Positions 1 to 64,000 of a stretch of DNA of 64,000 nucleotides are shown in pieces. A program made the position numbers and the translations under genes. Positions within the stretch are counted from its first letter, which is position 1, and the number at the start of each line of letters is the position of its first letter. The stretch is from an uncultured Armatimonadetes bacterium (GTDB lineage Bacteria > Armatimonadota > UBA5829 > DTJY01), in contig OY970325.1 of the NCBI GenBank assembly GCA_963717145.1, forward strand, positions 4,480,001 through 4,544,000. The letters are read 5' to 3'. A model generated the notes under the pieces. That model was not told the origin of the DNA and ran no database searches. It saw only the letters and a list, made by a program, of their open reading frames with translations.

Positions 1-276
1 TGCGGGCGTGAGACCGTGCACACAACCCTGACGCGCCAGATGTGGTTCACATTGTTCTTCATCCCCGTATTCCCGATCAGCAAGAACAGCACCCTTCAGG
101 TCTGCAACCTGTGCGGGCAGATGACCGAAGTAGCCCAGGTGAATCCGGCTCTCGTTTCCGCCGGTCCGATCACCAAGAGCTGCCCCAACTGCGCCAAGCC
201 AATGCTCGCAGAAGACGCGATTTGTTCCTACTGTGGGCATCTGACGAGCGGCTACGAAGGGGAGCTATCGGCTTGA
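1..276 (+). CDS. Zinc-ribbon domain protein (5' truncated by window)
   Basis: Frame open from base 1; WFTLFFIPVFP motif followed by several CxxC pairs (CNLC, CPNC, CSYC). Confidence 0.7.
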   Translation, partial: CGRETVHTTLTRQMWFTLFFIPVFPISKNSTLQVCNLCGQMTEVAQVNPALVSAGPITKSCPNCAKPMLAEDAICSYCGHLTSGYEGELSA

Positions 277-524
277 TCGAGCAGCAAGGGTCTCCGCGCG
301 ATGCGGAGACCCCCGCCTGTGGTGGCCCGACATCACCTGCCCCCCATGTCGGCCGTTTCTCCGGTCCGCGACCTTACAGCCGCGAGGGCCTGCGCGGCGA
401 CGAACGTCTCCTCACCCACTCCTCTGAGTGAACGGCTTTGCCTCCAACGCCGCCTGTGCTCGCGGAAGGATAACCGTGGGGCAGGTGGAACAGTATGGTA
501 GATTGCCAACCAAGGAGCCACCAC

Positions 525-1394
525 ATGAAAATCGGAGTCAGTTCATACAGTTGGTCGAGATACCTCAGAGAGGGCAAGTTCAACATCTTCGGCGCGATCG
601 AGGCGACCGCCGAGCTGGGGTTCGACGGCATCGAGTTCTCCGGCCTGAATGCCCCCGAGGGCACGACCGACATGATCGGGTTCGCAGGCAAGATCAAGGC
701 CGCGTGCGCCAAAGCCGGTCTGCCGATCATCAGCTACACCATCGGCGCGGATTTCGTCAATGCGGAAGGCGGATGCATTAAGGAGATCGAGCGGCTGAAG
801 GGAGAGGTCGATGTCGCCGCCGCACTCGGCGCCCCCAGGATGCGTCACGATGCGACCCGTGGGTTCGGGCCGGACCGCCTGAGCCTCGGCGACTTCCTGG
901 AGGCGCTCCCTATCCTCGAGAAGGGGTGCCGCGCCGTGACCGAGTACGCCGCGACCAAGGGTGTCAAGACGATGGTCGAGAACCATGGACATTTCGTGCA
1001 GGACAGCGACCGGTGCGAGCTGCTGATGCGCGCGGTCAAACACCCGAACTTCGGCGCGCTGTTGGACCTCGGCAACTTCATCTGCGCGGACGACGATCCG
1101 GTCCGTGCGACGAAGCGGATGGCGCCGTATGCGTTCCACGTCCATGCGAAGGACTTCCACCGCAAGCCGGGATGCGCCGACCCGGGAGCGGGGTGGGGGC
1201 GGTCGCGCGGCGGCGACCTCTATCGCGGCTCGATCATCGGGCACGGGAACGTCGATGTCCCGGCGTGCATCAAGGTCATCAAGGATTCGGGCTACGACGG
1301 CTTCCTCTCCATCGAGTTCGAGGGGATGGAGGACAACCGCATGGCGCTCGAGATCGGCCTGGCGAACCTCAGGCGGTACTCGGAGAATGGGTGA
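525..1394 (+). CDS. Sugar phosphate isomerase/epimerase (xylose isomerase-like TIM barrel)
   Basis: RBS AAGGAG before ATG 525; motifs GFDGIEF, VENHG, LLDLGNF, HVHAKD, GYDGFLSIEFEG. Confidence 0.9.
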   Translation: MKIGVSSYSWSRYLREGKFNIFGAIEATAELGFDGIEFSGLNAPEGTTDMIGFAGKIKAACAKAGLPIISYTIGADFVNAEGGCIKEIERLKGEVDVAAALGAPRMRHDATRGFGPDRLSLGDFLEALPILEKGCRAVTEYAATKGVKTMVENHGHFVQDSDRCELLMRAVKHPNFGALLDLGNFICADDDPVRATKRMAPYAFHVHAKDFHRKPGCADPGAGWGRSRGGDLYRGSIIGHGNVDVPACIKVIKDSGYDGFLSIEFEGMEDNRMALEIGLANLRRYSENG

Positions 1395-1402
1395 ATGGGA
1401 GA

Positions 1403-1549
1403 ATGGGAGACGAGAATGAGCCTGATCTGGAGGAGCTGCGCCGCGACATAGCTGTCGGCTGCGAGGAAATGGCGGACGTCTACCTGGAGATCGAGAAGGA
1501 ATTCCATCCGCTGGAGGAAGAGGCCGAGAAGCTGTTGGATGATGGATAG
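1403..1549 (+). CDS. Small acidic protein, resembles C-terminal half of MazE/NdoAI-type antitoxins
   Basis: 48-aa ORF filling the gap between two genes; IAVGCEEMADVYLEIEKEF resembles the GYxEMA motif recalled from that family. Confidence 0.4.
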   Translation: MGDENEPDLEELRRDIAVGCEEMADVYLEIEKEFHPLEEEAEKLLDDG

Positions 1550-2675
1550 CGCGTCCCTATACGTCCACATCCCCTTCTGCGCGCGGAAGTGCCTGTACTG
1601 CGACTTTGCGTCGTACGTCGGGATGGAGTCGCTGTTCGAGCCGTATGTGCGGGCGCTGAGGGCCCAGATCTGTCGGGCCGCCGAGCACTTCATGGAGACA
1701 CGCATGCCCACCGTCTACTTCGGCGGTGGGACGCCGAACGTTCTGCCCAACGACCTTCTCGCCTCGATCCTGGACGACATCAGGCGCTGCTTCAACGTGG
1801 ACGCAGATGCGGAAATCAGCACGGAAGCGAATCCGGGGGTCTCCCACTCTCCCACTCCCCCACTCCCCCACTCCCTCCGGGCCGCCGGATTCAACCGCCT
1901 GAGCCTGGGTGTCCAGTCGCTCTGCGATGAGGAACTGCGGCAACTCGGACGAGTGCACACCGCCGAGGAAGCGATCGAGGCGTTTCAGGGGGCGCGGGAG
2001 GCCGGGTTCGAGAACGTCAGCGTCGATCTGATGTACGGCATCCCGGGCCAGACGACGGAGTCGTGGCGGGAGACCCTCGGCCGGGTGATCGATCTCGGGC
2101 CGGAGCACGTGTCGCTCTACTCGCTCACGGTCGAGGAGGGCACGCCGTTCCACCGGATGCAGTGCGAGGGAAAGCTGGCGCTTCCGGGGAACGACATCGA
2201 GGCCACCATGTACGAGGATGCGATCCGGACGCTGACCGACGCCGGGTTCGTCCACTACGAGATCTCCAACTTCGCGAGGCCCGGCTTCGAGTGCCGGCAC
2301 AACATCACCTACTGGCGGAACAAGCCGTACCTCGGCTTCGGCGCGGGGGCGACTTCTTACATCGATGGCACGCGCGCGACGAGCGTGGCCGACGTGGAGG
2401 AGTACATCCGACGGGTCGAGGCACACGAGAGCGCGGCCGAGTCGGAGGAGCATCTGACCGGTCGGAAGGCGATGGGCGAGACGATGTTTCTCGGCCTTCG
2501 GATGCTCCAGGGAGTCAACCGCCAAGACGCCAAGTACGCCAAGGGAATCGATATGTTCGGGCCGGAGATCGAACGGCTGATCGAGCGCGGGTTGTTGGAG
2601 CGCACAGACGCCTTCCTGAGGCTCACGCACAGAGGTCTCTTCCTGGCGAATGATGTCTTCGCGGAGTTTGTGTGA
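1539..2675 (+). CDS. hemW: Radical SAM heme chaperone HemW (HemN-like)
   Basis: LYVHIPFCARKCLYCDF (CxxxCxxC), YFGGGTP, YEISNFA, HNITYW (HNxxYW signature). Confidence 0.92.
   Translation: MMDSASLYVHIPFCARKCLYCDFASYVGMESLFEPYVRALRAQICRAAEHFMETRMPTVYFGGGTPNVLPNDLLASILDDIRRCFNVDADAEISTEANPGVSHSPTPPLPHSLRAAGFNRLSLGVQSLCDEELRQLGRVHTAEEAIEAFQGAREAGFENVSVDLMYGIPGQTTESWRETLGRVIDLGPEHVSLYSLTVEEGTPFHRMQCEGKLALPGNDIEATMYEDAIRTLTDAGFVHYEISNFARPGFECRHNITYWRNKPYLGFGAGATSYIDGTRATSVADVEEYIRRVEAHESAAESEEHLTGRKAMGETMFLGLRMLQGVNRQDAKYAKGIDMFGPEIERLIERGLLERTDAFLRLTHRGLFLANDVFAEFV
1841..1878. repeat. Short tandem CTCCCA(C/T)-type repeat inserted in frame in hemW
   Basis: ctcccactctcccactcccccactcccccactccc translates as SHSPTPPLPHS after EANPG; similar repeats at 15267-15345 and 33005-33051. 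Confidence 0.8.
2518..2543. repeat. CGCCAAG repeat in frame in hemW
   Basis: aaccgccaagacgccaagtacgccaag; reverse complement copies at 49420-49444 and 53127-53155. Confidence 0.75.
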
Positions 2676-2692
2676 CCGGTTGGATTCACCAC

Positions 2693-2799
2693 CCCGTCAG
2701 TCCTGAGTGCGCCTCTGGGCGTGTAACGAAGGACGGCCTGCGGAGTGCCACAAGGCCGTCCTTCGTTACACGCCCAGAGGCGCACTCAGGACTGACGGG
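2693..2799. repeat. Long perfect palindrome (about 46-bp arms), CCTGAGTGCGCC family, between convergent genes
   Basis: ccgtcagtcctgagtgcgcctctgggcgtgtaacgaaggacggcc followed by its exact reverse complement; family also at 10932-11042 and 14286-14338. Confidence 0.9.
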
Positions 2800-2814
2800 T
2801 GCCAACGGCCAAGC

Positions 2815-4476
2815 TCACCCGCCCTTGAAGGTGACTACTGTCGGCTTGGATTCCTTGTCCCCAGGACCAATGGTTATCGCGGTGAGCGTGTATTCCGTAT
2901 TCTTGCCCTTGATCATCGTGCCCAGGGCGATGGGCTCTGTCTTGAACTTCCCAGCCTTGTCCACATCCACCAGTTGCTCGGTCACCGTCCCGGTCATCCT
3001 CAGAGCGCCCAGCACCGTAGTCGCGTATTCCAGTTTCAACTGCACCTTGGTACTGGCAGGCGCGGTTCCCACAATGGTAATGGGAGACACCACTGACGCT
3101 CCTGCCTTGGGCGAGCTGATCACCGGGGGAGTGAGCGTGCCGGTGGGTGCTGCTATCTGCTCGGGCGTCTGGGTCGTGTACGTTACGCCTCCCTTGGTAA
3201 ACGAGCCTACGATGCTCGCGCCGGTAAGGTTGTCGTCTTTGCGAATGGTATACTCACCGGTATGCACGCCGGAGGACGCCTCCTGCATTTGCACCGTGCG
3301 CAGTTTCTGCTCATCGCGCACCAGGGAAAAGCTTGCCGTCCCCCCGGGCTCTGTCTCCATTCGCACGGTAATGACATCTCCCGGCTGCAGTCCTGCCAGC
3401 GCGGTGTACGTGAAAGACTTTATGACATCCGTGGCTCCTCGAACAGTCAGGTTCCACTTCCCGGAACCGGCATTTCCGGCTTTGTCTCTCACGGATATGA
3501 CAACCGTCTTGACTCCGGCCGTCAGTGCGTTCGGCGGGCGATAGCTTACGAAGCCTGCGGTTACCGTGGATTGCGCGGTAACATCCGTGTCATTCACGGT
3601 TAGCTGCACGCTGTCTTCGTCTATGCCGCTGCCCGCCGCATCATCCAGGACGGCTGAGATACTGGGGTGAGACTGAGCAACGGTGCTGTCCGGCGCGGGC
3701 AGCATGTTCTTCACCTTCGGAGGCATTGTATCTATGGAAACGGCTGTTCCCGCCTGAATCAGACGCTCCTGTGCCCCTGCTCTCAACAGCCCCAGGACGC
3801 TGGCGCCGGATACCGTAAGGTTCGCCGTGGAGGGGACTGTCCAGATCGCGCTGTAGCTGCCGGGGCTGTCTTCCCTCATCCTCGTCTGATCCACCACGCC
3901 GGGGATCTCGAAGGACGCTGTTCCGCCCACGGTACCTTTCATTATCACCTGTAGCTGGGATCCGGCCCGCAGCCAGGTAGTCGCGTTATGGGAAAACGAT
4001 GAGATGCTCAGCACCTGCGGAGTAGTGCCGTCCGTTTCGGGAGCGGGGACGGTATCTATCAGGACGGTGCGCGAAATCGCATCCCACCGCACATCAGCTC
4101 CAAACGCCTCCCCAACGAAACGCAGCGGCACCATCGTCGAGCCGCCGATGATCGTCGCCGGCACATCGAGGATCACTTTCCGGCCGTTGACCCTGGCGGT
4201 AGTGGAGCCGACGGGAAGCTCAATGTACGTGTCGCCCTTCTCCGCCACGACCGACTTCGTTTCCGGGATCCACCCGACCAATGCTCCCATCTTCTCCAGC
4301 ACGCCTCGCAGTGGCACCAGTACCCGGCCGGATACCGACATTGGACGAGTGCCCTCGAACTGCACCGCTTCTCCATCCACGGTGACATTGATTGCCTGGC
4401 TGTTAGCCGGTGTTGCCATCATCAGCACTGTCAGGAACAGGAATGCTACACACAGGTGAGGAGTCTTTCTCATCAT
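2815..4476 (-). CDS. Secreted copper amine oxidase N-terminal (stalk) domain protein with Ig-like domains
   Basis: Signal peptide; GRVLVPLRGVLEKMGA and GSTMVPLRFVGEAFGADVRWD motifs; DTMPP...DKAGN Ig-like repeat. Confidence 0.85.
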   Translation of the reverse strand: MMRKTPHLCVAFLFLTVLMMATPANSQAINVTVDGEAVQFEGTRPMSVSGRVLVPLRGVLEKMGALVGWIPETKSVVAEKGDTYIELPVGSTTARVNGRKVILDVPATIIGGSTMVPLRFVGEAFGADVRWDAISRTVLIDTVPAPETDGTTPQVLSISSFSHNATTWLRAGSQLQVIMKGTVGGTASFEIPGVVDQTRMREDSPGSYSAIWTVPSTANLTVSGASVLGLLRAGAQERLIQAGTAVSIDTMPPKVKNMLPAPDSTVAQSHPSISAVLDDAAGSGIDEDSVQLTVNDTDVTAQSTVTAGFVSYRPPNALTAGVKTVVISVRDKAGNAGSGKWNLTVRGATDVIKSFTYTALAGLQPGDVITVRMETEPGGTASFSLVRDEQKLRTVQMQEASSGVHTGEYTIRKDDNLTGASIVGSFTKGGVTYTTQTPEQIAAPTGTLTPPVISSPKAGASVVSPITIVGTAPASTKVQLKLEYATTVLGALRMTGTVTEQLVDVDKAGKFKTEPIALGTMIKGKNTEYTLTAITIGPGDKESKPTVVTFKGG

Positions 4477-4526
4477 GATCTTATCTCCAAAAGGGTTGAT
4501 GTTTGTTGCAGTTCGATCAGATGAGA

Positions 4527-4556
4527 TTATCCCCGGTATCCTATCGAGGCCAAACC
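4527..4556 (-). promoter_or_regulatory. Possible SigB/SigF-type promoter
   Basis: Minus strand GGTTT-N17-GGGGATAA about 50 nt upstream of the 4476 start. Confidence 0.3.
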
Positions 4557-4568
4557 CTGCGGGGCATT

Positions 4569-7500
4569 CTACTTCCGCTTGCTCTCCTCGATCAGGATCC
4601 GGCGGGGCTTTGCGCTGAGGTCGAAGGTCATCGTGTGCCGGCCCTTGTCGTCGGCGGTGAAGACCTTAATGAGCGCGCCGTTCTCGTGGATGCTGTAGAT
4701 CGTTTTCGGCGCCAACTCGAAGGTCACGGCGACCTTGCCCTTCCCGGTCAATGCGCAATCGATCCCACCGGTGGGAAGCGACTTCGCCTCCCACGCGACG
4801 TTCAGGGCGGATATCCCCGCGACTTTGCGCAGGACGGTGACCCCATACGGCTCGACCTTCACACCCTTGATGACGGTGCTCCCGTCGGCGCTGTGGAGAA
4901 CGGTCGTCCCATCGAAAATCGCGCCCGCCAGCTTCGTGACGCCGAGGTCGAACTCGGTCGTTTTGCCGAACCGCTCCTTCACGAGGATCGTTGCGTTGTC
5001 GTCCGATACATACACCCCTAAGTTGCCCGGCGCGGTGATCGATGGCTCGACCCCGGCGAGGAGGAGCATCCCCTGGTATAGCGGGTTGAGCGCGTCGTAC
5101 GGATACTGCTCCTTCTCGATGCCCCACATGGCGTTGTAGGCCATCCCGAGGTAGAACCCGCAGGTGTACACCGGGTTGCCGTTGATCACATTCCGCACGA
5201 CGACCGGCTTGCCGTCAAGCTCCAGCACCGATTCGACCGGCGGCGCGACCGTGTCGAAGACGCCGATCTCGCCGTTGTCCGGGAACTGGATGGCTAGTTC
5301 ATCGCCCTTCGCGGCCTTTCCGAAGTACCTGGCGAACTGCATCCTGATCGGGCCTGAAGCAGGCATCCTCCGGCTGAAGCCGGTCATCCCCGTGAGGCGC
5401 TCGAACCCGGGATAGACCGCCGTGGGCGAGCACGGATTGAAGTAGCAGTCCTGGTCCTGGTAGAGGCCGAGGCAGAGTCCCCGCTGGCCGGCCGCGCGCG
5501 GGTCGGTGAGCCAGTCGTCGAGCATCTGCCACGTGCGACCGCTGAGCATCTGGTTCTGCGCCGGCACGAAGATGAACTTGTACTTGCTCAGGTTGACCTT
5601 CCCCGGCTCGAATCCGCCGGGACTGATGTCCGAGTCGGGCAGGATGTCAAACGGGATGTGAAGCTGGTACAGAACGCTCGCCAGATAGCGCGTGTTGCCG
5701 TAGTCGAAGCCGGGGCTCATGCCGTATATGGCGTTCCGGTTCCGCAAGATCAGGATCGGCGCGTTCCGATTGAGAGTGAACGCCACGCTCTCGATCTGCT
5801 TGAGGAACCCGCCGAGGGAGTCGAGCGTCGAGGAGTCATATACCTCCGGCTCCTCGAAGGTCCGGCCGGCGATCACGTTCCAGTCGTAGCTTTGGAAGAA
5901 CGCGCCACCGCCGCCGACGATATCGGTCAGCCACCAGGGATAGTACGCTCGGACGCCCTCACGCGTCTTTCCGCCCATACCTTCGCCGCATGCAAATCCC
6001 TTGGCGCCACCCAGGCCTGTGTACGGTCCATAGGACGCGACGTTCTGGATGTACTCCCTGCACGAGGCCCACTCGGGCACATCGGCGGGCTCGATCCCCT
6101 GGTCGTGCTGACCGACTCCGATCACGTCGAAGCGCAACTTCGCCCGGTCGAAGCAGATGATCGAGTGCCAGGAGGGCATGAAGTCGAACGGATCGCTGTA
6201 GTACATGATGTGGTTCGGATCGGCCTCATGGAGCGCATCGGCCAGCGAGTTGAGCCGGCTGACGATCAGATCCTCCCTCATGCGCCCGAAGTCGATCCAC
6301 ATCGGGTCGCGCAGTAGGTTCTCCTGGTAGGTCCGCAGGTCGGTCAGGGGTGCATACGGAGGATCGGACGAGTGATAGTAGTCGAAGAGCGGCAGGCGAG
6401 CGTCATCGAACGACTGCCATGAGTCGAATGCGCCGGCGACGAACGGGTATTCAGGCCACATGACCTCCCGCTCGTTGATCGTCTTCTTCACCCACGTGGA
6501 GTGGTCGGTGATGTCGTACCCATAGCCCCACGCCTGCTTCAGGTTCGAGATGGTGCCATAGTCTTGGCGCAGAAACCGCTTGTACCGATCGAGCATCGCC
6601 GGGGCGTCGAGGCAGTTGTCGAATACGAGGTCCTCTTCGCCGACCATCGCCGCGACGATGACCGTCCGCTGGCTGTAGTACGCCATGATCTTGGAGTACG
6701 CGTCCCTCGCGGCGTCCCACAGCTCATCGTGGAGCAGGATCTTGCCCCGGTAGAGCGGCGGGACGACCTCGGGATGCAGCCCCCAGTAGTACGACGGCTC
6801 GATGTTGACGTACAGCCCATGCGCCTGCGCCCGATCGAGGAAGTAGTCGTAGATCTCGTAGACGTAGTTGAAGTAGGGGAGCGTATTCCCCTTCGGCTGC
6901 TTGACGACTTTCTGCCAAGTGCCGTCGTAGTTCAGCAGTTCGCTCCAGTTCCAGAAGCGCGGCTGGACGTTGATGCTCGCCTGCTTCATCCGGGCGAAAT
7001 CCTTCTCGAGGAGGTCGTAGTCGAACTCGGGGATGTTGATGATCCACCCGCCGTCCTGCTTCGGCTGGCTGTAGATCGTGAAGAACGGGCGGAAGACCCT
7101 CCGGTCGCGCTCCAGGAGGCCGGTCTTGGGATTCAGCTTGATGAACGATGCGTATCGGCCCGCGTACTCCGGTTTCAAGTACTCGTCCTTGAACGCCGAG
7201 AACTGCGGATGGCGGCCGGTCTCGACCGACAGCGACATCTGCTGCTTGCGTTCGATCAGCCGCGCCCGGATGCTCTCCCACGGCTCGGGGATCACTCGTC
7301 CCCAGGGCTCGCACGGGTACTCGCCGATCACTCTGACGGGCCTCCACGCCGAATCGTCGAAACGGAGGGCATTCCATCCATCCGCGAGATCGGCGGTAGA
7401 TCGCCAGGTCTCATCGGAGACGATGTCGGCGGTTGTGCCGTCATCGAACCGCACGGTCACTCTGCAGATCAGGCCCGCCGCGTCCCTGAGGTTGGCCGCC

Positions 7501-7850
7501 TTGATCGCGATGGCCGAGTTGTCGCGCGCGATCGGCGCCTTGACCTCGAACCGATGGGGATTCTGCCAGTCGCTCCCGGAGCCGATCATGCGGCTGTTGA
7601 CCCACAGCTCGAACGAGTCGTCAGCGGTGACGAGGACGTCGAACGCCGTGACGGGCTTGTCGAACGAGACGACCTTGCGGAAGTACATCGTTCGGGAGGG
7701 AGTTGCACTCCCTCCCGGGCCGGCGTCCGGATGCCAGATCCATTTCGCGCCGGTGAAGTCAGCGGGACCGGACGACTGGCAACTTCCCCGGCTGAGGACG
7801 CCTATCAGGATGAGAGATAAGAGCAGTAGGCGATTCAGGCGCAAGATCAT
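4569..7850 (-). CDS. Secreted clan GH-A glycoside hydrolase (GH42-like) with rhamnosidase-N/CBM-like N-terminal domain
   Basis: Signal peptide from about 7850; AKWIW...YFRK, TADDSFELWVN, IVSDETWR N-domain; candidate catalytic VGEED and CGEG; trimerisation-like C-terminal region. Confidence 0.7.
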   Translation of the reverse strand: MILRLNRLLLLSLILIGVLSRGSCQSSGPADFTGAKWIWHPDAGPGGSATPSRTMYFRKVVSFDKPVTAFDVLVTADDSFELWVNSRMIGSGSDWQNPHRFEVKAPIARDNSAIAIKAANLRDAAGLICRVTVRFDDGTTADIVSDETWRSTADLADGWNALRFDDSAWRPVRVIGEYPCEPWGRVIPEPWESIRARLIERKQQMSLSVETGRHPQFSAFKDEYLKPEYAGRYASFIKLNPKTGLLERDRRVFRPFFTIYSQPKQDGGWIINIPEFDYDLLEKDFARMKQASINVQPRFWNWSELLNYDGTWQKVVKQPKGNTLPYFNYVYEIYDYFLDRAQAHGLYVNIEPSYYWGLHPEVVPPLYRGKILLHDELWDAARDAYSKIMAYYSQRTVIVAAMVGEEDLVFDNCLDAPAMLDRYKRFLRQDYGTISNLKQAWGYGYDITDHSTWVKKTINEREVMWPEYPFVAGAFDSWQSFDDARLPLFDYYHSSDPPYAPLTDLRTYQENLLRDPMWIDFGRMREDLIVSRLNSLADALHEADPNHIMYYSDPFDFMPSWHSIICFDRAKLRFDVIGVGQHDQGIEPADVPEWASCREYIQNVASYGPYTGLGGAKGFACGEGMGGKTREGVRAYYPWWLTDIVGGGGAFFQSYDWNVIAGRTFEEPEVYDSSTLDSLGGFLKQIESVAFTLNRNAPILILRNRNAIYGMSPGFDYGNTRYLASVLYQLHIPFDILPDSDISPGGFEPGKVNLSKYKFIFVPAQNQMLSGRTWQMLDDWLTDPRAAGQRGLCLGLYQDQDCYFNPCSPTAVYPGFERLTGMTGFSRRMPASGPIRMQFARYFGKAAKGDELAIQFPDNGEIGVFDTVAPPVESVLELDGKPVVVRNVINGNPVYTCGFYLGMAYNAMWGIEKEQYPYDALNPLYQGMLLLAGVEPSITAPGNLGVYVSDDNATILVKERFGKTTEFDLGVTKLAGAIFDGTTVLHSADGSTVIKGVKVEPYGVTVLRKVAGISALNVAWEAKSLPTGGIDCALTGKGKVAVTFELAPKTIYSIHENGALIKVFTADDKGRHTMTFDLSAKPRRILIEESKRK
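7690..7719. repeat. GTTCG..GGAGTTGNACTCC palindrome in frame in the GH gene
   Basis: gttcgggagggagttgcactccctcccg matches the reverse complement of the intergenic copy at about 24156-24183. Confidence 0.8.
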
Positions 7851-7979
7851 CCTCCGAGCGATACGCCGATCTATCTGGGGGGAGGACGACGCATCGCATA
7901 TACAGTTAAACGTCCGCAACCGGACTCCTGCACGCACAGACACTGCACAGGGAGATGGAAACAGCTCACGTTCCATGAT

Positions 7980-8059
7980 AGCGGATGTCATTCTGAGCGT
8001 AGTGAAGAATCTGGCCGTGCGCAAACAGATTCTTCACTACGCTCAGAATGACATCCGCT
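7980..8059. repeat. GTCATTCTGAGC..GAAGAATCT palindromic element
   Basis: Perfect inverted arms; second copy at 53029-53097. Confidence 0.9.
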
Positions 8060-8104
8060 CGGTCGCATTATCAACAATCGTGAACGCTTGCGGGAGATGC
8101 GTCA

Positions 8105-9373
8105 TCAAGGCTCAGCATCCAGTTGCAGGACGATGATCGTGTCGGTACCGTCACGGTGTTCCTTGTGGATCGTGACCTGGATTCCATCGGAGGACTGGAT
8201 CATCTCGGGCTTCCCTCCTGTCAGGGCGTAGCACTTCACGACTTTGCCCGGGATGGCCGGCAGTTTCAGAGTATCGCTCGTCCATTCCAGGACATGCAGG
8301 TATATCGTTTTTCCCTCGTGAGTGCTCACTCCCCAGTCCGACGGGAGGAACGGACCGCCCCTGGTTCCGTAGATGCTCTTGCCGTAGCGCTTGAGCCACT
8401 TGCCGATCTCCGTGAGCCGCTGGACCTGCACAGGTTCGATCTCACCTTTGGGACTTGGTCCCACGTTCAGCAGCAGATTCCCATCCCCACCAGCGCATCG
8501 GACCAGCGTCTGGACGCAGGTTTCCGTTGACTTCACATCGTCGTTCGGCTTGTACGCCCATTGGGTTCCGATGGTGATACAGCTCTCCCACGGCCGGTCC
8601 GCCCGGAATGAACCGATCTTCTGTTCGGGCGTGTCGAAGTCCGCCGGTAGTCCCGCGCGATTGTTGATCAGAATCCCGGGCTGGAGTTCGCGGATCATCC
8701 TGAACAGGTTCTCGGCATCCCACTTCTCGGCCGTGCCGCCCAGGCCATCGAACCAGAGTATGTCCACCTTGCCGTAGTTCGTCATCAGCTCCCGAAGCTG
8801 CGCGCGCATATACTCCAGATAGCGCGGATGGTTCTCGGTCATGTAGTCGGGGTGATGCCAGTCCGGCTGCGAGTAGTAGAATCCGAGCTTCAGGCCCTCC
8901 TCGTGACAGGCCTTGGCGATCTCGGCGACGATATCGCGCTTGAAGGGCGAATTGGTGATCTTGTAGTCGGTCATCTTCGTATCGAACATGCAGAAGCCAT
9001 CGTGATGCTTAGTCGTGAAGACGAGGTATTTCATCCCGGCGGACTTTGCGATCTTTACCCACTTCTTTGCGTCGAATCGGGTCGGGTTGAAGGTCTTGTA
9101 GAGATTGTCGTATTCCTCCCAGGGGATGACGCGCTTCTTCCTGGGCGGCTCCACGCCGGCTCCGATACGGGACCAGCTGATCTCCGTGCCTTTCTGGCTC
9201 ACGGGCCCCCAGTGAATGAACAGCCCGAACCGTGCCTCCCGGAACCACTCGATGTCCTGAGGCGACGCCTGCAGGAAGCCGTTCTGCGGCGCACCTGCCT
9301 GAACGGCTGCCGGCGTGACCCAACCACAACTGGCGAGCAACAGCAAACCGACCATCACTAGTGAACACTTCAT
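8105..9373 (-). CDS. Alpha-L-fucosidase (GH29)
   Basis: WFREARFGLFIHWG, TTKHHDGF, ILWFDG, GNLLLNVGP; signal peptide. Confidence 0.95.
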   Translation of the reverse strand: MKCSLVMVGLLLLASCGWVTPAAVQAGAPQNGFLQASPQDIEWFREARFGLFIHWGPVSQKGTEISWSRIGAGVEPPRKKRVIPWEEYDNLYKTFNPTRFDAKKWVKIAKSAGMKYLVFTTKHHDGFCMFDTKMTDYKITNSPFKRDIVAEIAKACHEEGLKLGFYYSQPDWHHPDYMTENHPRYLEYMRAQLRELMTNYGKVDILWFDGLGGTAEKWDAENLFRMIRELQPGILINNRAGLPADFDTPEQKIGSFRADRPWESCITIGTQWAYKPNDDVKSTETCVQTLVRCAGGDGNLLLNVGPSPKGEIEPVQVQRLTEIGKWLKRYGKSIYGTRGGPFLPSDWGVSTHEGKTIYLHVLEWTSDTLKLPAIPGKVVKCYALTGGKPEMIQSSDGIQVTIHKEHRDGTDTIIVLQLDAEP

Positions 9374-9445
9374 CTATCTTCATCTCCGTTTCCCGGGTAG
9401 CCGTTTCCCGGCCGAGCAGCTCCACATCAGTGATCCATGGGCTTG

Positions 9446-10378
9446 TTAGTTGCTCCGATATTCGGATCGGCGGTCTTCCCGGCGGGCGATCTCGCTCGTG
9501 TAGTGGAGGCCGAGGGTCGCCGAGCGTGCCTTCGCCCATTCCGTGAGCTTCGTCCTGCCCGTGGGTGGTGAGTCGACGTAGAGCAGGTTGTCCATCAGCC
9601 CCCGGATCTCGTCGCGCGTGATCATCACGTCATGGACCAGCTTCCCGATGACCCATGCCACAACGTATCCCATCCACGGCGGCACGGACACGACGGGCCG
9701 CCGCTTGCCGATGATCTCACCTATCGTCTCGACGAGCCCGCGATATGTGAACGTCTCAGGCCCTATCGCGTCGATGATGACGTTATCCATCTGCTTGCCC
9801 TGCTCAACCGCAAGTTGGGCCAGGTCATCGACATATATCGGCTGGAGCTTGTACTGCCCGTCACCGAAAACTCCCAACACCGGGAGATGGCGGAGTGCCC
9901 ACGCGATGTTGTTCACGAGGATGTCCTCTTTGCCGAAAAGAACGGTTGGGCGGAGGATCGCATACGACAGCCCGCTTTCGATCAGGGCGCGCTCGAGGCG
10001 GGCCTTCCCACTGAAGTACTCCAGGGGCGAGTCCTCCGAGGGATTGGTGATGCTGATGTGCACCACCCGCTTCACACCGGCGGACTTCGCAGCCTGAAAA
10101 AGCGCAAGGGTATTGCGCACGGCGTCCGCATGGGCGAAGTTCGGATGGTTGAAGCGCACCCAGTACGTGTTGTAGAGGACATCGACGTCCTTAAGGGTCT
10201 CCGCAAGCCTGTCGGGCTCATCGAAATGGAAGGGAAAGGCCTTGACGCGGTCGCCGAAGGGGTTCTCCCGGTGCGTGGAGTTGGTCAGCGTGATGACGCT
10301 CTCGCCAGCATCGAGTAGCCGGTGAGCGATGTACTTCCCGGAGTAGCCGAATGCCCCGGTGACAGCGTGTAGAGTCAT
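9446..10378 (-). CDS. NAD(P)-dependent epimerase / atypical SDR (NDUFA9-like)
   Basis: VTGAFGYSG Rossmann motif, YFSGK, ILRPTVLFG, QPIYVDDLA. Confidence 0.88.
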   Translation of the reverse strand: MTLHAVTGAFGYSGKYIAHRLLDAGESVITLTNSTHRENPFGDRVKAFPFHFDEPDRLAETLKDVDVLYNTYWVRFNHPNFAHADAVRNTLALFQAAKSAGVKRVVHISITNPSEDSPLEYFSGKARLERALIESGLSYAILRPTVLFGKEDILVNNIAWALRHLPVLGVFGDGQYKLQPIYVDDLAQLAVEQGKQMDNVIIDAIGPETFTYRGLVETIGEIIGKRRPVVSVPPWMGYVVAWVIGKLVHDVMITRDEIRGLMDNLLYVDSPPTGRTKLTEWAKARSATLGLHYTSEIARREDRRSEYRSN

Positions 10379-11696
10379 GAGTAATCCTCCTGCCTGATCT
10401 CCACCGGAATGCCGCCGCGCTCGACGGACTCAAGGGCGCGGAGGATGATGGCGGTCGGGACGGCGGCGATCCGGGCGCTGCACTCCGGTTCGTCGGGGGA
10501 CGGAGCGCCTGTGTCCTCACAGGCTGGAATGCCCGTGGGGACACGGGCGCTCCTGATGCACCGGACGAAGTCGCCGAGCAGGGCGAAGTGCCCCTTGTCG
10601 GGGATCGGCGGCAGGATCGAGTTGTCGCCCTTCTCAAATGCCTCCCGCTGAGCGGCCTCGGTCCGCTGGTAGAACCCCTCGATGCCCTGCGCTTCGATCT
10701 CCGGATAGCGGTCGTTCGGGATCGGGAAGACGGTCCGGAATGGCTCATCGATGACGCCGGCGACCCTCATCTCGACGAGGTGATCGATGATGATCGCCGC
10801 GCCGTTGTGGTAGACCTCGACCAGCTCCTTCGGGTAGCCGAAACTCCCGAACGCGGTGGCGAAGATGGCAGCCAGCGATCCGTCCGCGAACTCGATGGCG
10901 ATAACCTGGCTTTCGACTGAGTACCGATCAGGCCGCCCTTCGATACACGCCCCAGAGGGCGCACTCAGGGCTGTCGGTTGGACCTTCCCAGCAATACCGA
11001 CAGCCCTGAGTGCGCCCTCTGGGGCGTGTATCGAAGGGCGGCTGACGGTCACGCGCACGGGGGCGCTCTCGATGAAGCAGCAGGCGAGGTCGGCGAAGTG
11101 GGTCATCTCGTTGATGAGCGCGCCGTGAGCGAACGCCCACTTCTTCCACGACCAGTAGTCGTCGTTGACGCGGATCATCACCTGAGTCGTCCGCTCGCCG
11201 TCCAAATGCGGGCGGTCGGCCCCTCGCGGTCCCAGCGCCAGGGGGGGGATACGGGATTCGCGCGATGCTTGTTCAGGACGCGGACGGCCTCCCGGACGGC
11301 GGGCGCCATCCGGCGGTTGTGCCCGACGGTGAACCGGATTCCGGTCTCCTCGACGACCGCGAGGATCCGCTTCATCTCGTCGAACGAGTCGGCGAGCGGC
11401 TTCTCGACGTAGATGTGCTTCCCGGCGCGGGCGAAAAGCTCGATCAGCGGCAGGCGGACGGTCTGCGTGGTCGAGAGGATTACCGCCCGGACCTCCGGGT
11501 CGGCGGCGACCTCTGAGGCGTCAACGGTCAGCCGCCGGGGATGAAATCGCTCCCCGACCTTCCGCAGGGTGCCCTCATCGATATCGCAGCACCACAGGAG
11601 TTCAAGCTCCGGGTGCCGCTCGACGTTCGGCAGATGCATCATCTGTGCCATCGCCCCGCACCCGACGACGGCGATTCCGATCTTTTCCACTTGCAT
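10375..11696 (-). CDS. Gfo/Idh/MocA oxidoreductase, split by a 1-nt frameshift near 11220
   Basis: VVGCGAMA, GKHIYVEKP, VGHNRR in the 5' ORF; EMTHFADL in the 3' ORF; one extra G in a G run (minus strand) joins the frames. Confidence 0.85.
10502..10553. repeat. GGAGCGCC..GTCC..CAC inverted pair in frame in the oxidoreductase
   Basis: ggagcgcctgtgtcctcacaggc...gcccgtggggacacgggcgctcc, translated SARVPTGIPACEDTGAP. Confidence 0.75.
10932..11042. repeat. CCTGAGTGCGCC-family palindrome in frame in the oxidoreductase
   Basis: About 46-bp inverted arms; translated RPSIHAPEGALRAVG...TALSAPSGACIEGR. Confidence 0.9.
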
Positions 11697-11811
11697 GCTG
11701 GCTACTCCGGCCCAACCAGGATGAGCACCTCCGGCGCGGCGTTGTACAACCCTTGAAGGTCAACCTTGAACGCCGTCATGGTCACCGAGTACTTGTTCTC
11801 GGACATACGTG

Positions 11812-12282
11812 CTACACCAACTCCTTGACCAACTCGATCGCGCCGCTCTCCCACAACTCGTTGTACCTGCGGGTGAGACGGAAGCCGTGGCTCTCGTAGA
11901 ACCGCACCGTTAACTGATAGGAGGGCTTGGCATCCGGCGGGACCGTCAGTGCGACCACTCGATCGAACCCAAGCTCCCTGACGTGCTCGAAGAAGCGCTC
12001 CATGAGCATCGAGCCGAAGCCCTTGCCCCGGTGGTCCGGATGCGTGCCCATCAGGGTTATCTGGATCGAGCCGTCCCAGCAGGTGAAGACGATGAAGGAC
12101 ACCACCTGACCATCGAACTTCAGGACGAAGAGGTCCTGAAACATGAGATCGCGCCTGGTCTCCTCGGGGACGCCGTCGGTGAACCACTCGCCCATCAGCA
12201 TCCGGGCGATGGCGACGACCTCCTCCGCAACTCCGCCGGTCGGTCTCTGGTGCAGTTCGATAGTCGTTTCCATATCAGTCAT
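11812..12282 (-). CDS. GNAT family N-acetyltransferase
   Basis: HPDHRGKGFGSMLM acetyl-CoA motif; RFYESHGF. Confidence 0.88.
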   Translation of the reverse strand: MTDMETTIELHQRPTGGVAEEVVAIARMLMGEWFTDGVPEETRRDLMFQDLFVLKFDGQVVSFIVFTCWDGSIQITLMGTHPDHRGKGFGSMLMERFFEHVRELGFDRVVALTVPPDAKPSYQLTVRFYESHGFRLTRRYNELWESGAIELVKELV

Positions 12283-12317
12283 CCGTGCGATGTCGTGAGT
12301 ATGGCCACGACATCAGA

Positions 12318-12388
12318 CGGGCGGCCGTTGAAGGCCGCCCCTACGGCCCCTTTGCTCCTTGACTCCTCGACTCCTTTGCTCCTACTCC
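12318..12388. repeat. GTAG-type REP half plus (G/A)CTCCT tandem repeat downstream of lepA
   Basis: gggcggccgttgaaggccgcccctacgg (same family as 15782 and 45420), then ttgctccttgactcctcgactcctttgctcct. Confidence 0.75.
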
Positions 12389-14190
12389 CCAATCTTCAGC
12401 ACCGAGAGGAACGCCTCCTGCGGGACCTCGATGTGGCCGATCTGCTTCATCCGCTTCTTGCCTTCCTTCTGCTTCTCGAGGAGCTTCCGCTTCCGGGTGA
12501 TGTCGCCGCCGTAGCACTTCGCGGTCACGTTCTTCCGGAGCGCGCTGATGTTCTCCGCCGCGATCACCTTGTTCCCGATCGCCGCCTGGATGCGCACCTC
12601 GTACTGCTGCCTCGGGAGGATGCTCTTCAGCCGCTCGACGAGGAGCTTCCCACGCGGATATGCGCGGTCCCGATGCGTGATGAACGACAGTGCGTCGACC
12701 GAGTCGCCGTTGAGCAGGATGTCGAGCTTCACCAGCTTCGACACCTGGAATCCACAGAACTCGTAGTCGAACGACGCGTAGCCCTTCGTCCGGCTCTTGA
12801 GCTGGTCGAAGAAGTCCATCAGGATCTCCGACAGCGGAATCTTGTAGTGGACGAATACCCTGTTCGTGCCGGAGTACTCCATGTGAACGAACGTCCCGCG
12901 CCTGTCCTGGCAAAGCTCCATCACGCTCCCCAGGTACTCCGCGGGGACGATGATCGTCGCATCGACATACGGCTCCTCGATCCGCTCGATCAGGTTCGCG
13001 CTCGGCAGGTTCGACGGGTTGTCGACCTCGATCATGTTCCCGTCGGTCTTCGTCACATGATATATGACGCTCGGCGCGGTGGCGATCAGCGGTATGCCGG
13101 CCTCGCGCTCCAGTCGCTCCTGGACGATCTCCATGTGCAGGAGTCCGAGGAACCCGCAGCGGAAGCCGAATCCGAGCGCCGCGGAACTCTCCGGCTCATA
13201 GATGAGCGACGAGTCGTTGAGCTGGAGCTTGGCGAGCGCATCGCGCAGGTCGGGGTACTGGTTGCTGTCGAGCGGGTAGAGGCCGCAGTAGACCATCGGC
13301 TTGGGGTGCTTATATCCCGGCAGCGGCTCGGTGGCCGGGTTGTCGGCGGATGTGATCGTGTCGCCCACCTCGCTGTCGGCGACGACCTTGATCGCCGCCA
13401 TCAGGTATCCGACTTCGCCCGCATGGAGCGCATCGACCGAAGTCATCTTGGGCTTGAACACACCTACGCTCGACACCTCGAACGTCTTGCCGCCGGTCAT
13501 CATCTTGATCCGCGTGCCCTGGCGGAGTTCGCCATCTACTACTCGGATGTAGGCGACGACTCCCTGGTACTGATCGTAGTGCGAGTCGTAGATCAGCGCT
13601 CGGAGCGGCGCATCGGGGTCGCCCGAGGGCGCAGGGATGCGGCTCACGACCGCCTCCAGGACGTCACCGACGCCGGTTCCGGCGCGGGCACTCGCGTGGA
13701 TGGCGTCGTGCGCCTCTAGTGCGAGGACCGTCTCGATCTCCTCGATTACTCGCTCGGGGTCGGCCATCGGGAGGTCGATCTTGTTGATGACGGGGATGAT
13801 CGCGAGCTTGGCGGCGATCGCCAGGTTGACGTTCGCGAGCGTCTGAGCCTCGACGCCCTGTACGGCATCGACGATCAGAAGCGCTCCCTCGCACGCGGCG
13901 AGGCTTCGAGATACCTCATAGGAGAAATCGACGTGCCCGGGCGTGTCGATCAGGTTCAGGACGTACTTCTTGCCGTCCTTCGCTGTGTAGTCGAGCCGGA
14001 CGGACGCCATCTTGATCGTGATGCCGCGCTCCCGTTCGAGGTCCATGCTGTCGAGCACCTGCTCCTGCATGTCCCGCTGCTCGATTGCGCCGGTGACCTC
14101 GAGGATCCTGTCCGCCAGCGTCGATTTTCCGTGATCTATGTGAGCGATGATGCAGAAATTCCGGATGTTCTGTTGGTTGTTCTTCGTCAT
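12382..14190 (-). CDS. lepA: Translation elongation factor 4 (LepA)
   Basis: [61 protein letters not shown]. Confidence 0.99.
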
Positions 14191-14240
14191 TACGTTTGAA
14201 TTCTATCAAAAACAGGCGCGGAAGTAAAGGCGAAGGGCGG

Positions 14241-14338
14241 CGGGGGAGGTGTTGGGTGTTGGGTGTTGGGGGTTGGGGACCTGGAACCGTCAGCCCTGAG
14301 TGCGCCGTCATTCACCAGGCGCACTCAGGGCTGACGGT
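14241..14338. repeat. GGGTGTT tandem repeat plus short CCTGAGTGCGCC palindrome
   Basis: (gggtgtt)n at about 14247-14278; accgtcagccctgagtgcgcc...ggcgcactcagggctgacggt at 14286-14338. Confidence 0.8.
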
Positions 14339-14365
14339 GTGGTCTTCCGGGCGGTCCTCTGGAAC

Positions 14366-16496
14366 CTATCTCCGATGTGCCTGGTATGCGTCCAACTGCG
14401 CCTTGATCCGTGCGGATAGATCCGGATCCCTCGCCAGTGCGAGGGCCTTCCGGGCGGTGATGACGGCATCATCCCAACGGCTGGCGGACGCATAGGCGGC
14501 GGCGAGGGTATCGAGGTACTGAGGATTGCTGTTCCCCGTGGCTTGACATACCTGCTCGGCAAGACGGACGGCCTCCTTCGAGTCGCGGGCGGTCGCGCCT
14601 GGAACAGTGGCGAGGAACCATGCGAGGTTGTTCTGCGCCTCGGGCCAATTCGGGCGGAGTTCCAGCGCCTTCCTGCATTCCACGATGGCCTCCCTGATCC
14701 TGTTCTTCTGCGCCGAGCCCTATCGCCAGGTTGTAGTGCCCATCGGGGAGGCTGGGATCGGCCTTCACCGCCTTGATGAACTGCTCGAGCGATTCGTCGA
14801 GCTTTCCCTGGAGCGAGTATGCCATCCCGAGGTTGTTGTGGGCTTGGGCGTAGTCCGGTCGAACCTGCACTGCCCGCCGGAGGTTCTCGATGGCGCGGAG
14901 CAGATCATCCGTCTGCATGAGGATCGTCCCCAGATTGTTGAGCGCCTGAGCGTGGTTCGGATCGAGAGCCAGCGTCTTCTCGAACTCCGAGACAGCGTCG
15001 GGAATATCGCTCTTTTCCAGCAGCGCTGCCCCAAGGCTGTAATGCGCATCCGCCCAGCCGGGATTGGCATCCACCGCGCAGTAATGGTGCCGGATCCCCT
15101 CATCCAGGTTTCCGTCCGCGATGAGCGCGAGCCCGAGGTTGTTCTCGGCCACGGCGTTGTTCCTGGTGACGGCGAGCGCGTGTCGGAACAGCGTCTCGCT
15201 GTCGTGCCAGTATCCGACCTGCCGCCACGTGATCGGGAGCAGGACGGCGATGACGAGGATGGAGAGTATGGGAGTATGGGGGTGTGGAGGTGTGGGAGTA
15301 CGGGAGTCCGGACGCCCATACTCCCACACTCCCATACTCCCATACCCTAACATCAGAAACACTCCGATCAGCGGGATGTACGTATATCGGTCCGCCATCG
15401 CCTGCATCCCGACCTGCACCAGGCCGATGACGGGAAGCAGCGTGATGACGTACCAAAGCCATCCCACCAGAAGATGCGGCCGACTGCGCGCCGACCGGAT
15501 CACGAGCGCGGTGATGCCGATCAGCAGAATTCCTGATCCGATCACCTGCCAACCTGGGAGGCTGCTCCCGGGATGTGGGTAGAACACGGCCAGCTTCGTC
15601 GGGTAGACCGTCTTCACGAGATAGGCGACGTATGCGACCAGAGCGTTGGCGATCCGGACACCGAGCGGATAGTGCTCCAGCGAACCGACCGCGAGTCCCC
15701 GGTGTTGGGCGGCGAACGTGACGATCCCCGAGGCCACCGCCATCCCGATGAGTGGCATCTTCTCGTAGATGACACCGATCACCGTAGGGGAGGCCTTCAA
15801 CGGCCTCCCACCCTCCGGCCGGCATTCCGTAGGGGTGGGCTTCGACGCCTGCCCGGCGGGAGGTCGTTGAAGGCCTCCCCTACGGGATATGCCGAGCCGC
15901 TGCAATGGCCAGAAGTCGAGCAGCAATAGGATGAACGGCAGCGTCACCAGCATCGGCTTGCACATCAGGCCGAGTGCAAATGCGACTACGACCGGGATGT
16001 ATCGCCTCACACCCGGGCGCTCCGTGTACCTCACGTACAGGAGCATCGTCAGCATCCAGAAGAATCCGCCGAGCACGTCTTTCCGCTCGGCAACCCACGC
16101 CACCGATTCCACGTGCAGCGGATGAACGGCGAACAGCGCCGCGACGAATGCGCTTGTCCAGATGAGGCCGGTCATGCGCCGAAGGACCAGGAAGAGAAGG
16201 ATGACGCTCGCGATGTGGATCAGCAGGTTCACGGCGTGAGGGCCGGCCGGATTCATGCCGAAGAGCCGGTAGTCGATCATGTGGGAGATCCAGGTCAACG
16301 GATGCCAGTTGGCCTCACGGAAGGTGGTGAATGCCCACGCGATGTCCAGCGACCGGATGTGCGGGTTGGCGGTCACATAGTCATCGTCGTCGTAGTTGAT
16401 GAACTGACTCCCGATCACCTGCCAAAACGCGGCGAGCGTGACGACAGCGAGCATCAGGCATATCAGAATGACCAGTCTGCGATCAGTCATCGCCAT
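14366..16496 (-). CDS. TMTC-like membrane glycosyltransferase with C-terminal TPRs; 1-nt frameshift near 14714
   Basis: YDDDDYV, NWHPLTWISH, HPLHVESVAWVAERKDVL, ADRYTYIP; repeated NNLG TPRs; last TPRs continue in ORF 14366-14683. Confidence 0.88.
15267..15345. repeat. Inverted pair of GGGAGTAT / ATACTCCC tandem repeats in frame in the TPR gene
   Basis: Translated GYGSMGVWEYGRPDSRTPTPPHPHTPI between two TM helices. Confidence 0.85.
15782..15885. repeat. GTAG-type REP doublet in frame in the TPR gene
   Basis: ccgtaggggaggccttcaacggcctccc...gggaggtcgttgaaggcctcccctacgg with a third degenerate GTAGGGG unit inside. Confidence 0.9.
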
Positions 16497-16502
16497 TCAC
16501 CA

Positions 16503-17408
16503 TCAACCATCCTTCCCCAACGCTGCCGGCGCCGACGCCTTCCCGACGAATCCCGCGAGTGCGACGATCGTCAGCAGGTACGGAAGCATCAGCATGAACT
16601 CCGACGGGATCGCGATCCCTCCGATCGCCTGCCCCTGAAGCCGCATCTGGAGCGCATCGAAGAATCCGAAGAACAGGGCCGCGCCCGCCGCGCCGAGCGG
16701 AGTCCACCTGCCGAAGATCACCGCCGCCAGCGCGATGAACCCTCGGCCGCCTGACATGCCCTCCGTGAACATGTTGAGTTGGCCCAGAGAGAGATAGACG
16801 CCCGCCAGTCCGCCCAGAATCCCGCTCCCCGTGACCGCCAGATACCTCACCCAGCCGACCTTGATCCCCACGCTTCTCGCCGCCTCGGGGTTCTCGCCGG
16901 CCGAGCGGATTCGGAGGCCGAATGGAGTCGTGAAGAGCATGAAGTTCAGGCCCAGGATCAGCAGGACGGCGAGGTAGAACATGGCGTTCTGGCCGCTCAG
17001 GACAGGCCCGAGGATCGGAATGCGCCATGTGGGAAGGCCATTCACCGATGCCGAGCCGCCGACGCTCTGCATCACATATCGCAGGATGTACGTCGTCAGC
17101 CCGAGCGCCAGGATATTGAGCGCCACGCCGCTCACGATATGGTTCATCCGCGCCTTCTGTGTAAGCGTCGCATGGATGAGTCCGAGCATCCCGCCCGCCA
17201 TCATGCCCAGCAGCGCGCCGACCCAGGGGCTGCCGGTCAGCATCGAGCCGAGCATCCCGAAGAACGCGCCGACGAGCATCATGCCCTCCAGCGCGATATT
17301 GACGACGCCCGACCGCTCGGAGAGGACGCCTCCCAGCGCGGCGAGCACCAGCGGCGTAGCCAGCCGGAGCGTGCTTCGTATCAGTTCCGTGTCGAATAGG
17401 TCAGCCAT
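16503..17408 (-). CDS. Nucleoside/sugar ABC transporter permease (BPD_transp_2, YufQ/NupQ-like)
   Basis: LATPLVLAALGGVLSERSGVVNIALEG, GLRIRSAGENPEAA, GRGFIALAAVIFGRW. Confidence 0.9.
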   Translation of the reverse strand: MADLFDTELIRSTLRLATPLVLAALGGVLSERSGVVNIALEGMMLVGAFFGMLGSMLTGSPWVGALLGMMAGGMLGLIHATLTQKARMNHIVSGVALNILALGLTTYILRYVMQSVGGSASVNGLPTWRIPILGPVLSGQNAMFYLAVLLILGLNFMLFTTPFGLRIRSAGENPEAARSVGIKVGWVRYLAVTGSGILGGLAGVYLSLGQLNMFTEGMSGGRGFIALAAVIFGRWTPLGAAGAALFFGFFDALQMRLQGQAIGGIAIPSEFMLMLPYLLTIVALAGFVGKASAPAALGKDG

Positions 17409-17532
17409 GGTAGTGAACTCCGATCTCACATTCGCCGCCCCGTGGCTCCGGCCCTCCATACCGGCAATAGTGCCGGTTCTTGGCGGCCTCCCACGCTCAG
17501 GTGGACCGATCAGTTGCCGACACAGCAATAGA

Positions 17533-17548
17533 TGGCACGGTTCTTGCA
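17533..17548 (+). promoter_or_regulatory. Sigma54 (RpoN) -24/-12 promoter
   Basis: TGGCACG-GTTC-TTGCA, exact consensus, 60 nt upstream of the PEP-CTERM start. Confidence 0.8.
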
Positions 17549-17608
17549 CCTCAACCTCATGTATTACTTTGTCACACCTGCCGCATTCTGAATAGAGAGG
17601 TGACCGAA

Positions 17609-18235
17609 ATGGCTAGAGTGATCATGACCATCGTGTTGGCAATCGCAGTTCTCCTGACTATGGCCGGAGTAGCGCATGCGACCATCCCCAACGCCGGCTT
17701 CGAATCGGTTGCTGCCTGGACGATCGGCGGCGTCAACCTGGACGGCAAGTACAGCGCCTACTACGGAACGGATTGGGCCAGCGAGGGAAGCGGGAACTTC
17801 ACATTCCATCGGGGAACCGGCTCAGTGACCGCCGGCAACTATATCCAGATCTCGCAGGTAGGCATCGATCTCACCGGAGCGACCAAGTTCATCTTCGACT
17901 GCCAGGATACCGGCATCGACTGGGTGCCGCTCCAGTTCATCATCGATGATACCAATCTCGTGGGCGAGTGGCAGAACAACGGCTGGCCTGGCGGAGTCGG
18001 ATCCGGCTGGGGGAATACGGCTACGACTCTCGGCATCGAGATTCCTCTGGGATCGGCCTACCCGGGTCTGCACAGCCTCACGATACGGATGTGGAACCCG
18101 GCGTCCCACTTTCCGGCTGATCCGAAGGTCTACCGGATCGACAACCTGCGGACCGATGTCGTTCCCGAGCCGTCATCGCTCTGCGCACTGGCCATGGGCC
18201 TGCCCGCCCTGCTCCTGCGCCGCCGCCGGGCTTAA
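17609..18235 (+). CDS. PEP-CTERM sorting domain protein
   Basis: GAGGTG RBS, signal peptide, C-terminal VPEPSSLCALAMGLPALLLRRRRA. Confidence 0.92.
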   Translation: MARVIMTIVLAIAVLLTMAGVAHATIPNAGFESVAAWTIGGVNLDGKYSAYYGTDWASEGSGNFTFHRGTGSVTAGNYIQISQVGIDLTGATKFIFDCQDTGIDWVPLQFIIDDTNLVGEWQNNGWPGGVGSGWGNTATTLGIEIPLGSAYPGLHSLTIRMWNPASHFPADPKVYRIDNLRTDVVPEPSSLCALAMGLPALLLRRRRA

Positions 18236-18999
18236 TCGCCTGGCTGTTTGGGCTTGGCATTGGGAAGACTCGAAGGGTGTCCGCCGGTGTCGGACGATGG
18301 TTTCTGACCAGCCTTGGCATCCTCAGACTTGGCTGGCGGAGATGCTTCCGAGGATTGGGCTTTGTGCTGCTCGGTCCCCACCTTCGGGCCAGGAGCGGCT
18401 TCCCTCACGGCAGGAGGTAAGCTCGCCCCTGTCTTCGGCTTCTGAATGGAAGCCCCTGCTCTGTGTGAAAGCTCGCTCATCTGCATCTTAGCTGACATCG
18501 CTCCGGCAACGAGGTATATGATCACGAAAATGCAGATAATCACATTACATATACGGGTCAGATTAGCACGACGGACTGCGCCCTTCATTCGATGGTGCGA
18601 CCGCTTTGTTTGGCATCTGATCACAACTGGTTTGCCGTCAGAAAAGAATCCCCCTCGCGACACGGTGCTGACTGAGTCGCCCAGGTACCTCTCCTCCAGC
18701 TCTCTCGCGGAGTGAACCCAGTAGTTGTGATAAGCAACACCTTTGGAAGTCATTGCCCACCAGGCGAGGCAGAGAACTACACCAAGTGCTGATATCAGTA
18801 GTCCTATGAGTGGTAGCGGTCTGCTGGCGGTGAGAGCTACCCCAATGGAACCGAGGAGGACACTATTGGCGAGTAGCATGGCGTTGAACTTCGCCCACAG
18901 GAGGGATCCTTCATAGGTCCAAAGCAAAGCAGCAACCTGATACCCAACACGCGCATTCTCGATTGCACTGCTCTTGGCTGCGTTCGGATTGCCTGCCAT
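18232..18999 (-). CDS. RipA-like multi-TM membrane protein with low-complexity tail
   Basis: YQVA..LW..E..LLWAKFN.MLLAN, TM hairpin, CLAWW...YHNYW...ARELEE, third TM; visibly lower GC. Confidence 0.55.
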   Translation of the reverse strand: MAGNPNAAKSSAIENARVGYQVAALLWTYEGSLLWAKFNAMLLANSVLLGSIGVALTASRPLPLIGLLISALGVVLCLAWWAMTSKGVAYHNYWVHSARELEERYLGDSVSTVSRGGFFSDGKPVVIRCQTKRSHHRMKGAVRRANLTRICNVIICIFVIIYLVAGAMSAKMQMSELSHRAGASIQKPKTGASLPPAVREAAPGPKVGTEQHKAQSSEASPPAKSEDAKAGQKPSSDTGGHPSSLPNAKPKQPGD

Positions 19000-19059
19000 A
19001 TACCTAACACCCCTCTTCTGGATTCGCGGACTCATGGGGCAAGTCCTCCCGACACAGAA

Positions 19060-21927
19060 CTAGTTGCGCCGCTTGCGCTTGGCATCGAGGAGGCGTGAGG
19101 AGAGGGTGCCGCCCTCGGATGCAGGCTTGGGCTCGGATGGAGATGCCTGTGCCGGCGCCCGTTCGGGCCCAGGCGCGGATGTCTGTTGAGGCCGGGCGCC
19201 GGGCGGGACGGTATTCGTCGTGAACTCGACCTTCTCGACGGGCTTGCGCTCCCTCTTGGCGCGGAGGAGGTTCGACACCATCTCCGGCTCCTGAGTGACC
19301 GGTCTCGTCTTCCTTCGCAAACGGTGCGCGCGGATGAACTCCCTCAGCTTCGAGTACTCCTCCACGAACTGCTCCGGCGTGATCACCAGCCGCCGAACCG
19401 CCACGTCGAGTGGGAGAAGGATCGCCGCCAGGATCACGAGCAGCCGCCAGAGGTCCGTGTATGCCCTCGATCGGCGGAATGCCTGAGTGAACACCTCCGA
19501 GGCCTTGGAGTCATACCGCCCGCCGGTCTCGGACGCGATCCGCTTGAGGAGCGCCGTGTTCGGCGCGATGTCCTTGTACTCCGGCGGGTAGGGGATCGTG
19601 ATGACGCTGACATCCGGCGAAGTTTGGTCCTGATCGCGCCTCACCACGTTCACCACGTAGCTTCCGACCTCGCGCGCGTCGAAGGTCGCCTCGTAACGAC
19701 CCGGGCCGGTCTGATCGATTGAGAGCTGCTTGCCCTTCATGCTCGGGCCGACCACCGATCCCTTGAACTTGATCTGGTTGAGGAAGTTGCCCTTGTCGTC
19801 CACCGCGTCGATGGTCACATATCCCGTTCCGTTCTGTACGTCCACCATCGTCTGGAAGTCGGTCGGCGGATTCTTGCGCATAGTCGAGCGGACGACCTGT
19901 GCCCAGAACCTCCCGTAGTCCGGCCATTGGACCCAGTGAGACGACCACCGAGCCTTGCAGTCCGACGTGAACGCCGCCGACTTCCCGAGCCCATACTGCC
20001 ACGTCGCGAGGATCGGGTCCTTGTGCTTCGAGATCATCGAGATGCGCGCGGTTGGCTTCGGGCTCGTCGTCACGTATCCGAGCAGCGCCGGGACGGACGT
20101 GATGCCCGCCAGTTCGGGGCTCGACGGATCGATCGTCGGGATGAACGGCTCCTCCACGATCAGCGACTTCGAGACCGTCATGACATCCTTGGTGAAGATC
20201 GCCTTCAAGTCGGACGCCTGCAGCGTGAGGTAGAAGTTGCCCCGACCGGCCGCCGCCACGTTCTTGAGGAACGGCACGTGTGGGCCGTCGCCGATCGCAA
20301 CCGCCGTCACCGTGATCTTCTCGCCCGCCATCTGCTTGGCGAGCGGCACGACGCCGTCCTGGTCATCGCAGTCGCCACCATCCGCGAGCAGGATGATATG
20401 CCTCTGCCGGGTCCTGCTCTTCTTCATCATCTCATAGGCCATCTGCATCGAGGGGAACACGGCGATCCCGCCGCCTTCCGCGCGGATGGTGGAGATCTGG
20501 TCGTAGATCGGGCCCTTGCTGTTCGCCTGCTGAAGCTCGACCGCCGCTACCGGGCTCGTGTGGCAGACTATTACCCCGACGTAATCGATCGGCTGGAGCA
20601 GCTTCACGACCGCAGACGCGCCATCGTTCGCCAGCTGGATCTTCGTCGTGCCGCCCTCCGGTGCGCTCATCGAGCCGGACTTGTCCATCACCACGATCAC
20701 CGAGAGCGAGGGCAGCACCTTCGTCTTGCGGACCGACATATCGACCGGGAGCGCCTTCTCGATCGGCGTGTCGAAGTAGCCGCCCGCGCCGAAGCCGTCC
20801 TCGCCGCCGACCATCGTGAACCCGATTCCCAGGTCCTTGACGCCCGATTCGATCAGCAGCATCTGCTCGGCAGACATTCCGATCGCCGGAACATCCGAGA
20901 GCACGAGCATGTCGTAGCCTCTCAACTGCGCGAGCGAGGTCGGAATCCCCGAGCGGTCGCGCGCCTCGACCTCGATGTCGGTGGTCTTGAGCGCCTCGGC
21001 GAGGTATTTCGCCTGGCCGGGGACTCCCTCCACGTACAGCACCTTCGGCTTGCCGTTGACCATCGTGTAGGCGAGCGCGGTGTTGTTCTCCATGCGAGTG
21101 TCCTGGTCGCACTCCAGGATCGCCTCGTACTCGTAGCTTCCGGGCTTGTCGATCGACTGCTGGAACGTGAGGACGCTCTTGCCCTTCGTAAGCTGCACGG
21201 ACTTGACCCCGACTGGCACGCCGTTTCTGAGGACACGGATCTGCGCCGAGACCGGCTCCTTGGCGATCGCAACCACCTTGAGATCGAACGGCTCGCCGAC
21301 TTTCACCGCGCTCGGGCAGACCATCTTGTCGAGCAGGACCTCGTGCGGAAGCTCGTTCGTGAGCGGCACGACATCGACCGAGACGTCGTTCGAGCCGATG
21401 AGCATCGCCTGCTCGATCGCCTTTCCGCGCGTCTCGTTCCCATCGGAGAGGAGCACGATCTTCTTCGCGGTCTTCTCCGGGAATAGGGCGAGTGCGAGGC
21501 CTAGTGCCTGCGAGATGTCGGTATTCCCGGTGTCGGGGATCGAGTAGATCCTGTCGATCTTCGGGACGTTCGACGGCGAGATCTCCACGGAGGCATCCGC
21601 TCCATATGCTATGATGCCGACGAGGTTCTCGGTCTTGAGCTGCTTCAGGGCGGTGTTGATATACGCCAGTGCCGTCTGCTGTCGAGTCTTCGGGATGCTG
21701 TCCGAGATGTCGATCACGAAGACGACGCACCGTTGGGAGACGTTCTGGACCGTGCGCGCGCCTGCGAGGGCGAACACAAGCATGACGAGGATGAGCGACC
21801 GCAGGACGAGCGCGAACTTCGACCGGAACCTCGACATATCGGCGAGGCTGTGGGCCGCCATCCGGTACGTATAGTACCCCAGCGGTATCAGAATCAGTAG
21901 CCACAACGGCTTGGTGAACTGGATCAT
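19060..21927 (-). CDS. Double vWA + GATase1-like domain membrane protein
   Basis: DISDS and DKSGSM MIDAS motifs, LLSDGNET, SDVPA..GG..GFGAGGY, WQYGLGKSAAFTSD. Confidence 0.88.
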   Translation of the reverse strand: MIQFTKPLWLLILIPLGYYTYRMAAHSLADMSRFRSKFALVLRSLILVMLVFALAGARTVQNVSQRCVVFVIDISDSIPKTRQQTALAYINTALKQLKTENLVGIIAYGADASVEISPSNVPKIDRIYSIPDTGNTDISQALGLALALFPEKTAKKIVLLSDGNETRGKAIEQAMLIGSNDVSVDVVPLTNELPHEVLLDKMVCPSAVKVGEPFDLKVVAIAKEPVSAQIRVLRNGVPVGVKSVQLTKGKSVLTFQQSIDKPGSYEYEAILECDQDTRMENNTALAYTMVNGKPKVLYVEGVPGQAKYLAEALKTTDIEVEARDRSGIPTSLAQLRGYDMLVLSDVPAIGMSAEQMLLIESGVKDLGIGFTMVGGEDGFGAGGYFDTPIEKALPVDMSVRKTKVLPSLSVIVVMDKSGSMSAPEGGTTKIQLANDGASAVVKLLQPIDYVGVIVCHTSPVAAVELQQANSKGPIYDQISTIRAEGGGIAVFPSMQMAYEMMKKSRTRQRHIILLADGGDCDDQDGVVPLAKQMAGEKITVTAVAIGDGPHVPFLKNVAAAGRGNFYLTLQASDLKAIFTKDVMTVSKSLIVEEPFIPTIDPSSPELAGITSVPALLGYVTTSPKPTARISMISKHKDPILATWQYGLGKSAAFTSDCKARWSSHWVQWPDYGRFWAQVVRSTMRKNPPTDFQTMVDVQNGTGYVTIDAVDDKGNFLNQIKFKGSVVGPSMKGKQLSIDQTGPGRYEATFDAREVGSYVVNVVRRDQDQTSPDVSVITIPYPPEYKDIAPNTALLKRIASETGGRYDSKASEVFTQAFRRSRAYTDLWRLLVILAAILLPLDVAVRRLVITPEQFVEEYSKLREFIRAHRLRRKTRPVTQEPEMVSNLLRAKRERKPVEKVEFTTNTVPPGARPQQTSAPGPERAPAQASPSEPKPASEGGTLSSRLLDAKRKRRN

Positions 21928-21937
21928 GTTTCTCTGC

Positions 21938-22027
21938 CTGATGTAGGAGCAGCTTCCTAGCTGCGATGGGGTTCCCTTTCTAGCTATGAAGGCCCCCATC
22001 GCAGCTAGGAAGCTGCTCCTACATCAG
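21938..22027. repeat. GTAG-type REP doublet
   Basis: gtaggagcagcttcctagctgcgatgggg...ccccatcgcagctaggaagctgctcctac. Confidence 0.9.
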
Positions 22028-23866
22028 ATACGCCGGTGGTACGCATACCACTCGAATGCCAGGACTCCGAGCGCGAGGAGCACGAGCGGCTGGAAGAACT
22101 CCCGGTTCGTTTGCACCGGCTTCCCGGTGGACGCGAACTTCTTGCCGCCGACCGAGAACGCCTCCCTGGGCGCGGTCGATGACTCCTGCATCGAGGTCAG
22201 GTTGCACGCGAACTCCCGCCTGACGCCTTTGCCGGTCACGCGGTAGACGCCCGCGCGCTCCGTGTTGTCGAAAATCACAGGCGTTTGCGTCACCTTGATC
22301 GCCTGCTTGTGGCCGAGTGGATCGGTCACGTCGATCTGCGCCAGGCCCGCGGGCACGTCGATGTACATCGGCTGGCCCGTTCGAATGCTCTCGCCCGCGC
22401 TCAATGTCTGCGCCGGGACGAGCCAATCAAGGCAGTTCGTGATGAATATCGGGAAGCCGACTCGGAGCGGGAAATCGCTGTCGAGCAGGCTGAACGAAAG
22501 CTGCACGAAGTTCCGGCCGCCCCTCGATCCGGCAACGGCGAGCACTCCGCCTGCGCTCTCCACGAGTGCCGTCGCCCAGTTCGCAGGCGAGAGACGGCGT
22601 GCCTCCGCGACCTGCACGTTCCCGAAGTCGACGTATCGGCTCACGGGATGATTCCGCGCGTAATCGACGATCGACGGGCGCTGGATCATCTCACCGATCC
22701 CAGCGGGTCCCTGGGGCGCGGATGAGTTGATCAGCAGGTATCCTCCCTGCGGGACGTTCGCCGGCGGGGTAACTCCATCGAAGACCACCAGGTCGTACTT
22801 CGAATCCTTGAAGCTCGCGGGAATCGCCTCCGCCTTCGTGACCGATGTCCGGGGATCGAGGTTGAGCGCATTCTGGAGGAAGATGTTGCCCTTCGAGACC
22901 ATCAGCACCGAGATCTTGCGCGGCTTCGTTAGGTAGACCGAGCCGCTGTTGTCCACGGCCAGGTCGTCCTTCACATCGAGCTTGGCGGTCACCCGGCCGT
23001 CGAGGTTTCCGACGTTGTTGAGCAACTCCTGCCTCGACTCGCCCGCCTTGAGCGTCTCCTCGCGCACGTCGAGAAGCTCGTCGTTGAGGTAGACCTCGAG
23101 GTTGAACGCCTGATCGCGCTTCGAGTAGTTGCGGAATCCGATGAAGACCTGCTGTTCGCCGGAGAGCGTCTTGCGTGACGACAGGCCCGTGATCGCCACG
23201 TTATCGCATTCCCGCCCGATGCGCATGTAATCGAGCCGCGCGTTCTCGGCCGAGAGGTCGGAGAGCGCCTCGAACCCGCCGTCCGAGAGCACGACGATCC
23301 GCGGGGGAGTGCGCGACTTCCCCGCGACGAGTGAGAGCGCGAGGACCAGAGCCTGGCGCATGTTGCACGGGGTATCGACCGGCCCGAGTCGCCTGATCGC
23401 CTCATTGAGCGACTTCTTGTCCGAGGTGAACGATGCGACGACTCGCGCCTTCGAGCCGGCGGTCATGACGAGCATCGTGTCGCCGCCGCCCATGCGTCCG
23501 ACGATCCCGAGCGCCTTCGACTTGGCGTCATCGAATCGAGAGGGCTTCACGTCGGTGGCCTGCATGCTGGCGGATGAGTCGAGGATGACGACGATCCGGT
23601 TGCCCTGACCGCTCTGACTCCTGATGTATGGGCGCGCTATCGCTCCAATGACAGCCAGGAGTGCGATGACCTGGAGCAGCAGCAGGAGGCTCTTCCTGAG
23701 CTTCTGAAACGGCGCATTCGCCTGGATGTCGGCGACCGCATCCTGCCAGAGCATGACGGACGAGAACCACCTGCTCTTTGCGTTTCAGCTTGAGCAGGTA
23801 TAAGAGCACGATGATCCCGCCGAGTGGCAGGATCAGCAGTAACGACCAGGGTGATAGTAAGCTCAT
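22024..23866 (-). CDS. BatA N-terminal + vWA domain protein; 1-nt frameshift near 23765
   Basis: LYLLKLKRKEQVV(S)SVMLW restored by removing one base; ILDSSASM MIDAS; C-terminal TM ending EWYAYHRRI. Confidence 0.88.
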
Positions 23867-23867
23867 G

Positions 23868-24183
23868 GGTGAGTAATCAGTTATCAGTTGTCAGTCATCA
23901 GTGAACAGTGAACGGTAAGTAAGCCGTTCGTGCCGGAGTTGTACTCCGGCACGCTAGACTAACCACCTAACGTTCGCACCGGAGTTGTACTCCGGTGCGC
24001 CGAGCTAGCAGGGGAGTTGCACTCCCCCACACACCGAACCGTGCGGAGTACAACTCCGCGGCGAGTTGCGCGGGCTGGAGTACAACTCCAGCCCGAACGT
24101 ATCGTCCTGCGGGAGGGAGTACAACTCCAGCCCGAACGTAGCGCTTATCGTCCTGCGGGAGGGAGTCCAACTCCCTCCCGAAC
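23868..24183. repeat. ATCAG(T) tandem repeat followed by a cluster of about 7 GGAGTTGNACTCC hairpin units
   Basis: First three units in one orientation (GGAGTTG(T/C)ACTCC), the rest inverted (GGAGT(A/C)CAACTCC, several ending CGAAC). Confidence 0.85.
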
Positions 24184-24334
24184 AGTGCGCTTACTTCTTG
24201 TTGTTGATCAGCACCGCCACCAGTGCGACAACCCCGAAGATGACCAGCCCGAGCACCAACAGCGGCAGGAACGAGAGACCACGTACCAGTCATTTCATCC
24301 TCCCTCATCAGCGTGCATCCGCGTTCATCGGCGG

Positions 24335-25237
24335 TTACTTCAATGCTCCCCGCCGGCGCAGGTAGTTCAGTATCAGGTCCTCGAACGGCGACTGGTTCGT
24401 CACGCGGACGTAGTTGCACCCGTACCGCATCGCGAACCCCTCGATCTCCCCGAGGAACTCCCCGAGCCGCTGCTGATACCGTCGGAGGAGCGTCTGCGTG
24501 ATCGTGATCTCCCGCTTCTCGCCGGTCTCCGAGTCGACCATGAGCAGGTCGCCGACCGTCGTCGGGTTGACCTCCTCCTGGTCGAGCAGGTGCACCATCG
24601 TCACCTCGAACTTGCGCGAGAGGAGCGCCGTGAGCCCCTGCTGATACGTCGGATCGAGGAAGTCCGAGATCACGATCGCCAGCCCGGAGTTCGACGTCCG
24701 AAGGCTGAAGTCGCGGATCGAGCTTCCAAGCTGCGTCTTCCCCGAGGCCTGCACAGTCCGCAGGTAGTCGAAGATCGTGAACGCCGCCTGCTTACCCCGC
24801 TTCGGGCTGAGCATCGCCGCCAACTCCCCGCTGAGCGCCGCCAGACCGACGCGGTCGAGGTTGCTCAGCGCGATATACGACAGTGCAGCCGCGATGCGCT
24901 TGGCGTACAGCAGCTTCTTCGGATGGCCGAAATCCATCGACTTCGACGTGTCCACGAGTATATAGACGTGCAGGTCCTCTTCTTCGACGAACAACTTGAG
25001 GAAAAGCTTCTCGAGGCGCGCATAGACGTTCCAGTCGACGCGCCGGAGGTCGTCGCCTGTGGTGTAGTTTCGGTAGTCGGCGAACTCGACCGCCGAGCCG
25101 CGCTTGGTCGATCGCCGCTCACCCCGGAGCCGCCCGGGGAACACCCGCTTAGCGACGAGCGACAGCCGCTCGATTTTCCGCAGAAACTCGGGATCGAGCA
25201 GTTCCTCGCGTTCGTCTATCTGTTCTATTGTATCCAA
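24335..25237 (-). CDS. DUF58 domain protein (MoxR partner)
   Basis: GERRSTKRGSAVEFADYRNYTTGDDLRRVDWN, VDTSKSM, VISDFL. Confidence 0.93.
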   Translation of the reverse strand: MDTIEQIDEREELLDPEFLRKIERLSLVAKRVFPGRLRGERRSTKRGSAVEFADYRNYTTGDDLRRVDWNVYARLEKLFLKLFVEEEDLHVYILVDTSKSMDFGHPKKLLYAKRIAAALSYIALSNLDRVGLAALSGELAAMLSPKRGKQAAFTIFDYLRTVQASGKTQLGSSIRDFSLRTSNSGLAIVISDFLDPTYQQGLTALLSRKFEVTMVHLLDQEEVNPTTVGDLLMVDSETGEKREITITQTLLRRYQQRLGEFLGEIEGFAMRYGCNYVRVTNQSPFEDLILNYLRRRGALK

Positions 25238-25250
25238 GTGTTACCCCTTA

Positions 25251-25292
25251 TGGAGTGCGGAAGCGGAGTCTCCGGACGGAGCTTCCGCTTTG
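25251..25292. repeat. GGAGTGCGGAAGC REP-like arm (left)
   Basis: tggagtgcggaagcggagtctccggacggagcttccgctttg; inverted relative to 26219-26256. Confidence 0.85.
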
Positions 25293-25308
25293 GTCTGCAT
25301 GAACTCGG

Positions 25309-25722
25309 CTAGTCGGCCTGAGCCCGCTGCCGGTGCCGATGTATCGACCGCCCGGCGAAGAAACCGATCAGCGCTGAGGCCGCGATGACGGAAAAGGCAA
25401 TCCCCGAGCTAGCCAGACGATGATGGACAGCGCCTTCACGCATCCCATCCATGACGGCAATGACGATCACGAAGACCAGGATCGAGACCGCCGACTGAAG
25501 CATGTGCATACGGGTCTGGCGTGTCCACCCCGGATCATCCCACTGCCACCCAAGGATGAAGGCTGAAACCGCGAAGAACAGCAGCCCGGCGCCGACCACA
25601 ATCTGCCCCGCGTACGCCGGCAGGAGAACAGCCGCAATCGTCGTTGGGACTGCAAATGCCAGCACATAGCCAAGCAGTTGCAGAATCATCACCGCGTCAC
25701 TGGGGGTCTGGTTGTCCTGCAT
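25309..25722 (-). CDS. Small 4-TM hypothetical membrane protein
   Basis: GGAGG RBS then ATG; four hydrophobic segments. Confidence 0.75.
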   Translation of the reverse strand: MQDNQTPSDAVMILQLLGYVLAFAVPTTIAAVLLPAYAGQIVVGAGLLFFAVSAFILGWQWDDPGWTRQTRMHMLQSAVSILVFVIVIAVMDGMREGAVHHRLASSGIAFSVIAASALIGFFAGRSIHRHRQRAQAD

Positions 25723-25739
25723 ATGCGTCCTCCATCGTC

Positions 25740-25770
25740 GAAAGCGGAGTCTGCGGAGCTTCCGCTCTGC
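25740..25770. repeat. Truncated GGAGTGCGGAAGC-family unit between the two small genes
   Basis: gaaagcggagtctgcggagcttccgctctg. Confidence 0.8.
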
Positions 25771-25779
25771 TTGGCGCGA

Positions 25780-26202
25780 TCAGCCGTTCAATCTCCCTGC
25801 GCTCCTACCAGTGCCGAGCTTGCGGCCGAGCATCAATGGAGCGACAACAAACATCAACCCGGCCGCGAAGAGCGCCGCGACAACCATTAGCGCATAGGTA
25901 GCTCTCCCCGATAGAGCAAACTGAACTGCGACTATCACAATTGGTGACAGATACATCGAGAGCAGCACGACCACCAGCCAAGGAGCAAGGCTCGGACCTG
26001 TCAGCGGATAGCTATTCCGGTAGTAACCGATGAGAAACGCCGTTACCGCGACGAACAGGATGCCAGTCCCGCCTGCAACCCACTCCTTGTATTCCGGCAA
26101 GAGTAAGAGCCCGGTTGTGCCTACGAGCACGAAGGCGAGTTCGTACACGATCACTTTTCGCGCGATTCGGTTCGTCTTCTGCCGTTCCTCAGATGGCTCC
26201 AC
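25780..26202 (-). CDS. Small 4-TM hypothetical membrane protein
   Basis: GAGGA RBS then GTG at 26202; four hydrophobic segments. Confidence 0.7.
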   Translation of the reverse strand: MEPSEERQKTNRIARKVIVYELAFVLVGTTGLLLLPEYKEWVAGGTGILFVAVTAFLIGYYRNSYPLTGPSLAPWLVVVLLSMYLSPIVIVAVQFALSGRATYALMVVAALFAAGLMFVVAPLMLGRKLGTGRSAGRLNG

Positions 26203-26218
26203 TGTTGATCCTCGACTG

Positions 26219-26256
26219 CAAAGCGGAAGCTCCGCAGACTCCGCTTCCGCACTCCA
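26219..26256. repeat. GGAGTGCGGAAGC REP-like arm (right, inverted)
   Basis: caaagcggaagctccgcagactccgcttccgcactcca. Confidence 0.85.
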
Positions 26257-26258
26257 CA

Positions 26259-27257
<999 letters not shown>

Positions 27258-27270
27258 GATACCTCCCTGA

Positions 27271-27382
27271 ACATGCAGGAGGGATTTGCCGGGATGGTTT
27301 GTGCCCGGTAATCCCGAACGCGCAACGATCGGTGTTCGGGATTACCGGGCACAAACCATCCCGGCAAATCCCTCCTACATGT
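27271..27382. repeat. Long GTAGGAGGG..CCGGGATG palindrome
   Basis: About 48-bp inverted arms; family also at 46862-46954 and 63126-63231. Confidence 0.9.
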
Positions 27383-29173
27383 CTATTCCAAACTGCTGAA
27401 ATAATCCTTGACCCTGTTCCGGTACGCCGGGGGGACCTTCTCCTTCGAGAGGGCGCTCTCGGCCGACTTCTTGTAGTTCGAGTACACATCGGTATACGGC
27501 ACTGAGGCGGGCGATGAGAGGGTGGGAGCGCCCTTCGACTCACCGGCTGAGAACACCTGACCGCTCTCGCCGAGCATCGACGGCGAGTGGGAGATGTCCT
27601 TCACATCGTTGAGCTTGCCCTTCGGTCCGGTATTGGCATCGTCTCCGCCCCTGCCCGATCCGGGGCCGCCCTTGCCGCTCGGGCCTTGACTCTCGCCGTC
27701 CGTGCCCTTGCCGTCCTTACCCGTCATTCCGCCAAGGCCGGATGCGATCGATCCGCTTGAGCCGCTCTGACCGAGCGAACAACTTGCGCCGCTTCAAGTG
27801 CCGCCCGCATGTTTGAGCGCCTCCGCGAGCTGCTGCTGGCTCTGCATCTCCTTGGTCATCTTCGCCAGCTCTTCGGGACTCATCTTTGCCAATCTCTCGG
27901 CGTTCTCGCGCATCATCTTCGCAAGCTTGTTCAGGTCCGTGCCCTTCAGTGCCTTGGCGAGCGCATCGAGCTGCTTTTGGAGCGCCTCACGGTCGGCCTC
28001 TTTCATCTGACCGCCCTGCGCCTTCTGGGTGAGCTTCTGCATCAGCTCGGACGCCTTCTTGAAATCCTCGTTCTCCGCGAGCTTGGCAAGTGCCTCACCG
28101 AGTTCCTTCGGGATCGCGAGACTGCTGTTCGGGTTGGTGTACTTCTCGACCGCCTTCTCGAGTTCCTTGCGCTCGGACTCGGTCAGCGGCTCGGACTTCT
28201 GCGCGAGTTCGGCCATCCGCTTGTCGGACGCCAGCTTCCTGAGCGCCTCAGCCGGCGGAATATTCTGCTTCTCCGCCATCTTGCGGGCCATGTCCCTCGC
28301 GAGTTCCTCCGCCGCCTTCTTCATCTCGGCCTGCGCCTCAGCCATCGACTTAGTGGTCGAGTTCTCCTTCGCCAGGCGATCCTGCTCGGCCTTGATCTGC
28401 TTGTTCAGGCGCTGGGAGCTGATCATCGCTTCCTTCTTCGGCATGCGGCCGGTCTGCATCTTGCGCCCGAGGTCGTCGAGCTTGCCTGCGAGCTTCTTCA
28501 AGTCCTTCTGTCTGTCGCCGGCCCGCTTTTCGATCTCCTTGCTGATCTTGAGGAGTGTCGCTCCCTCCTGCTTCATCGTCGCGATATCCTGTTGACGCGC
28601 CGGCGAATTGAAGCGGGCCATCTGCGGGATGAAGGTGACCCCGAGCAGCAGGACGACGGCCGCGAGGAAGGCGACGTGCGGCGGGCCGAATCGATGGCGG
28701 AAGACCTCCGACGCCTTCAGCCCCGAGAAATGCTCGTTGGCATCCGTGACGAGCGCCTGTTCGAAGTCAGTAGGGAACGCCCGGGAACCGACCCTCACCC
28801 CCGACCCCTCTCCCTCAGAAGGGCGAGGGGAGACCGCCCCCCCTCGCCCTTCTGAGGGAGAGGGGTCGGCGAAGGCGATGGCGGTCGAGAGCCGCTCCTT
28901 GAGGCCGGTGCGCTTGTCGGCGGCGATGGCGACGGTGAGGTCCCTGAGCGGGCGAGTCAATGCGAAGGCGCACCCGCCGAGTATGCCCGCGATCACCGTC
29001 GAGAACCAAATGCGGTAGTCGAGCAGCGAGGTCACCTGTGTTGACAGGATCACCATGCACGTGGCCAGGACCGCTCCCACTCCGCCGCCGAAGAGCCCGT
29101 ATCGCTCGATCAGCAGGAGCCGGACCCGCCGTCGCAACCGCCATATCTGACTATCGAGACCTTTACTGTCCAC
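27383..29173 (-). CDS. Membrane-anchored coiled-coil protein of the MoxR operon with an in-frame TGA (27796-27794); candidate selenoprotein
   Basis: ORFs 27794-29173 and 27383-27727 share one frame separated only by TGA; N-terminal TMs, LKERLSTA, long coiled coil, Gly-rich linker, C-terminal VPPAYRNRVKDYF. Confidence 0.75.
27761..27793 (-). promoter_or_regulatory. Candidate bacterial SECIS hairpin
   Basis: After UGA: AGCGGCGCAAGUUGUU-CGCUC-GGUCA-GAGCG-GC; apical loop begins with GG 21 nt after UGA. Confidence 0.6.
28791..28869. repeat. CCCTCTCCC..GGGAGAGGG palindrome in frame
   Basis: Translated DPSPSEGRGGAVSPRPSEGEGSGVRV; related element at 53810-53913. Confidence 0.88.
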
Positions 29174-29195
29174 TGCTCACCGTTACCTTGCCCGT

Positions 29196-29282
29196 GACAC
29201 CGTAGGGGCGATCCTTCTACGGTCGCCCGTGGAATCGCAGAGAGTGCACGGGCGACCGTAGAAGGATCGCCCCTACGGTGTC
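29196..29282. repeat. GTAG-type REP doublet
   Basis: gacaccgtaggggcgatccttctacggtcgcccgtg...cacgggcgaccgtagaaggatcgcccctacggtgtc. Confidence 0.9.
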
Positions 29283-29289
29283 CGCAGCC

Positions 29290-30924
29290 TCAGTATTGCT
29301 CTTCCTGCACCCCGCCGCCTGACTTCCGCGCAACCCAGGGGGCGGCGGCAAGAAGCCCGAGCGTCAGGGCGGCATAAAACCCGCTGACCAGCATCCACGA
29401 CAGATCCTTGGGCCACCAGAGTTTCGGCATGGTCGGGGACCACCCCTGAGCCTCCACGATGAGCGGCGTCACCGGCCAGAACGCGGCCAGTTGCCAGATC
29501 ACTCCCGATGCCCTGGAGAGCCCGAAGTTGTAGTTGGCCAGTATTATCGCATAGCCCGCGAACATCATGATGATCGCGACGACCGCGACTACCACCGCGT
29601 TTCGTCTCAGCTTGACGACTGCCGATGCGAATATGGATATCGCGGCCATTGCGGCTGCTACAGTCACGCATACTGCCCCGATCTTGTAGACGCTGAGCCA
29701 GTTCGCATGGGTCATGTGCGTATGCGTAGACCCGACCGACCAGCGGAGCGTGAGGCCGAATACCACATACTCCAGTATTGCCCACATCAGGACGAAGCAG
29801 AACGCTCCCGACATCTCGCTCTTGAACATCTTGCGGGGATCCAACAGGCCCATTATGCTCGGCTTTCCCCCCTGCGCCGGCATGCGACCGGTCGCGAAGA
29901 TCGGCGCGACATGCACGAACATGATGAACATGCTCGCGGCGGACATGGTGACCAGCGCCTGTATGCCCATGGAACCCATCGCGCCCCTGTAGGTCGCGTC
30001 GCCGAATGTGATCCACGTGGTGAAAAGCGACGATGCGATCAGCAGTATCCTCGCCGGGAGGGCCTTCTCCGCCCTCAGGTACTTCACGTGCATCGCGGCG
30101 ACGAACAGCAGAGCCGCGCCATAGAGGGAATGCTGGATCAGCGGAGGCAGGTAGATCGGAATCTTGAGACCGCAGACTGTCGCCTTCATCAATGGTCCCC
30201 ACGGCGCCCAGCCCGGGTTCATCAACGCCATTGCATTGACGGCCCCTCCTCCGTACCACATGCTCTGCAGCAGGGCCGCGCCCGATCCCAGCGTCGAGAG
30301 CAGATAACCCAGGGACGTGCCGTAGGTCAGCAGTACCGCGGCGGCCGTGCGGTTGAACAGCGACGACCAGAAGACACCCATCGCAGCGAGTACGAAGGTC
30401 CATGCGATCAGCAGCAGGTAGGTGACGAAAACCTCAGCGGGCGATATTCCGCCGAACATCAGGCAGATGCCGGAGAGCGGCAGAGAGCACATCAGCAGGA
30501 TCAGCGAGTAGAGCATCGCGCTGAGAAGCTTCCCGAGAACCACATTCCCCGGCGACAACCTGGTCAGCACCAGCATCTCGATGGTCTTCTTCTCGAGTTC
30601 CAGGGTGAGCGCACCGGATGTGAGCGATGGGATAATCAATGCCAGCAGAACGGTCTGCGTCCAGTTGAGGCTCATGAACAGCTTCTGTCCGAGCCTGGCG
30701 TTCACGAGCGACTGAGCGCCGTATCCGGTCGCAGACATGATCCACATGGTGTAGTAGGAGATCAGCAGCACGACGCCGAGGAACAGCACGTAGCCTCCCA
30801 TGACCAGGAAGCCCTTCCGTCCCCGCATCCTCGTGCGAAGCTCCTTCGCGACCACGGGGTTGTCCCGAATCCCATTGGCCCATACATCCTTAAGCTGCAT
30901 ACTCACCGTTGCTGCAATGCTCAT
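29290..30924 (-). CDS. ABC-2 type transporter permease
   Basis: NPVVAKELRTRMR, PSLTSGALTLELEKKTIEMLVLT, LGKL; multiple TMs. Confidence 0.85.
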   Translation of the reverse strand: MSIAATVSMQLKDVWANGIRDNPVVAKELRTRMRGRKGFLVMGGYVLFLGVVLLISYYTMWIMSATGYGAQSLVNARLGQKLFMSLNWTQTVLLALIIPSLTSGALTLELEKKTIEMLVLTRLSPGNVVLGKLLSAMLYSLILLMCSLPLSGICLMFGGISPAEVFVTYLLLIAWTFVLAAMGVFWSSLFNRTAAAVLLTYGTSLGYLLSTLGSGAALLQSMWYGGGAVNAMALMNPGWAPWGPLMKATVCGLKIPIYLPPLIQHSLYGAALLFVAAMHVKYLRAEKALPARILLIASSLFTTWITFGDATYRGAMGSMGIQALVTMSAASMFIMFVHVAPIFATGRMPAQGGKPSIMGLLDPRKMFKSEMSGAFCFVLMWAILEYVVFGLTLRWSVGSTHTHMTHANWLSVYKIGAVCVTVAAAMAAISIFASAVVKLRRNAVVVAVVAIIMMFAGYAIILANYNFGLSRASGVIWQLAAFWPVTPLIVEAQGWSPTMPKLWWPKDLSWMLVSGFYAALTLGLLAAAPWVARKSGGGVQEEQY

Positions 30925-30937
30925 GCTTTTCTCCTGC

Positions 30938-31969
30938 CTATGATCTTCTCAAGCGGTCGAGTCTTCGGACGGACAACCACTGACATACATATGCGTATGA
31001 TATCGATATGCCGACTGATGATAGCGCAAACCGCAAGACCTCATTGGCGTCCTTATAGCTGTCCACGATCTCGGACGCAGCTCTAAGCGGGTTGGCTATC
31101 GTGAACGCCTCCGCATCGCCTGCCGAGACGCTGGTAACCGCTGACCATATCCGGCCGGTGCCGAGCAGTACCAGTATGACCGCCATGTACGACAGGCCGA
31201 GGGGTATCACCCAGTTGGCTCGTCTGCCGATAATACGACTCATCACCCAGGACGCGACTCCAAATACTACGAAGCTCACCGGCGCTGCCTGGTAGAACAC
31301 CAGATCAGTGAAGCCCAGAAGCGCGTTCGCAGAACCTCGCATCAGGTCGCCAAGGAATACCAACGCGGCAGGTACACCAACGATCAGAACCATGGTAGTC
31401 AGGTATGCCGCAAATATGCTCGTTCGCGAATCCTTGAACACACACGAGCACAGTACTCCGAGTGCTCCGTAGGTACACGCGGCCACCAGGAGCACCCCGT
31501 ACATCTCGGCAACCTGCAAAGGCGATATCCCGCCAAGCATGAACACGACTGCCAGGACCGGGAGCGATGCCGCGAGCAGCATCACTATCTCAGCAACTGC
31601 CGCCGCCAACTTCTGCACTACAATGGCCCACGTTGGCAACAACGTTATGGCCAGCAGATCGAATGTTCGTCTATCGCGCTCGGCTGAAACAGTCATGGCA
31701 CTGTATGCCGGCACGATAAGGCACACCATCGAGACCTGCAGGAGCGACATCCACATGAAGATGTCCTCACCGAGCCGGCTGAGGTCCCCTGGCGATGGCC
31801 CTCCGGGCCAGGTCGCGAACAACGCGATCACCAGTATCGACAGCACTCCAGCGTATACCCCCATCACGATGAATGGCCGGGCCTTCCGCTGCCGGATGCG
31901 CATCTCCAGCCTGAGCACCGGGAACTCGATCTCCCTTATTCGATTGGTAAGCAGCCTAAGCTTTGCCAT
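30938..31969 (-). CDS. ABC-2 type transporter permease (paralog)
   Basis: FPVLRLEMR, PAYSAMTVSAERDRRTFDLLAIT, VQKL. Confidence 0.82.
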   Translation of the reverse strand: MAKLRLLTNRIREIEFPVLRLEMRIRQRKARPFIVMGVYAGVLSILVIALFATWPGGPSPGDLSRLGEDIFMWMSLLQVSMVCLIVPAYSAMTVSAERDRRTFDLLAITLLPTWAIVVQKLAAAVAEIVMLLAASLPVLAVVFMLGGISPLQVAEMYGVLLVAACTYGALGVLCSCVFKDSRTSIFAAYLTTMVLIVGVPAALVFLGDLMRGSANALLGFTDLVFYQAAPVSFVVFGVASWVMSRIIGRRANWVIPLGLSYMAVILVLLGTGRIWSAVTSVSAGDAEAFTIANPLRAASEIVDSYKDANEVLRFALSSVGISISYAYVCQWLSVRRLDRLRRS

Positions 31970-31982
31970 CAGCAGCCAAATG

Positions 31983-32987
31983 CTACGCGCGCCGCAAGGC
32001 CTCGAACTTCCGCACCGACAGATGCGTGAGCAGCATGGTTCCCGCGATCGAGAAGCCCAAGGTAGTGGCTACCATCTCCCATGCATGCGGCTCTCCCGTC
32101 AGCAGGCCGATAATGGCCGACAGCGGATTGACTGCGAGAGGCGCGTGCCACGGGAACAGGCTTTGATTCGGCCCCATGCGAATCACCAGGAACGCCATGA
32201 GAATCAGGGCGACCGCTGTTCCGATGATATCCGACATCCGGATGCCCTGCAGAGTCCCTCGACCGGTCATCCTCCTCACGAGGTGCACGGACACGATAAT
32301 CAGTGCAGCCGCCATGCCCATGAAGACGACGAACTCAATGGGCATCCAGCCATCGAACCAGTCGCTATGCGCAGGACCGGTGATATCCCATGCTCTGATC
32401 CAAATCCCCGCCAGATACAGGCCCACGACGCTTGTATATGCCATGAGCGTCGCAGTGCGAGCATTCCGCAGAACGCACGACCAGAACATCCCGCCCGCGG
32501 CGACGAACAACGCGGTCGCCATGAGTATGACGTAAGTCGCCACGATATCGAGCAGTGACTGCCCTCCACGGATACCGATGACCACCATAGTCGGAACGGC
32601 CGCTGTCACAACAACCACCGCCTCGGTTACCGCCGCCATCAGCTTCTGCAGGATGATGCCGGAGGACGGCAGTAGCGTCAGTGCCAACAGGTCAAACGTG
32701 TGCCTCTCACGCTCCACTGCAATCATGCCGGCGCTGCGAGCGGGTATCAGCACGCAGACAATGATGAGCAGAATGATGGACAACGCGGTAAACGCGGCAC
32801 GATTCCCATCCGGATCTCTGATATCTGCGAAAGCCGAGATGAATATCCATGCAATGAGCACTCCAACTCCGATAGACGGCGTTGAGGTGAGCAGGCCTTT
32901 GAGCTTGCGCCTCATTCGGAACTCGTGCTTCACCACCGGAAACTCTGTCTGCCGTATTCGATTGACAAGCTGCGGTATGGACGGCAT
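31983..32987 (-). CDS. ABC-2 type transporter permease (paralog)
   Basis: FPVVKHEFR, PARSAGMIAVERERHTFDLLALT, LQKL. Confidence 0.82.
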   Translation of the reverse strand: MPSIPQLVNRIRQTEFPVVKHEFRMRRKLKGLLTSTPSIGVGVLIAWIFISAFADIRDPDGNRAAFTALSIILLIIVCVLIPARSAGMIAVERERHTFDLLALTLLPSSGIILQKLMAAVTEAVVVVTAAVPTMVVIGIRGGQSLLDIVATYVILMATALFVAAGGMFWSCVLRNARTATLMAYTSVVGLYLAGIWIRAWDITGPAHSDWFDGWMPIEFVVFMGMAAALIIVSVHLVRRMTGRGTLQGIRMSDIIGTAVALILMAFLVIRMGPNQSLFPWHAPLAVNPLSAIIGLLTGEPHAWEMVATTLGFSIAGTMLLTHLSVRKFEALRRA

Positions 32988-33004
32988 ATGTCCTCCGGAG
33001 ATAC

Positions 33005-33051
33005 ACTACTCCATCACTCCACTACTCCCACACTCCCACACTCCCATACTC
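33005..33051. repeat. ACTCC(C)A tandem repeat
   Basis: actactccatcactccactactcccacactcccacactcccatactcc. Confidence 0.8.
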
Positions 33052-33054
33052 CGC

Positions 33055-33984
33055 CTACGAAACCGCTCCGCGCGTGACTTTGAGGAACACGTCCTCCAGG
33101 TCGAGGTCCGCCTCGTCGAATGAGTGCACCTTGAACCCCTGGACCGTCAGCGCCTCGAGGACCGCGTACTGCTCGCCCGGTTCGCCGACGTAAGTCGCGA
33201 GGATGTACCCATCGTCCTCCAGCTTGGCGTCGGATATGACGCTCAGGCCCGCGAGGCAGCCGAGCGCCTCCTGCCGGCGGTCGACCACCTGTATCTTCAG
33301 GCAGATGCCCGATCGGCACTGCGCCATGATCTGATTGACGTCGCCGCTGACCACGAGCTTGCCCTGCTCGATGATCGCGATCTTGTTGCAGAAATCGGCC
33401 AGTTCGGGGAGGATGTGCGACGAGATCAGGATCGTCTTGCCCATCTTCCGAAGCTCCTTCAGCAGCTCCTTGATCTCGATGCGCGCGCGCGGATCGAGCC
33501 CCGACGCCGGCTCGTCGAGCAGGAGGAGCTTCGGGTCGTGCAGGAGCGTCTTGGCGAGGCATAGTCTCTGCTGCATGCCTCTGGAAAGCTCGGCGACGAA
33601 GTTCTCCTTCTTGATCGAGAGGTCCGTCAGTTCCAGCACCTCGTCTATCACGGTGTTGCGCCTGTTCACGGGAATGCGATAGGCCGCTGCGAAGAAATCG
33701 AGGTACTCCCAGACCAGCACGTCGTCGTACATGCCGAAGAAGTCCGGCATATAGCCGATCAGCGGGCGGATCTCCTCCGGATACTGGAAGACATCGATCC
33801 CGTTCACATACGCCGTGCCGAAAGTCGGCTTGAGGAGGGTCGCCACCATGCGGATTGTGGTCGTTTTGCCGGCGCCGTTCGGGCCGATGAACCCCATGAT
33901 GTCACCCGCATCGAGCTGCAGGTTCAAGTCGTTCACCGCCGTCAGTTTGTCGTACTGCTTCGTGAGATTCTCTGTTCTGAGCAC
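33055..33984 (-). CDS. ABC transporter ATP-binding protein
   Basis: GPNGAGKTT, LSRGMQQR, LLLDEPASGLDP, ISSH. Confidence 0.95.
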   Translation of the reverse strand: MLRTENLTKQYDKLTAVNDLNLQLDAGDIMGFIGPNGAGKTTTIRMVATLLKPTFGTAYVNGIDVFQYPEEIRPLIGYMPDFFGMYDDVLVWEYLDFFAAAYRIPVNRRNTVIDEVLELTDLSIKKENFVAELSRGMQQRLCLAKTLLHDPKLLLLDEPASGLDPRARIEIKELLKELRKMGKTILISSHILPELADFCNKIAIIEQGKLVVSGDVNQIMAQCRSGICLKIQVVDRRQEALGCLAGLSVISDAKLEDDGYILATYVGEPGEQYAVLEALTVQGFKVHSFDEADLDLEDVFLKVTRGAVS

Positions 33985-33996
33985 GCCGCTGCCTCC

Positions 33997-36404
33997 CTAT
34001 TTCTGCTTTCCCATCGCGCTGATACTGACGCTGGATATCAGTACTCGAGCGTCGAGTGATTCGATCTTGAGCTTGATCTGGTTGCCTGGTTGAAGATACT
34101 GCGCCGGGTTTGGCACATCGCCGACGCCCTTGACTGTCACCCAGTTTCCGGCCAAGTTTTGCAGAGAATAGTTCACTCGCATAGCCCCGGTATGCTCAAA
34201 CTTGAACTTGTTTGAAGAGGCAAGCGACAGGGAGACCAGATCAAGCCTCCCTGGTACCGGCAACTGGTAGAGGACCATGAAGGATCCTGAGGGTTGAAGA
34301 TCGACCACCATTGTGCCGGGATTGACGTTCATTTCGGGAATCGGCTGAGCGCTCTGGGACTTGACTATCGTCGAGCTGATCGAGTTCGGTGAGAAGACCA
34401 GAACACCGCCCGTCGAGACGTCGAGCCGGATCATGATGCATGTCTGCGATATCACGTTGCCGCGACGACCGGAAAGACCGTAAGGGGCGTTCCGTTTCGC
34501 GAAGCCCACGAGAGTCGGCGCGTTCGAAGCCGACGATACCGTTCCGGCGACTCCCTGCAGATTGCTCTTGATGTTCTTCGCGTAGTTCGAGTACGGGTTC
34601 GACCTGGTGGAAGACGAGTACGGTGAACTCTTTGCGTCTACTCGGACCGTTCGGCCTCTTGGCAGACTGCCCAGTTCCTGCTGCATACCGGCGAACCGGA
34701 TCGCGCAGTCAGTCAGATCGAGGTTGGTGTTGTTCGTGACAGTCCCTTGAACGGCATTGCCGACAAGCGTCAGATTGCAGGTGAAGTTGCCGCCCATGTC
34801 CACGCCGCTGACCGACTCGATCGTCTTGGCCGACCACATCGCCATGTCTATGCCCTCGATTGCGGTCTTCTCGCCCAGATAAGCCGTCGGCATCTGCTCT
34901 TTTTCCTCTTCAGGGATGCATTGCCCGATAGCGTAAGGATCATTGATATCTACGTCGTATGAACGACGAGCCGGTGAGAAGAGCGATGCCTCGCTGATCA
35001 ACCGCGCATACCTGGCGTTCGTGCTTCCCTCGATCACCGTCGCGACCCCCATCTCGATCTTCCCGCCCTTGATGGTGTATCCGATCACGTATGCGCCGAG
35101 AGTGAAGAGCAGCACGATCGCCGGAGTGCTCACCCACGCGAGTTCCATCCGTCGCCGCTTCTTGAGGTACCAGTAGTTCACCGGCACTAGGAAGACCACG
35201 TAGGCGAGCAGGTAGAGGGCGATGATATTGAACGAAGGCGTCTTGATCGCCGGGTTCTGGTCGACGACATCCTGGAGGCTCATGGCTGATATCGAGGAGG
35301 TATAACCGCCTCGACTTCGAGGGCCGAGATTGTTTATCCATTCGAGGTTCTCGTCTACGGTTGCGCCCGGGACTGAGGTCATCAGTATGTTCTTCCAGAA
35401 TCCGACCTGCCCGTTCCAGTCCCTGAAAGGTGATGCCTTGTAGTCGAATGCCAGGAACACAACGCGTCCTGCGCCGTATCTGCGCTCGGCGTAGATCGGT
35501 ACCGCGCCCTCCCGGAGAACCTGACTGGAGATGCCCGGCTTCGGGACGCTGGTGGTGACGGCGACCGGTCCTGCGGGGAACCCGTCCTGCCGATCGAAGC
35601 GATTGCGTTCATGGCCGGCACGCTCGCCGATCCGGTGACGGTCACGGGGAGGAGATCGTTGAAGAACTCAGTCTGAAAGCTGCGGAAGTTCGGGCCGGTC
35701 GAGACGACGAGTGTGCCGCCGCCTGCCACCCACATGCTGATCGCCTTCAGGGCCTTCGGGTCCGGCGAGATGCCCCCGAAGTCAGAGACGATCATCACAT
35801 CCACGCCCTGGTAGGCCGCCGGTCGGTCGAAAAGCGTCGACGGCGAGAGCGCCGCTGCCTGAATCGTCGAATCGGTCGGTCCTGAGGACGGGGAATAGCC
35901 GGGCCCCGCCAGCATCGCCATTCTCCTGTTCATCACGAACGGAATCTTCTCTCCGGTCATGAACGACAGCTTGGACGACCTGTCGCCGAGACTCACGATC
36001 ATTCGGTCGCGGGTGCTTATGGCAACGAGATTCATCTCCCGGCTGGCGATGATCCGACTGCCGCGTACCAGTGCGACCTTCATGTTGCCGCCATACTCGG
36101 GCCTTCTGGTATACACGTAATACAGCTTCGTCGAGTTGCCCGGGAGGCTCACCTTTGCGGAACACACCGGCATCGCGCGTCGGTTCGTTGTGTCCTGCCG
36201 AACCTCGAGCACCCCTTCGACCGTCTTACCGCCGGGGTTCACGAGCTTGACGGCGATCGGCGACCACACCGCGGCTTTGACCGCGCCGTCGAAGCCGGCC
36301 AACACCTCGATGTCCACGGCATGGGCCGCGGTCGAGACAGTCGCAAGCAGGGCGAGGGTCATGGCGGCAAGCAGTAGCAGTCCGGTGGGACGATGATTCG
36401 TCAT
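33997..36404 (-). CDS. Large exported/membrane protein with GATase-like domain; 1-nt frameshift near 35581
   Basis: Signal peptide; WVAGGGTLVV; adding one G restores GFPAGPV...YGAGRVVFLAFD; YVVFLVPVNYWYLKKRRRMELAW TM motif. Confidence 0.78.
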
Positions 36405-36942
36405 TCTATGCTCCTGGCTGTTCGTGTTGGAAAGCTCTTTCTTGTTGATACTGCGAAAATGGACCCGTTGTTCCCGGCGACCTTGCGCCGCCCGGCATCC
36501 TACGCATTTTCGATCACCACGCGTTTATCTCCTCCGTGCGACGGACGGCGGAACCCGTCCCGGGCGGAAGGGCATGCCACACACACCAGTGGTTTAGACG
36601 CGCGAGAGGCCCATTTCGATGCAAAAACGCCCGGGAATCGAAAAAAACCAGGACGGACCGAGCGGTTTGTATGGCATATAGATAGCAGTGACAGCCCGAT
36701 TATCCGCTTGTCGTGCCGAATTCTCGGCTTTGCACGCACTTCTGCCTGATTTGGCCTCTTACCCTCCATTTTTCCCGCCGTCTGACGATAATATGAGAGT
36801 GGATGAGCAGATGGAGGGGCAGATCTGCTGGGTCCGTTGAGTTTCTCCTCTATGAGGTTTGAAGCTAGGCTTAGGCCTGACTACGTCACACCCCTCCCAT
36901 GCCGTTTCAGCAGCAAGCTCACCTGTCGAAGGAGGCATTCTG

Positions 36943-38061
36943 GTGTTTTTCTCTCACCTGCTATCGAAGGAGAGCGTGGTCGGCATAGATATTGGCAGCA
37001 ACTCTATCAAGGTAGTTTGCGTCGAGCCGACCAAGCAGGGGCCGCGCATATCTCATATCGCCGTCTGTCCCACTCCCGCCAACATGGTGAAGGAGGGAAT
37101 GGTGACAAGTGCGGCTGAGATTGCGGGCGCCATACAGTTCTGTATGCGATCCGCCGGCATCAAGGCATCAACTGTGGTGACAGCCATCGCCGGGCCGGGC
37201 GTGATCGTCAGGAATGTGAAAGTCCCGAAGATGAGTGAAGACGTCCTGCGCAAGTCGATACGTTTCGAAGCAGGCAAGTTCATATCATCGAACATCGAGG
37301 ACAGCATCGTCGAGTTCGACATACTCGGTGATGCGGACGAGGAAGGCCAGGTCAACATAGTTCTGGTCGCCGCGCCCCGAGTTATGGTCGAGACCAAGGT
37401 CGCCGCACTCGAGCAGGCCGGGCTGGAACCTCTCGCCGTTGATGTGGAGGCGTTCGCCCTCCTCCGGGCACTGCAGAGCCGTCCGGATTCCGGTATCCCC
37501 GCCGATGGAACCGTCGCACTGCTCGACTTGGGTGCAAGCCATACGGAGATCAACCTGATCAGCAAGGGCGATCTGGCTCTCACAAGGACCATCCCGATCG
37601 CCGGGAACAACCTCACGACCGCCATTCGGAACGCCACCGGCGTCACCGACGACGAGGCCGAAGAGATGAAGTTCGCGGTCAACCTCCAGGACCTCCTGGA
37701 GCAGACCGAGGCGGCCAGGGACAACGCGGCTCTCAGGGCGGTGCAGCCGCTCGTGGATGAACTGCTCAGGGAGATCCGCCGTTCCATCAATTACTACCAG
37801 ACTCAGCTACCCGAGGGCAGTGACGCCATGGTGGACAAGCTGATACTCACCGGCGGTACGGCCAGGATGAAAGGGCTCGTGGAGTATACCAAGAGCCGCC
37901 TGAATATCCAGGCCGTGGTCGGTTCGCCGGTGTCGCCGAGCATGTACGACTTTTCGTCCGCCCCTGAGGGCGTGAGTGAGGACGACATGCCTTTGCTCGC
38001 AGTGGGTCTCGGGCTGGCTCTCAAGGAGTTGCCGGTCGCCACGCTGGCGGCCGCCGCCTGA
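36943..38061 (+). CDS. pilM: Type IV pilus assembly protein PilM
   Basis: GGAGG RBS + GTG; VGIDIGSNSIK, LLDLGAS, LILTGG, AVGLGLAL actin-like motifs. Confidence 0.93.
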   Translation: MFFSHLLSKESVVGIDIGSNSIKVVCVEPTKQGPRISHIAVCPTPANMVKEGMVTSAAEIAGAIQFCMRSAGIKASTVVTAIAGPGVIVRNVKVPKMSEDVLRKSIRFEAGKFISSNIEDSIVEFDILGDADEEGQVNIVLVAAPRVMVETKVAALEQAGLEPLAVDVEAFALLRALQSRPDSGIPADGTVALLDLGASHTEINLISKGDLALTRTIPIAGNNLTTAIRNATGVTDDEAEEMKFAVNLQDLLEQTEAARDNAALRAVQPLVDELLREIRRSINYYQTQLPEGSDAMVDKLILTGGTARMKGLVEYTKSRLNIQAVVGSPVSPSMYDFSSAPEGVSEDDMPLLAVGLGLALKELPVATLAAAA

Positions 38062-38075
38062 TCCCACAACTATGT

Positions 38076-38142
38076 GTAGTGGCCGTGGCTCTGTCCCGGC
38101 CATGCACCCGCTGGTAGGCCGGGACAGAGCCACGGCCACTAC
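38076..38142. repeat. GTAG-type REP doublet
   Basis: gtagtggccgtggctctgtcccggcc...ggccgggacagagccacggccactac. Confidence 0.88.
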
Positions 38143-38176
38143 CAGAGATAAGGGACACGAAAGGGAAGGGACAGCT

Positions 38177-38830
38177 ATGCCTTCGATCAATATGATCGCG
38201 ACACGTCGGGCTGAGCGCCGGAATCTGGAGAGCCAGATACGCATGGCTGGGTTGATTGTGCTGTGTTTGGTGGTCATCGCCTTTGGAGTCTTGAGCTTCA
38301 TGACGGCGCGCATATTCGCGACAGACCGAGCCATAGATCAACTCGATAAGCAGCTTAGCAGTATTCAGCCGACCGTGAAGCAGATCGCCGACTATGAGGT
38401 GCAGACCAAGGAACTCCAACCTCGCCTGCAGCTTCTTGCCGATTCCAGGGAGAAGACACTCCTCTGGTACAGTGTCATGCAGGATCTGAGCCGCAGCATG
38501 CCTGCCGACACTTGGCTGACCGATGTCAGCACCATCAAGACGACTACCCAGGCGTTTCAGCCTTCTCAGCCGTCTCAGGGCACTCCGGCATCGGCCAGAC
38601 CGAAGCCGACACAGAAAGTCAGCCTGAAGCTGCGCGGCACCTCGGTCAGCCAAATGATGGTCGGCGAGACCATGCTCAGATTGAACACGTGGCCGGAGTT
38701 CGAGAGTGTAGATCTCAGTTACACTCAGCAGAGCGCCAGAGAAGACGCGAACACTGTTGAGTTCGAGATCAATGCTCCACTTCTGGACCGCAGCGCGAAA
38801 GGAGGGGTGACTACGAATGACAGCCACTAG
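38177..38830 (+). CDS. pilN: Type IV pilus protein PilN
   Basis: MPSINMI (INL-like) N-terminus, TM, coiled coil, MPADTWLT. Confidence 0.88.
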   Translation: MPSINMIATRRAERRNLESQIRMAGLIVLCLVVIAFGVLSFMTARIFATDRAIDQLDKQLSSIQPTVKQIADYEVQTKELQPRLQLLADSREKTLLWYSVMQDLSRSMPADTWLTDVSTIKTTTQAFQPSQPSQGTPASARPKPTQKVSLKLRGTSVSQMMVGETMLRLNTWPEFESVDLSYTQQSAREDANTVEFEINAPLLDRSAKGGVTTNDSH

Positions 38831-39512
38831 TATGCTCAAACGAATGCGTATCGGCCTCGCGTGCTGCGCAGTGCTGGTCCTCGTTGTTTGCGGGTTCATC
38901 TACGCCAACAGGGCCGGCAAGCTCAACGTTCTGCGGGCAGAACAGAGCCGGAAGCAGGAGCAGCTCGATAACAGCCAGAAGATCGCCGACCGACTGCCGG
39001 TCGCGCGTCAGGAGTTCGCGGACGCACAGGCGAAGCTGGGCTTCCTCGAGCAGGGTGTGTCGAGCAAGGTATACGTGCCGACATTCCTGCGCCAGATCGA
39101 AGATCTGGGCCGGAAGAACCACCTCAAGGTTATCGGTATTCGTCCCAAGCCGGCGGAAGCGAAGCCGCTGCCTGTATCCGCTGCCCAGGACGTTGACAAG
39201 GACGGCAAGAAGGTCAAGCCCAAGCCGGCGCCTCCCGAGCCGTATGACAAGCTCGATCTCGACATCGAGGTCAAGGGCAAGTACTGGGATGTCGTCCGTC
39301 TCATGTTCGACATTACCTCGTTCCCGAAGATAGTTGCGGTGAACGATATCCAGGTCAGCCCGATAGGCATACCTTGCCGCTCTGTATCGCCGTCGCTGTC
39401 CGTAAAGTTCAACGCCACGGCATTCATCCTGAAGCAGCAGCCTGGTGCTGCTGAGAAGGATGTCAAGAGCGCCAAGGTGCTGGCTGAAGCACAAAACGGA
39501 GATAAGGGATGA
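38817..39512 (+). CDS. pilO: Type IV pilus protein PilO
   Basis: TM, coiled coil, VPTFLRQI, VKGKYWDV..FPKIV; operon position. Confidence 0.85.
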   Translation: MTATSMLKRMRIGLACCAVLVLVVCGFIYANRAGKLNVLRAEQSRKQEQLDNSQKIADRLPVARQEFADAQAKLGFLEQGVSSKVYVPTFLRQIEDLGRKNHLKVIGIRPKPAEAKPLPVSAAQDVDKDGKKVKPKPAPPEPYDKLDLDIEVKGKYWDVVRLMFDITSFPKIVAVNDIQVSPIGIPCRSVSPSLSVKFNATAFILKQQPGAAEKDVKSAKVLAEAQNGDKG

Positions 39513-40150
39513 AAATCGCCGAAGATCAAAAGAAGCAACTCATCGTTCTGTGCTGCTTGATCCTCTTCGTCCTCGCTTACGCGGGCCTCAAGATTGTCGG
39601 GTCAGGCTCACACGCCCAGACGAGGCAGAGCCCGACAGCGGCGAAGGCACAGGACAAGAGCACGGAACCGGTCGCCCAGGTGGATGATCAATCGCCTGTG
39701 AAGACCGCTGTTGTCGCCCAGAGTATCACGGGCGATGCAGCGGGGCGCGACCCGTTCACCCCGCAGGTGGGCGACGCCGCATCTTCTGCCGTCAAGCCGA
39801 TGAAGATGCTGCCGCCACCCATATTCCCGGCCGGGAAACTATCGGGTCTCGGTCCGATGCCGATGCCGTTCAGCCGGGACATCAGGGTCACCACGAACAA
39901 TCCGCCCGCACAGGAGCCGGAGCCGGATCCGTCACAAACGCTCAAGCTGACGGGTATTATCCAGGGCTCCGTCAACGTCGCCATTCTGCGCGGGGCCAAC
40001 AATGTCCGATACATCGTTCGCGAGGGCCAGCTCATCGACGGGAAGTACAGAGTCGATCTGGTCACTCGGTTTGGGGTACGTGTGAGTTTCAACAACAAGA
40101 GTTATCTGTTGTCATTAGGAGGTAGTGATGCAAGCAAAGGGGCACGTTAA
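39509..40150 (+). CDS. PilP-like protein
   Basis: TM, RDPF motif, LKLTGIIQG...YIVREG; located between pilO and the secretin. Confidence 0.7.
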   Translation: MKIAEDQKKQLIVLCCLILFVLAYAGLKIVGSGSHAQTRQSPTAAKAQDKSTEPVAQVDDQSPVKTAVVAQSITGDAAGRDPFTPQVGDAASSAVKPMKMLPPPIFPAGKLSGLGPMPMPFSRDIRVTTNNPPAQEPEPDPSQTLKLTGIIQGSVNVAILRGANNVRYIVREGQLIDGKYRVDLVTRFGVRVSFNNKSYLLSLGGSDASKGAR

Positions 40151-42344
40151 TCACATGGCAGGTCCGCGCGTCCTGGTCGCCATGATCATGCTGCTCGTCC
40201 TGCTGTGCTCGGTTTCGGCCGATGCCCGCCAGACGATCAGCCGCGTCCAGATCACGAGTTCTGCGGCGAATGTGCAGATCGTCGTAAAGGGGAGCAGCCC
40301 GCTCACGATCAGCGACGGACGGCTATCCCAGCACCTGGTGTTCGACATCCAGGGCCACCTGAACAACGATCAGACCAGGCAGGTCAAGATCCAATCAGGG
40401 GAGATCGGCATCGTCAAGTGCGGATGGTACAAGTCGAGTCCGCCGGTTGCAAGAATCGCCGTTTCGGTCTCCAGCAAGCGCCCGTATACGATCAAGTATT
40501 CGAGCGACAAGCACGAGGCCACCATCACAGTAGCGAAGCGTGGGGCTGAACCCGCACTTACGGCCAAGATCCCGGCGCCGGCAAGCAAGGCGCCCAAGCC
40601 TGTGGTCGTTCCCAAGGCTGAGAAGCCTGCGCCTGCGCCTGCGCCTGCTGCCAAGGCCGCAGAGCCCTCGGAGACACTGCTTGCGGTGCAGGGAGAGCAG
40701 CAGACCTGCGCCACGAGTGAACCGGTCGCGGTCGAGCCGGTCAAGGTGGCGGACAAGCCCGTACTCATCGCGAGCACCCGCCCGATCGCCATACACTCCA
40801 CAGCGGTCGAGAGCGCACCCGCCGTCGTGGCGGGGAACAGGGTCAATCTCGACTTTGTCGGCACGGACATACAGGATGTATTGAAGGCGCTGGCTCTGCA
40901 GAGTAACAGCAACATCGTCGCGAGTCCGGAGGTCAAGGGCGAGGTGACTGTCGCGCTGAACAACGTGACGGTCAATGAAGCCCTGAAGCTCGTCACCAAT
41001 CTGAGCGGCTTCAAGTTCCAGCAAGTCGACGGCACCTATGTCGTGGGCACGCCGGGCAACCTCGAGTCGCTGGCAAACGGAGCGGCCCCCCCGGAAGCCG
41101 GGGTAAACCGCGTCGCGGCCGTTGCGATGATCCGACACGCGGATCCCGCCATGCTGTCCAAGATGCTCGCCGCCCAGTTCAAGGGCATGGACGTCTCCAA
41201 CGAATCGGTAGGAGATGCCAAGCAGGGCGTTCCCAATGGAACTAGCATGCTCGTGCTTAGTGGCACGGCGGAGCAGGTCGAGTCCGCCAAGACCCTGGTG
41301 GCCCAGGTCGAGAACTCGCTTGCCACCAATGCCGCTGCCACCGAGATGGATATTTACGAAGTCAAGTACGTAGATATTAACGAAATCGCGGCAGTTCTGG
41401 CATCCTATGTGCCGGGCCTCAGAGTCACCATCGGCCCGAATCAGGGCTTCAACCTGGAGAGCCCGAGAGCACTCTCAATGGGCAACGGCAGTTCAGGCTC
41501 GGGTTCAGGCTCGGGCTCGGGTTCGGGCGGGTCGTCCGCGGCGTCCGCGGCGAAGAACACCGCTCAGGCCAAGACACTCATGCTTCAGGGCAGCGCCGCC
41601 GAGATCGCGAGGGCGAGGGACCTTCTCGCCAAGCTCGACGTTCAGCAGCCGCAGATCGTCATCGAGGCGAAGGTCCTCGATATCAAGAACGACGACTCCA
41701 AGGAACTCGGCATCGAGTGGAGTTGGAACGACGTCGAACTCAGTGAACTGGAGAAGAACCCCAAGAAGGAGCCGATCGGGATAACGCTCGGCAAGTTCAA
41801 TCGTTGGCCGGAAACCATCATCGCCAAGGTGAATGCGCTCGTGACCACCGGTAAGGCGAAAGTCCTCGCGAATCCGAGCGTCTCGGCCCTGGACGGCAAG
41901 CCGGCCAGCATCTTCATCGGCGACGAGTTCAAGTACGTCATCAACATCCAGCAGACACCGACCGGCGTCAACGTGACGACCGAGACGGCCCTTGTCGGCG
42001 TGCAGCTTCACGCCATCAGCAGGGTCAGCTCGGACGGCTTCATCACCATGGACCTGCACCCGGAAGTCAGCGTGATCACCGATTTCATCGAGTTGCCGTC
42101 CGTCGGTCTGTCGCTGCCTGAGATATCGAGACGGTATGTCGACAGCACTATCCGCATCAAGGACGGCGAGACCATTGTCATCGGCGGCCTGATCAAGGAC
42201 ACGGAGATCGAAACCATGTCCGGCATCCCGATCCTCAAGGATCTGCCGTTGATCGGCGCTCTGTTCAGGAGCCGTGAGACGCAGAAAGATCACTCGGAGA
42301 TCATGATGTTCATCACTCCGCGGATCCTGACGTCCAGTCCGTAG
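40128..42344 (+). CDS. pilQ: Secretin (PilQ/GspD-like) with AMIN-like N-terminus
   Basis: VNLDFVGTDIQDVL, PQIVIEAKV, AKVLANP, KDGETIVIGGL, IPILKDLPLIGALF, MFITPRI. Confidence 0.9.
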   Translation: MQAKGHVNHMAGPRVLVAMIMLLVLLCSVSADARQTISRVQITSSAANVQIVVKGSSPLTISDGRLSQHLVFDIQGHLNNDQTRQVKIQSGEIGIVKCGWYKSSPPVARIAVSVSSKRPYTIKYSSDKHEATITVAKRGAEPALTAKIPAPASKAPKPVVVPKAEKPAPAPAPAAKAAEPSETLLAVQGEQQTCATSEPVAVEPVKVADKPVLIASTRPIAIHSTAVESAPAVVAGNRVNLDFVGTDIQDVLKALALQSNSNIVASPEVKGEVTVALNNVTVNEALKLVTNLSGFKFQQVDGTYVVGTPGNLESLANGAAPPEAGVNRVAAVAMIRHADPAMLSKMLAAQFKGMDVSNESVGDAKQGVPNGTSMLVLSGTAEQVESAKTLVAQVENSLATNAAATEMDIYEVKYVDINEIAAVLASYVPGLRVTIGPNQGFNLESPRALSMGNGSSGSGSGSGSGSGGSSAASAAKNTAQAKTLMLQGSAAEIARARDLLAKLDVQQPQIVIEAKVLDIKNDDSKELGIEWSWNDVELSELEKNPKKEPIGITLGKFNRWPETIIAKVNALVTTGKAKVLANPSVSALDGKPASIFIGDEFKYVINIQQTPTGVNVTTETALVGVQLHAISRVSSDGFITMDLHPEVSVITDFIELPSVGLSLPEISRRYVDSTIRIKDGETIVIGGLIKDTEIETMSGIPILKDLPLIGALFRSRETQKDHSEIMMFITPRILTSSP

Positions 42345-42451
42345 TCCGATTCTTCCCATGGGGCCTACGGGCCCCATGGGTTCCATTTCGGTTCAGACAG
42401 AGGGCGGGTCAGCCCGCCCTCACATTAGTCTTTACCAGATCGAGATCGCAG

Positions 42452-44173
42452 ATGCAGAAAAAGTCAATCGGTGACCTCTTCGTAAGCGCCGATCTGATAA
42501 CTGAAGAGCAGCTCAGCCAGGCACTCGAGAAGCAACGCCAGCTTGGAACCGGGGAGACAATCGGCGATGTTCTCGTGAGCATGGGGCTGATCACAGACCG
42601 CGACAGGGCCCGGTGTCTCGGCGTGCATTGGGGCGTCCAGTACGTGGATCTGACCGACTATCCTATCGATCAGGAGACGGTGCGGTGCATATCTCAGGAT
42701 ATCGCCCGCCGGTACAAGGCCATCCCGATCGCCAGGAACAACGGTCATATCACCATGGCGATGAAGAACCCGCTCGACATCTTCGCCATAGATGAGGTCC
42801 GACTCATCACGGGCCTGGATGTCGAACCGGTCATCGCCACGGAAGAGGATATCCAGGCAGCGATCGGCAGCCACTATGAGAGCACTCAGTCGGCCGAAGC
42901 TGTCAGTGAGCTTATCGACAATATCGAGACCGCGGAGATCGCACTCGGTGGGGGCGACGAGAACCAGGAAGACGACGTCAGCATCGAAGAGCTGAGGGAA
43001 CTCAGCGAAGAAGCTCCGATCGTCCGGCTCTCCAACCTGATACTGAATCGTGGCATATCGGACAAGTGCAGCGACATCCACCTCGAGCCCGGGAGGACAT
43101 CGCTCCGAGTTCGGTTCAGAATCGACGGAATACTGCAGGACGGCCTGCTCGTGCCGAAGAAGGCGCAGGCGTCGCTCATCTCGCGCATCAAGATCATGGC
43201 CGAGATGGACATCGCTGAGAAACGGGCGCCGCAGGACGGCCGAATCAGCGCCATGGTGGAGGGCAAGCAGTACGACTTCCGCGTCTCCACGTTGCCGTCG
43301 GTCTACGGCGAAAAGGTCGTTCTCCGAGTCCTCGACAAGAGCTCGATCATGATCGGGCTCAGCAAGCTGGGATTTCTGCCGCAGACTCAGGAGATGTTCG
43401 AGTCGATCATCAGTCGGAGCTACGGCATCATTCTGGTAACCGGTCCGACAGGCAGCGGCAAGTCGACGACGCTTTACTCGGTGCTCAGCAAGCTGAACTC
43501 CAGCGAGAAGAACATCCTGACTATCGAGGACCCGGTTGAGTACGAGCTTGCAGGCATCACTCAGACTCAGGTCAACGTGAAAGCCGGCCTCACTTTCGCC
43601 AGCGGGCTCCGGACCATGCTGCGACAGGACCCGAACATCATCATGGTCGGTGAGATTCGAGACAAGGAGACCGCGACCATTGCTATCGAGGCGGCGCTCA
43701 CCGGACACCTGGTGCTTTCGACTTTGCACACCAATGATGCACCGGGCGCCGTCACGAGACTTCAGGAGATGGGAGTCGAGTCGTTTCTCATCGCATCCTC
43801 CGTCGTCGGCGTACTGGCGCAGAGGCTGCTGAGGATGATCTGCGTGAAGTGCAAGGAGACTTACACCCCGCCGAGAGACGCGATCCGGCGGCTCGGCATG
43901 AACGTCGACGAGGGATCCGAGGTGACGTTCTGTCGTGGAAAGGGCTGTGACCACTGCAAGGGTACCGGCTATAAGGGCAGGATCGGCATCTATGAGCTGA
44001 TGCCGATAACCGACAAGATTCGCGATCTGATACTGGCTCGGTCTTCCTCCTTCACCGTGAAGGAAGCCGCCATCGAGGCCGGTATGAAGACGCTTCGAGA
44101 TGATGCCATGGAGAAGATCCTCCTCGGACTGACAACGCTGGAGGAATCCCTGAGGGTTATCTACTCCGGCTAG
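42452..44173 (+). CDS. pilB: Type IV pilus assembly ATPase PilB/GspE with MshEN-like N-domain
   Basis: SDIHLEP, PQDGRI, GPTGSGKSTT, LRQDPNIIMVGEIRD, tetracysteine motif. Confidence 0.95.
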   Translation: MQKKSIGDLFVSADLITEEQLSQALEKQRQLGTGETIGDVLVSMGLITDRDRARCLGVHWGVQYVDLTDYPIDQETVRCISQDIARRYKAIPIARNNGHITMAMKNPLDIFAIDEVRLITGLDVEPVIATEEDIQAAIGSHYESTQSAEAVSELIDNIETAEIALGGGDENQEDDVSIEELRELSEEAPIVRLSNLILNRGISDKCSDIHLEPGRTSLRVRFRIDGILQDGLLVPKKAQASLISRIKIMAEMDIAEKRAPQDGRISAMVEGKQYDFRVSTLPSVYGEKVVLRVLDKSSIMIGLSKLGFLPQTQEMFESIISRSYGIILVTGPTGSGKSTTLYSVLSKLNSSEKNILTIEDPVEYELAGITQTQVNVKAGLTFASGLRTMLRQDPNIIMVGEIRDKETATIAIEAALTGHLVLSTLHTNDAPGAVTRLQEMGVESFLIASSVVGVLAQRLLRMICVKCKETYTPPRDAIRRLGMNVDEGSEVTFCRGKGCDHCKGTGYKGRIGIYELMPITDKIRDLILARSSSFTVKEAAIEAGMKTLRDDAMEKILLGLTTLEESLRVIYSG

Positions 44174-44179
44174 TCGCCT

Positions 44180-44234
44180 TGGAATGCGGCGGCTCGATCC
44201 TGAACTTGATTCAGGATCAAGCCGCCGCATTCCA
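44180..44234. repeat. GGA(A/G)TGCGGCGGC palindrome
   Basis: tggaatgcggcggctcgatcctgaacttgattcaggatcaagccgccgcattcca. Confidence 0.85.
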
Positions 44235-44252
44235 GAGCAAGGAGATATCATA

Positions 44253-45386
44253 ATGCAGGAAATCGATCTTCTGAGCGTGTTGGACGAAGAGCCGGAGTTG
44301 GTGAACCCGGACGGCAAGCCCGTCGCCGATGTCCACATAGATGACCTTCTCCGTCTCGGATGCGAGATGGGCGGCTCGGATATCCACCTCACAGTCGGTC
44401 TCCCGCCGATGGTCAGGTGCGACGGACATCTTGTGGCGACGCCTTACGCCGAACTGGGCCAGAGGGATACCCAGAGGCTCATCTACGACATCCTGACGAA
44501 CGATCAGATCCAGTGGTTCGAGAAGACACGCGAATTGGACTTCTCGTACGGCCTCAAGAACGCCGGCCGGTTCAGGATCAATGTCTACAGGCAGCGGAGT
44601 TCGATCGGCGTGGCCATGCGCGCAATCCCGAGCAAGATCCCGACCATGGAACAGCTCGGTTTGCCGGATATCCTTCGGGCATTGACTCGCAAGCACAGCG
44701 GACTCATCCTGGTCACGGGGCCGACCGGAAGCGGCAAATCGACGACCATCGCGACGATGGTCGACACGATCAACTGCGAGCGAAGCGGCCATATCATGAC
44801 AATCGAGGACCCGATCGAGTATCTGCATTATCACAAGAAGTGCATGGTCAACCAGCGCGAGTTGAACACCGACACTGATTCGTTCGAGAATGCGCTCCGT
44901 GCCATCCTGCGCGAGGACCCGGATGTCATCCTGGTGGGTGAAATGCGAGACTTGGAGACCATCGCCGCGGCCCTGACCCTGGCGGAAACCGGTCACCTCG
45001 TGTTCGGCACGCTGCATACGAGGAATGCGCCCCAGACGATCGACCGCGTCGTCGACGTATTCCCGGCGCATCAGCAGGACCAGATCAAGGTCCAGCTCTC
45101 GAACACCCTCGAGGCGGTCGTCGCCCAGCAGCTCATCCCGAGAGTCGGGGGCGGACGTTATGCCGCCATCGAGATCATGGTCGCCAATCCGGCGATCCGG
45201 AACCTCATCCGGGAAGGCAAGACGTACCAGATCTACTCCTCGATCGAGACGGGCGGCCAGTTGGGGATGCAGGCGATGGACCGCGTCCTGGCGGATGCGC
45301 ACAGGAACGGCGCCATCAGTTTCGAGGAAGCCATAAGCAGGGCGATAGATCGCGACAACTTCAGCCGGCTACTGAACGGCGGTTGA
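44253..45386 (+). CDS. pilT: Twitching motility retraction ATPase PilT
   Basis: SDIHLTVG, GPTGSGKSTT, LREDPDVILVGEMRD, AIRNLIRE signature. Confidence 0.97.
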   Translation: MQEIDLLSVLDEEPELVNPDGKPVADVHIDDLLRLGCEMGGSDIHLTVGLPPMVRCDGHLVATPYAELGQRDTQRLIYDILTNDQIQWFEKTRELDFSYGLKNAGRFRINVYRQRSSIGVAMRAIPSKIPTMEQLGLPDILRALTRKHSGLILVTGPTGSGKSTTIATMVDTINCERSGHIMTIEDPIEYLHYHKKCMVNQRELNTDTDSFENALRAILREDPDVILVGEMRDLETIAAALTLAETGHLVFGTLHTRNAPQTIDRVVDVFPAHQQDQIKVQLSNTLEAVVAQQLIPRVGGGRYAAIEIMVANPAIRNLIREGKTYQIYSSIETGGQLGMQAMDRVLADAHRNGAISFEEAISRAIDRDNFSRLLNGG

Positions 45387-45390
45387 TCAC

Positions 45391-45616
45391 CCGTAGGGGC
45401 GGTGCTTCTACGCCCGCCCGAGACGGGAGGCCGTTGAAGGCCTCCCCTACGGCACGAGCCGAGACGGGAGGCCGTTGAAGGCCTCCTCTACGGCACGAGC
45501 CGAGACGGGAGGCCGTTGAAGGCCTCCTCTACGGCACGAGCCGAGACGGGAGGCCGTTGAAGGCCTCCCCTACGGCACGAGCCGAGACGGGAGGCCGTTG
45601 AAGGCCTCCCCTACGG
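45391..45616. repeat. REP tandem array: one degenerate GTAG unit, then five 41-bp inverted units
   Basis: gagacgggaggccgttgaaggcctcc(c/t)ctacggcacgagcc at 45420, 45461, 45502, 45543, 45584 (last lacks the linker). Confidence 0.93.
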
Positions 45617-45646
45617 GGCAAGAGATGACTGGAAGGGAAAAGCAAC

Positions 45647-46858
45647 ATGTCCACATTTGCATATACGGCGGTTGATCCGTCAGGCAGGTCCGTCAGGGGC
45701 AAGATAGACGCCGACAATCAGCAGTTGGTGCTCTCCAAGCTCCACGACCAGAAGTACCACGTGCTGGAGATCCGCGAGTCCGGCAGAGGCCTCTCGGTTC
45801 TCTCCGGATTCAACAAGTACAAGAAGCTGAAGCTCCAGACGCTCGTCGTCTTCAGCCGTCAGTTTGCCACCATGATCGACGCGGGCATCAGCATCATCAA
45901 GTGTCTCGACATCCTGGAGAACCAGACGAAGGATGAGGTCCTCAAGCCGGTCATCGGGCAGTCGATGCGCGATGTCAAGAGCGGAATGAGCCTCACCGAT
46001 GCGTTCGCCAAGCACACGAACGTGTTCTCGAAGCTCTATGTGAACATGATCCGTGCGGCGGAACTCGGTGGCGTGCTGGACGCCGTCCTGGACAGGCTCG
46101 CGGGTTTCCTCGAGACCGAGATGGAGATTCGGACGAAGATCAAGTCCGCGATGATGTATCCGATCATCGTCCTGATCTTCTCGTTCCTGATGATCTGCGC
46201 GCTCTTCCTGTTCGTTCTGCCGAAGTTCAAGGAGATCTTCACCAGCATGAACGTCGAGATGCCGCCGGCCACGCGCCTGCTTTTCGACGGCGCCTCCTTG
46301 TTCAAGGCCTACTGGTACATACCGTTCGGCCTGATTGTGGGCGGCACGATCTTCATCCGGTGGTATGGCAAGAAGCCGCAGGGACGATTCCACATAGATT
46401 TCCTTAAGTTGAAGGCGCCGATCGTCGGCGACATTGTGCAGAAGATGGCGATCTCCAGATTTGCCCGCACGTTCGGCACTCTCGTGAGCAGCGGCGTTCC
46501 GATGATGCGAGCGCTCGAGATCGTCGGCGAGACGTCCGGCAACTCGGTCATCTGCAAGGCGATCGAAACGGCGCGCGAGAGTGTCCGCGAGGGGCAGAAG
46601 ATCAGCGCTCCGCTCGAATCGAGCGGCATGTTCCCGACTATGGTGACGCACATGATCGACGTCGGCGAGGAAACAGGTCGCCTGAGCGAGATGCTCATCA
46701 AAGTCTCCGATTTCTACGACAAGGAGATCGACGCTGCTGTGAAGGGCTTGACCTCGATGATCGAGCCTCTGTTGATCGTCTTCATGGGTGTCGTCGTCGG
46801 CTTCATTGCCGTATCGGTCATGGGCCCGATATTCAAGCTCGTCAGCAGCATAGGATAA
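45647..46858 (+). CDS. pilC: Type IV pilus platform protein PilC/GspF
   Basis: FSRQFATMIDAG, KIKSAMMYP, GEETGRLSEML, IEPLLIV. Confidence 0.95.
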   Translation: MSTFAYTAVDPSGRSVRGKIDADNQQLVLSKLHDQKYHVLEIRESGRGLSVLSGFNKYKKLKLQTLVVFSRQFATMIDAGISIIKCLDILENQTKDEVLKPVIGQSMRDVKSGMSLTDAFAKHTNVFSKLYVNMIRAAELGGVLDAVLDRLAGFLETEMEIRTKIKSAMMYPIIVLIFSFLMICALFLFVLPKFKEIFTSMNVEMPPATRLLFDGASLFKAYWYIPFGLIVGGTIFIRWYGKKPQGRFHIDFLKLKAPIVGDIVQKMAISRFARTFGTLVSSGVPMMRALEIVGETSGNSVICKAIETARESVREGQKISAPLESSGMFPTMVTHMIDVGEETGRLSEMLIKVSDFYDKEIDAAVKGLTSMIEPLLIVFMGVVVGFIAVSVMGPIFKLVSSIG

Positions 46859-46861
46859 GTG

Positions 46862-46954
46862 GTAGGAGGGGTTTTCCGGGATGACTGTGCCCGGTAACCC
46901 CGAAGCCATCGATCGGGGTTACCGGGCACAGTCATCCCGGAAAACCCCTCCTAC
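46862..46954. repeat. GTAGGAGGG..CCGGGATG palindrome
   Basis: Perfect inverted arms of about 42 bp. Confidence 0.9.
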
Positions 46955-46985
46955 GTGAAGCATCCGGGGAAGGAATACCGCAGAA

Positions 46986-48302
46986 GTGGCAAAGGAAAGG
47001 CTGTCAGAGCAAGAAATACATAAACTCCTGGCCGAGTATCTGAAGGACGGCGATATACGCCTCCGCGATCAGGTGGTCCATCAGTACCGCAACCTCGTGG
47101 AGAGCATCGCCCGTCGGTTCGCCAATTCGGCGGAGCCGCTGGAAGACCTTGTCCAGGAGGGGTATATCGGCCTGATCATCGCGGCCGACAGGTACAACGG
47201 CGATAAGGGGGTGAAGTTTTCAACTTACGCCACCCACTTCATCATCGGCCAGATCAAGCACGCGCTCAGAGACCGCGGCAAGATCATCAAGGAGCCTGCC
47301 TGGCTGCAGGAACTGAACTACAGGATGGATGGAGTGATCAACGCTCTCTACCAGGAACTCGGCCGTCAGCCGACGGACACCGAGATCGGGCGAGTCATGC
47401 ATCTCCCCGAGGAGCAGGTGGCGGGTCTCCTGACGACGCGCGAGGTCTTCAAAGTCACATCGCTCGATCTGGATCCGGACGAGAACTCGAACAGCGGAGT
47501 GGATCTGGACAAGGTGAAGGACGACAAGTGCACCACCTTCCAGCTCCCCATCGAGGACAAGATCGTTCTCGAGACGGCGATGGACAAGCTCAAGATCATC
47601 GAGCAGAAGGTCATTCAGGAGTCCTACTACACGGGTTTGAGCCAGACGGAGATCGCAAAGGCGCTCGGCATCTCCTGCAACTATGTTTCCCATATCCTCC
47701 GGAACGGTACCAAGAAGCTCAGGCGGATACTGATCACCGAGGAAGTGAAGGAGACTCAGGTCCAGCGACAACTCGCCAGCCGCAGGTCCGACAAGACCGC
47801 AGAGGACATGGAGTCGGCGGTCGTGGACGCCGTGACCGGGCTATATACCGCCGCGTACATATCCGAACGTCTGCAGGAAGAGGTGAGCCGCGCCTCGCGT
47901 GCCCACGCAGAGCTGTCGTTTGCGATCCTGGCAGTCGATGACTTCGAGGAGTTCAGGAGCAGGTGTGGTCTGATGCGCACGGAGGATATCCTGTACGCGA
48001 TGACGGGCATTCTCAAAGAGGCGGTCCGCAAGTGTGACATCATCGGCAGGCTCGGAGATGCCGAGTTTGCGCTGATCATGCCGTATACCGGTCAGCAGAG
48101 CCGCAAGGTCTGCGCTCGTGTCTGCAAGGCGCTCACTCAGGCCACATTCGAAACGACGAGGAATGCCCCGGCGGCGCAGTTCGAAGTCCACTCCGGCTGC
48201 TCGGTGTATCCGTCCGACGCGCGATCGGCCCGCAAGTTGATCTCGTTGGCGCGAACGGAACTGGAAAGGGTCATCCCGATCGAGCTTCCCAAGGCGGCTT
48301 AG
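46986..48302 (+). CDS. SigB/F/G-like sigma-70 factor fused to a degenerate GGDEF domain
   Basis: DLVQEGYIGL, KFSTYA..IIGQIKHALRD, LGRQPT, LSQTEIAKALGISCNYVS; then DAVTGLY...RKCDIIGRLGDAEF...SGCSVYP. Confidence 0.88.
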   Translation: MAKERLSEQEIHKLLAEYLKDGDIRLRDQVVHQYRNLVESIARRFANSAEPLEDLVQEGYIGLIIAADRYNGDKGVKFSTYATHFIIGQIKHALRDRGKIIKEPAWLQELNYRMDGVINALYQELGRQPTDTEIGRVMHLPEEQVAGLLTTREVFKVTSLDLDPDENSNSGVDLDKVKDDKCTTFQLPIEDKIVLETAMDKLKIIEQKVIQESYYTGLSQTEIAKALGISCNYVSHILRNGTKKLRRILITEEVKETQVQRQLASRRSDKTAEDMESAVVDAVTGLYTAAYISERLQEEVSRASRAHAELSFAILAVDDFEEFRSRCGLMRTEDILYAMTGILKEAVRKCDIIGRLGDAEFALIMPYTGQQSRKVCARVCKALTQATFETTRNAPAAQFEVHSGCSVYPSDARSARKLISLARTELERVIPIELPKAA

Positions 48303-48381
48303 GGAATGGTTGATGGCTGATGGGGAATGGTTAATGGCGGAGCATCCCCCATTAACCATTCCCCATCAGCCATCAACCATC
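48302..48381. repeat. Inverted ATGGTTG / CCATCAA heptamer repeats between convergent genes
   Basis: atggttgatggctgatggggaatggttaatgg...ccattaaccattccccatcagccatcaaccat. Confidence 0.85.
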
Positions 48382-49158
48382 AGATGTCATGTCCCACCAC
48401 TCGCGGAGCTTGTCACGGCTGTGGTAGAGATACTCGCGATCGCCCGCGAAGACCTCCAGAGTGATCGTGCGGTCATATCCCACACGCTTCAGGATGTGAA
48501 TCACCCACTTCCAGTCGATCTTCCCGACCCCCAGTGGCAGATGCAGGTCGAGGTTGCCGCCGTTGTTGTCCGAGAAATGCACGTGTCGGAGTCTGTCGGC
48601 GAAAAGCGATGCCAACTCAACGGTCATGTTGTGCTCGTTCTCGAGGTTCGCGTGACCGACGTCGAGGTGGAATCTGAGGTCCGGCACGGCTGCGAAGACC
48701 TCTGACAGGTCTCTGGGCGAGTTGAAATTCGGCGGCATGTTCTCCAGCATCAGTTCGAGGCCCGACTCTCGTGCCTTCGCGCTGAGGTGGCGAAAAGCGT
48801 CGATGTTGGACTCCCGGATCCAGCGGTTATCGTGGAGCGGCGCCCGGATGAATGGATGGATGTTGACGAACTCGGTCCCCAGTTCGCCGAAGATCAGGAT
48901 GTCACGCTCGATCTCCTGTATGGCCGCCTCACGAACCTCGGGCATCGGAGTCGCGATCGGCAGGTAGTACGCGGTGTGGCCGACGATCCCGAGCCCGGCA
49001 TCCTCCAGCGCTCTCTTGACATCCGGCACCGAAAGCGTGCCCGAGTACGCCTTCTGCGGCTCGAGCGTCAGGTCGATGAAATCGAACCCGGCGTCGGCGA
49101 AGGATCGGATCTCACCGACTACGTCGTGCATCGGATGGTTCATCGCACCGATTCGCAT
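48373..49158 (-). CDS. Sugar phosphate isomerase/epimerase family protein
   Basis: GFDFIDL, LMLENMP, HLDVGHA, HVHFSDN..DLHLPLG, ITLEVF. Confidence 0.88.
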   Translation of the reverse strand: MRIGAMNHPMHDVVGEIRSFADAGFDFIDLTLEPQKAYSGTLSVPDVKRALEDAGLGIVGHTAYYLPIATPMPEVREAAIQEIERDILIFGELGTEFVNIHPFIRAPLHDNRWIRESNIDAFRHLSAKARESGLELMLENMPPNFNSPRDLSEVFAAVPDLRFHLDVGHANLENEHNMTVELASLFADRLRHVHFSDNNGGNLDLHLPLGVGKIDWKWVIHILKRVGYDRTITLEVFAGDREYLYHSRDKLREWWDMTSDG

Positions 49159-49179
49159 CTCTACTCCTCAGTCTCCGCG

Positions 49180-49550
49180 CCCCTCCTTACGAAGGAGGGG
49201 CCGGCCAGCAGGCCGGGGGAGGTTCGCTTGGCGATCTTGGCTTCTTCCTTGAAAACGCTGGTTCGGGCGGATTTGTAATCCAGCCCGCATTGGCAATCTG
49301 GGGATCTGTGATCCTGCGACGGCCGGGATGGCATCACAGATGCCGGTTTGCCATCGGGTGCTGGATTACAAATCCGCACCAACCAATGTTCTCATCCGCT
49401 GCTATGAATGGTCCGCCTGGCGATCTTGGCGTCTTGGCGGTTCCAACTCTTGGGCCGCGGACGCAGAAACCCCCTCGGCCCAGAGGCCGGTCCCCCTTCG
49501 TAAGGGGGACATCTCCGTCGCCACGATGTCCCCTCTTGATGGGGACATCT
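49180..49550. repeat. Intergenic mosaic of several palindromic repeat families
   Basis: cccctccttacgaaggagggg; gcggatttgtaatccagc...gctggattacaaatccgc; cttggcgtcttggcggtt; gtcccccttcgtaagggggac; gtcccctcttgatggggac. Confidence 0.82.
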
Positions 49551-50284
49551 CAGAGCGGTCTCGAATACATCCACGGGTCGAGGACCGCCTCGCGGACCGG
49601 CTCGTCCTCCGACGGCTTGTGCGCCAGCTTCCTCCGCAGAAGCTCCTCGCGCATGGAGTCCGGCGCCTTCCACGACTCCGACGGGTACGTCCAATCATAC
49701 AGCACGATCAACGACAGCAATACCGGCCAGTTGTCGCCCAGTTTCTCCACCACGTAGCTCCAGTCGAGCCGGTCGCCGACACCTCGTATGATCTGAAACA
49801 CGTCCGGCCAGTCCGAGCGCTGGTGGTTCAGCGTGAACACCTTGGAGAGCACCAAGTCCTCAGCCGCCATGAAGCGCACCGGAATGCCGAGAAACGTCCC
49901 ATCCGATCCGCGCTCGAAGAACGAGCCGTTCAGGCTCACGACGTGGTTCGGCGGCTGCCAGATCACGTCCATCAGCGTGCCGTCCTTCATCGCATGGTAG
50001 ATCCACTCCCGGTCGCCTGCGGCCTGCTCGCCGAAGTCACGAAATCCGGCGTTCGAGAGCACCTCGACCGCGTTCGGCACGTATCCGCGCTCGATGTAGA
50101 CGTCGAGGTCATTGGTGAACCGCCAGACGCCGCTGTAGTGGTGCATCGCGAATGCGCCGCCTATCGCATATGGAAGGCCGGCTTCGTTCAGAGCGGTGAG
50201 CGCTTCGCGGAACACGCGCTTGCTCTCCTCAGGGATCGTCACCTGCGCGGGCAAAAGGCTCTGCTGGGTCCGCACCCTCGTCAT
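49550..50284 (-). CDS. Nucleotidyltransferase family protein
   Basis: PYAIGGAFAM..Y..VWRFTNDLDVY (GG..DxD), EDLVLSK. Confidence 0.85.
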   Translation of the reverse strand: MTRVRTQQSLLPAQVTIPEESKRVFREALTALNEAGLPYAIGGAFAMHHYSGVWRFTNDLDVYIERGYVPNAVEVLSNAGFRDFGEQAAGDREWIYHAMKDGTLMDVIWQPPNHVVSLNGSFFERGSDGTFLGIPVRFMAAEDLVLSKVFTLNHQRSDWPDVFQIIRGVGDRLDWSYVVEKLGDNWPVLLSLIVLYDWTYPSESWKAPDSMREELLRRKLAHKPSEDEPVREAVLDPWMYSRPL

Positions 50285-50293
50285 GCACTCAGG

Positions 50294-50321
50294 TTACCCG
50301 GCCCGCGAGTTGCGCGAAACC
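50294..50321 (-). promoter_or_regulatory. SigB/SigF-type promoter
   Basis: Minus strand GGTTT-N17-GGGTAA, 9 nt before the ATG (near-leaderless). Confidence 0.5.
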
Positions 50322-50384
50322 AGCACCCCGATCGCTTGCCCGCAGGAGTTTCCCCTTGAAAGCATGAACGATACAACAGATGGC

Positions 50385-50454
50385 GTAGGGGCGAAGCATT
50401 GGCTGCCGCGTACCTTTGAGTTTCGGATCCCGGCAGCCAATGCTTCGCCCCTAC
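50385..50454. repeat. GTAG-type REP doublet
   Basis: gtaggggcgaagcattggctgccg...cggcagccaatgcttcgcccctac. Confidence 0.9.
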
Positions 50455-50470
50455 AGGAGCGTAAACCACC

Positions 50471-53017
50471 ATGAAACTCATCCCTTTGATCTTTGCACTG
50501 ACCATATCCGCCGTCGCGGCCCAGGATCTATCGAACGGCCACTTCCAACTTCATGCGCAGAATGGCTGGTTCGACGTGATGCGGTTCGATCCGTCCGGTA
50601 AGGGCAAGTATGGCGACAATCTGATCAAGGCACTGTACATCGGCGAGAAGCCGGATGGGAATCGCCGACTGGAGTCGCCTCCCACATCAGAGGGGAACAG
50701 CCTGTCCTTCCGCGGCCTTCCGGTCCGAAGCCCATACACGGTCGAGCACACCGACAGCTCGCATCCCTTCCAACTCACCCCCGGCACGACTCTCGGCGCC
50801 AAGTTCACGGTCAAGTCCGGGAAGATCACCCGCGCGGGCGGCAAGTTCCCGACCTGGGGCGAGCCCGATTCCGCCTGCACGCTCTCGATCTACCGCCTCC
50901 CGGACGGCGACATGGCGAAGAAGGAACTGGTCGTCGCCCGCAAGCTCACCGGCATCGCGGACAACAGCATGCGGTCGATCGACTTCGATCCGCAGCCCGC
51001 CGGGGTGTTCTACCTCGAGATGTCCGGGCACACGGGCAAGACGATCGGATGGTGGGGCGCGCAGAAGGACATGGACCCCTCGATGACCGCCATCATCGAC
51101 GGCAAGGAGGAGCCGGGATCGGACCTCGCGCTCACGTACTCCGGCTTCGATGAGGTCACCGGCGACTGGACCGTCACGCTGAACGCCGGCAACCTCAAGA
51201 GCACATTCAGCGGCGGAAATGTGCCACTCGTGATCGTAACGCCCTGGGAGAAGGCCGGCTACGATCTCTCCAAGTTCCCGTTCAGCCGGTTCTACACCGA
51301 TACCGGCCGACACGTGATCCCGCAGCAGTGGAAGCGCAGGCCGTCGAACGGCATCCAGCACGGCAACTGGGTCTATGCCATGGGGAAGAAGAACTACGAT
51401 CTGCGGTTCAACCTCAACGGACAGCATCTCTCCTGGGAGTTCACCGACGACGAAGCGCGGTGGAAGTTCGACCTCTCGGCTCTCGACATCGACCTCCTCC
51501 CGCACACGGATGCGCTCCCCAACTACTATCCCGTCTTCTACTCGTCCGACAAGAAGACCACCGATGTGGTGAACGAGTTCTACTACAGCCATGGTCTCAA
51601 CTTCGGGGTCGGTACTCCGCCGGACTGGAAGGAATGGCAGGCGCTCATCCTCGACTGGACCGACAGCCCGCAGACCGTGGAGCAGCGCGGTCACTTCACC
51701 GGTGTCCAGATGCGCGACGACGGGTACGTCCGATCCTGGGGCGCGGACGACGGCTGGCCGTTCCCCTACAAGGACGAGGACAAGGACGGCAAGAACGACT
51801 ACGATACGCGCCACTTCACGACCAACTCATGCATCATCCTCGGCGCATACCGATACTTCGTCTGGAAGCGGGATGTCGATTTCCTCAAGGAGATGATGCC
51901 GAAACTCCGTCTGATGAACGAGTTCAACCTGAACGACCTTCACGGCAGGGACGGCATCATCGTGATCGACGCCAAGGGTCACGAGGGCAGGCACGACGGC
52001 ATCGGGAGCAACTACTGGGACATCCTGCCGTTCGGGTACAAGGACGCCTTCTGCAACTCCTACTACTATGCGTCGCTCAAGGCGATGGGCGACCTCGAGC
52101 AGTTCTGTATCGACCAGGGGCTCGATCTCCCCGGCGAGAAGCGGACTCCCGCGTTCTACACTAAGCTCCGCGACCGGGTCCGGCTCTCATACAATCGGAC
52201 GTTCTGGGATGACGCCAAGGGCCGATACGTCGGCTGCGTCGATATCGACGGCGTGAAGCACGACTACGGCTTCACCTTCGTGAACGTCGAGGCGATGGCC
52301 TACGACCTTGCGGACAAGGCGCAGGTCGAGCGGGTCTACAAGTGGATGGAGACCGAGCCGACCTCTACCGGCAAGCCCGACACCTACTCCGCCTGGATCT
52401 TCGCCCCCCGCGCGAACACGATCCACAACCCTCCCAGGGAGGGAAATCCGAAATCCGAAATCCGAAATCCGAAATCAGCGCCCCCCTGGTGGTTCTTCGG
52501 CTGGAGCGGCACTCCCTATGGCGATCAGTGCCAGGACGGAGGCGCGATCCTCTACACGTCCGGCTACGACATCATCGCCCGTGCGAAGTATCTCGGCGCG
52601 GACAATGCGTACAAGCGGCTGACCGAGATGCTTGGCCGATACAATATGCCCGACCGCCTGATGGGCGGCAACCCGCTCGTCACCGGCGAGAACTCGCAGG
52701 GTGGGGGAAACGGCGCGGGCTCGGTCGGAGTCGAGGGCGAGTTCCCCGAGAGCGGCCTCGCACCGGCGTCGTACCTCTACGCGTTCCTCGGCATCGACGC
52801 GGATATCACTGGGATGAGGATCAAGCCGAACCTCCCGTCGAACGTCAAGTATGCCGGCGTCCGAAACCTCTCCTACGCCGGCACGAGGTACGACATCAAG
52901 GTCACCAAGGACTCGGTCGAGATCACTCCGCTCACCGTCGTGAACCCGACCACCATCAAGCGCAAGCTCAAGCCCGGCGAGACATTCCTCCTCGCCCCGG
53001 GGATGGTGAACAGATGA
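50471..53017 (+). CDS. Secreted six-hairpin glycoside hydrolase-like protein
   Basis: Signal peptide; YRYFVWKRDVDFL, NYWD..PFG.KDAFCN.YYY, YNRTFWD..KGRY, QDGG; adjacent sugar ABC gene. Confidence 0.72.
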   Translation: MKLIPLIFALTISAVAAQDLSNGHFQLHAQNGWFDVMRFDPSGKGKYGDNLIKALYIGEKPDGNRRLESPPTSEGNSLSFRGLPVRSPYTVEHTDSSHPFQLTPGTTLGAKFTVKSGKITRAGGKFPTWGEPDSACTLSIYRLPDGDMAKKELVVARKLTGIADNSMRSIDFDPQPAGVFYLEMSGHTGKTIGWWGAQKDMDPSMTAIIDGKEEPGSDLALTYSGFDEVTGDWTVTLNAGNLKSTFSGGNVPLVIVTPWEKAGYDLSKFPFSRFYTDTGRHVIPQQWKRRPSNGIQHGNWVYAMGKKNYDLRFNLNGQHLSWEFTDDEARWKFDLSALDIDLLPHTDALPNYYPVFYSSDKKTTDVVNEFYYSHGLNFGVGTPPDWKEWQALILDWTDSPQTVEQRGHFTGVQMRDDGYVRSWGADDGWPFPYKDEDKDGKNDYDTRHFTTNSCIILGAYRYFVWKRDVDFLKEMMPKLRLMNEFNLNDLHGRDGIIVIDAKGHEGRHDGIGSNYWDILPFGYKDAFCNSYYYASLKAMGDLEQFCIDQGLDLPGEKRTPAFYTKLRDRVRLSYNRTFWDDAKGRYVGCVDIDGVKHDYGFTFVNVEAMAYDLADKAQVERVYKWMETEPTSTGKPDTYSAWIFAPRANTIHNPPREGNPKSEIRNPKSAPPWWFFGWSGTPYGDQCQDGGAILYTSGYDIIARAKYLGADNAYKRLTEMLGRYNMPDRLMGGNPLVTGENSQGGGNGAGSVGVEGEFPESGLAPASYLYAFLGIDADITGMRIKPNLPSNVKYAGVRNLSYAGTRYDIKVTKDSVEITPLTVVNPTTIKRKLKPGETFLLAPGMVNR
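52443..52476. repeat. (GAAATCC)n heptamer repeat in frame in the hydrolase
   Basis: Four full copies plus one partial; translated NPKSEIRNPKS. Confidence 0.88.
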
Positions 53018-54672
53018 GAACGAAGGCCGTCATTCTGAGCGCAGTGAAGAATCTGGCCCTGCCGAGACGCCAGATTCTTCACTGCGTTCAGAATGACAGC
53101 CTCCCACGCCGGTTCTCCTCCGGATCCTTGGCGGTCTTGGCGTCTTGGCGGTTCCATAGGCCCCAGGCGACTGAAGTCACGGCAACAAGTGCACGAAGTG
53201 TCCCTGCGGACACTGGAGATCCCAGTCCACGCAGGTGGACTTCGTGCATTTGTTGCCGTGACTTCAGTCGCCTGGTGCTCTGGCTCATCCTGACCACTCT
53301 CCTGCTCCCCGGCTGCTCCCACCCGCCTAAGGACACCCGCGTCCACCTGCGATTCAGCATCCTCGGCGTGAAGCAGGAGACCGAACTCGCCAACGCCCTC
53401 GTGAGGGGCTTCGAGGCAAGCCACCCGGGCATCAAGATCGATGTCGAACCGGTCGCCGGGATGGGCTACGACATCAAGCTCATCATGCAGTCCGCGTCCG
53501 GCACGCTCCCCGACGTGCTCTTCCTCGCCGACTCGCTCGTCCCGACGTTCACCAAGTACAACGTCGTCCGCGACCTGAACGAGTTCATCAAGGACGACCC
53601 CGAGTTCCCGATCGACGACATATATCCCCAGATGCTCGCCACCGGGATGGACAAGCAGGGGCGCATCTTCCAACTCCCCCGCGAGCTTGGCGTCGTCGTG
53701 ATGTTCTACAACCGCACGCTCTTCCGCAAGGCCGGGCTGCCCGACCCGCCGCCGGACTGGACCCACGAGGACTTCCTCCGCATGGCCCGGAAGCTCACGA
53801 TCTACGAGGGCGACCGGATGACCCCACCCCAGCCCTCCCCGCAACGGAGAGGGAGTCCACCGAGCAACCCCCTCTCCGTTGCGGGGAGGGCTGGGGTGGG
53901 GTCATCCGGTCGCATCATCCAATACGGGTTCACCGCCGGATACACGTGGTGCGGGGTCTATGCGCCGTGGGTCGCATCGGAGGGCGGACGAGTGGTGACC
54001 AAGGACGGGAAGTGGGCCGCGTTCAGCTCGCCGGAATCGATCAAGGGGCTGAAGAACCTCATCGAACTCGTCACCGTGGAGAAGGTCGCGCTTCCGCCGA
54101 ACCGGAGCATCACGATCCCCGGCGTCGATCCGTTCGCGGCGGGGAAGATCGCCATGCAGCCGCAGGTCTTCCCGCAGGTGCCGCTCTACCGGGCGACGAT
54201 GAAGGACTTCGACTGGGACGTTCAGGTGATGCCCCGTGGTTCGGTGAGGCACGTCACGAACATGGGCGCGGCGGGATACGGCATGTCGACGAACACGAAA
54301 CACCCGAAGGAGGCCTGGGAGTTCCTGAAGTACATCGTCAGCCGCGAGGGCCAGACGATCCTCGCCACGTCCGGCAGCGGCATCCCGTGCCTGAAGTCGA
54401 TGGCGAACGACCCGGTCTGGCGCAGGCCCAATTCCGCTCCCCCATCAACCATGAACCATCAACCATCAACCATTCTGAACTATGATGCCTTCATCGACTC
54501 GGTGCAGATCGGCATGGGCTGGGACGACTTCCTCATCCTCACCCGCCCCGAGGTCCAGGACGCGGTCAACCAGGCCTTCGAGAAGTCGTTCCTCGGCAAG
54601 GCCACCATCGAGTCCGCCTTCAAAGAAGCCGACGCGAAGATCAACAAGGTGCTGCGGGAGACGAGCGACTAG
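53014..54672 (+). CDS. Sugar ABC transporter substrate-binding lipoprotein carrying five in-frame repeat inserts
   Basis: ATGA overlap with upstream stop; lipobox LLPGC; FEASHPGIKI, PDVLF, MFYNRTLFRKAGL, FAAGKIAM, EAWEFLKY. Confidence 0.9.
   Translation: MRTKAVILSAVKNLALPRRQILHCVQNDSLPRRFSSGSLAVLASWRFHRPQATEVTATSARSVPADTGDPSPRRWTSCICCRDFSRLVLWLILTTLLLPGCSHPPKDTRVHLRFSILGVKQETELANALVRGFEASHPGIKIDVEPVAGMGYDIKLIMQSASGTLPDVLFLADSLVPTFTKYNVVRDLNEFIKDDPEFPIDDIYPQMLATGMDKQGRIFQLPRELGVVVMFYNRTLFRKAGLPDPPPDWTHEDFLRMARKLTIYEGDRMTPPQPSPQRRGSPPSNPLSVAGRAGVGSSGRIIQYGFTAGYTWCGVYAPWVASEGGRVVTKDGKWAAFSSPESIKGLKNLIELVTVEKVALPPNRSITIPGVDPFAAGKIAMQPQVFPQVPLYRATMKDFDWDVQVMPRGSVRHVTNMGAAGYGMSTNTKHPKEAWEFLKYIVSREGQTILATSGSGIPCLKSMANDPVWRRPNSAPPSTMNHQPSTILNYDAFIDSVQIGMGWDDFLILTRPEVQDAVNQAFEKSFLGKATIESAFKEADAKINKVLRETSD
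53029..53275. repeat. Three stacked repeat elements in frame at the SBP N-terminus
   Basis: GTCATTCTGAGC palindrome 53029-53097; CTTGGCG repeat 53127-53155; ccaggcgactgaagtc...gacttcagtcgcctgg palindrome 53163-53275. Confidence 0.9.
53810..53913. repeat. CCCTCCCC..GGGGAGGG palindrome in frame in the SBP
   Basis: About 45-bp inverted arms; translated MTPPQPSPQRRGSPPSNPLSVAGRAGVGSS. Confidence 0.9.
54442..54473. repeat. (CCATCAA)n repeat in frame in the SBP
   Basis: ccatcaaccatgaaccatcaaccatcaaccat, translated PSTMNHQPSTI; same unit as 48360-48381. Confidence 0.85.
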
Positions 54673-54675
54673 CTC

Positions 54676-55515
54676 TCACAGAATGATCAGATCAGAGGGT
54701 CTTCTGGGGCGCACGATCGGCTTCAGTCCGTCCGATACAAGCTCGACTGAGCTGATGCCGGTTACGACTGCCCAGCCTGGCTCCGGAATCGTATCGAGTT
54801 TCGAGGTATCGATTCTCAGCTCGTCGCCGACTGCACATGAGCCGTCGTTCAGAAGCACAAACGTCTTACCGCCCTCAATGCGAGTGCCCACAATCCGACC
54901 GAAGATTCGCACGAGAAGTCCGACGTTGTTCGTTCCCCAGGCGCTGACCCCGGCTTGACCTGGAGTGTCGGTCCCACCGACCGACTTACACTGCATGCCG
55001 AGCGGCTGAAGCATTACTGATGAAGGAGTGGCGAAGACTGCCGATCCCACGAGTCGTCGCTCGCCGTTCTCAGTCGCAAGCGTGCCGAGAACAGCGACCA
55101 AGTCCCCTTCGCCGACCGCCGGGATCTGGCCAGAACCGTGGTAGAACTGGATGCCTGAGGCGCGGTCTCCCTGCTCGATATAGATGCGGTCGTCGAAATC
55201 GCTGGGAGAGAGAGAGGTTGCATACATTGCAGGCATGTACACGTACGTCCCATCGCTAAGCCCTCTGAGCGCCGAAATCGAAGTAACCGAACCCGGCGTG
55301 CCGTACCAAAAGCCGATATAGTGCAGCCGGGCACTAGGGGGAGGGGCTGCAACCAGTCCGGCAACGGGCTGACCAACCGTTCCAACGATGGTGTGAGCGG
55401 CTGAGCTACTTGCCCCGCCCCCGGAGTTGACCGAGTACCAGTCTATCCTTGATGCATGACATCGCCCAGACATATTGATGACAAGAATCAGACATGCTAC
55501 CACTCGCCAGGCCAT
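54676..55515 (-). CDS. Secreted hypothetical protein with an Armatimonadota-type C-terminal OB-like domain
   Basis: Signal peptide; IDWYSVNSGGG..GTVGQP..GFW module; YIEQGDRASGI, GDLVAVLGTLATENGER, PLGM, NNVGLLVRIFG. Confidence 0.7.
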   Translation of the reverse strand: MAWRVVACLILVINMSGRCHASRIDWYSVNSGGGASSSAAHTIVGTVGQPVAGLVAAPPPSARLHYIGFWYGTPGSVTSISALRGLSDGTYVYMPAMYATSLSPSDFDDRIYIEQGDRASGIQFYHGSGQIPAVGEGDLVAVLGTLATENGERRLVGSAVFATPSSVMLQPLGMQCKSVGGTDTPGQAGVSAWGTNNVGLLVRIFGRIVGTRIEGGKTFVLLNDGSCAVGDELRIDTSKLDTIPEPGWAVVTGISSVELVSDGLKPIVRPRRPSDLIIL

Positions 55516-55562
55516 AGCAACCTCCGCAGTTGTGTCGCAGTTCAGGGTTATGCAACACGCCA

Positions 55563-55590
55563 AGTATACCACAGTTCACAGGCCTGTCAA
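55563..55590 (-). promoter_or_regulatory. Sigma70 promoter (leftward)
   Basis: TTGACA-N16-TATACT with TG extended -10. Confidence 0.75.
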
Positions 55591-55620
55591 CCTATCACAT
55601 GTCTGCCAGCCACAAAAAGA

Positions 55621-55649
55621 TTGACAATTTGGTCAGGATAGCCTACAAT
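55621..55649 (+). promoter_or_regulatory. Sigma70 promoter (rightward)
   Basis: TTGACA-N17-TACAAT. Confidence 0.8.
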
Positions 55650-55727
55650 AGGGGCTAGTCACCCGCCGCTTTCTCCCAGGGCAGGGCTGATCTCTTCGGT
55701 ACACCGCCGAGATTCAAGGAGGTCGTT

Positions 55728-57419
55728 GTGAAAGCAAAGTGGATGTCTCTTGCCTGTCTGGTCTGCCTGATCCTCGCCGTCGCTTGTTCTGCATTCGGTC
55801 AGGTTCCCCGCACCGTTTCCTACCAGGGCCGACTGACGAACGACACCGGCACTCCCCTCGATGGCACGTATTCCATCACCTTCAGCCTCTATGATGTTGC
55901 CACCGGAGGCACGGCCCTGTGGTCGGAGACAAAGGACATTGCTGTCTCCCAGGGGCTGTTCTCAACGGCTCTTGGAGACACTGCGCCTTTTGGGAACTCG
56001 GTGAAGTTTGACAATCAGTACTTCCTTGGAGTAAAGGTCGGCGATAGTTCGGAGATGACTCCCCGCCAGGCACTCCAGAGCGCACCGTATGCGCTTGCCC
56101 TTCCATACATTACAGCCATAGATGGCAACGTAGGAATACTGACCACGAACCCGCGACAGACGCTTGATGTAAGCGGCAGGTGCATCGCCAACGGGTTCTC
56201 CTTGAGATATGACGACCCTGGGATTCAGACAAGCTTCCTACTCTCCGCAATGCCCCCGAACTTGTCCGGCTCCACAGACGGCTGGAGGATACTTGGGAGG
56301 CCTTCGTATGACGGCGGTTCAGGAGGACGGCCGGATGTCACCCTCCTCCAGTGGTCAAATATCTATCCTACTGACACCGGCAGCCTTCTGCTCATGCCAC
56401 AAGGCGGTGGTGTCGGTATCGCTACAAGCCAGCCACGTGCCACTTTGGATGTCGGCGGCTCGTGCATCGCCGCCAACTATCAGCTGAGGTACGGTGATCC
56501 AGGGATTAGCACCGGCTTTGTCCTCGATGGATTGCCAGGGAACATATCCGGAGCAACCAATGGTTGGCGCATCAGTGGTCGTCCATCCTATCCCAGTGGC
56601 TCTGGCGACGGACCGGATGTGACATTGCTTCAGTGGGATAACGCATACCCCACGAACCATGGCAGTCTGCTCATTATGCCAGGAGGAGGAAACGTAGGAG
56701 TAGGCACGATCACGCCGTCAGCGAAGTTGTCCGTTGCCGGTGGGGACATTCGCCTGGATAGCGGCTTTAAGCTTTCCTTTGGCGGGTGGACAAATGGTAC
56801 GCAGGTGTGGGATGACACCAATGTCAACAGGACCGCCATCTGTGCACGGGCCAACCGCTTAGATATTGTGTCTCAGGACAACAGCGGTCAGATGGTTTCA
56901 TTCACGCCGGGAGAGATTCGCGCTCAGGTAGGTGACAAGCTTTCCTTCGGCGGCTGGACGCATGGCACGCAGGTCTGGGACGACACGACTGAGGGTAGGA
57001 CTGCGATATGTGCACGGGCCAACCGACTCGATGTAGTGAATCAAGATAACGGCGCTCAGATCGCCTCCTTCACCCCTGGGAACCTATCCGTAGGGTCCCT
57101 CACCCTCACTTCCTCCAAGCGATTCAAGGAGGATGTGCAGCCCATTGAGAGCCCGCTTGATCTAGTCAGCAAGCTTCAGGGCGTCAGTTACAACTGGGAC
57201 GAGGAGCACGGCGGGAAGCGTGACATGGGATTCATCGCCGAGGACGTGGCAAAGGTCCTGCCGGAGCTGGTCACCATGGAAGCAGACGGCAAGAACGCAG
57301 TTGGCATGGACTACACCCACCTCATTGCCCTCGCCATCGAAGGCATCAAGGCGCAGCAAGAGGAGATCGAGGCGCTGAAGGCACGCATTAAGACCTTGGA
57401 GCAGGCAGCGGCCAAGTAG
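55728..57419 (+). CDS. Secreted tail-fibre-like protein with C-terminal peptidase S74 chaperone domain (paralog 1)
   Basis: Signal peptide; VPRTVSYQGRL N-domain; GNVGI.T..P repeats; TSSKRFKEDV, GFIAEDV..VLPELV, coiled-coil end. Confidence 0.88.
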   Translation: MKAKWMSLACLVCLILAVACSAFGQVPRTVSYQGRLTNDTGTPLDGTYSITFSLYDVATGGTALWSETKDIAVSQGLFSTALGDTAPFGNSVKFDNQYFLGVKVGDSSEMTPRQALQSAPYALALPYITAIDGNVGILTTNPRQTLDVSGRCIANGFSLRYDDPGIQTSFLLSAMPPNLSGSTDGWRILGRPSYDGGSGGRPDVTLLQWSNIYPTDTGSLLLMPQGGGVGIATSQPRATLDVGGSCIAANYQLRYGDPGISTGFVLDGLPGNISGATNGWRISGRPSYPSGSGDGPDVTLLQWDNAYPTNHGSLLIMPGGGNVGVGTITPSAKLSVAGGDIRLDSGFKLSFGGWTNGTQVWDDTNVNRTAICARANRLDIVSQDNSGQMVSFTPGEIRAQVGDKLSFGGWTHGTQVWDDTTEGRTAICARANRLDVVNQDNGAQIASFTPGNLSVGSLTLTSSKRFKEDVQPIESPLDLVSKLQGVSYNWDEEHGGKRDMGFIAEDVAKVLPELVTMEADGKNAVGMDYTHLIALAIEGIKAQQEEIEALKARIKTLEQAAAK

Positions 57420-57452
57420 GTGGACGATATGATGAAAAGGAGGAACACAAGC

Positions 57453-58522
57453 ATGTTACGAAAAGCGATACATCTCATAGGGATCGTTCTCCTGCTGACC
57501 CTGCTGGCGTCCAGTTTGTCGGCACAAGTGCCGAGGACGATCTCCTACCAGGGCCGTCTGACGAACGACACCGGCACTCCACTGAACGCCACGTATTCCA
57601 TCACCTTCAGCCTCTACGATGTTGCCACCGGAGGCACGGCGCTGTGGTCTGAGACAAAGGATGTTGCTGTCTCCCAAGGGCTACTATCAACCGCTCTTGG
57701 AGACACCGCGCCTTTCGGAGACACGATCGCTTTCGACCGGCCATACTTCCTTGGGCTCAAGTTGGGATCCGGGGACGAGATGACTCCACGCCAGCCGTTT
57801 CAGAGTGCACCGTATGCATTGGCATTGCCGGGGGTAACCGTGGACGCCGATGGCAATGTCATATTCACTGGCAGCACTCCAAAGCATATCATCTGCGATG
57901 GCGGGAGTGTAGGGATCGGTACAACAGCCCCTCAGTCGCGATTGCACGTAGCAGGTGGCGATGTCAAAGTGCAGAATGGTGGCAATAATGCTGGAGAAGG
58001 GGGAGCCGTATTTCTCTGCGCCAATCCCGGCTATGCGCCAGGCGCAGGCATGCAGTTCGGCTTGGAGTTTGCGGGCGACGGCGTCGATTCTGGATTCTTG
58101 CGATTTCTTACAAGGTCATCACATACTTCGCCGCTGGTCGAGCGCGTGCGCATAACAAGCGGAGGCGATGTTGTAATCGGCAATGCCGTCTCCTGTGGGA
58201 CACTCACCCTCACTTCCTCCCGGCGCTTCAAGGATGATGTTAAGCCCATCGGGAACCCCTCGATACCATCAGCAAGCTCCAGGGTGTGAGCTACAACTGG
58301 GACGAGAAGCATGGCGGTAAGCCAGACATGGGATTCATTGCTGAGGACGTGGCGAAGGTGCTCCCGGAACTGGTGACCATGGAAGCAGACGGCAAGAACG
58401 CCGTCGGCATGGACTACACCCACCTCATGGCCCTCGCCATCGAAGGCATCAAGGCCCAGCAAGAGGAGATCACGGCGCTCAAGGCTCGCATCAACGTCCT
58501 TGAGCAGGCAGCGGCTAAGTAG
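57453..58522 (+). CDS. Secreted S74 fibre protein (paralog 2); 1-nt frameshift near 58258
   Basis: Same architecture; aacccctcgatacc has 4 C where paralog 3 has 5 C (59801). Confidence 0.85.
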
Positions 58523-58555
58523 GTGGGTGTTATGATCAAAAGGAGAAACATAAGC

Positions 58556-60085
58556 GTGTTACGAAAAGCGATACATCTCATAGAGATCGTTCTCCTGCTG
58601 ACGCTGCTGGCGTCCTATGGTTGGGCACAAGTGCCGAGAACGATTTCCTACCAGGGCCGTCTCACGAACGACACCGGCGCTCCACTGGACGGCACATATT
58701 CGATCACCTTCAGCCTCTATGACGTTGCCACCGGCGGCACGGCACTGTGGTCTGAGATGAAGAGCATTTCCGTTTCCCAAGGGCTGTTCACAACGGCGCT
58801 GGGCAGCGGTACGGCTTTCGGAGAGGCTGTAGGTTTTGACACGCAGTATTTCCTGGGGGTGAAGGTCGGCACTGGTTCTGAAATGACCCCTCGCCAGGCG
58901 CTCCAAAGTGTACCCTATGCGCTCGGACTCCCAGGCATAACGGTGAGCCCTGCCGGTCCGATCACTGTGGACGTCGCCGGTACGGAGTACAGGTTTCGAC
59001 CTGCTTCCCTGGACTTAGCCATGGTGCCCGGTTCGACTCACTATCCGTATATCTCCTGGTATGATGGCGACGGCAGTCGTGGCGCCTACCTTGGTTGGGG
59101 CACTAAGAACAGCTCACTTGGGCTGACAATGAAGGACGGGGTGACCTTCGATATAGCTGGATCGATGGACATCAACGCCTCTGGAACGAGATACCTGTTT
59201 CATCCGGGCTGGATGACCCTTGCGAGTGCACCTGGCTCCACCCATTACCCGTTCATCGATTGGCTTGACACCGACGGCAATCGTGACGCATACCTGGGCT
59301 ATGGGACCATGAACAGCGTGCTGGAGCTCGAGATGAAGAGCGGCCTTCGGTTCCAGATCAATGGTCCTGTAAGCGTACTAGGTGGTGGCAACCTTGGCAT
59401 TGGAACCACTCAACTGACAGACAAGCTAGTCGTGGATCTAGGTGCCGGCCTCCCAGACGGGGGAATCACCATCAAGGGCACGAGCACTACAGCCGGCGAC
59501 ATCGGACTGAAGATAGCGAACACAGGCACTGGGGGGCGCAACTGGTATATAGATTCCACCAACAACTCAAGCGGCTACGGCGGCGGCAAACTTGCGTTCG
59601 TACAAGGCATTGGGAACGCCCCGTTGATGACTTTGGCCGATAACGGCTGTGTCGGAATCGGTACGGCATATCCAGGCAGGACACTGGATGTGAATGGAGA
59701 TGTCTACTTCCATAGCAACGTACTCGCGGGTAGCGTATCGTGTGGTGTCCTAACCCTCACTTCCTCCCGGCGCTTCAAGGATGATGTTGAGCCTATCGCG
59801 AACCCCCTCGATACCATCAGCAAGCTCCAGGGCGTGAGCTACAACTGGGACGAGGAGCACGGCGGCAAGCGAGATATGGGATTCATTGCCGAGGATGTGG
59901 CGAAGGTGCTCCCGGAACTGGTTACCATGGAAGCAGACGGTGAGAACGCGGTGGGCATGGATTACGCCCACCTGATCGCCCTCACCATCGAGGGCATCAA
60001 GGCCCAGCAGAAGGAGATCGAGGCGCTCAAGGCGGAAAATGCGGCCTTGGCAGGCGAGATTGAGAAACTGAGGACCAGCAGGTGA
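58556..60085 (+). CDS. Secreted S74 fibre protein (paralog 3)
   Basis: Same N- and C-terminal modules, different central domain. Confidence 0.88.
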   Translation: MLRKAIHLIEIVLLLTLLASYGWAQVPRTISYQGRLTNDTGAPLDGTYSITFSLYDVATGGTALWSEMKSISVSQGLFTTALGSGTAFGEAVGFDTQYFLGVKVGTGSEMTPRQALQSVPYALGLPGITVSPAGPITVDVAGTEYRFRPASLDLAMVPGSTHYPYISWYDGDGSRGAYLGWGTKNSSLGLTMKDGVTFDIAGSMDINASGTRYLFHPGWMTLASAPGSTHYPFIDWLDTDGNRDAYLGYGTMNSVLELEMKSGLRFQINGPVSVLGGGNLGIGTTQLTDKLVVDLGAGLPDGGITIKGTSTTAGDIGLKIANTGTGGRNWYIDSTNNSSGYGGGKLAFVQGIGNAPLMTLADNGCVGIGTAYPGRTLDVNGDVYFHSNVLAGSVSCGVLTLTSSRRFKDDVEPIANPLDTISKLQGVSYNWDEEHGGKRDMGFIAEDVAKVLPELVTMEADGENAVGMDYAHLIALTIEGIKAQQKEIEALKAENAALAGEIEKLRTSR

Positions 60086-60138
60086 GCTACAACTAGCGTA
60101 CCTACCTCAAGTCAGACCAGGTAACCTGGAGGCTCATC

Positions 60139-60984
60139 ATGGACAGATCATCCACTACGAACAGATATCGCTTTGTTGTGAAATATGGCTACATCCTGCT
60201 TGCTATCATGTTGGGAAGTAGGGCCGTTGCTGCCACTATGCCCTCGGGTTTCAACTACCCGACTAGTGCAACATGGACGGATAACTGGAATTGGCTGGCG
60301 GCGGGAGGTGGCGATACGCCAAGCTGTGACGACGTGCTAAATGAGTATCTCTGTGGCAAATACCACCTGGGAAAAGACATCGGTGCAGCAGCAGGCGCTG
60401 ATGTCTATGCGGTTGGCCCGGGACGTATCGTGCATGATGGTACTGGGACAAGTGACGTGGAACAGAAGTTCATGTGGGTGGAATTCGATCTTTCCAGCGG
60501 TGGTCACTTCTATGTTGTTTACGGCCACGTGAACAGAACCAAACCAGGGAATGACGTTGCGAAAGGTGATGTGATTGCCACCATTGCAAGTTGGCCCGGC
60601 AACAACCATCTGCATTTCGGCATCCGACCGGACGGCTATATCACAAGTGGATGGGGCCGTGGAAGTATACCAGCCGGATGGAATGGTAACAAGAATGATC
60701 TGAACAAGAACGGTTTTGTAGGCCCATGGGATTACCTATCAACGCACCAGCCCGCAGGTACTGGCTGTATACCCAACGCTAGCGACATCTGGCTCGACTT
60801 CGGATGGGGCGGGCCCTATACCGGCTGCCAGCAGTCACCCTTCAGCAGCCTGACCACGGCGATCGACGCTCTCAACTCCGGTGGCATCCTGCACATCAGG
60901 CCCGGGTCTACATCATGGACCGGGACGATCTCCAAGCCGATGACCCTGCAGGCAGAGAGTGGGACGGTTACCATCGGCAACTGA
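60139..60984 (+). CDS. Secreted M23 family peptidase with small C-terminal domain
   Basis: HLGKD (HxxxD), VYGHV, HLHFGI (HxH); C-terminal G.QQSPFSSL..AI..L.SGG.LHI.PG. Confidence 0.85.
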   Translation: MDRSSTTNRYRFVVKYGYILLAIMLGSRAVAATMPSGFNYPTSATWTDNWNWLAAGGGDTPSCDDVLNEYLCGKYHLGKDIGAAAGADVYAVGPGRIVHDGTGTSDVEQKFMWVEFDLSSGGHFYVVYGHVNRTKPGNDVAKGDVIATIASWPGNNHLHFGIRPDGYITSGWGRGSIPAGWNGNKNDLNKNGFVGPWDYLSTHQPAGTGCIPNASDIWLDFGWGGPYTGCQQSPFSSLTTAIDALNSGGILHIRPGSTSWTGTISKPMTLQAESGTVTIGN

Positions 60985-61089
60985 CCCCGAAACGGTAGGA
61001 CGGCGGCTGTCACGCGGTGTATTTCGTGGCATACCTCCCCCCGTCGGCTGCCGGTGGGAGGATTGCGGTGCGATGGGCCTGGGGAAGTA

Positions 61090-61279
61090 TGCTACGGGCA
61101 GACGGGATTGTACTACAGACGGTCCGTAGTACAATCCAGATCTTCCGTAGTATCGCACGGGTGGTCAGTAGTATGCCCCAGGGCCGCAGTAGTATCACCC
61201 GGTAGCCCTGTAGTATCATCCGGCCGCTCCGTAGTACACCTCACCCGTCGCGTAGTATGCAATACCCCTCCAGCAGTAC
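61090..61279. repeat. 21-bp phased GTAGTAY array with unique 14-nt spacers
   Basis: GTAGTAY at 61126, 61147, 61168, 61189, 61210, 61231, 61252; GCAGTAC at 61273; inverted TACTAC at 61111 and TGCTAC at 61090. Confidence 0.9.
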
Positions 61280-61287
61280 CCGTTTCC

Positions 61288-61296
61288 TGCCATAAT
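61288..61296 (+). promoter_or_regulatory. Possible extended -10 element directly after the array
   Basis: TGcCATAAT. Confidence 0.4.
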
Positions 61297-61352
61297 GAGA
61301 ATGATTGCCGATTTCTGTCGCCGGGGAGACCGGCGGTGAGGAGATGGATGCC

Positions 61353-62021
61353 ATGTCCCGTGACTATATGCCGCATGCCGAGCACGAGTTGGCCGGGTGG
61401 GCGGACAAGTTCGTCGCCTTCGCCCAGGCGCATGCAGAAGATATCAGCCTGACCGAGGATGAGCTGACCGCACTTGTCAACGATCACGAGGCTTTCGATA
61501 GTGCCCGGAGCGAGTATGATGTCCTCGCTGCCCAGGCGCGTGGTGCGTGCAAGATGAAGAACCAAGCCCGCCGGAGTCTCGTCGACCGCATGAGGGAGAT
61601 CGCCATGCGCATCCAGACGAGCCCGGCGATCAACAATGGGGACCGGGCCTCCCTCGGGCTGTCGCTCGGTTTACCGAGGGAGCATGTTCCCCTCGAGTTC
61701 TCCGATGAGTTGCCGTATGCGGCGATCGACAGCTTCGGGCGGCTGAAGCACGTGCTCAGGATCACAAACAAGACCGAGAAGGGGTCGTCGAAGGCACGCC
61801 CGGGGAACGCGACCGGCTGCGAGGTCTGGGTGAAGGTCGGCGACTCGCCGTCGGGTCACGAAGAACTCAGGTATGTCGGAACGGCAACGGACGGATTGCG
61901 CGTCGTGGAGTTCTCGGCCGAGGACGGGGGGAAGAAGGCCTGGTACATGCTGCGGTGGGTCGGCCGCCGCTCGGCGGTGGGTTCCTGGAGTGGGACGTTC
62001 TCCGCGACGATCGCGGCGTAG
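61353..62021 (+). CDS. Hypothetical protein: N-terminal helical bundle + C-terminal FN3-like beta domain
   Basis: GAGGAG RBS; DYMP..E.EL..WADKF helical region ending RASLGL; ARPGNATGCEVW..., AWYMLRWV....VGSWS C-terminus; no signal peptide. Confidence 0.8.
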   Translation: MSRDYMPHAEHELAGWADKFVAFAQAHAEDISLTEDELTALVNDHEAFDSARSEYDVLAAQARGACKMKNQARRSLVDRMREIAMRIQTSPAINNGDRASLGLSLGLPREHVPLEFSDELPYAAIDSFGRLKHVLRITNKTEKGSSKARPGNATGCEVWVKVGDSPSGHEELRYVGTATDGLRVVEFSAEDGGKKAWYMLRWVGRRSAVGSWSGTFSATIAA

Positions 62022-62029
62022 GAGGAAGG

Positions 62030-62078
62030 TTTCGGGTTATGGGTTGCAGGTTATGGGGAACCAATAACCTGCAACCTC
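62030..62078. repeat. GGGTTAT / GGTTGCA inverted heptamer repeats (possible bidirectional terminator)
   Basis: ggttgcaggttat...ataacctgcaacc between convergent genes. Confidence 0.65.
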
Positions 62079-62098
62079 GTGTCCGATTCCACGTCGGA

Positions 62099-62551
62099 TC
62101 ACTCGGCGGCGAAGAAGGCTTCCAGTTCCGTCTGAAGCCTGTCCAGCGTTTCCTCGCAGTGGAGCACGAGGTCGGACATCTTGCGCCATTTCACCTCGGT
62201 CGTGTACGCATGGCGGAACATGTGGCGGAAGTCCAGATAGTAGCGGAGTCGCAGGCGGAGGTCGTCGGAGATAACAGGCGGTCGGAGATCGGTAGGTTGC
62301 GCCATCAGCCCAAGCAGGGCGGCATGCGAAGACAACCCTGATGGAAGCGAATCGTCTATCTCCTCTGCGACACGCTTGAAGATATTCTCGATGCCTGTGT
62401 AGAACGAATGGAGCATGGCCGCCAGGGCGCTCATCTCCACGTAATCGGGTTCGGACGCTCGTACCTTTTCCAGGAGCGGGCGAAAGGAATCCAGCAACTC
62501 CCGAAGCATTGCGAGTTCGAGGTTGGCTCTCTTCTGCGTCTTAGGCCACAC
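62099..62551 (-). CDS. HEPN / HepT-like ribonuclease toxin
   Basis: LHSFYTGIENIFKRVA, SHAALL..M, FRHMFRHAY (RxxxxH). Confidence 0.88.
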   Translation of the reverse strand: MWPKTQKRANLELAMLRELLDSFRPLLEKVRASEPDYVEMSALAAMLHSFYTGIENIFKRVAEEIDDSLPSGLSSHAALLGLMAQPTDLRPPVISDDLRLRLRYYLDFRHMFRHAYTTEVKWRKMSDLVLHCEETLDRLQTELEAFFAAE

Positions 62552-62822
62552 GGACCAACTCCCCTTCCTCTTCGATAAAGCGCGTGAAGAGGTTGTTATC
62601 ATCCAGGTCCACGAGATCAAAGAGGCGCTGGATGGCATCGCCCACCTTGCTCATTGTGGGGAAGAACTTCTCAGGCGGAAGGCCACGAATCGCGATGTCT
62701 ATATCCGAGTCAGGCCTCATCTTGCCGTGGGCGGCCGATCCGAAGACGTAGACTTCGGTCGCTCCCTCCTCGCGGAGTATCCGTGCGGCTGTTTCGATGT
62801 CATTCTTGACGGCGTCATTCAT
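62541..62822 (-). CDS. Minimal nucleotidyltransferase (MNT) antitoxin
   Basis: VYVFGSAAHG....SDIDIA, FDLVDL. Confidence 0.9.
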   Translation of the reverse strand: MNDAVKNDIETAARILREEGATEVYVFGSAAHGKMRPDSDIDIAIRGLPPEKFFPTMSKVGDAIQRLFDLVDLDDNNLFTRFIEEEGELVRVA

Positions 62823-63069
62823 GGCAGATCGCTGCCTCCACTCGCTCGTTCAGATCAATCCCATCAACCTCAGGAATCTCGTGCCCTTTCCGCAGGCCGA
62901 CGAGCAGCCAACTCTCCAAGACCTCGCGGAGAGATTCCCTGCACTGCTCGAGGGTATCACTCTCAGCCCACACGCCCTGCAGACCTGGGATCTCCCCCCA
63001 GAAGGGCCCGTTCTCCATTATCTCGTAATGCGCGTGGCTCATTGCGCGCTCGATATATCGTGTCAGCAT
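62815..63069 (-). CDS. HicB-like antitoxin
   Basis: MLTRYIERAM..A.YE, FWGEIPGLQGVWAESDTLEQC, GHEIP. Confidence 0.85.
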   Translation of the reverse strand: MLTRYIERAMSHAHYEIMENGPFWGEIPGLQGVWAESDTLEQCRESLREVLESWLLVGLRKGHEIPEVDGIDLNERVEAAICHE

Positions 63070-63125
63070 TCTCTCACTCCCGGTAGAGGGCCTGATGAGT
63101 CCATTATATCACAACTGGCATGGAA

Positions 63126-63231
63126 CCCGTAGGAGGGATTTGCCGGGATGATCGTGCACGGTAATCCCGACGGTCGAGGCCACCGTTCGGGATTACCGTG
63201 CACAATCATCCCGGCAAATCCCTCCTACGGG
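63126..63231. repeat. GTAGGAGGG..CCGGGATG palindrome
   Basis: About 45-bp inverted arms, family of 27271 and 46862. Confidence 0.9.
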
Positions 63232-63280
63232 GTACGACAGAGGCGAAGGGAGCGGAGGCGGAGGCGCAGAACAGTACCTC

Positions 63281-64000
63281 GTGAGCAACCTACGTCGCCG
63301 AGAATCCATCGAGGGGTATCTGTTCGTCGCGCCTTTGTTGGTGGGATTGATCGTCTTCACCGCCGGGCCGATGCTCGCGTCGCTGGTTATCAGCTTCTGC
63401 AAGTACAATCTGTTCAGCCCGCCGAAGTTCGTCGGCCTCGCGAACTACACCGAACTCGCGCGCGATCCGCTCTTCTGGCAGAGCCTGAAGGTCACGATGA
63501 TCTACTCGTTCGTCAGCGTCCCGGTCGGCCTCAGCCTCGGACTCGCCGTCGCGCTGCTGATGAACCAGAAGATCAAGGGGATCGCCATCTTTCGCACGAT
63601 CTACTACCTCCCGGCGGTCGTCTCGGGCGTGGCGGTCGCGCTCCTGTGGATATGGATCTTCGACCCCTCGTACGGGCTCGGCAACGTCGTGCTCCGGGCG
63701 TTTGGCATCCCTCCGGTGGGATGGCTCTCCGACCCGCGGACCTCGCTCCTGTCGCTGATCCTGATGAGCTTCTGGGGAGTCGGCGGCGGGATGGTGATCT
63801 ACCTCGCCGGCCTGCAGTCCGTGCCTCAGCATCTCTACGAGGCCGCGTCGCTCGATGGGGCGAGCGTATGGGCGAAGTTCCGGCACGTGACGGTCCCGAT
63901 GCTCACGCCGGTGATCTTCTACAACCTGATCATGGGGATCATCGGCAGCTTCCAGGTCTTCACGCAGGCGTTCGTGATGACGAACGGCGGCCCGGTGAAC
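63281..64000 (+). CDS. Carbohydrate ABC transporter permease (3' truncated; absent from the ORF track)
   Basis: Read directly: GYLFVAP, FVGLANY, FRTIYYLP, IYLAGLQSVPQHLYEAASLDGA (EAA motif), FQVFTQAFVMTNGGP. Confidence 0.93.
   Translation, partial: MSNLRRRESIEGYLFVAPLLVGLIVFTAGPMLASLVISFCKYNLFSPPKFVGLANYTELARDPLFWQSLKVTMIYSFVSVPVGLSLGLAVALLMNQKIKGIAIFRTIYYLPAVVSGVAVALLWIWIFDPSYGLGNVVLRAFGIPPVGWLSDPRTSLLSLILMSFWGVGGGMVIYLAGLQSVPQHLYEAASLDGASVWAKFRHVTVPMLTPVIFYNLIMGIIGSFQVFTQAFVMTNGGPVN

Follow-up and report, generated by a model that had tools for sequence, protein, structure and literature searches.

A predicted selenoprotein family with a membrane-anchored helical stalk, encoded beside MoxR in Armatimonadota

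The locus and its predicted product

The window, by which we mean the whole stretch of 64,000 nucleotides analysed here from an uncultured Armatimonadetes bacterium, carries on its minus strand a gene that is divided by a single in-frame TGA. The ORF 29173..27794 (459 aa) is closed by the TGA at 27796-27794, after which the same frame stays open to a TAG at 27385-27383; the annotated product accordingly has 459 aa, and the read-through product 596 aa. A previous reading made from the letters alone (the sequence-only reading) had proposed this gene as a candidate new selenoprotein in a MoxR/vWA operon, and both the frame and the read-through peptide (...ALKHAGGT-U-SGASC-SLGQSGSS..., with the C-terminus ...VPPAYRNRVKDYFSSLE) are exactly as it had described; the gene does lie in a row of MoxR, DUF58, vWA and ABC-2 genes. 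The following features were assigned.

27383..29173, minus strand: predicted full-length selenoprotein gene, 596 codons plus TAG stop in a single frame, with orthologues colinear over the entire length
28955..29098, minus strand: first and second membrane helices, residues 26-44 and 55-73, with an Arg-rich N-terminus ahead of them (hydropathy and AlphaFold2)
28769..28873, minus strand: copy of a palindromic genomic repeat inserted in frame, about residues 101-135, PSPSEGRGGAVSPRPSEGEGSGVRVG (copies in the same genome and an alignment gap)
28619..28675, minus strand: third membrane helix, residues 167-185 (hydropathy and AlphaFold2)
27767..28603, minus strand: long Lys/Glu-rich helical stalk, residues 191-469, with the predicted Sec in its last helix (AlphaFold2)
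27794..27796, minus strand: UGA codon 460, predicted to be read as selenocysteine, in the motif K-H-A-G-G-T-U (conserved TGA/Cys column and Sec machinery)
27762..27778, minus strand: SECIS-like hairpin, UCGCUC / loop GGUCA / GAGCGG (fold and equivalents at other Sec sites)
27500..27766, minus strand: Gly-rich low-complexity linker, residues 470-558, predicted to be disordered (pLDDT below 50; length differs among homologues)
27386..27499, minus strand: C-terminal two-helix tail, VPYxxVxxxYxxxAExAL..E.VPPxYRxxVKxYFxSL, the best conserved part of the family
29290..30924, minus strand: ABC-2 type permease, the next gene upstream (profile match)
26259..27257, minus strand: MoxR-type AAA+ ATPase, the next gene downstream (Pfam AAA_3, E = 3e-63)
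25309-26199: two small membrane ORFs between MoxR and DUF58
24335-25237, minus strand: DUF58 protein, further downstream (profile match)
22024-23754 and 19060-21999, minus strand: two membrane-anchored vWA proteins, downstream (profile match and hydropathy)

AlphaFold2 models the whole protein as all-helical (pLDDT 76), with N-terminal helices at residues 3-44 and 53-73 (pLDDT above 90) and tail helices at 560-577 and 582-595. In this model, the Sec residue is at the distal tip of a helical stalk anchored in the membrane, as the sequence-only reading had anticipated, in a region of moderate model confidence (pLDDT 56-68). The stalk itself yields weak matches of the coiled-coil type (SMC, TolA), all under the cut-offs, and in the tail E572, P581, V588, Y591 and F592 are invariant in 40 sequences. 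The inserted repeat, which is modeled with low pLDDT, occurs in about 20 copies on both strands of its own genome; the insertion site is gapped in 10 of 12 homologues, and L025 holds a different, non-matching insert of similar length.

The gene row recurs beyond this genome. Among 29 homologous loci with flanking sequence, MoxR lies immediately downstream of the homologue in 24, an ABC-2 permease lies upstream in 17, and DUF58 follows MoxR in 13, the last count being limited by flank length. Adjacency to MoxR, DUF58 and vWA genes is found in the window, and that to MoxR and DUF58 also in the loci compared. Upstream of our gene, an ABC ATPase at 33055-33984 is followed by three permeases, of which the neighbouring one is the last.

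Decoding of the in-frame UGA

The UGA and hairpin at this locus, taken by themselves, show no excess over chance, and it is the comparative evidence that carries the case. In the G+C-rich window, one TGA divides two long open stretches of the same frame (at least 100 and at least 60 codons on either side) in 47 cases, and 23% of the other codons of this ORF also precede a hairpin of at least 5 bp at an equal distance. The TGA might accordingly be an ordinary stop that ends a 459-residue membrane protein, with the downstream frame untranslated or forming a separate small gene from ATG 27727. The 47 cases speak for this reading, as do the public annotation, the presence of that in-frame ATG 23 codons downstream, and the database relatives, 65 of 78 of which stop at about the Sec site with lengths of 338-459 aa. 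Nevertheless, no segment of the family is better conserved than the part beyond the TGA, which invariably continues the upstream frame, the Met at ATG 27727 is not conserved in homologues, and the Cys-form relatives are single full-length proteins; homologues, for which the sequence-only reading had considered an arrangement of two separate genes, proved to be single genes. With TGA forms confined to genomes that have Sec machinery and with hairpins following the TGA, both detailed below, an ordinary stop appears very improbable.

A TGA at this site is widely shared. The gene is present in 13 of 40 relatives (identity 28-77%), with TGA at the aligned column in 11 and Cys in 2, and 105 of 401 Armatimonadota genomes contain a homologue covering residue 460, with 44 TGA forms and 61 without TGA. 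All 44 TGAs were confirmed in genome DNA at the K-A-G-G-T-U column, in genomes that span many genera and families and identities down to about 27%. The site was located at the level of this motif; a larger protein alignment misplaced it in many distant members. The Cys forms read K-A-C-x-x-C or K-A-G-Q-T-C-x-x-C at the place of Sec. The expectation of the sequence-only reading that homologues would have either TGA or Cys at this position held for most of them, but 5 of the 26 non-TGA homologues examined have no Cys in the region (21 do), and 32 of 110 full-length cluster representatives likewise lack any Cys there. In one clade (five genomes), a second in-frame TGA lies 15 codons from the first, with one hairpin to each. 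A sequencing error or a recent inactivating mutation, to which the other broken genes reported for the window by the sequence-only reading and the in-frame repeat insertion might point, has a negligible probability given that TGA occupies the same column in 44 genomes and that both halves of the gene are still conserved. Contigs from four soil-metagenome runs, representing relatives at 90-99%, show no mismatch at 27794-27796 among the differences listed, 47 further differences being additional to those listed.

The distribution of the TGA follows that of the Sec machinery. The sequence-only reading had suggested a search for the genes of selenocysteine synthesis and insertion, and the same genome indeed encodes selA (567 bits), selB (383 bits), selD (392 bits) and tRNA-Sec (70.6 bits; ARAGORN call SeC(tca)); its selD has an in-frame TGA of its own, GGG-U-GCK. 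Across Armatimonadota, selA was detected in 43 of 44 TGA genomes and in 23 of 61 non-TGA genomes. The TGA genome without a selA match, G213, is 86% complete and has selB (410 bits) and tRNA-Sec (80 bits), bringing the TGA-form genomes with Sec machinery to 44/44; of the homologue-bearing genomes without detected selA, 38 of 39 have non-TGA forms, mostly Cys (CxxC), although these counts are not independent because the genomes are related. Several orthologues end in TGA as a true stop, and this lineage therefore does not read every TGA as sense.

Generic folding energies and z-scores 3' of the codon gave no clear distinction between Sec and Cys forms (p = 0.06 and 0.26), and we therefore adopted a position-specific hairpin test, which asked for a stem of at least 5 bp and a loop of 3-7 nt starting 17-27 nt past the codon, with the other codons of the same ORFs as the control. 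By this test, hairpins of at least 5 bp follow 48 of 49 Sec codons against 11.9 expected, and those of at least 6 bp follow 42 of 49 against 5.4 expected, bearing out the prediction that homologues would share a hairpin. At our gene, the hairpin CGCUC-[GGUCA]-GAGCG described by the sequence-only reading is present, with the loop separated from the UGA by 21 nt. The 6-bp stem begins 15 nt past the TGA and consists of five G-C/A-U pairs and one U-G pair (5' arm UCGCUC, 27778-27773; loop GGUCA, 27772-27768; 3' arm GAGCGG, 27767-27762), one nucleotide out of register with that of its own clade.

Stem sequences vary from clade to clade. Aligning all 44 Sec sites together with MAFFT set the hairpins of the clades out of register, for which reason pairs were counted per register group. 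Between clades (17 sequences with three or four stem types), both sides changed in 5 of 7 pairs, compensatory cells numbered 22 against 8.3 +/- 1.8 in shuffles (0 of 500 reached 22), and 88% of cells were paired against 11-66% with the partner slid. Within the class of our gene, covariation is not significant, with one compensatory pair equalled in 68 of 500 shuffles; here the hairpin is nearly invariant, and the same stretch also codes for the conserved peptide A-L-G-Q-C. The Cys form L097 is, as far as its sequence tells, a natural control for the hairpin: its peptide A-C-A-L-D-A-R-Q-W is identical to that of Sec relatives, and the hairpin GCGCGC-UGGAU-GCGCGC is absent through six synonymous differences in seven codons. 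Bacterial SECIS elements are stem-loops shortly 3' of the UGA, with a G in the apical loop and the loop 16-37 nt past the UGA. Our gene has a stem-loop close 3' of the UGA with G in its apical loop, and across the family the distances and G-containing loops appear to fit the bacterial type.

The codon could also be read through as something other than Sec, by a near-cognate Trp or Cys tRNA or under another recoding signal that uses a hairpin. Sequence data tell that a codon is decoded rather than by what, and hairpins located behind stop codons are also able to promote read-through. This reading is nevertheless extremely improbable in view of the strict tie to selA, selB and tRNA-Sec noted above, of the Cys found in non-TGA relatives, which is the usual counterpart of Sec, and of the SECIS-like hairpin geometry. 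We thus estimate a probability of about 0.85 that 29173-27383 is a genuine selenoprotein gene whose internal UGA is decoded as selenocysteine. SelB with Sec-tRNA(Sec) would recognise the hairpin at 27778-27762 and insert selenocysteine at UGA 460, yielding a 596-residue protein with three membrane helices as its anchor and about 280 residues of helical stalk. The Sec of K-A-G-G-T-U would then stand at the distal end of the stalk, followed by the flexible Gly-rich linker and the small conserved two-helix tail.

Relation to known families and gene systems

Profile and structure searches left the family without a known relative. Pfam gave no match to the read-through protein at E <= 1 and none above the cut-off to 40 family members, NCBIfam release 20.0 gave chance matches below the cut-off for the read-through protein and no match to a selenoprotein model, and Foldseek found no match of the AlphaFold2 model in the PDB at E <= 0.001. 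Few selenoprotein families are known from prokaryotes, and among the 119 in Table 1 of PMC13188914, a 2026 review, nearly all of which are enzymes or thioredoxin-like, none is comparable (the supplements of the survey papers aside), in keeping with the suggestion that this family is not known as a selenoprotein. The available text of PMC12013277 likewise holds no comparable selenoprotein, and our literature search found no report of a selenoprotein in Armatimonadota/Armatimonadetes, of a MoxR-linked selenoprotein or of a matching new bacterial family. Comparative sequence data thus indicate that this is almost certainly a selenium-containing membrane protein family of Armatimonadota that is encoded next to MoxR and absent from the current lists compared.

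With known bacterial selenoproteins of the UxxC, CxxU and GxxU types, the family shares an in-frame UGA, Cys homologues, a G-loop hairpin close 3' of the codon and a Cys near the Sec. Unlike these, it has no thioredoxin-like or other known fold, and its Sec is predicted in the helical stalk of a membrane protein with a disordered linker after it. The sequence-only reading had likened GGT-U-xxxx-C to the GGTCxxxxC redox motif of class I pyridine nucleotide-disulfide oxidoreductases. This likeness is superficial: only the literal string G-G-T-U-x4-C is shared, in this one genome, and membership was rejected for want of an FAD/NAD domain or any Pyr_redox match at E <= 1 or in the 40 members, in addition to the all-helical model and the unconserved Cys of the x4 spacing.

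TolA combines a membrane anchor, a long Lys/Ala/Glu-rich helical domain that spans the periplasm, Gly-rich linkers and a small C-terminal domain, an overall layout like that of the stalk protein. However, the two differ in the number of membrane helices (three here, one in TolA), in the C-terminal domain and in the lack of Tol-Pal neighbours here, and the profile score is at chance level (TIGR02794, E = 0.12, 11.6 bits, cut-off 59). The members of DUF4175 (PF13779)/TIGR02302 are long membrane proteins that combine N-terminal helices with low-complexity regions and are encoded near MoxR, DUF58 and vWA genes, and both the architecture and the neighbourhood of the stalk protein are similar. Membership in DUF4175 is not supported, no HMM match being found for the protein (Pfam, E <= 1), for 40 members or for the gene in a genome search with PF13779. 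ESM Atlas searches with a Cys homologue returned unnamed clusters and weak rows labelled 'DUF4175 (Fragment)' (TM 0.25-0.33 by query).

Bat-type rows, including the Bacteroides aerotolerance operon, share with this locus the order MoxR, DUF58 and then membrane-anchored vWA proteins, and have been linked to oxygen tolerance and reducing agents. No family of the BatC, BatD or BatE type was assigned at this locus, and to our knowledge neither the stalk protein nor the upstream ABC-2 transporter belongs to the classical Bat set.

Possible roles of the selenocysteine site

The residues that could pair with the Sec vary. The Cys at +5 in the GGT-U-xxxx-C motif pointed out by the sequence-only reading is not conserved, being found solely in our genome and L057 among the homologues compared. 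In relatives the partner is instead a Cys at position +3, +6 or +10, or else a second Sec (+15), and a Cys is also possible at -3; our protein has Ser at the place of its clade's +10 Cys. The UxxC form is read in L062, L072 and L086, some truncated database forms end ...G-C-G-T and would read CxxU, and in some Cys forms the region is rich in Cys (L065-L070, L104, L106), with up to about a dozen residues as repeated CxxC or Cx4-5C. The absence of Cys from some members indicates that the Sec/Cys site is not essential to the core function of the family.

The stalk protein would be made together with the ABC-2 exporter encoded upstream and with the MoxR, DUF58 and two vWA proteins encoded downstream. 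With somewhat less than even odds, we propose that the selenol and a nearby Cys form a redox-active selenylsulfide/thiol pair or a soft-metal ligand, and that this pair senses or transfers redox state and so modulates the MoxR-vWA/ABC assembly. Because of the three-helix topology, the pair would most likely act on the extracytoplasmic side.

The Sec may instead serve purely to bind a soft metal (Cu, Zn, Hg, Ni or an Fe-S type site), in which case the protein would act as metal sensor or metal chaperone to the vWA (MIDAS) proteins or the ABC-2 exporter. The Cys-rich stretches of the Cys forms named above are consistent with such a function, and Table 1 of PMC13188914 contains several selenoproteins that bind metal and have CU or UxxU motifs. 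We consider this role unlikely, as no metal-binding domain was found (Pfam, NCBIfam, 40 members) and the members differ in how many Cys they have and in how these are spaced, a single U or C, or none, being present in many. A more specific version of the redox proposal, which we hold to be quite unlikely, would make the protein a stalk that spans the envelope like TolA and carries a distal selenol/thiol (U..C, CxxU, UxxC or U-x14-U) as a redox or oxidant sensor of the MoxR-DUF58-vWA and ABC-2 machine. A purely structural use is improbable; the stalks would here oligomerise and be held together at their ends, outside the cytoplasm, by a selenylsulfide or diselenide between subunits. The site at the end of a long modeled helical stalk, the two-Sec variants U-x14-U and an inferred extracytoplasmic location, a setting in which oxidised Cys pairs are the rule, all accord with it, but Sec is expensive to make and seldom serves in bonds of a solely structural kind, and the site is lost in about 30% of representatives.

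Returning to the sensor, were that reading true, selenium availability and envelope redox state would gate the assembly or activity of the MoxR-DUF58-vWA/ABC-2 machine, giving a first mechanistic handle on the oxygen-tolerance effect of Bat-type MoxR-vWA operons and a rare case of Sec in a signalling protein that is largely helical or disordered and not an enzyme. More generally, a selenol/thiol site inside the still unexplained MoxR-DUF58-vWA rows would offer a concrete residue for asking what these systems sense or do.

The family stands out for its Sec form in 44 of 401 genomes of a poorly studied phylum, its lack of a known fold or domain and its one- and two-Sec variants. It appears to be systematically misannotated as a truncated hypothetical protein, and correction would restore its most conserved part in many genome records. 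Among the best 150 cluster representatives, 40 lack the C-terminal tail, and 37 of these 40 end ...G-x-T/G, 15 of them in GGT. All named relatives are from Armatimonadota or Fimbriimonadaceae, with two exceptions: a MAG that one source assigns to Chlorobia and another describes as Fimbriimonadaceae-like, and a distant match in Pirellulales. ESM Atlas neighbours of a Cys homologue also hint at Chloroflexota and Planctomycetota.

Reading frame and neighbourhood of the UGA-split gene

The candidate selenoprotein gene (29173-27383, minus strand) is split by one TGA, codon 460, past which the same frame stays open. Re-translation of the window DNA gives ...ALKHAGGT-U-SGASCSLGQSGSS... and the C-terminal end ...VPPAYRNRVKDYFSSLE, letter for letter the peptide of the sequence-only reading around the UGA and at the C-terminus, and RNA folding recovers its hairpin, with a GGUCA loop 21 nt from the UGA. 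Taken alone, however, this combination is unremarkable: the G+C-rich window holds 47 cases in which one TGA parts two long open same-frame stretches, and 23% of the other codons in the window ORF also precede a hairpin of at least 5 bp at equal distance. The selenoprotein case rests on cross-genome comparison.

The gene and its row, all on the minus strand
33055-33984, minus: ABC ATPase, first in the row
31983-32987, 30938-31969, 29290-30924, minus: three ABC-2 permeases, between the ABC ATPase and the gene under study
GTG 29173 to TGA 27796-27794, minus: first part of the gene, 459 codons in the ORF reading
past the TGA to TAG 27385-27383, minus: extension in the same frame, 136 further codons
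27778-27762, minus: hairpin UCGCUC / GGUCA / GAGCGG, 3' of the UGA
26259-27257, minus: MoxR, directly after the gene
25309-26199, minus: two small ORFs (~137-139 aa, 4-5 hydrophobic segments each, no Pfam family), between MoxR and DUF58
24335-25237, minus: DUF58
22024-23754, 19060-21999, minus: two membrane-anchored vWA proteins, last in the row

Among 29 homologous loci with flanks, MoxR is the next gene downstream in 24, while 17 have an ABC-2 permease upstream and 13 have DUF58 after MoxR, the last count being limited by flank length. At homologous loci of other classes, DUF58 directly follows MoxR. Long perfect inverted repeats can be read on either side of the gene (27322-27352 and ~29195-29290); a hairpin with ~19-nt arms (gtgcccggtaatcccgaac ... 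gttcgggattaccgggcac) occupies the 125-nt gap ahead of MoxR, and an inverted repeat with ~30-nt arms sits immediately 5' of the start codon. Both may be terminators or attenuators, or else REP-like elements. The ABC transporter row is headed (33997-36404, minus) by two long ORFs, 33997-35460 and 35382-36404, which share ~80 nt and match no Pfam family; together they may represent a broken gene of those noted in the sequence-only reading.

Conservation of the codon and of its hairpin

Comparison across genomes argues that UGA 460 is very probably decoded as selenocysteine (Sec), with a probability of about 0.85-0.9. The gene is present in 13 of 40 relatives (identity 28-77%), 11 of which carry TGA at the exact aligned column and two (loci L031 and L036) a true Cys codon. 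Among 401 sampled genomes of the phylum, 146 match at E <= 1e-10, and the match spans residue 460 in 105, with an in-frame TGA in 44 and none in 61. All 44 TGA-form loci were checked in the DNA, where the TGA directly follows K/Q-A-G-G-T/G. The expectation that homologues would have Cys or a conserved TGA was largely borne out, Cys being found in the region in 21 of the 26 non-TGA loci examined and absent from five. Named database relatives belong to the Armatimonadota, Fimbriimonadaceae included. Several orthologues genuinely terminate at TGA, which is therefore not generally a sense codon in the lineage.

The hairpin was assessed by position (stem of at least 5 bp, loop of 3-7 nt, loop start 17-27 nt after the codon). 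Of the 49 Sec codons, 48 have such a stem of at least 5 bp and 42 one of at least 6 bp, where the frequencies at other codons in these ORFs predict 11.9 and 5.4. The hairpin is conserved in homologues, as had been anticipated: all Sec codons have a stable one 3' of them, at much the same distance across clades but with a clade-specific stem sequence. Plain folding energy did not discriminate between Sec and Cys forms.

Hairpins of the different clades and loci, given as 5' arm, loop and 3' arm
Own class: CGCACU, GGGUC, AGUGCG
One genus: GCGCGC, UGGAU, GCGCGC
L062, L072: GUCUUCGC, UGGAU, GCGAAGAC
L085: GGUCAGCA, GUC, UGCUGACC
L087: GCCCAGCA, GGC, UGCUGGGU
L064: GGCCGCCG, GUUU, CGGCGGUC
L091-L095, first UGA: GGGCGG, GGUCA, CCGCCC
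L091-L095, second UGA: GCCGGC, GUU/GUC/GGU, GCCGGC

Within the window's own class the stem hardly varies (96.7% paired; a single compensatory pair, a number that 68 of 500 shuffles attain) and encodes the conserved A-L-G-Q-C, so this class alone cannot part RNA from protein constraint. Between clades, in an ungapped alignment of 17 sequences of one register, both sides are altered in five of seven stem pairs; compensatory cells number 22 versus 8.3 +/- 1.8 in shuffles (reached by 0 of 500), and 88% of cells are paired versus 11-66% with the partner column slid. Two observations do separate the constraints. The Cys form L097 keeps the peptide A-C-A-L-D-A-R-Q-W of its Sec relatives, and six synonymous differences in seven codons abolish the hairpin; in both L030 and the window, the Cys-to-Ser change (UGC to AGC) is accompanied by GCA to GCU, a synonymous substitution in the partner with which it pairs. 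Another orthologue, L059 (G393:C4, genome 60% complete), matches in three frames, the longest of which contains several additional in-frame TGAs, and looks frameshifted or misassembled; it was excluded from the alignments but retains an intact Sec site and hairpin.

Counterparts of the probable Sec and the decoding machinery

Cys counterparts among full-length database relatives and non-TGA loci include K-A-C-x-x-C, K-A-G-Q-T-C-x-x-C beside Sec forms K-A-G-G-T-U-x-x-C, K-A-C-R-S-C-x5-C beside K-A-G-G-T-U-x5-C and, in some, very Cys-rich stretches. In the first database search, 65 of 78 relatives (338-459 aa) span only ~67-71% of the query region, and all named relatives are labelled 'hypothetical protein'. 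A profile search of 1.84 billion cluster representatives returned 473 proteins at E <= 1e-30. Among the best 150 of these 473, 110 have the C-terminal tail (29 with CxxC, 49 with other Cys, 32 without Cys in the region) and 40 lack it; 37 of the 40 terminate in ...G-x-T/G, GGT being the ending of 15. A few tail-less representatives end in G-C-G-T, which would make CxxU. The stop codon of the tail-less proteins is inferred from protein sequence. Two in-frame UGAs, 15 codons apart in the motif GGT-U-xGSGRGHRPHFGFG-U, occur in five genomes of two families (L091-L095; G205, G213, G221, G141 and G087).

The window's genome, a single 5.37-Mb contig, encodes all four components that had been proposed as a check: tRNA-Sec (70.6 bits; called SeC, anticodon tca, by ARAGORN), selA (567 bits), selB (383 bits) and selD (392 bits). 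Detected in 218 of the 401 Armatimonadota genomes, selA is found in 43 of 44 TGA-form versus 23 of 61 non-TGA-form genomes, a pattern among related genomes rather than a statistical test. In 39 family-bearing genomes selA went undetected, and 38 of these have a non-TGA form; the other, the TGA-form genome G213 (86% complete), has selB (410 bits) and tRNA-Sec (80 bits). The selD of the window's genome (G000:C1:4140327-4141253, outside the window) is itself a selenoprotein gene, with an in-frame TGA in the classical context GGG-U-GCK (here TTGGG-U-GCK) and hairpins 3' of it.

Protein layout and possible role

No Pfam or NCBIfam family matches the read-through protein or 39 relatives, the DUF4175 profile (PF13779) gives no match to the protein, and Foldseek of the AlphaFold2 model against the PDB found none.

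Layout from hydropathy and the AlphaFold2 model (40-sequence alignment; pLDDT 76, pTM 0.53)
N-terminus: Arg-rich stretch
26-44, 55-73, 167-185: membrane helices
to 469: helical Lys/Glu-rich region, its last helix holding Sec460 (pLDDT 56-68)
470-558: Gly-rich linker, disordered
C-terminus: two helices with family-invariant E572, P581, V588, Y591 and F592

The overall layout resembles that of TolA and DUF4175 proteins, a likeness that does not by itself imply membership in either. The three membrane helices and positive N-terminus suggest that the stalk and Sec lie outside the cytoplasm, the charge around helix 3 not being decisive. The selenol may serve in a soft-metal site or as one half of a redox-active pair; either would fit the CxxC counterparts and the variable partner, which is Cys at -3, +3, +5, +6 or +10 or else a second Sec at +15. 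The likeness of GGTCxxxxC to pyridine nucleotide-disulfide oxidoreductases, by contrast, did not hold up, being a coincidence confined to this one sequence. Since all Cys are lost in ~30% of representatives (32 of the 110 with the tail), the Sec/Cys site appears accessory rather than part of the family core.

The accessible text of a 2026 review of the prokaryotic selenoproteome counts 119 families (PMC13188914); there, none resembles the window protein, and Armatimonad*, MoxR, 'transmembrane', 'membrane protein' and 'coiled' are not mentioned. The new families in the accessible portion of the deep-Sep paper (PMC12013277) also differ from this one. Word searches of the literature outside the supplementary tables of survey papers, where an unnamed listing is possible, found no report of the family.

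An in-frame insertion at residues ~101-135 (28769-28873, minus) encodes PSPSEGRGGAVSPRPSEGEGSGVRVG and is a mobile palindromic repeat tolerated within the coding region. Its DNA is a near-palindrome with ~20 further copies in the genome, on both strands; of 12 homologues, 10 are gapped at this position, and L025 holds a different insert there.

Follow-up and report, generated by a model that had tools for sequence, protein, structure and literature searches.

The locus described here lies in a 64-kb stretch of DNA from an uncultured Armatimonadetes bacterium (herein referred to as the window, meaning the whole stretch that was analysed) and consists of an intergenic region carrying a tandem array of short repeats, followed by a gene whose 222-aa product belongs to an unnamed family. 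Its features are given below in order of position, the hairpin behind the gene having been read directly from the sequence.

61029–61066, plus strand: hairpin CCTCCC ... GGGAGG, an inverted pair with 15-nt arms (80%)
61084–61095, no strand assigned: leftmost degenerate units, overlapping (GAAGTAT on the plus strand, GTAGCAT on the minus strand)
61105–61137, no strand assigned: perfect 12-bp inverted repeat GGATTGTACTAC (61105–61116) / GTAGTACAATCC (61126–61137), 9 bp between the arms
61126–61258, plus strand: seven GTAGTAY units in exact 21-bp steps, with 14-bp spacers
61273–61279, plus strand: eighth unit, degenerate (GCAGTAC)
61288–61296, plus strand: extended −10-like element TGcCATAAT, consensus match only
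61338–61343, plus strand: Shine-Dalgarno-like GAGGAG, 9 nt before the ATG
61353–62021, plus strand: gene for the 222-aa protein of an unnamed family (open reading frame and fold prediction)
62042–62076, plus strand: hairpin with a 13-bp stem, GGTTGCAGGTTAT ... ATAACCTGCAACC, directly after the stop codon

The first hairpin follows an upstream M23 peptidase gene and marks the left edge of the intergenic region, and the second has no T-run, the terminator scan listing nothing at its position. The Rfam 15 covariance models gave no match at E ≤ 1 between positions 60000 and 63000. A first-pass annotation of this DNA had named a TGnCATAAT element followed by a 222-aa open reading frame, both of which are found at the positions listed; the strict sigma-70 scan leaves the element uncalled because its −35 region is poor.

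The array itself is as regular as that annotation had claimed. GTAGTAY starts on the plus strand at 61126, 61147, 61168, 61189, 61210, 61231 and 61252, with GCAGTAC at 61273, and the position scan and shuffled controls confirm the series: the window contains 13 GTAGTAY matches (shuffles: mean 2.72, maximum 7, with 0 of 100 reaching 13), 8 of which fall within 61110–61258, and there is no second 21-bp-phased array in the 64 kb among 6-mers recurring at least four times at a fixed period of 7–79. GCAGTAC ends 11 bp before the −10-like hexamer and would thus lie within the presumed core promoter. At the left end, the 12-bp inverted repeat is perfect, as had been stated, and encloses a minus-strand GTAGTAC (61110–61116); because GTAGTAC reads as a 3+1+3 palindrome, it is the flanks that define the “flip” of the array. 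The additional inverted copy placed at 61090 does occur, at 61089–61095 and with one mismatch to the motif, but not exactly at 61090, and the GAAGTAT that overlaps it (61084–61090) also has one mismatch and stands in phase with the main array. No two of the eight 14-nt spacers are alike, which upholds one part of the description of the spacers; the mid-spacer word ascribed to them is narrower in extent, occurring as (C/A)C(A/G)G at spacer positions 4–7 in 5/8 units, and beyond this weak CCRG-type word nothing speaks for the proposed 3×7 substructure. The suggested search of the spacers against host and phage DNA was run on the rest of the window, where no spacer has a match of at least 11 nt, and on phage and plasmid collections, where the 293-bp array region (61060–61352) has none.

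The helical-bundle/FN3-like fold anticipated for the 222-aa protein is borne out by its AlphaFold2 model (pLDDT 95.5), in which an N-terminal helical hairpin (helices 10–26 and 35–89) precedes a C-terminal FN3-like sandwich (120–219). Foldseek against the PDB aligns the protein with FN3 domains (E ~4e-4; TM (target) 0.55–0.66 over ~105–118 columns); the Pfam fn3 model does not match it, a PDB sequence profile search gives nothing below E = 0.07, and the fold searches return generic FN3 domains only, with no recognizable DNA-binding domain. The FN3 topology of the model, a seven-strand beta sandwich, describes the fold only and is uninformative on function. Prediction of the oligomeric state, which had also been proposed, yields a homodimer with an ipSAE of 0.71 (best control 0.00), a value that 20 of 30 proteins with structures solved as pairs attain, as does 1 of 23 whose structures are single chains; the counts are approximate because our own alignment was used. 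An alignment of the family comprised 10 sequences. Contacts agree by at least 86% among the homodimer runs and the partner pLDDT is at least 82. The predicted interface spans residues 5–104 and is antiparallel, with residue 62 against residue 62, and the predicted dimer thus has two-fold symmetry with the helical halves in contact, an arrangement that would fit near-palindromic sites.

The family comprises 2242 clusters at 50% identity (E ≤ 1e-3), all unnamed, and carries no name in any library searched; the Atlas likewise gave unnamed clusters only. Pfam over 101 members finds no consistent family; each of the 25 families listed (of 91 matched, E ≤ 1) occurs in at most 2 of the 101 members, and neither ribbon-helix-helix (RHH) nor helix-turn-helix (HTH) is among those 25. 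NCBIfam matches 0/101 members and the PADLOC defence models 0/12, and no Cas or Nop domain is found with Pfam or the defence models. Phage and plasmid collections hold no protein match by tblastn, a scan of genome contigs with four close homologs found no relatives, and long fused forms of the protein were not found, which is weak evidence. Four PHROGs families each match 1/101 members and were treated as noise. The family median pI is 7.1 for the whole protein, 5.7 for the helical half and 8.8 for the C-terminal domain.

Arrays of the same period accompany this gene family in other genomes. We scored the 700 bp upstream of each homolog for a period of 21 with at least five columns invariant over five consecutive units; by this test, on which the window has 9 invariant columns, 28 of 42 testable homologous loci pass, compared with 6 of 552 other 700-bp segments drawn from the same loci and the window (Fisher p = 8e-32, a 182-fold odds ratio), and the remaining 14 of 42 fall below the threshold. 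The prediction that homologs carry phased arrays thus holds, with one 21-bp period and locus-specific motifs, and with it the proposal of a two-part module of array and protein gains support. The pairing extends over at least seven bacterial phyla, and TRF independently reports arrays of period 21, 42 or 63 upstream of homologs. The 28 loci have 5–18 units per array; longer units occur in L015 and L017 (43 bp) and in L036 (42 bp), and the array lies 1.1–3.5 kb upstream of the gene in L005, L012, L014 and L022. L010, L025, L043 and L044 show no array, but the genes at L025 and L043 are incomplete and L044 is only a marginal hit. Among metagenomic homologs annotated with an N-terminal extension of at least 46 aa, 5 of 6 show a 7/14/21-aa periodicity there, because the gene models read through the upstream array. 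That array and gene recur together, each time with another motif, suggests a partnership of protein and DNA that has so far gone undescribed.

Only the 21-bp period is kept among these loci; the motif differs from one to the next, including between paralogs within one genome (L033/L035/L040 and L011/L015). Differing motifs are no proof that array and protein co-evolve, because shared descent alone makes motif and protein diverge together. In L011, compensated 1-nt shifts keep the 21-bp spacing, and units of both orientations stand in phase in L001 (CGAAGGCA/TGCCTTCG) and in L009 and L014 (GACTCCCGCTAGTC/GACTAGCGGGAGTC), as they do at the left end of the window array. Selection in the window appears to act on the nucleotide sequence, because the 7-bp core (7 of 21 bp per unit) is invariant among diverged spacers and because the Val codons of the motif in the open plus-strand frame are GTA in 14/14 cases, against a background of 57/886 (6.4%) in 24 window open reading frames; the earlier view that the motif shows no synonymous drift and that the heptad frames are incidental agrees with these counts.

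Promoter-like sites tend to lie on the gene side of the array. In a relaxed scan of 22 loci, 9 have a sigma-70-like site between the array and the gene, 3 have one inside the array itself and 1 has one in the 200 bp that precede the array. Five Acidobacteria loci share an A-tract, TTGnnn, a spacing of 17–18 bp and TATCAT (TATTAT in L006, TATCTT in L033), and in L009 the strict tool calls TTGATG-18-TATCAT as its sole match in 1.2 kb. The strict tool calls nothing in L040 or in the window, so the placement of promoters rests on the relaxed matches. In the window and the Acidobacteria loci the geometry of array and promoter resembles that of partition systems, the promoters being consensus matches only. 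Inspection of the window and L033 by eye led us to reject a sigma-54 promoter downstream of the array. At L005, L012 and L014, different insertions interrupt the junction of array and promoter: the promoter remains with the gene, the array lies 1.3–3.5 kb off and both are retained, which fits a trans-acting pair.

The surroundings of the module are otherwise varied. All-against-all clustering of the flanking open reading frames finds no shared neighbour beyond close relatives, and Pfam on 88 of them gives heterogeneous matches, often to housekeeping genes, with no consistently adjacent actin-, tubulin- or ParA-like NTPase gene. Small open reading frames beside the arrays encode a known DNA-binding domain in 4 of 58 cases, an XRE-type HTH gene adjoining the array in L006, L012 and L022 and a MarR gene in one locus.

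Several known systems place short phased repeats beside the gene of a partner protein. Plasmid iterons (pPS10, R6K, RK2, F) have units of 17–22 bp at a period of ~22 bp and are bound by a Rep initiator; the present arrays share with them tandem direct repeats spaced ~two turns apart (7+1 units in the window, 5–18 in the 28 loci) beside the gene of the presumed binder, inverted copies at one end near the promoter and a sequence specific to each element. They differ in that the protein lacks the winged-helix fold of Rep and matches nothing in Pfam or NCBIfam, the loci are chromosomal and of varied context (the longest contig in the cluster record of the window protein is 5.37 Mb) with no plasmid or phage matches, and conservation within the window array is limited to 7 of 21 bp. 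The type II and III partition arrays (parC/ParR of R1 and pSK41, tubC/TubR) likewise are phased tandem repeats; they precede the operon for the repeat-binding dimer and extend into its promoter, a layout that the present arrays may share, and their cooperative, autoregulatory loading is likened to the present case by analogy; here, however, there is no ParM, TubZ or ParA-type NTPase gene nor any other conserved neighbour, and the protein is a helical hairpin with FN3 in which no ribbon-helix-helix or HTH is detected. Operators built of direct repeats at ~21 bp (LytTR sites of AgrA/ComE, AraC/XylS half-sites, ArgR ARG boxes, OmpR F1–F3) also set sites ~two turns apart and end beside the −35 region, but they have 2–4 sites, compared with 5–18 units here, and genes for regulators of these kinds are not linked to the locus.

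CRISPR and TIGR-Tas loci share short fixed repeats alternating with variable segments and an adjoining partner gene. CRISPR repeats are ~25–36 nt long with spacers of similar size and cas genes, whereas in the window a 7-bp core alternates with 14-bp spacers and no Cas match is found. TIGR-Tas arrays combine two alternating 8–12-nt repeats and spacers of 9 nt in units of 36 nt, beside a Tas protein with a Nop domain (PMC12045711), and section 2.3 of 10.64898/2026.10.21.760802 gives periods of 60–79 nt for CRISPR arrays; the present arrays repeat every 21 bp around one core, no Nop domain is found, many of the arrays have no variable segments and they stand upstream of a promoter-like site. The initial exclusion of CRISPR and TIGR holds on these grounds, and we conclude that the module does not qualify as a member of the iteron/Rep, ParR/parC, CRISPR or TIGR systems. 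We found no published description of 21-bp arrays with this gene family: section 2.3 of 10.64898/2026.10.21.760802 lists periodic classes of 5, 7, 8, 10, 18 and 60–79 nt only and its main text does not mention 21-nt or 21-bp arrays, and a search of the text of 10.64898/2026.09.15.751765 gives no match.

We tentatively hypothesize, at somewhat short of even chances, that the array is an iteron- or operator-like series of double-stranded DNA sites bound by the product of the adjacent gene. We favour DNA sites over RNA or coding sequence because units flip in phase, some arrays are unstructured, no RNA strand is consistently favoured and sigma-70-like promoters lie between array and gene. Array and gene would then constitute one conserved two-part module, the array acting as double-stranded DNA: short protein-binding sites, often near-palindromic, would follow one another at exactly two helical turns and would therefore all face one side of the helix. 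It would stand directly upstream of the gene's own promoter, into which the window array would run. The most economical binder would be the product of the adjacent gene, a symmetric dimer joined along the long helices of its N-terminal half and bearing a mildly basic FN3-like domain at either end, which may occupy the array cooperatively, in the manner of Rep on iterons or ParR on parC, with a private motif for every paralog; autoregulation and/or a stable nucleoprotein structure would be the likely outcome. We infer alike that the array is occupied by protein, that the neighbouring gene supplies the binder and what binding brings about. The first-pass proposal that the protein polymerises on the phased DNA may also apply, the two observations that argue for it being the predicted symmetric homodimer and the lack of any other conserved linked gene. 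Against the DNA-site hypothesis stand the lack of a recognizable DNA-binding domain, the near-neutral pI of the protein and acidity of its helical half, the loci below threshold, the relaxed promoter matches, the strong hairpin potential of many arrays (z down to −19), which would allow a role for RNA, and the XRE-type HTH genes, any of which could be the binder at its own locus.

A wider extension of the DNA-site hypothesis, doubtful as a whole, is that the modules form a novel and widespread chromosomal protein–DNA class with orthogonal pairs of paralog and array, a filament whose role goes beyond autoregulation and an array edge that serves as a landing site for inserted genes. The antiparallel helical dimer with its two Ig/FN3-like domains would be a new family of sequence-specific DNA-binding proteins, polymerising on phased, iteron-like sites that would serve as its private “bar code”; by the helix geometry, the Ig/FN3-like domains would lie ~80 Å apart, close to the 71 Å of a 21-bp unit, and the filament might act as a heritable switch, chromosomal anchor or insulator. 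If the pairing is functional, a new protein family of this size gains a testable role, and a new conserved non-coding element is added that is defined by its geometry of two helical turns and not by its sequence, for which reason sequence-based motif searches and RNA family libraries would miss it. It would also offer a natural set of orthogonal protein–site pairs, possibly useful as parts, and it makes testable the co-divergence of array and binder after duplication in one genome (L035 versus L040). Even if the protein does not bind, an unusually strict, phylum-spanning architecture upstream of promoters is left to explain.

We regard as rather unlikely, but as a serious competitor, the explanation that the array is a cis-regulatory promoter element of which the gene is merely the target, acting through an outside regulator or nucleoid protein or through in-phase bending, with a protein unrelated to DNA. 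It accommodates the position of the arrays directly upstream of promoter-like elements with an A-tract, a two-turn phasing like that of known multi-site operators, the neutral pI and the lack of a known DNA-binding fold in the protein, and the XRE and MarR genes beside arrays in three loci and one, respectively. However, the paralogous loci L033, L035 and L040 of one genome have different cores, which does not fit a single shared host factor, and separate factors would need genes elsewhere, no regulator gene being consistently linked; bending alone leaves a strictly invariant 7-bp core among diverged spacers unexplained, and L005, L012 and L014 keep their arrays far from the promoter.

We consider improbable a transcribed array whose RNA works together with the protein, as tandem hairpins or as fixed and variable units serving as scaffold, sponge or guide. 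Folding of 24 arrays on both strands finds strong hairpin potential on the plus strand in 13 (z from −5 to −19), L018 and L039 have G-U compatible variants on the sense strand only, and the fixed 7-mer and variable 14-mer of the window resemble guide arrays; there are also known examples of short-period arrays in which each unit is bound separately (TIGR, PMC12045711; VIPR, section 2.3 of 10.64898/2026.10.21.760802). The preferred strand is nevertheless inconsistent (plus more stable in 13, minus in 9, with 2 ties), the arrays of L007, L022 and L027 fold no better than shuffles, units flip in phase, and the arrays of L007, L011, L018 and L039 are nearly uniform, with no variable segment. Promoter-like sites lie downstream of the array far more often than upstream in the relaxed scan, the spacer and array searches give no target, and Rfam, empty in the window region, matches nothing in 14 loci apart from a tRNA and a group II intron, both outside the arrays. 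The earlier suggestion that the array is processed into 21-nt RNAs is disfavoured by the downstream promoter-like elements, the in-phase flips, the lack of strand bias and the near-uniform arrays.

A functionless minisatellite or recombination hotspot that lies upstream of the gene by accident is very improbable. Copy number does vary among relatives (7.2 in L015 versus 5.3 in L017; ~14 in L034 versus ~9–10 in L031), the insertions at the array/promoter junction differ, and short tandem arrays are abundant in the genome of the window, but accident does not account for one period beside one gene family in so many phyla and at such an enrichment, for an invariant core among diverged spacers or for compensated shifts that keep the spacing.

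Scarcely credible is an array that encodes a heptad-repeat peptide, as an upstream open reading frame or N-terminal extension: at least one frame is open in 28/29 arrays, the variable positions 9, 15 and 21 of L007 are third codon positions of KMSEAKP repeats and some database gene models read through arrays, but short G+C-rich repeats can be expected to leave frames open by chance, frame counting proved uninformative, L001 has no open frame, units are reverse-complemented in phase, the GTA GTA codons are far too uniform for the window background, and the window frame (61054–61452) begins within the upstream hairpin and runs into the gene in a different frame. As to the cores themselves, a shared “GGA”-type (CsrA-like) core was rejected, its words being common in G+C-rich DNA and lying on the other strand in L020. 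GANTC or restriction-site-like cores occur in several arrays, though not universally.

The GTAGTAY array is real and highly non-random, and it belongs to a conserved array-plus-gene module for which a full-text literature search found no published description. On reading 60400-62400, the seven exactly phased motifs, the trailing GCAGTAC and the perfect left-end inverted repeat described in the first-pass annotation were all recovered, and its further inverted copy is also present, placed at 61089-61095 as GTAGCAT.

Left of the array: hairpin 3' of the upstream M23 peptidase gene, recognized from the inverted pair
61084 (+): GAAGTAT, a copy in phase with the array
61089-61095 (-): GTAGCAT, at the array's left end
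61105-61116 and 61126-61137: GGATTGTACTAC and GTAGTACAATCC, a perfect inverted repeat that mirrors the array's left end
61126, 61147, 61168, 61189, 61210, 61231, 61252 (+): GTAGTAY, step exactly 21 bp
61273: GCAGTAC, degenerate unit
61288-61296: TGcCATAAT, right of the array, -10-like
61353-62021: gene for the 222-aa protein

The window contains 13 copies of GTAGTAY, eight of them within 61110-61258; in 100 shuffles that preserved dinucleotides the mean was 2.72 per window, and none reached 13. A script-based search of the whole 64 kb for 6-mers present four or more times at one constant spacing of 7-79 found no second 21-bp-phased array. GTAGTAC is itself palindromic (3+1+3). All eight spacers differ from one another, as had been annotated; the mid-spacer motif described with them occurs, as (C/A)C(A/G)G, in only five of the eight. 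The final unit, which is degenerate, stops 11 bp short of the -10-like hexamer, where a strict sigma-70 scan called no promoter, so that the assignment is a consensus resemblance only.

We scanned genome contigs with a profile built from a 10-sequence alignment and obtained 44 loci encoding a homolog of the 222-aa protein, assigned by record title to Acidobacteriota (mostly Pyrinomonadaceae), Cyanobacteriota (Hormoscilla), Bacteroidota, Planctomycetota, Verrucomicrobiota, Armatimonadota, BRC1 and unclassified MAGs. In 11 loci, exact-6-mer scanning picked up a 21-bp-phased array no more than about 500 bp ahead of the homolog, and every such array has a private motif (among them AAGATG in L007, GCGGGT in L011 with 10 copies, CGGCGG in L033 with 9, CCCCGG in L034 with 11 and GTCCGG in L039 with 9), and TRF reported arrays of period 21, 42 or 63 upstream in many further loci. 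We then counted, for periods from 9 to 45, the columns that stay identical over five consecutive units in the 700 bp preceding each gene, leaving out L016 and L041, which have too little upstream DNA. At period 21, 28 of the 42 testable loci have at least five invariant columns (the window has nine), and in all 28 the two top-scoring periods are 21 and 42, compared with 6 of 552 other 700-bp segments from the same loci and the window (odds ratio 182, Fisher p 8e-32); the phasing that the first-pass annotation had proposed to look for beside homologs is thus present. One of the six control segments is the displaced array of L012, and at least three more (L020, L028, L039) score as they do on account of a stronger repeat with another period. 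The 14 loci below threshold comprise two with 43-bp arrays (L015, L017), one with a 42-bp array (L036), four with an array 1.1-3.5 kb upstream (L005, L012, L014, L022), three with a weak signal (L021, L026, L032) and four with none (L010, L025, L043, L044; the gene is partial in L025 and L043, and L044 is a marginal match). Five of the six database homologs with an annotated N-terminal extension of at least 46 aa have top periodicities of 7, 14 or 21 aa; their annotated reading frames run across an upstream 21/42-nt array.

Six loci (L020, L024, L025, L028, L036 and L043) have a broken or shortened homolog (frameshift or partial match), which could reflect real pseudogenes or MAG assembly errors; the array is still present beside it in L020, L024, L028 and L036. 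Heptamer tandem repeats (AGGGAAC, AACTCAG, AGATTTC, AGGGGT-type) adjoin several homologs, besides or in place of the 21-bp array (L015 4823-4881, L017 4841-4879, L029 3934-3964, L039 5673-5748, L016 626-680).

The conserved feature of the arrays is their period. Cores differ from locus to locus, including among paralogs of one MAG (L033, L035, L040) and of one Hormoscilla chromosome (L011, L015); the proteins of L035 and L040 group as sisters in the tree, yet their arrays carry CGTTAAGCTTAACGG in one case and GGAGCGGCGG...CGCTCC in the other. Orthologous arrays are still similar (L031/L034, L006/L014, L005/L012), and in L011 a 1-nt loss is offset by a 1-nt gain, such that cores stay 21 bp apart. 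Array and gene can also be separated: three loci (L005, L012, L014) keep promoter and 5' UTR beside the gene, lose similarity to L006 immediately upstream of the -35, and have their orthologous array another 1.3-3.5 kb upstream, beyond inserted genes that differ between the loci (an IS1595 transposase and DUF7689, Fic and XRE, and a membrane protein, respectively). The array-to-gene cargo in four related Pyrinomonadaceae loci spans 1366-4995 (L005), 2424-4995 (L012), 3515-4995 (L014) and 3701-4995 (L022). Both array and gene are intact in L005, L012 and L014 despite the insertions, which fits a pair working in trans, and the array edge looks like an insertion hotspot.

The 222-aa protein contains no Pfam family and has a single, sub-threshold NCBIfam match. 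A word-index search returned three close relatives (68-77% identity), all from short metagenomic contigs, and an exhaustive profile search recovered 2242 representative clusters at E<=1e-3 (712 at E<=1e-10); family members are almost all about 220 aa long and each is named 'hypothetical protein' in its source. Among 101 members there was no recurrent Pfam family and no NCBIfam family, PHROG matches were each confined to a single member, and PADLOC matched none of 12. In agreement with the helical, FN3-like description first given, the AlphaFold2 model (101-row alignment; pLDDT 95.5, pTM 0.70) has two helices (10-26, 35-89) followed by a beta sandwich (120-219), Foldseek against the PDB returned generic FN3 domains only (best E 4.4e-4), and fold matches among viral models are FN3-bearing tail and fibre proteins. 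Family members have a median pI of 7.1, with the helical half more acidic (5.7) and the sandwich more basic (8.8). A family protein of 221 aa, P0212, is a putative paralog. Within the window it matches strongly just the 222-aa gene (34% identity) and is therefore encoded elsewhere.

We tentatively hypothesize that the module is an iteron- or operator-like phased DNA array that would be bound by the adjacent gene's dimeric product, a reading that is possible and perhaps a little short of an even chance. The homodimer prediction for this product scored 0.71 against 0.00 for the best control; among proteins with solved structures, 20 of 30 pairs and 1 of 23 single chains attain that mark (rough counts, own alignment used). 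The runs share at least 86% of contacts, with a partner pLDDT of at least 82, and the predicted interface (residues 5-104) is antiparallel, with residue 62 of one chain against residue 62 of the other. Taking the helix as 55 residues x 1.5 Å, the two sandwich domains would lie about 80 Å apart; one 21-bp unit measures 71 Å. The main rival, a promoter-upstream element read by something other than the adjacent gene's product, is rather unlikely. When flanking ORFs were clustered all against all, no neighbour recurred outside close relatives, Pfam domains of 88 neighbours are mixed (housekeeping, Collar-domain fibre proteins, restriction-modification, TIR, ParE, Fic, transposases), and only 4 of 58 small ORFs beside arrays have a known DNA-binding domain (XRE in L006, L012 and L022; MarR in L042), leaving the family member as the only gene always present. 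A single host factor binding all arrays is unlikely, since the core varies among paralogs of the same cell. XRE-type HTH proteins (92-105 aa) that are homologous to one another adjoin the array, in differing arrangements, in three loci (L006 4249-4527, L012 3141-3458, L022 3969-4253) and could be an alternative binder in that clade.

A role of the arrays as RNA, also raised in the first-pass annotation, is still conceivable. Palindromes lie inside many units (a perfect 14-mer in L035, GTCCGG-N5-CCGGAC in L039, CCCCGGAA..TTCGGGG in L034), and when 24 arrays were folded on both strands the forward strand was more stable in 13 and the reverse in 9, with 2 ties; L007, L022 and L027 fold no better than shuffles, so structure is not universal. 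Both unit orientations occur at the same phase within single arrays in L001 (CGAAGGCA and TGCCTTCG), in L009 and L014 (GACTCCCGCTAGTC and GACTAGCGGGAGTC) and at the window's left end, and such flips would be tolerable to a two-fold symmetric DNA binder and not to a sequence-specific RNA motif. A relaxed scan of 22 loci placed a sigma-70-like site between array and gene in nine, inside the array in three and within the 200 bp upstream of the array in one. Five Acidobacteria loci share an A-tract, TTGnnn, a 17-18 bp gap and TATCAT (TATTAT in L006, TATCTT in L033) 100-150 nt before the start codon; a strict promoter tool confirmed this element in L009 (sole match in 1.2 kb, 0.0 expected) and did not do so in L040. 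Rfam had no match in the window region or inside the arrays of 14 loci. Our conclusion is that the arrays work as double-stranded DNA, upstream of the promoter.

One forward frame (61054-61452) and one reverse frame are open across the window array. The motif reads GTA GTA in the forward frame and all 14 of its valine codons are GTA, against 57 of 886 (6.4%) in 24 window ORFs (probability about 2e-17 under ordinary codon usage), which rules out the array as coding sequence, places the constraint on the nucleotide sequence and upholds the earlier view of the overlapping heptad ORFs as incidental.

Phased repeats adjoin the binder's gene in iterons with Rep and in parC/tubC with ParR/TubR. The window module resembles these in geometry and in its placement beside the presumed binder's gene, and differs in protein fold, in having no NTPase or replicon context and in its absence from plasmids, none having been found in a plasmid collection. 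CRISPR and TIGR had already been set aside, rightly, as neither agrees in unit size or in partner protein; according to PMC12045711, a TIGR unit is 36 nt rather than 21 bp, with a partner that carries the Nop domain lacking here. Section 2.3 of a 2026 preprint mining periodic intergenic arrays (10.64898/2026.10.21.760802) gives periods of 5, 7, 8, 10, 18 and 60-79 nt and includes no 21-nt class.

Several other features occur in the window. The 41-bp repeat looks like a REP-like element, the sigma-70/GGDEF combination is an unusual fusion, and the split fibre-like gene is either frameshifted or a sequencing error.

15255-15345 and 48305-48383: arrays with the architecture of the period-7/8 'beads-on-a-string' clusters in section 2.3 of 10.64898/2026.10.21.760802
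1382-1410, 1843-1875, 14248-14277, 23872-23913, 33004-33052, 52443-52476, 54442-54473: among many more short tandem arrays of 7-8-bp units (e.g. GAAATCC x4.9, CCATCAA x4.6)
45418-45616: 41-bp unit x4.9, 98% identity, with hairpin GGGAGGCCGTTGAAGGCCTCCC in each unit; a related single copy lies just before 12355
46986-48302 (+): ORF with sigma-70 regions 2, 3 and 4 (residues 31-246) and a GGDEF diguanylate cyclase domain (278-428)
57420-58522 (+): middle of three fibre-like genes, split into 289-aa and 78-aa ORFs with a 4-base overlap that divide a Peptidase_S74 chaperone domain
62099-63069 (-): directly downstream of the 222-aa gene, a HepT-like toxin/MntA-like nucleotidyltransferase antitoxin pair and a HicB/UPF0150-like gene
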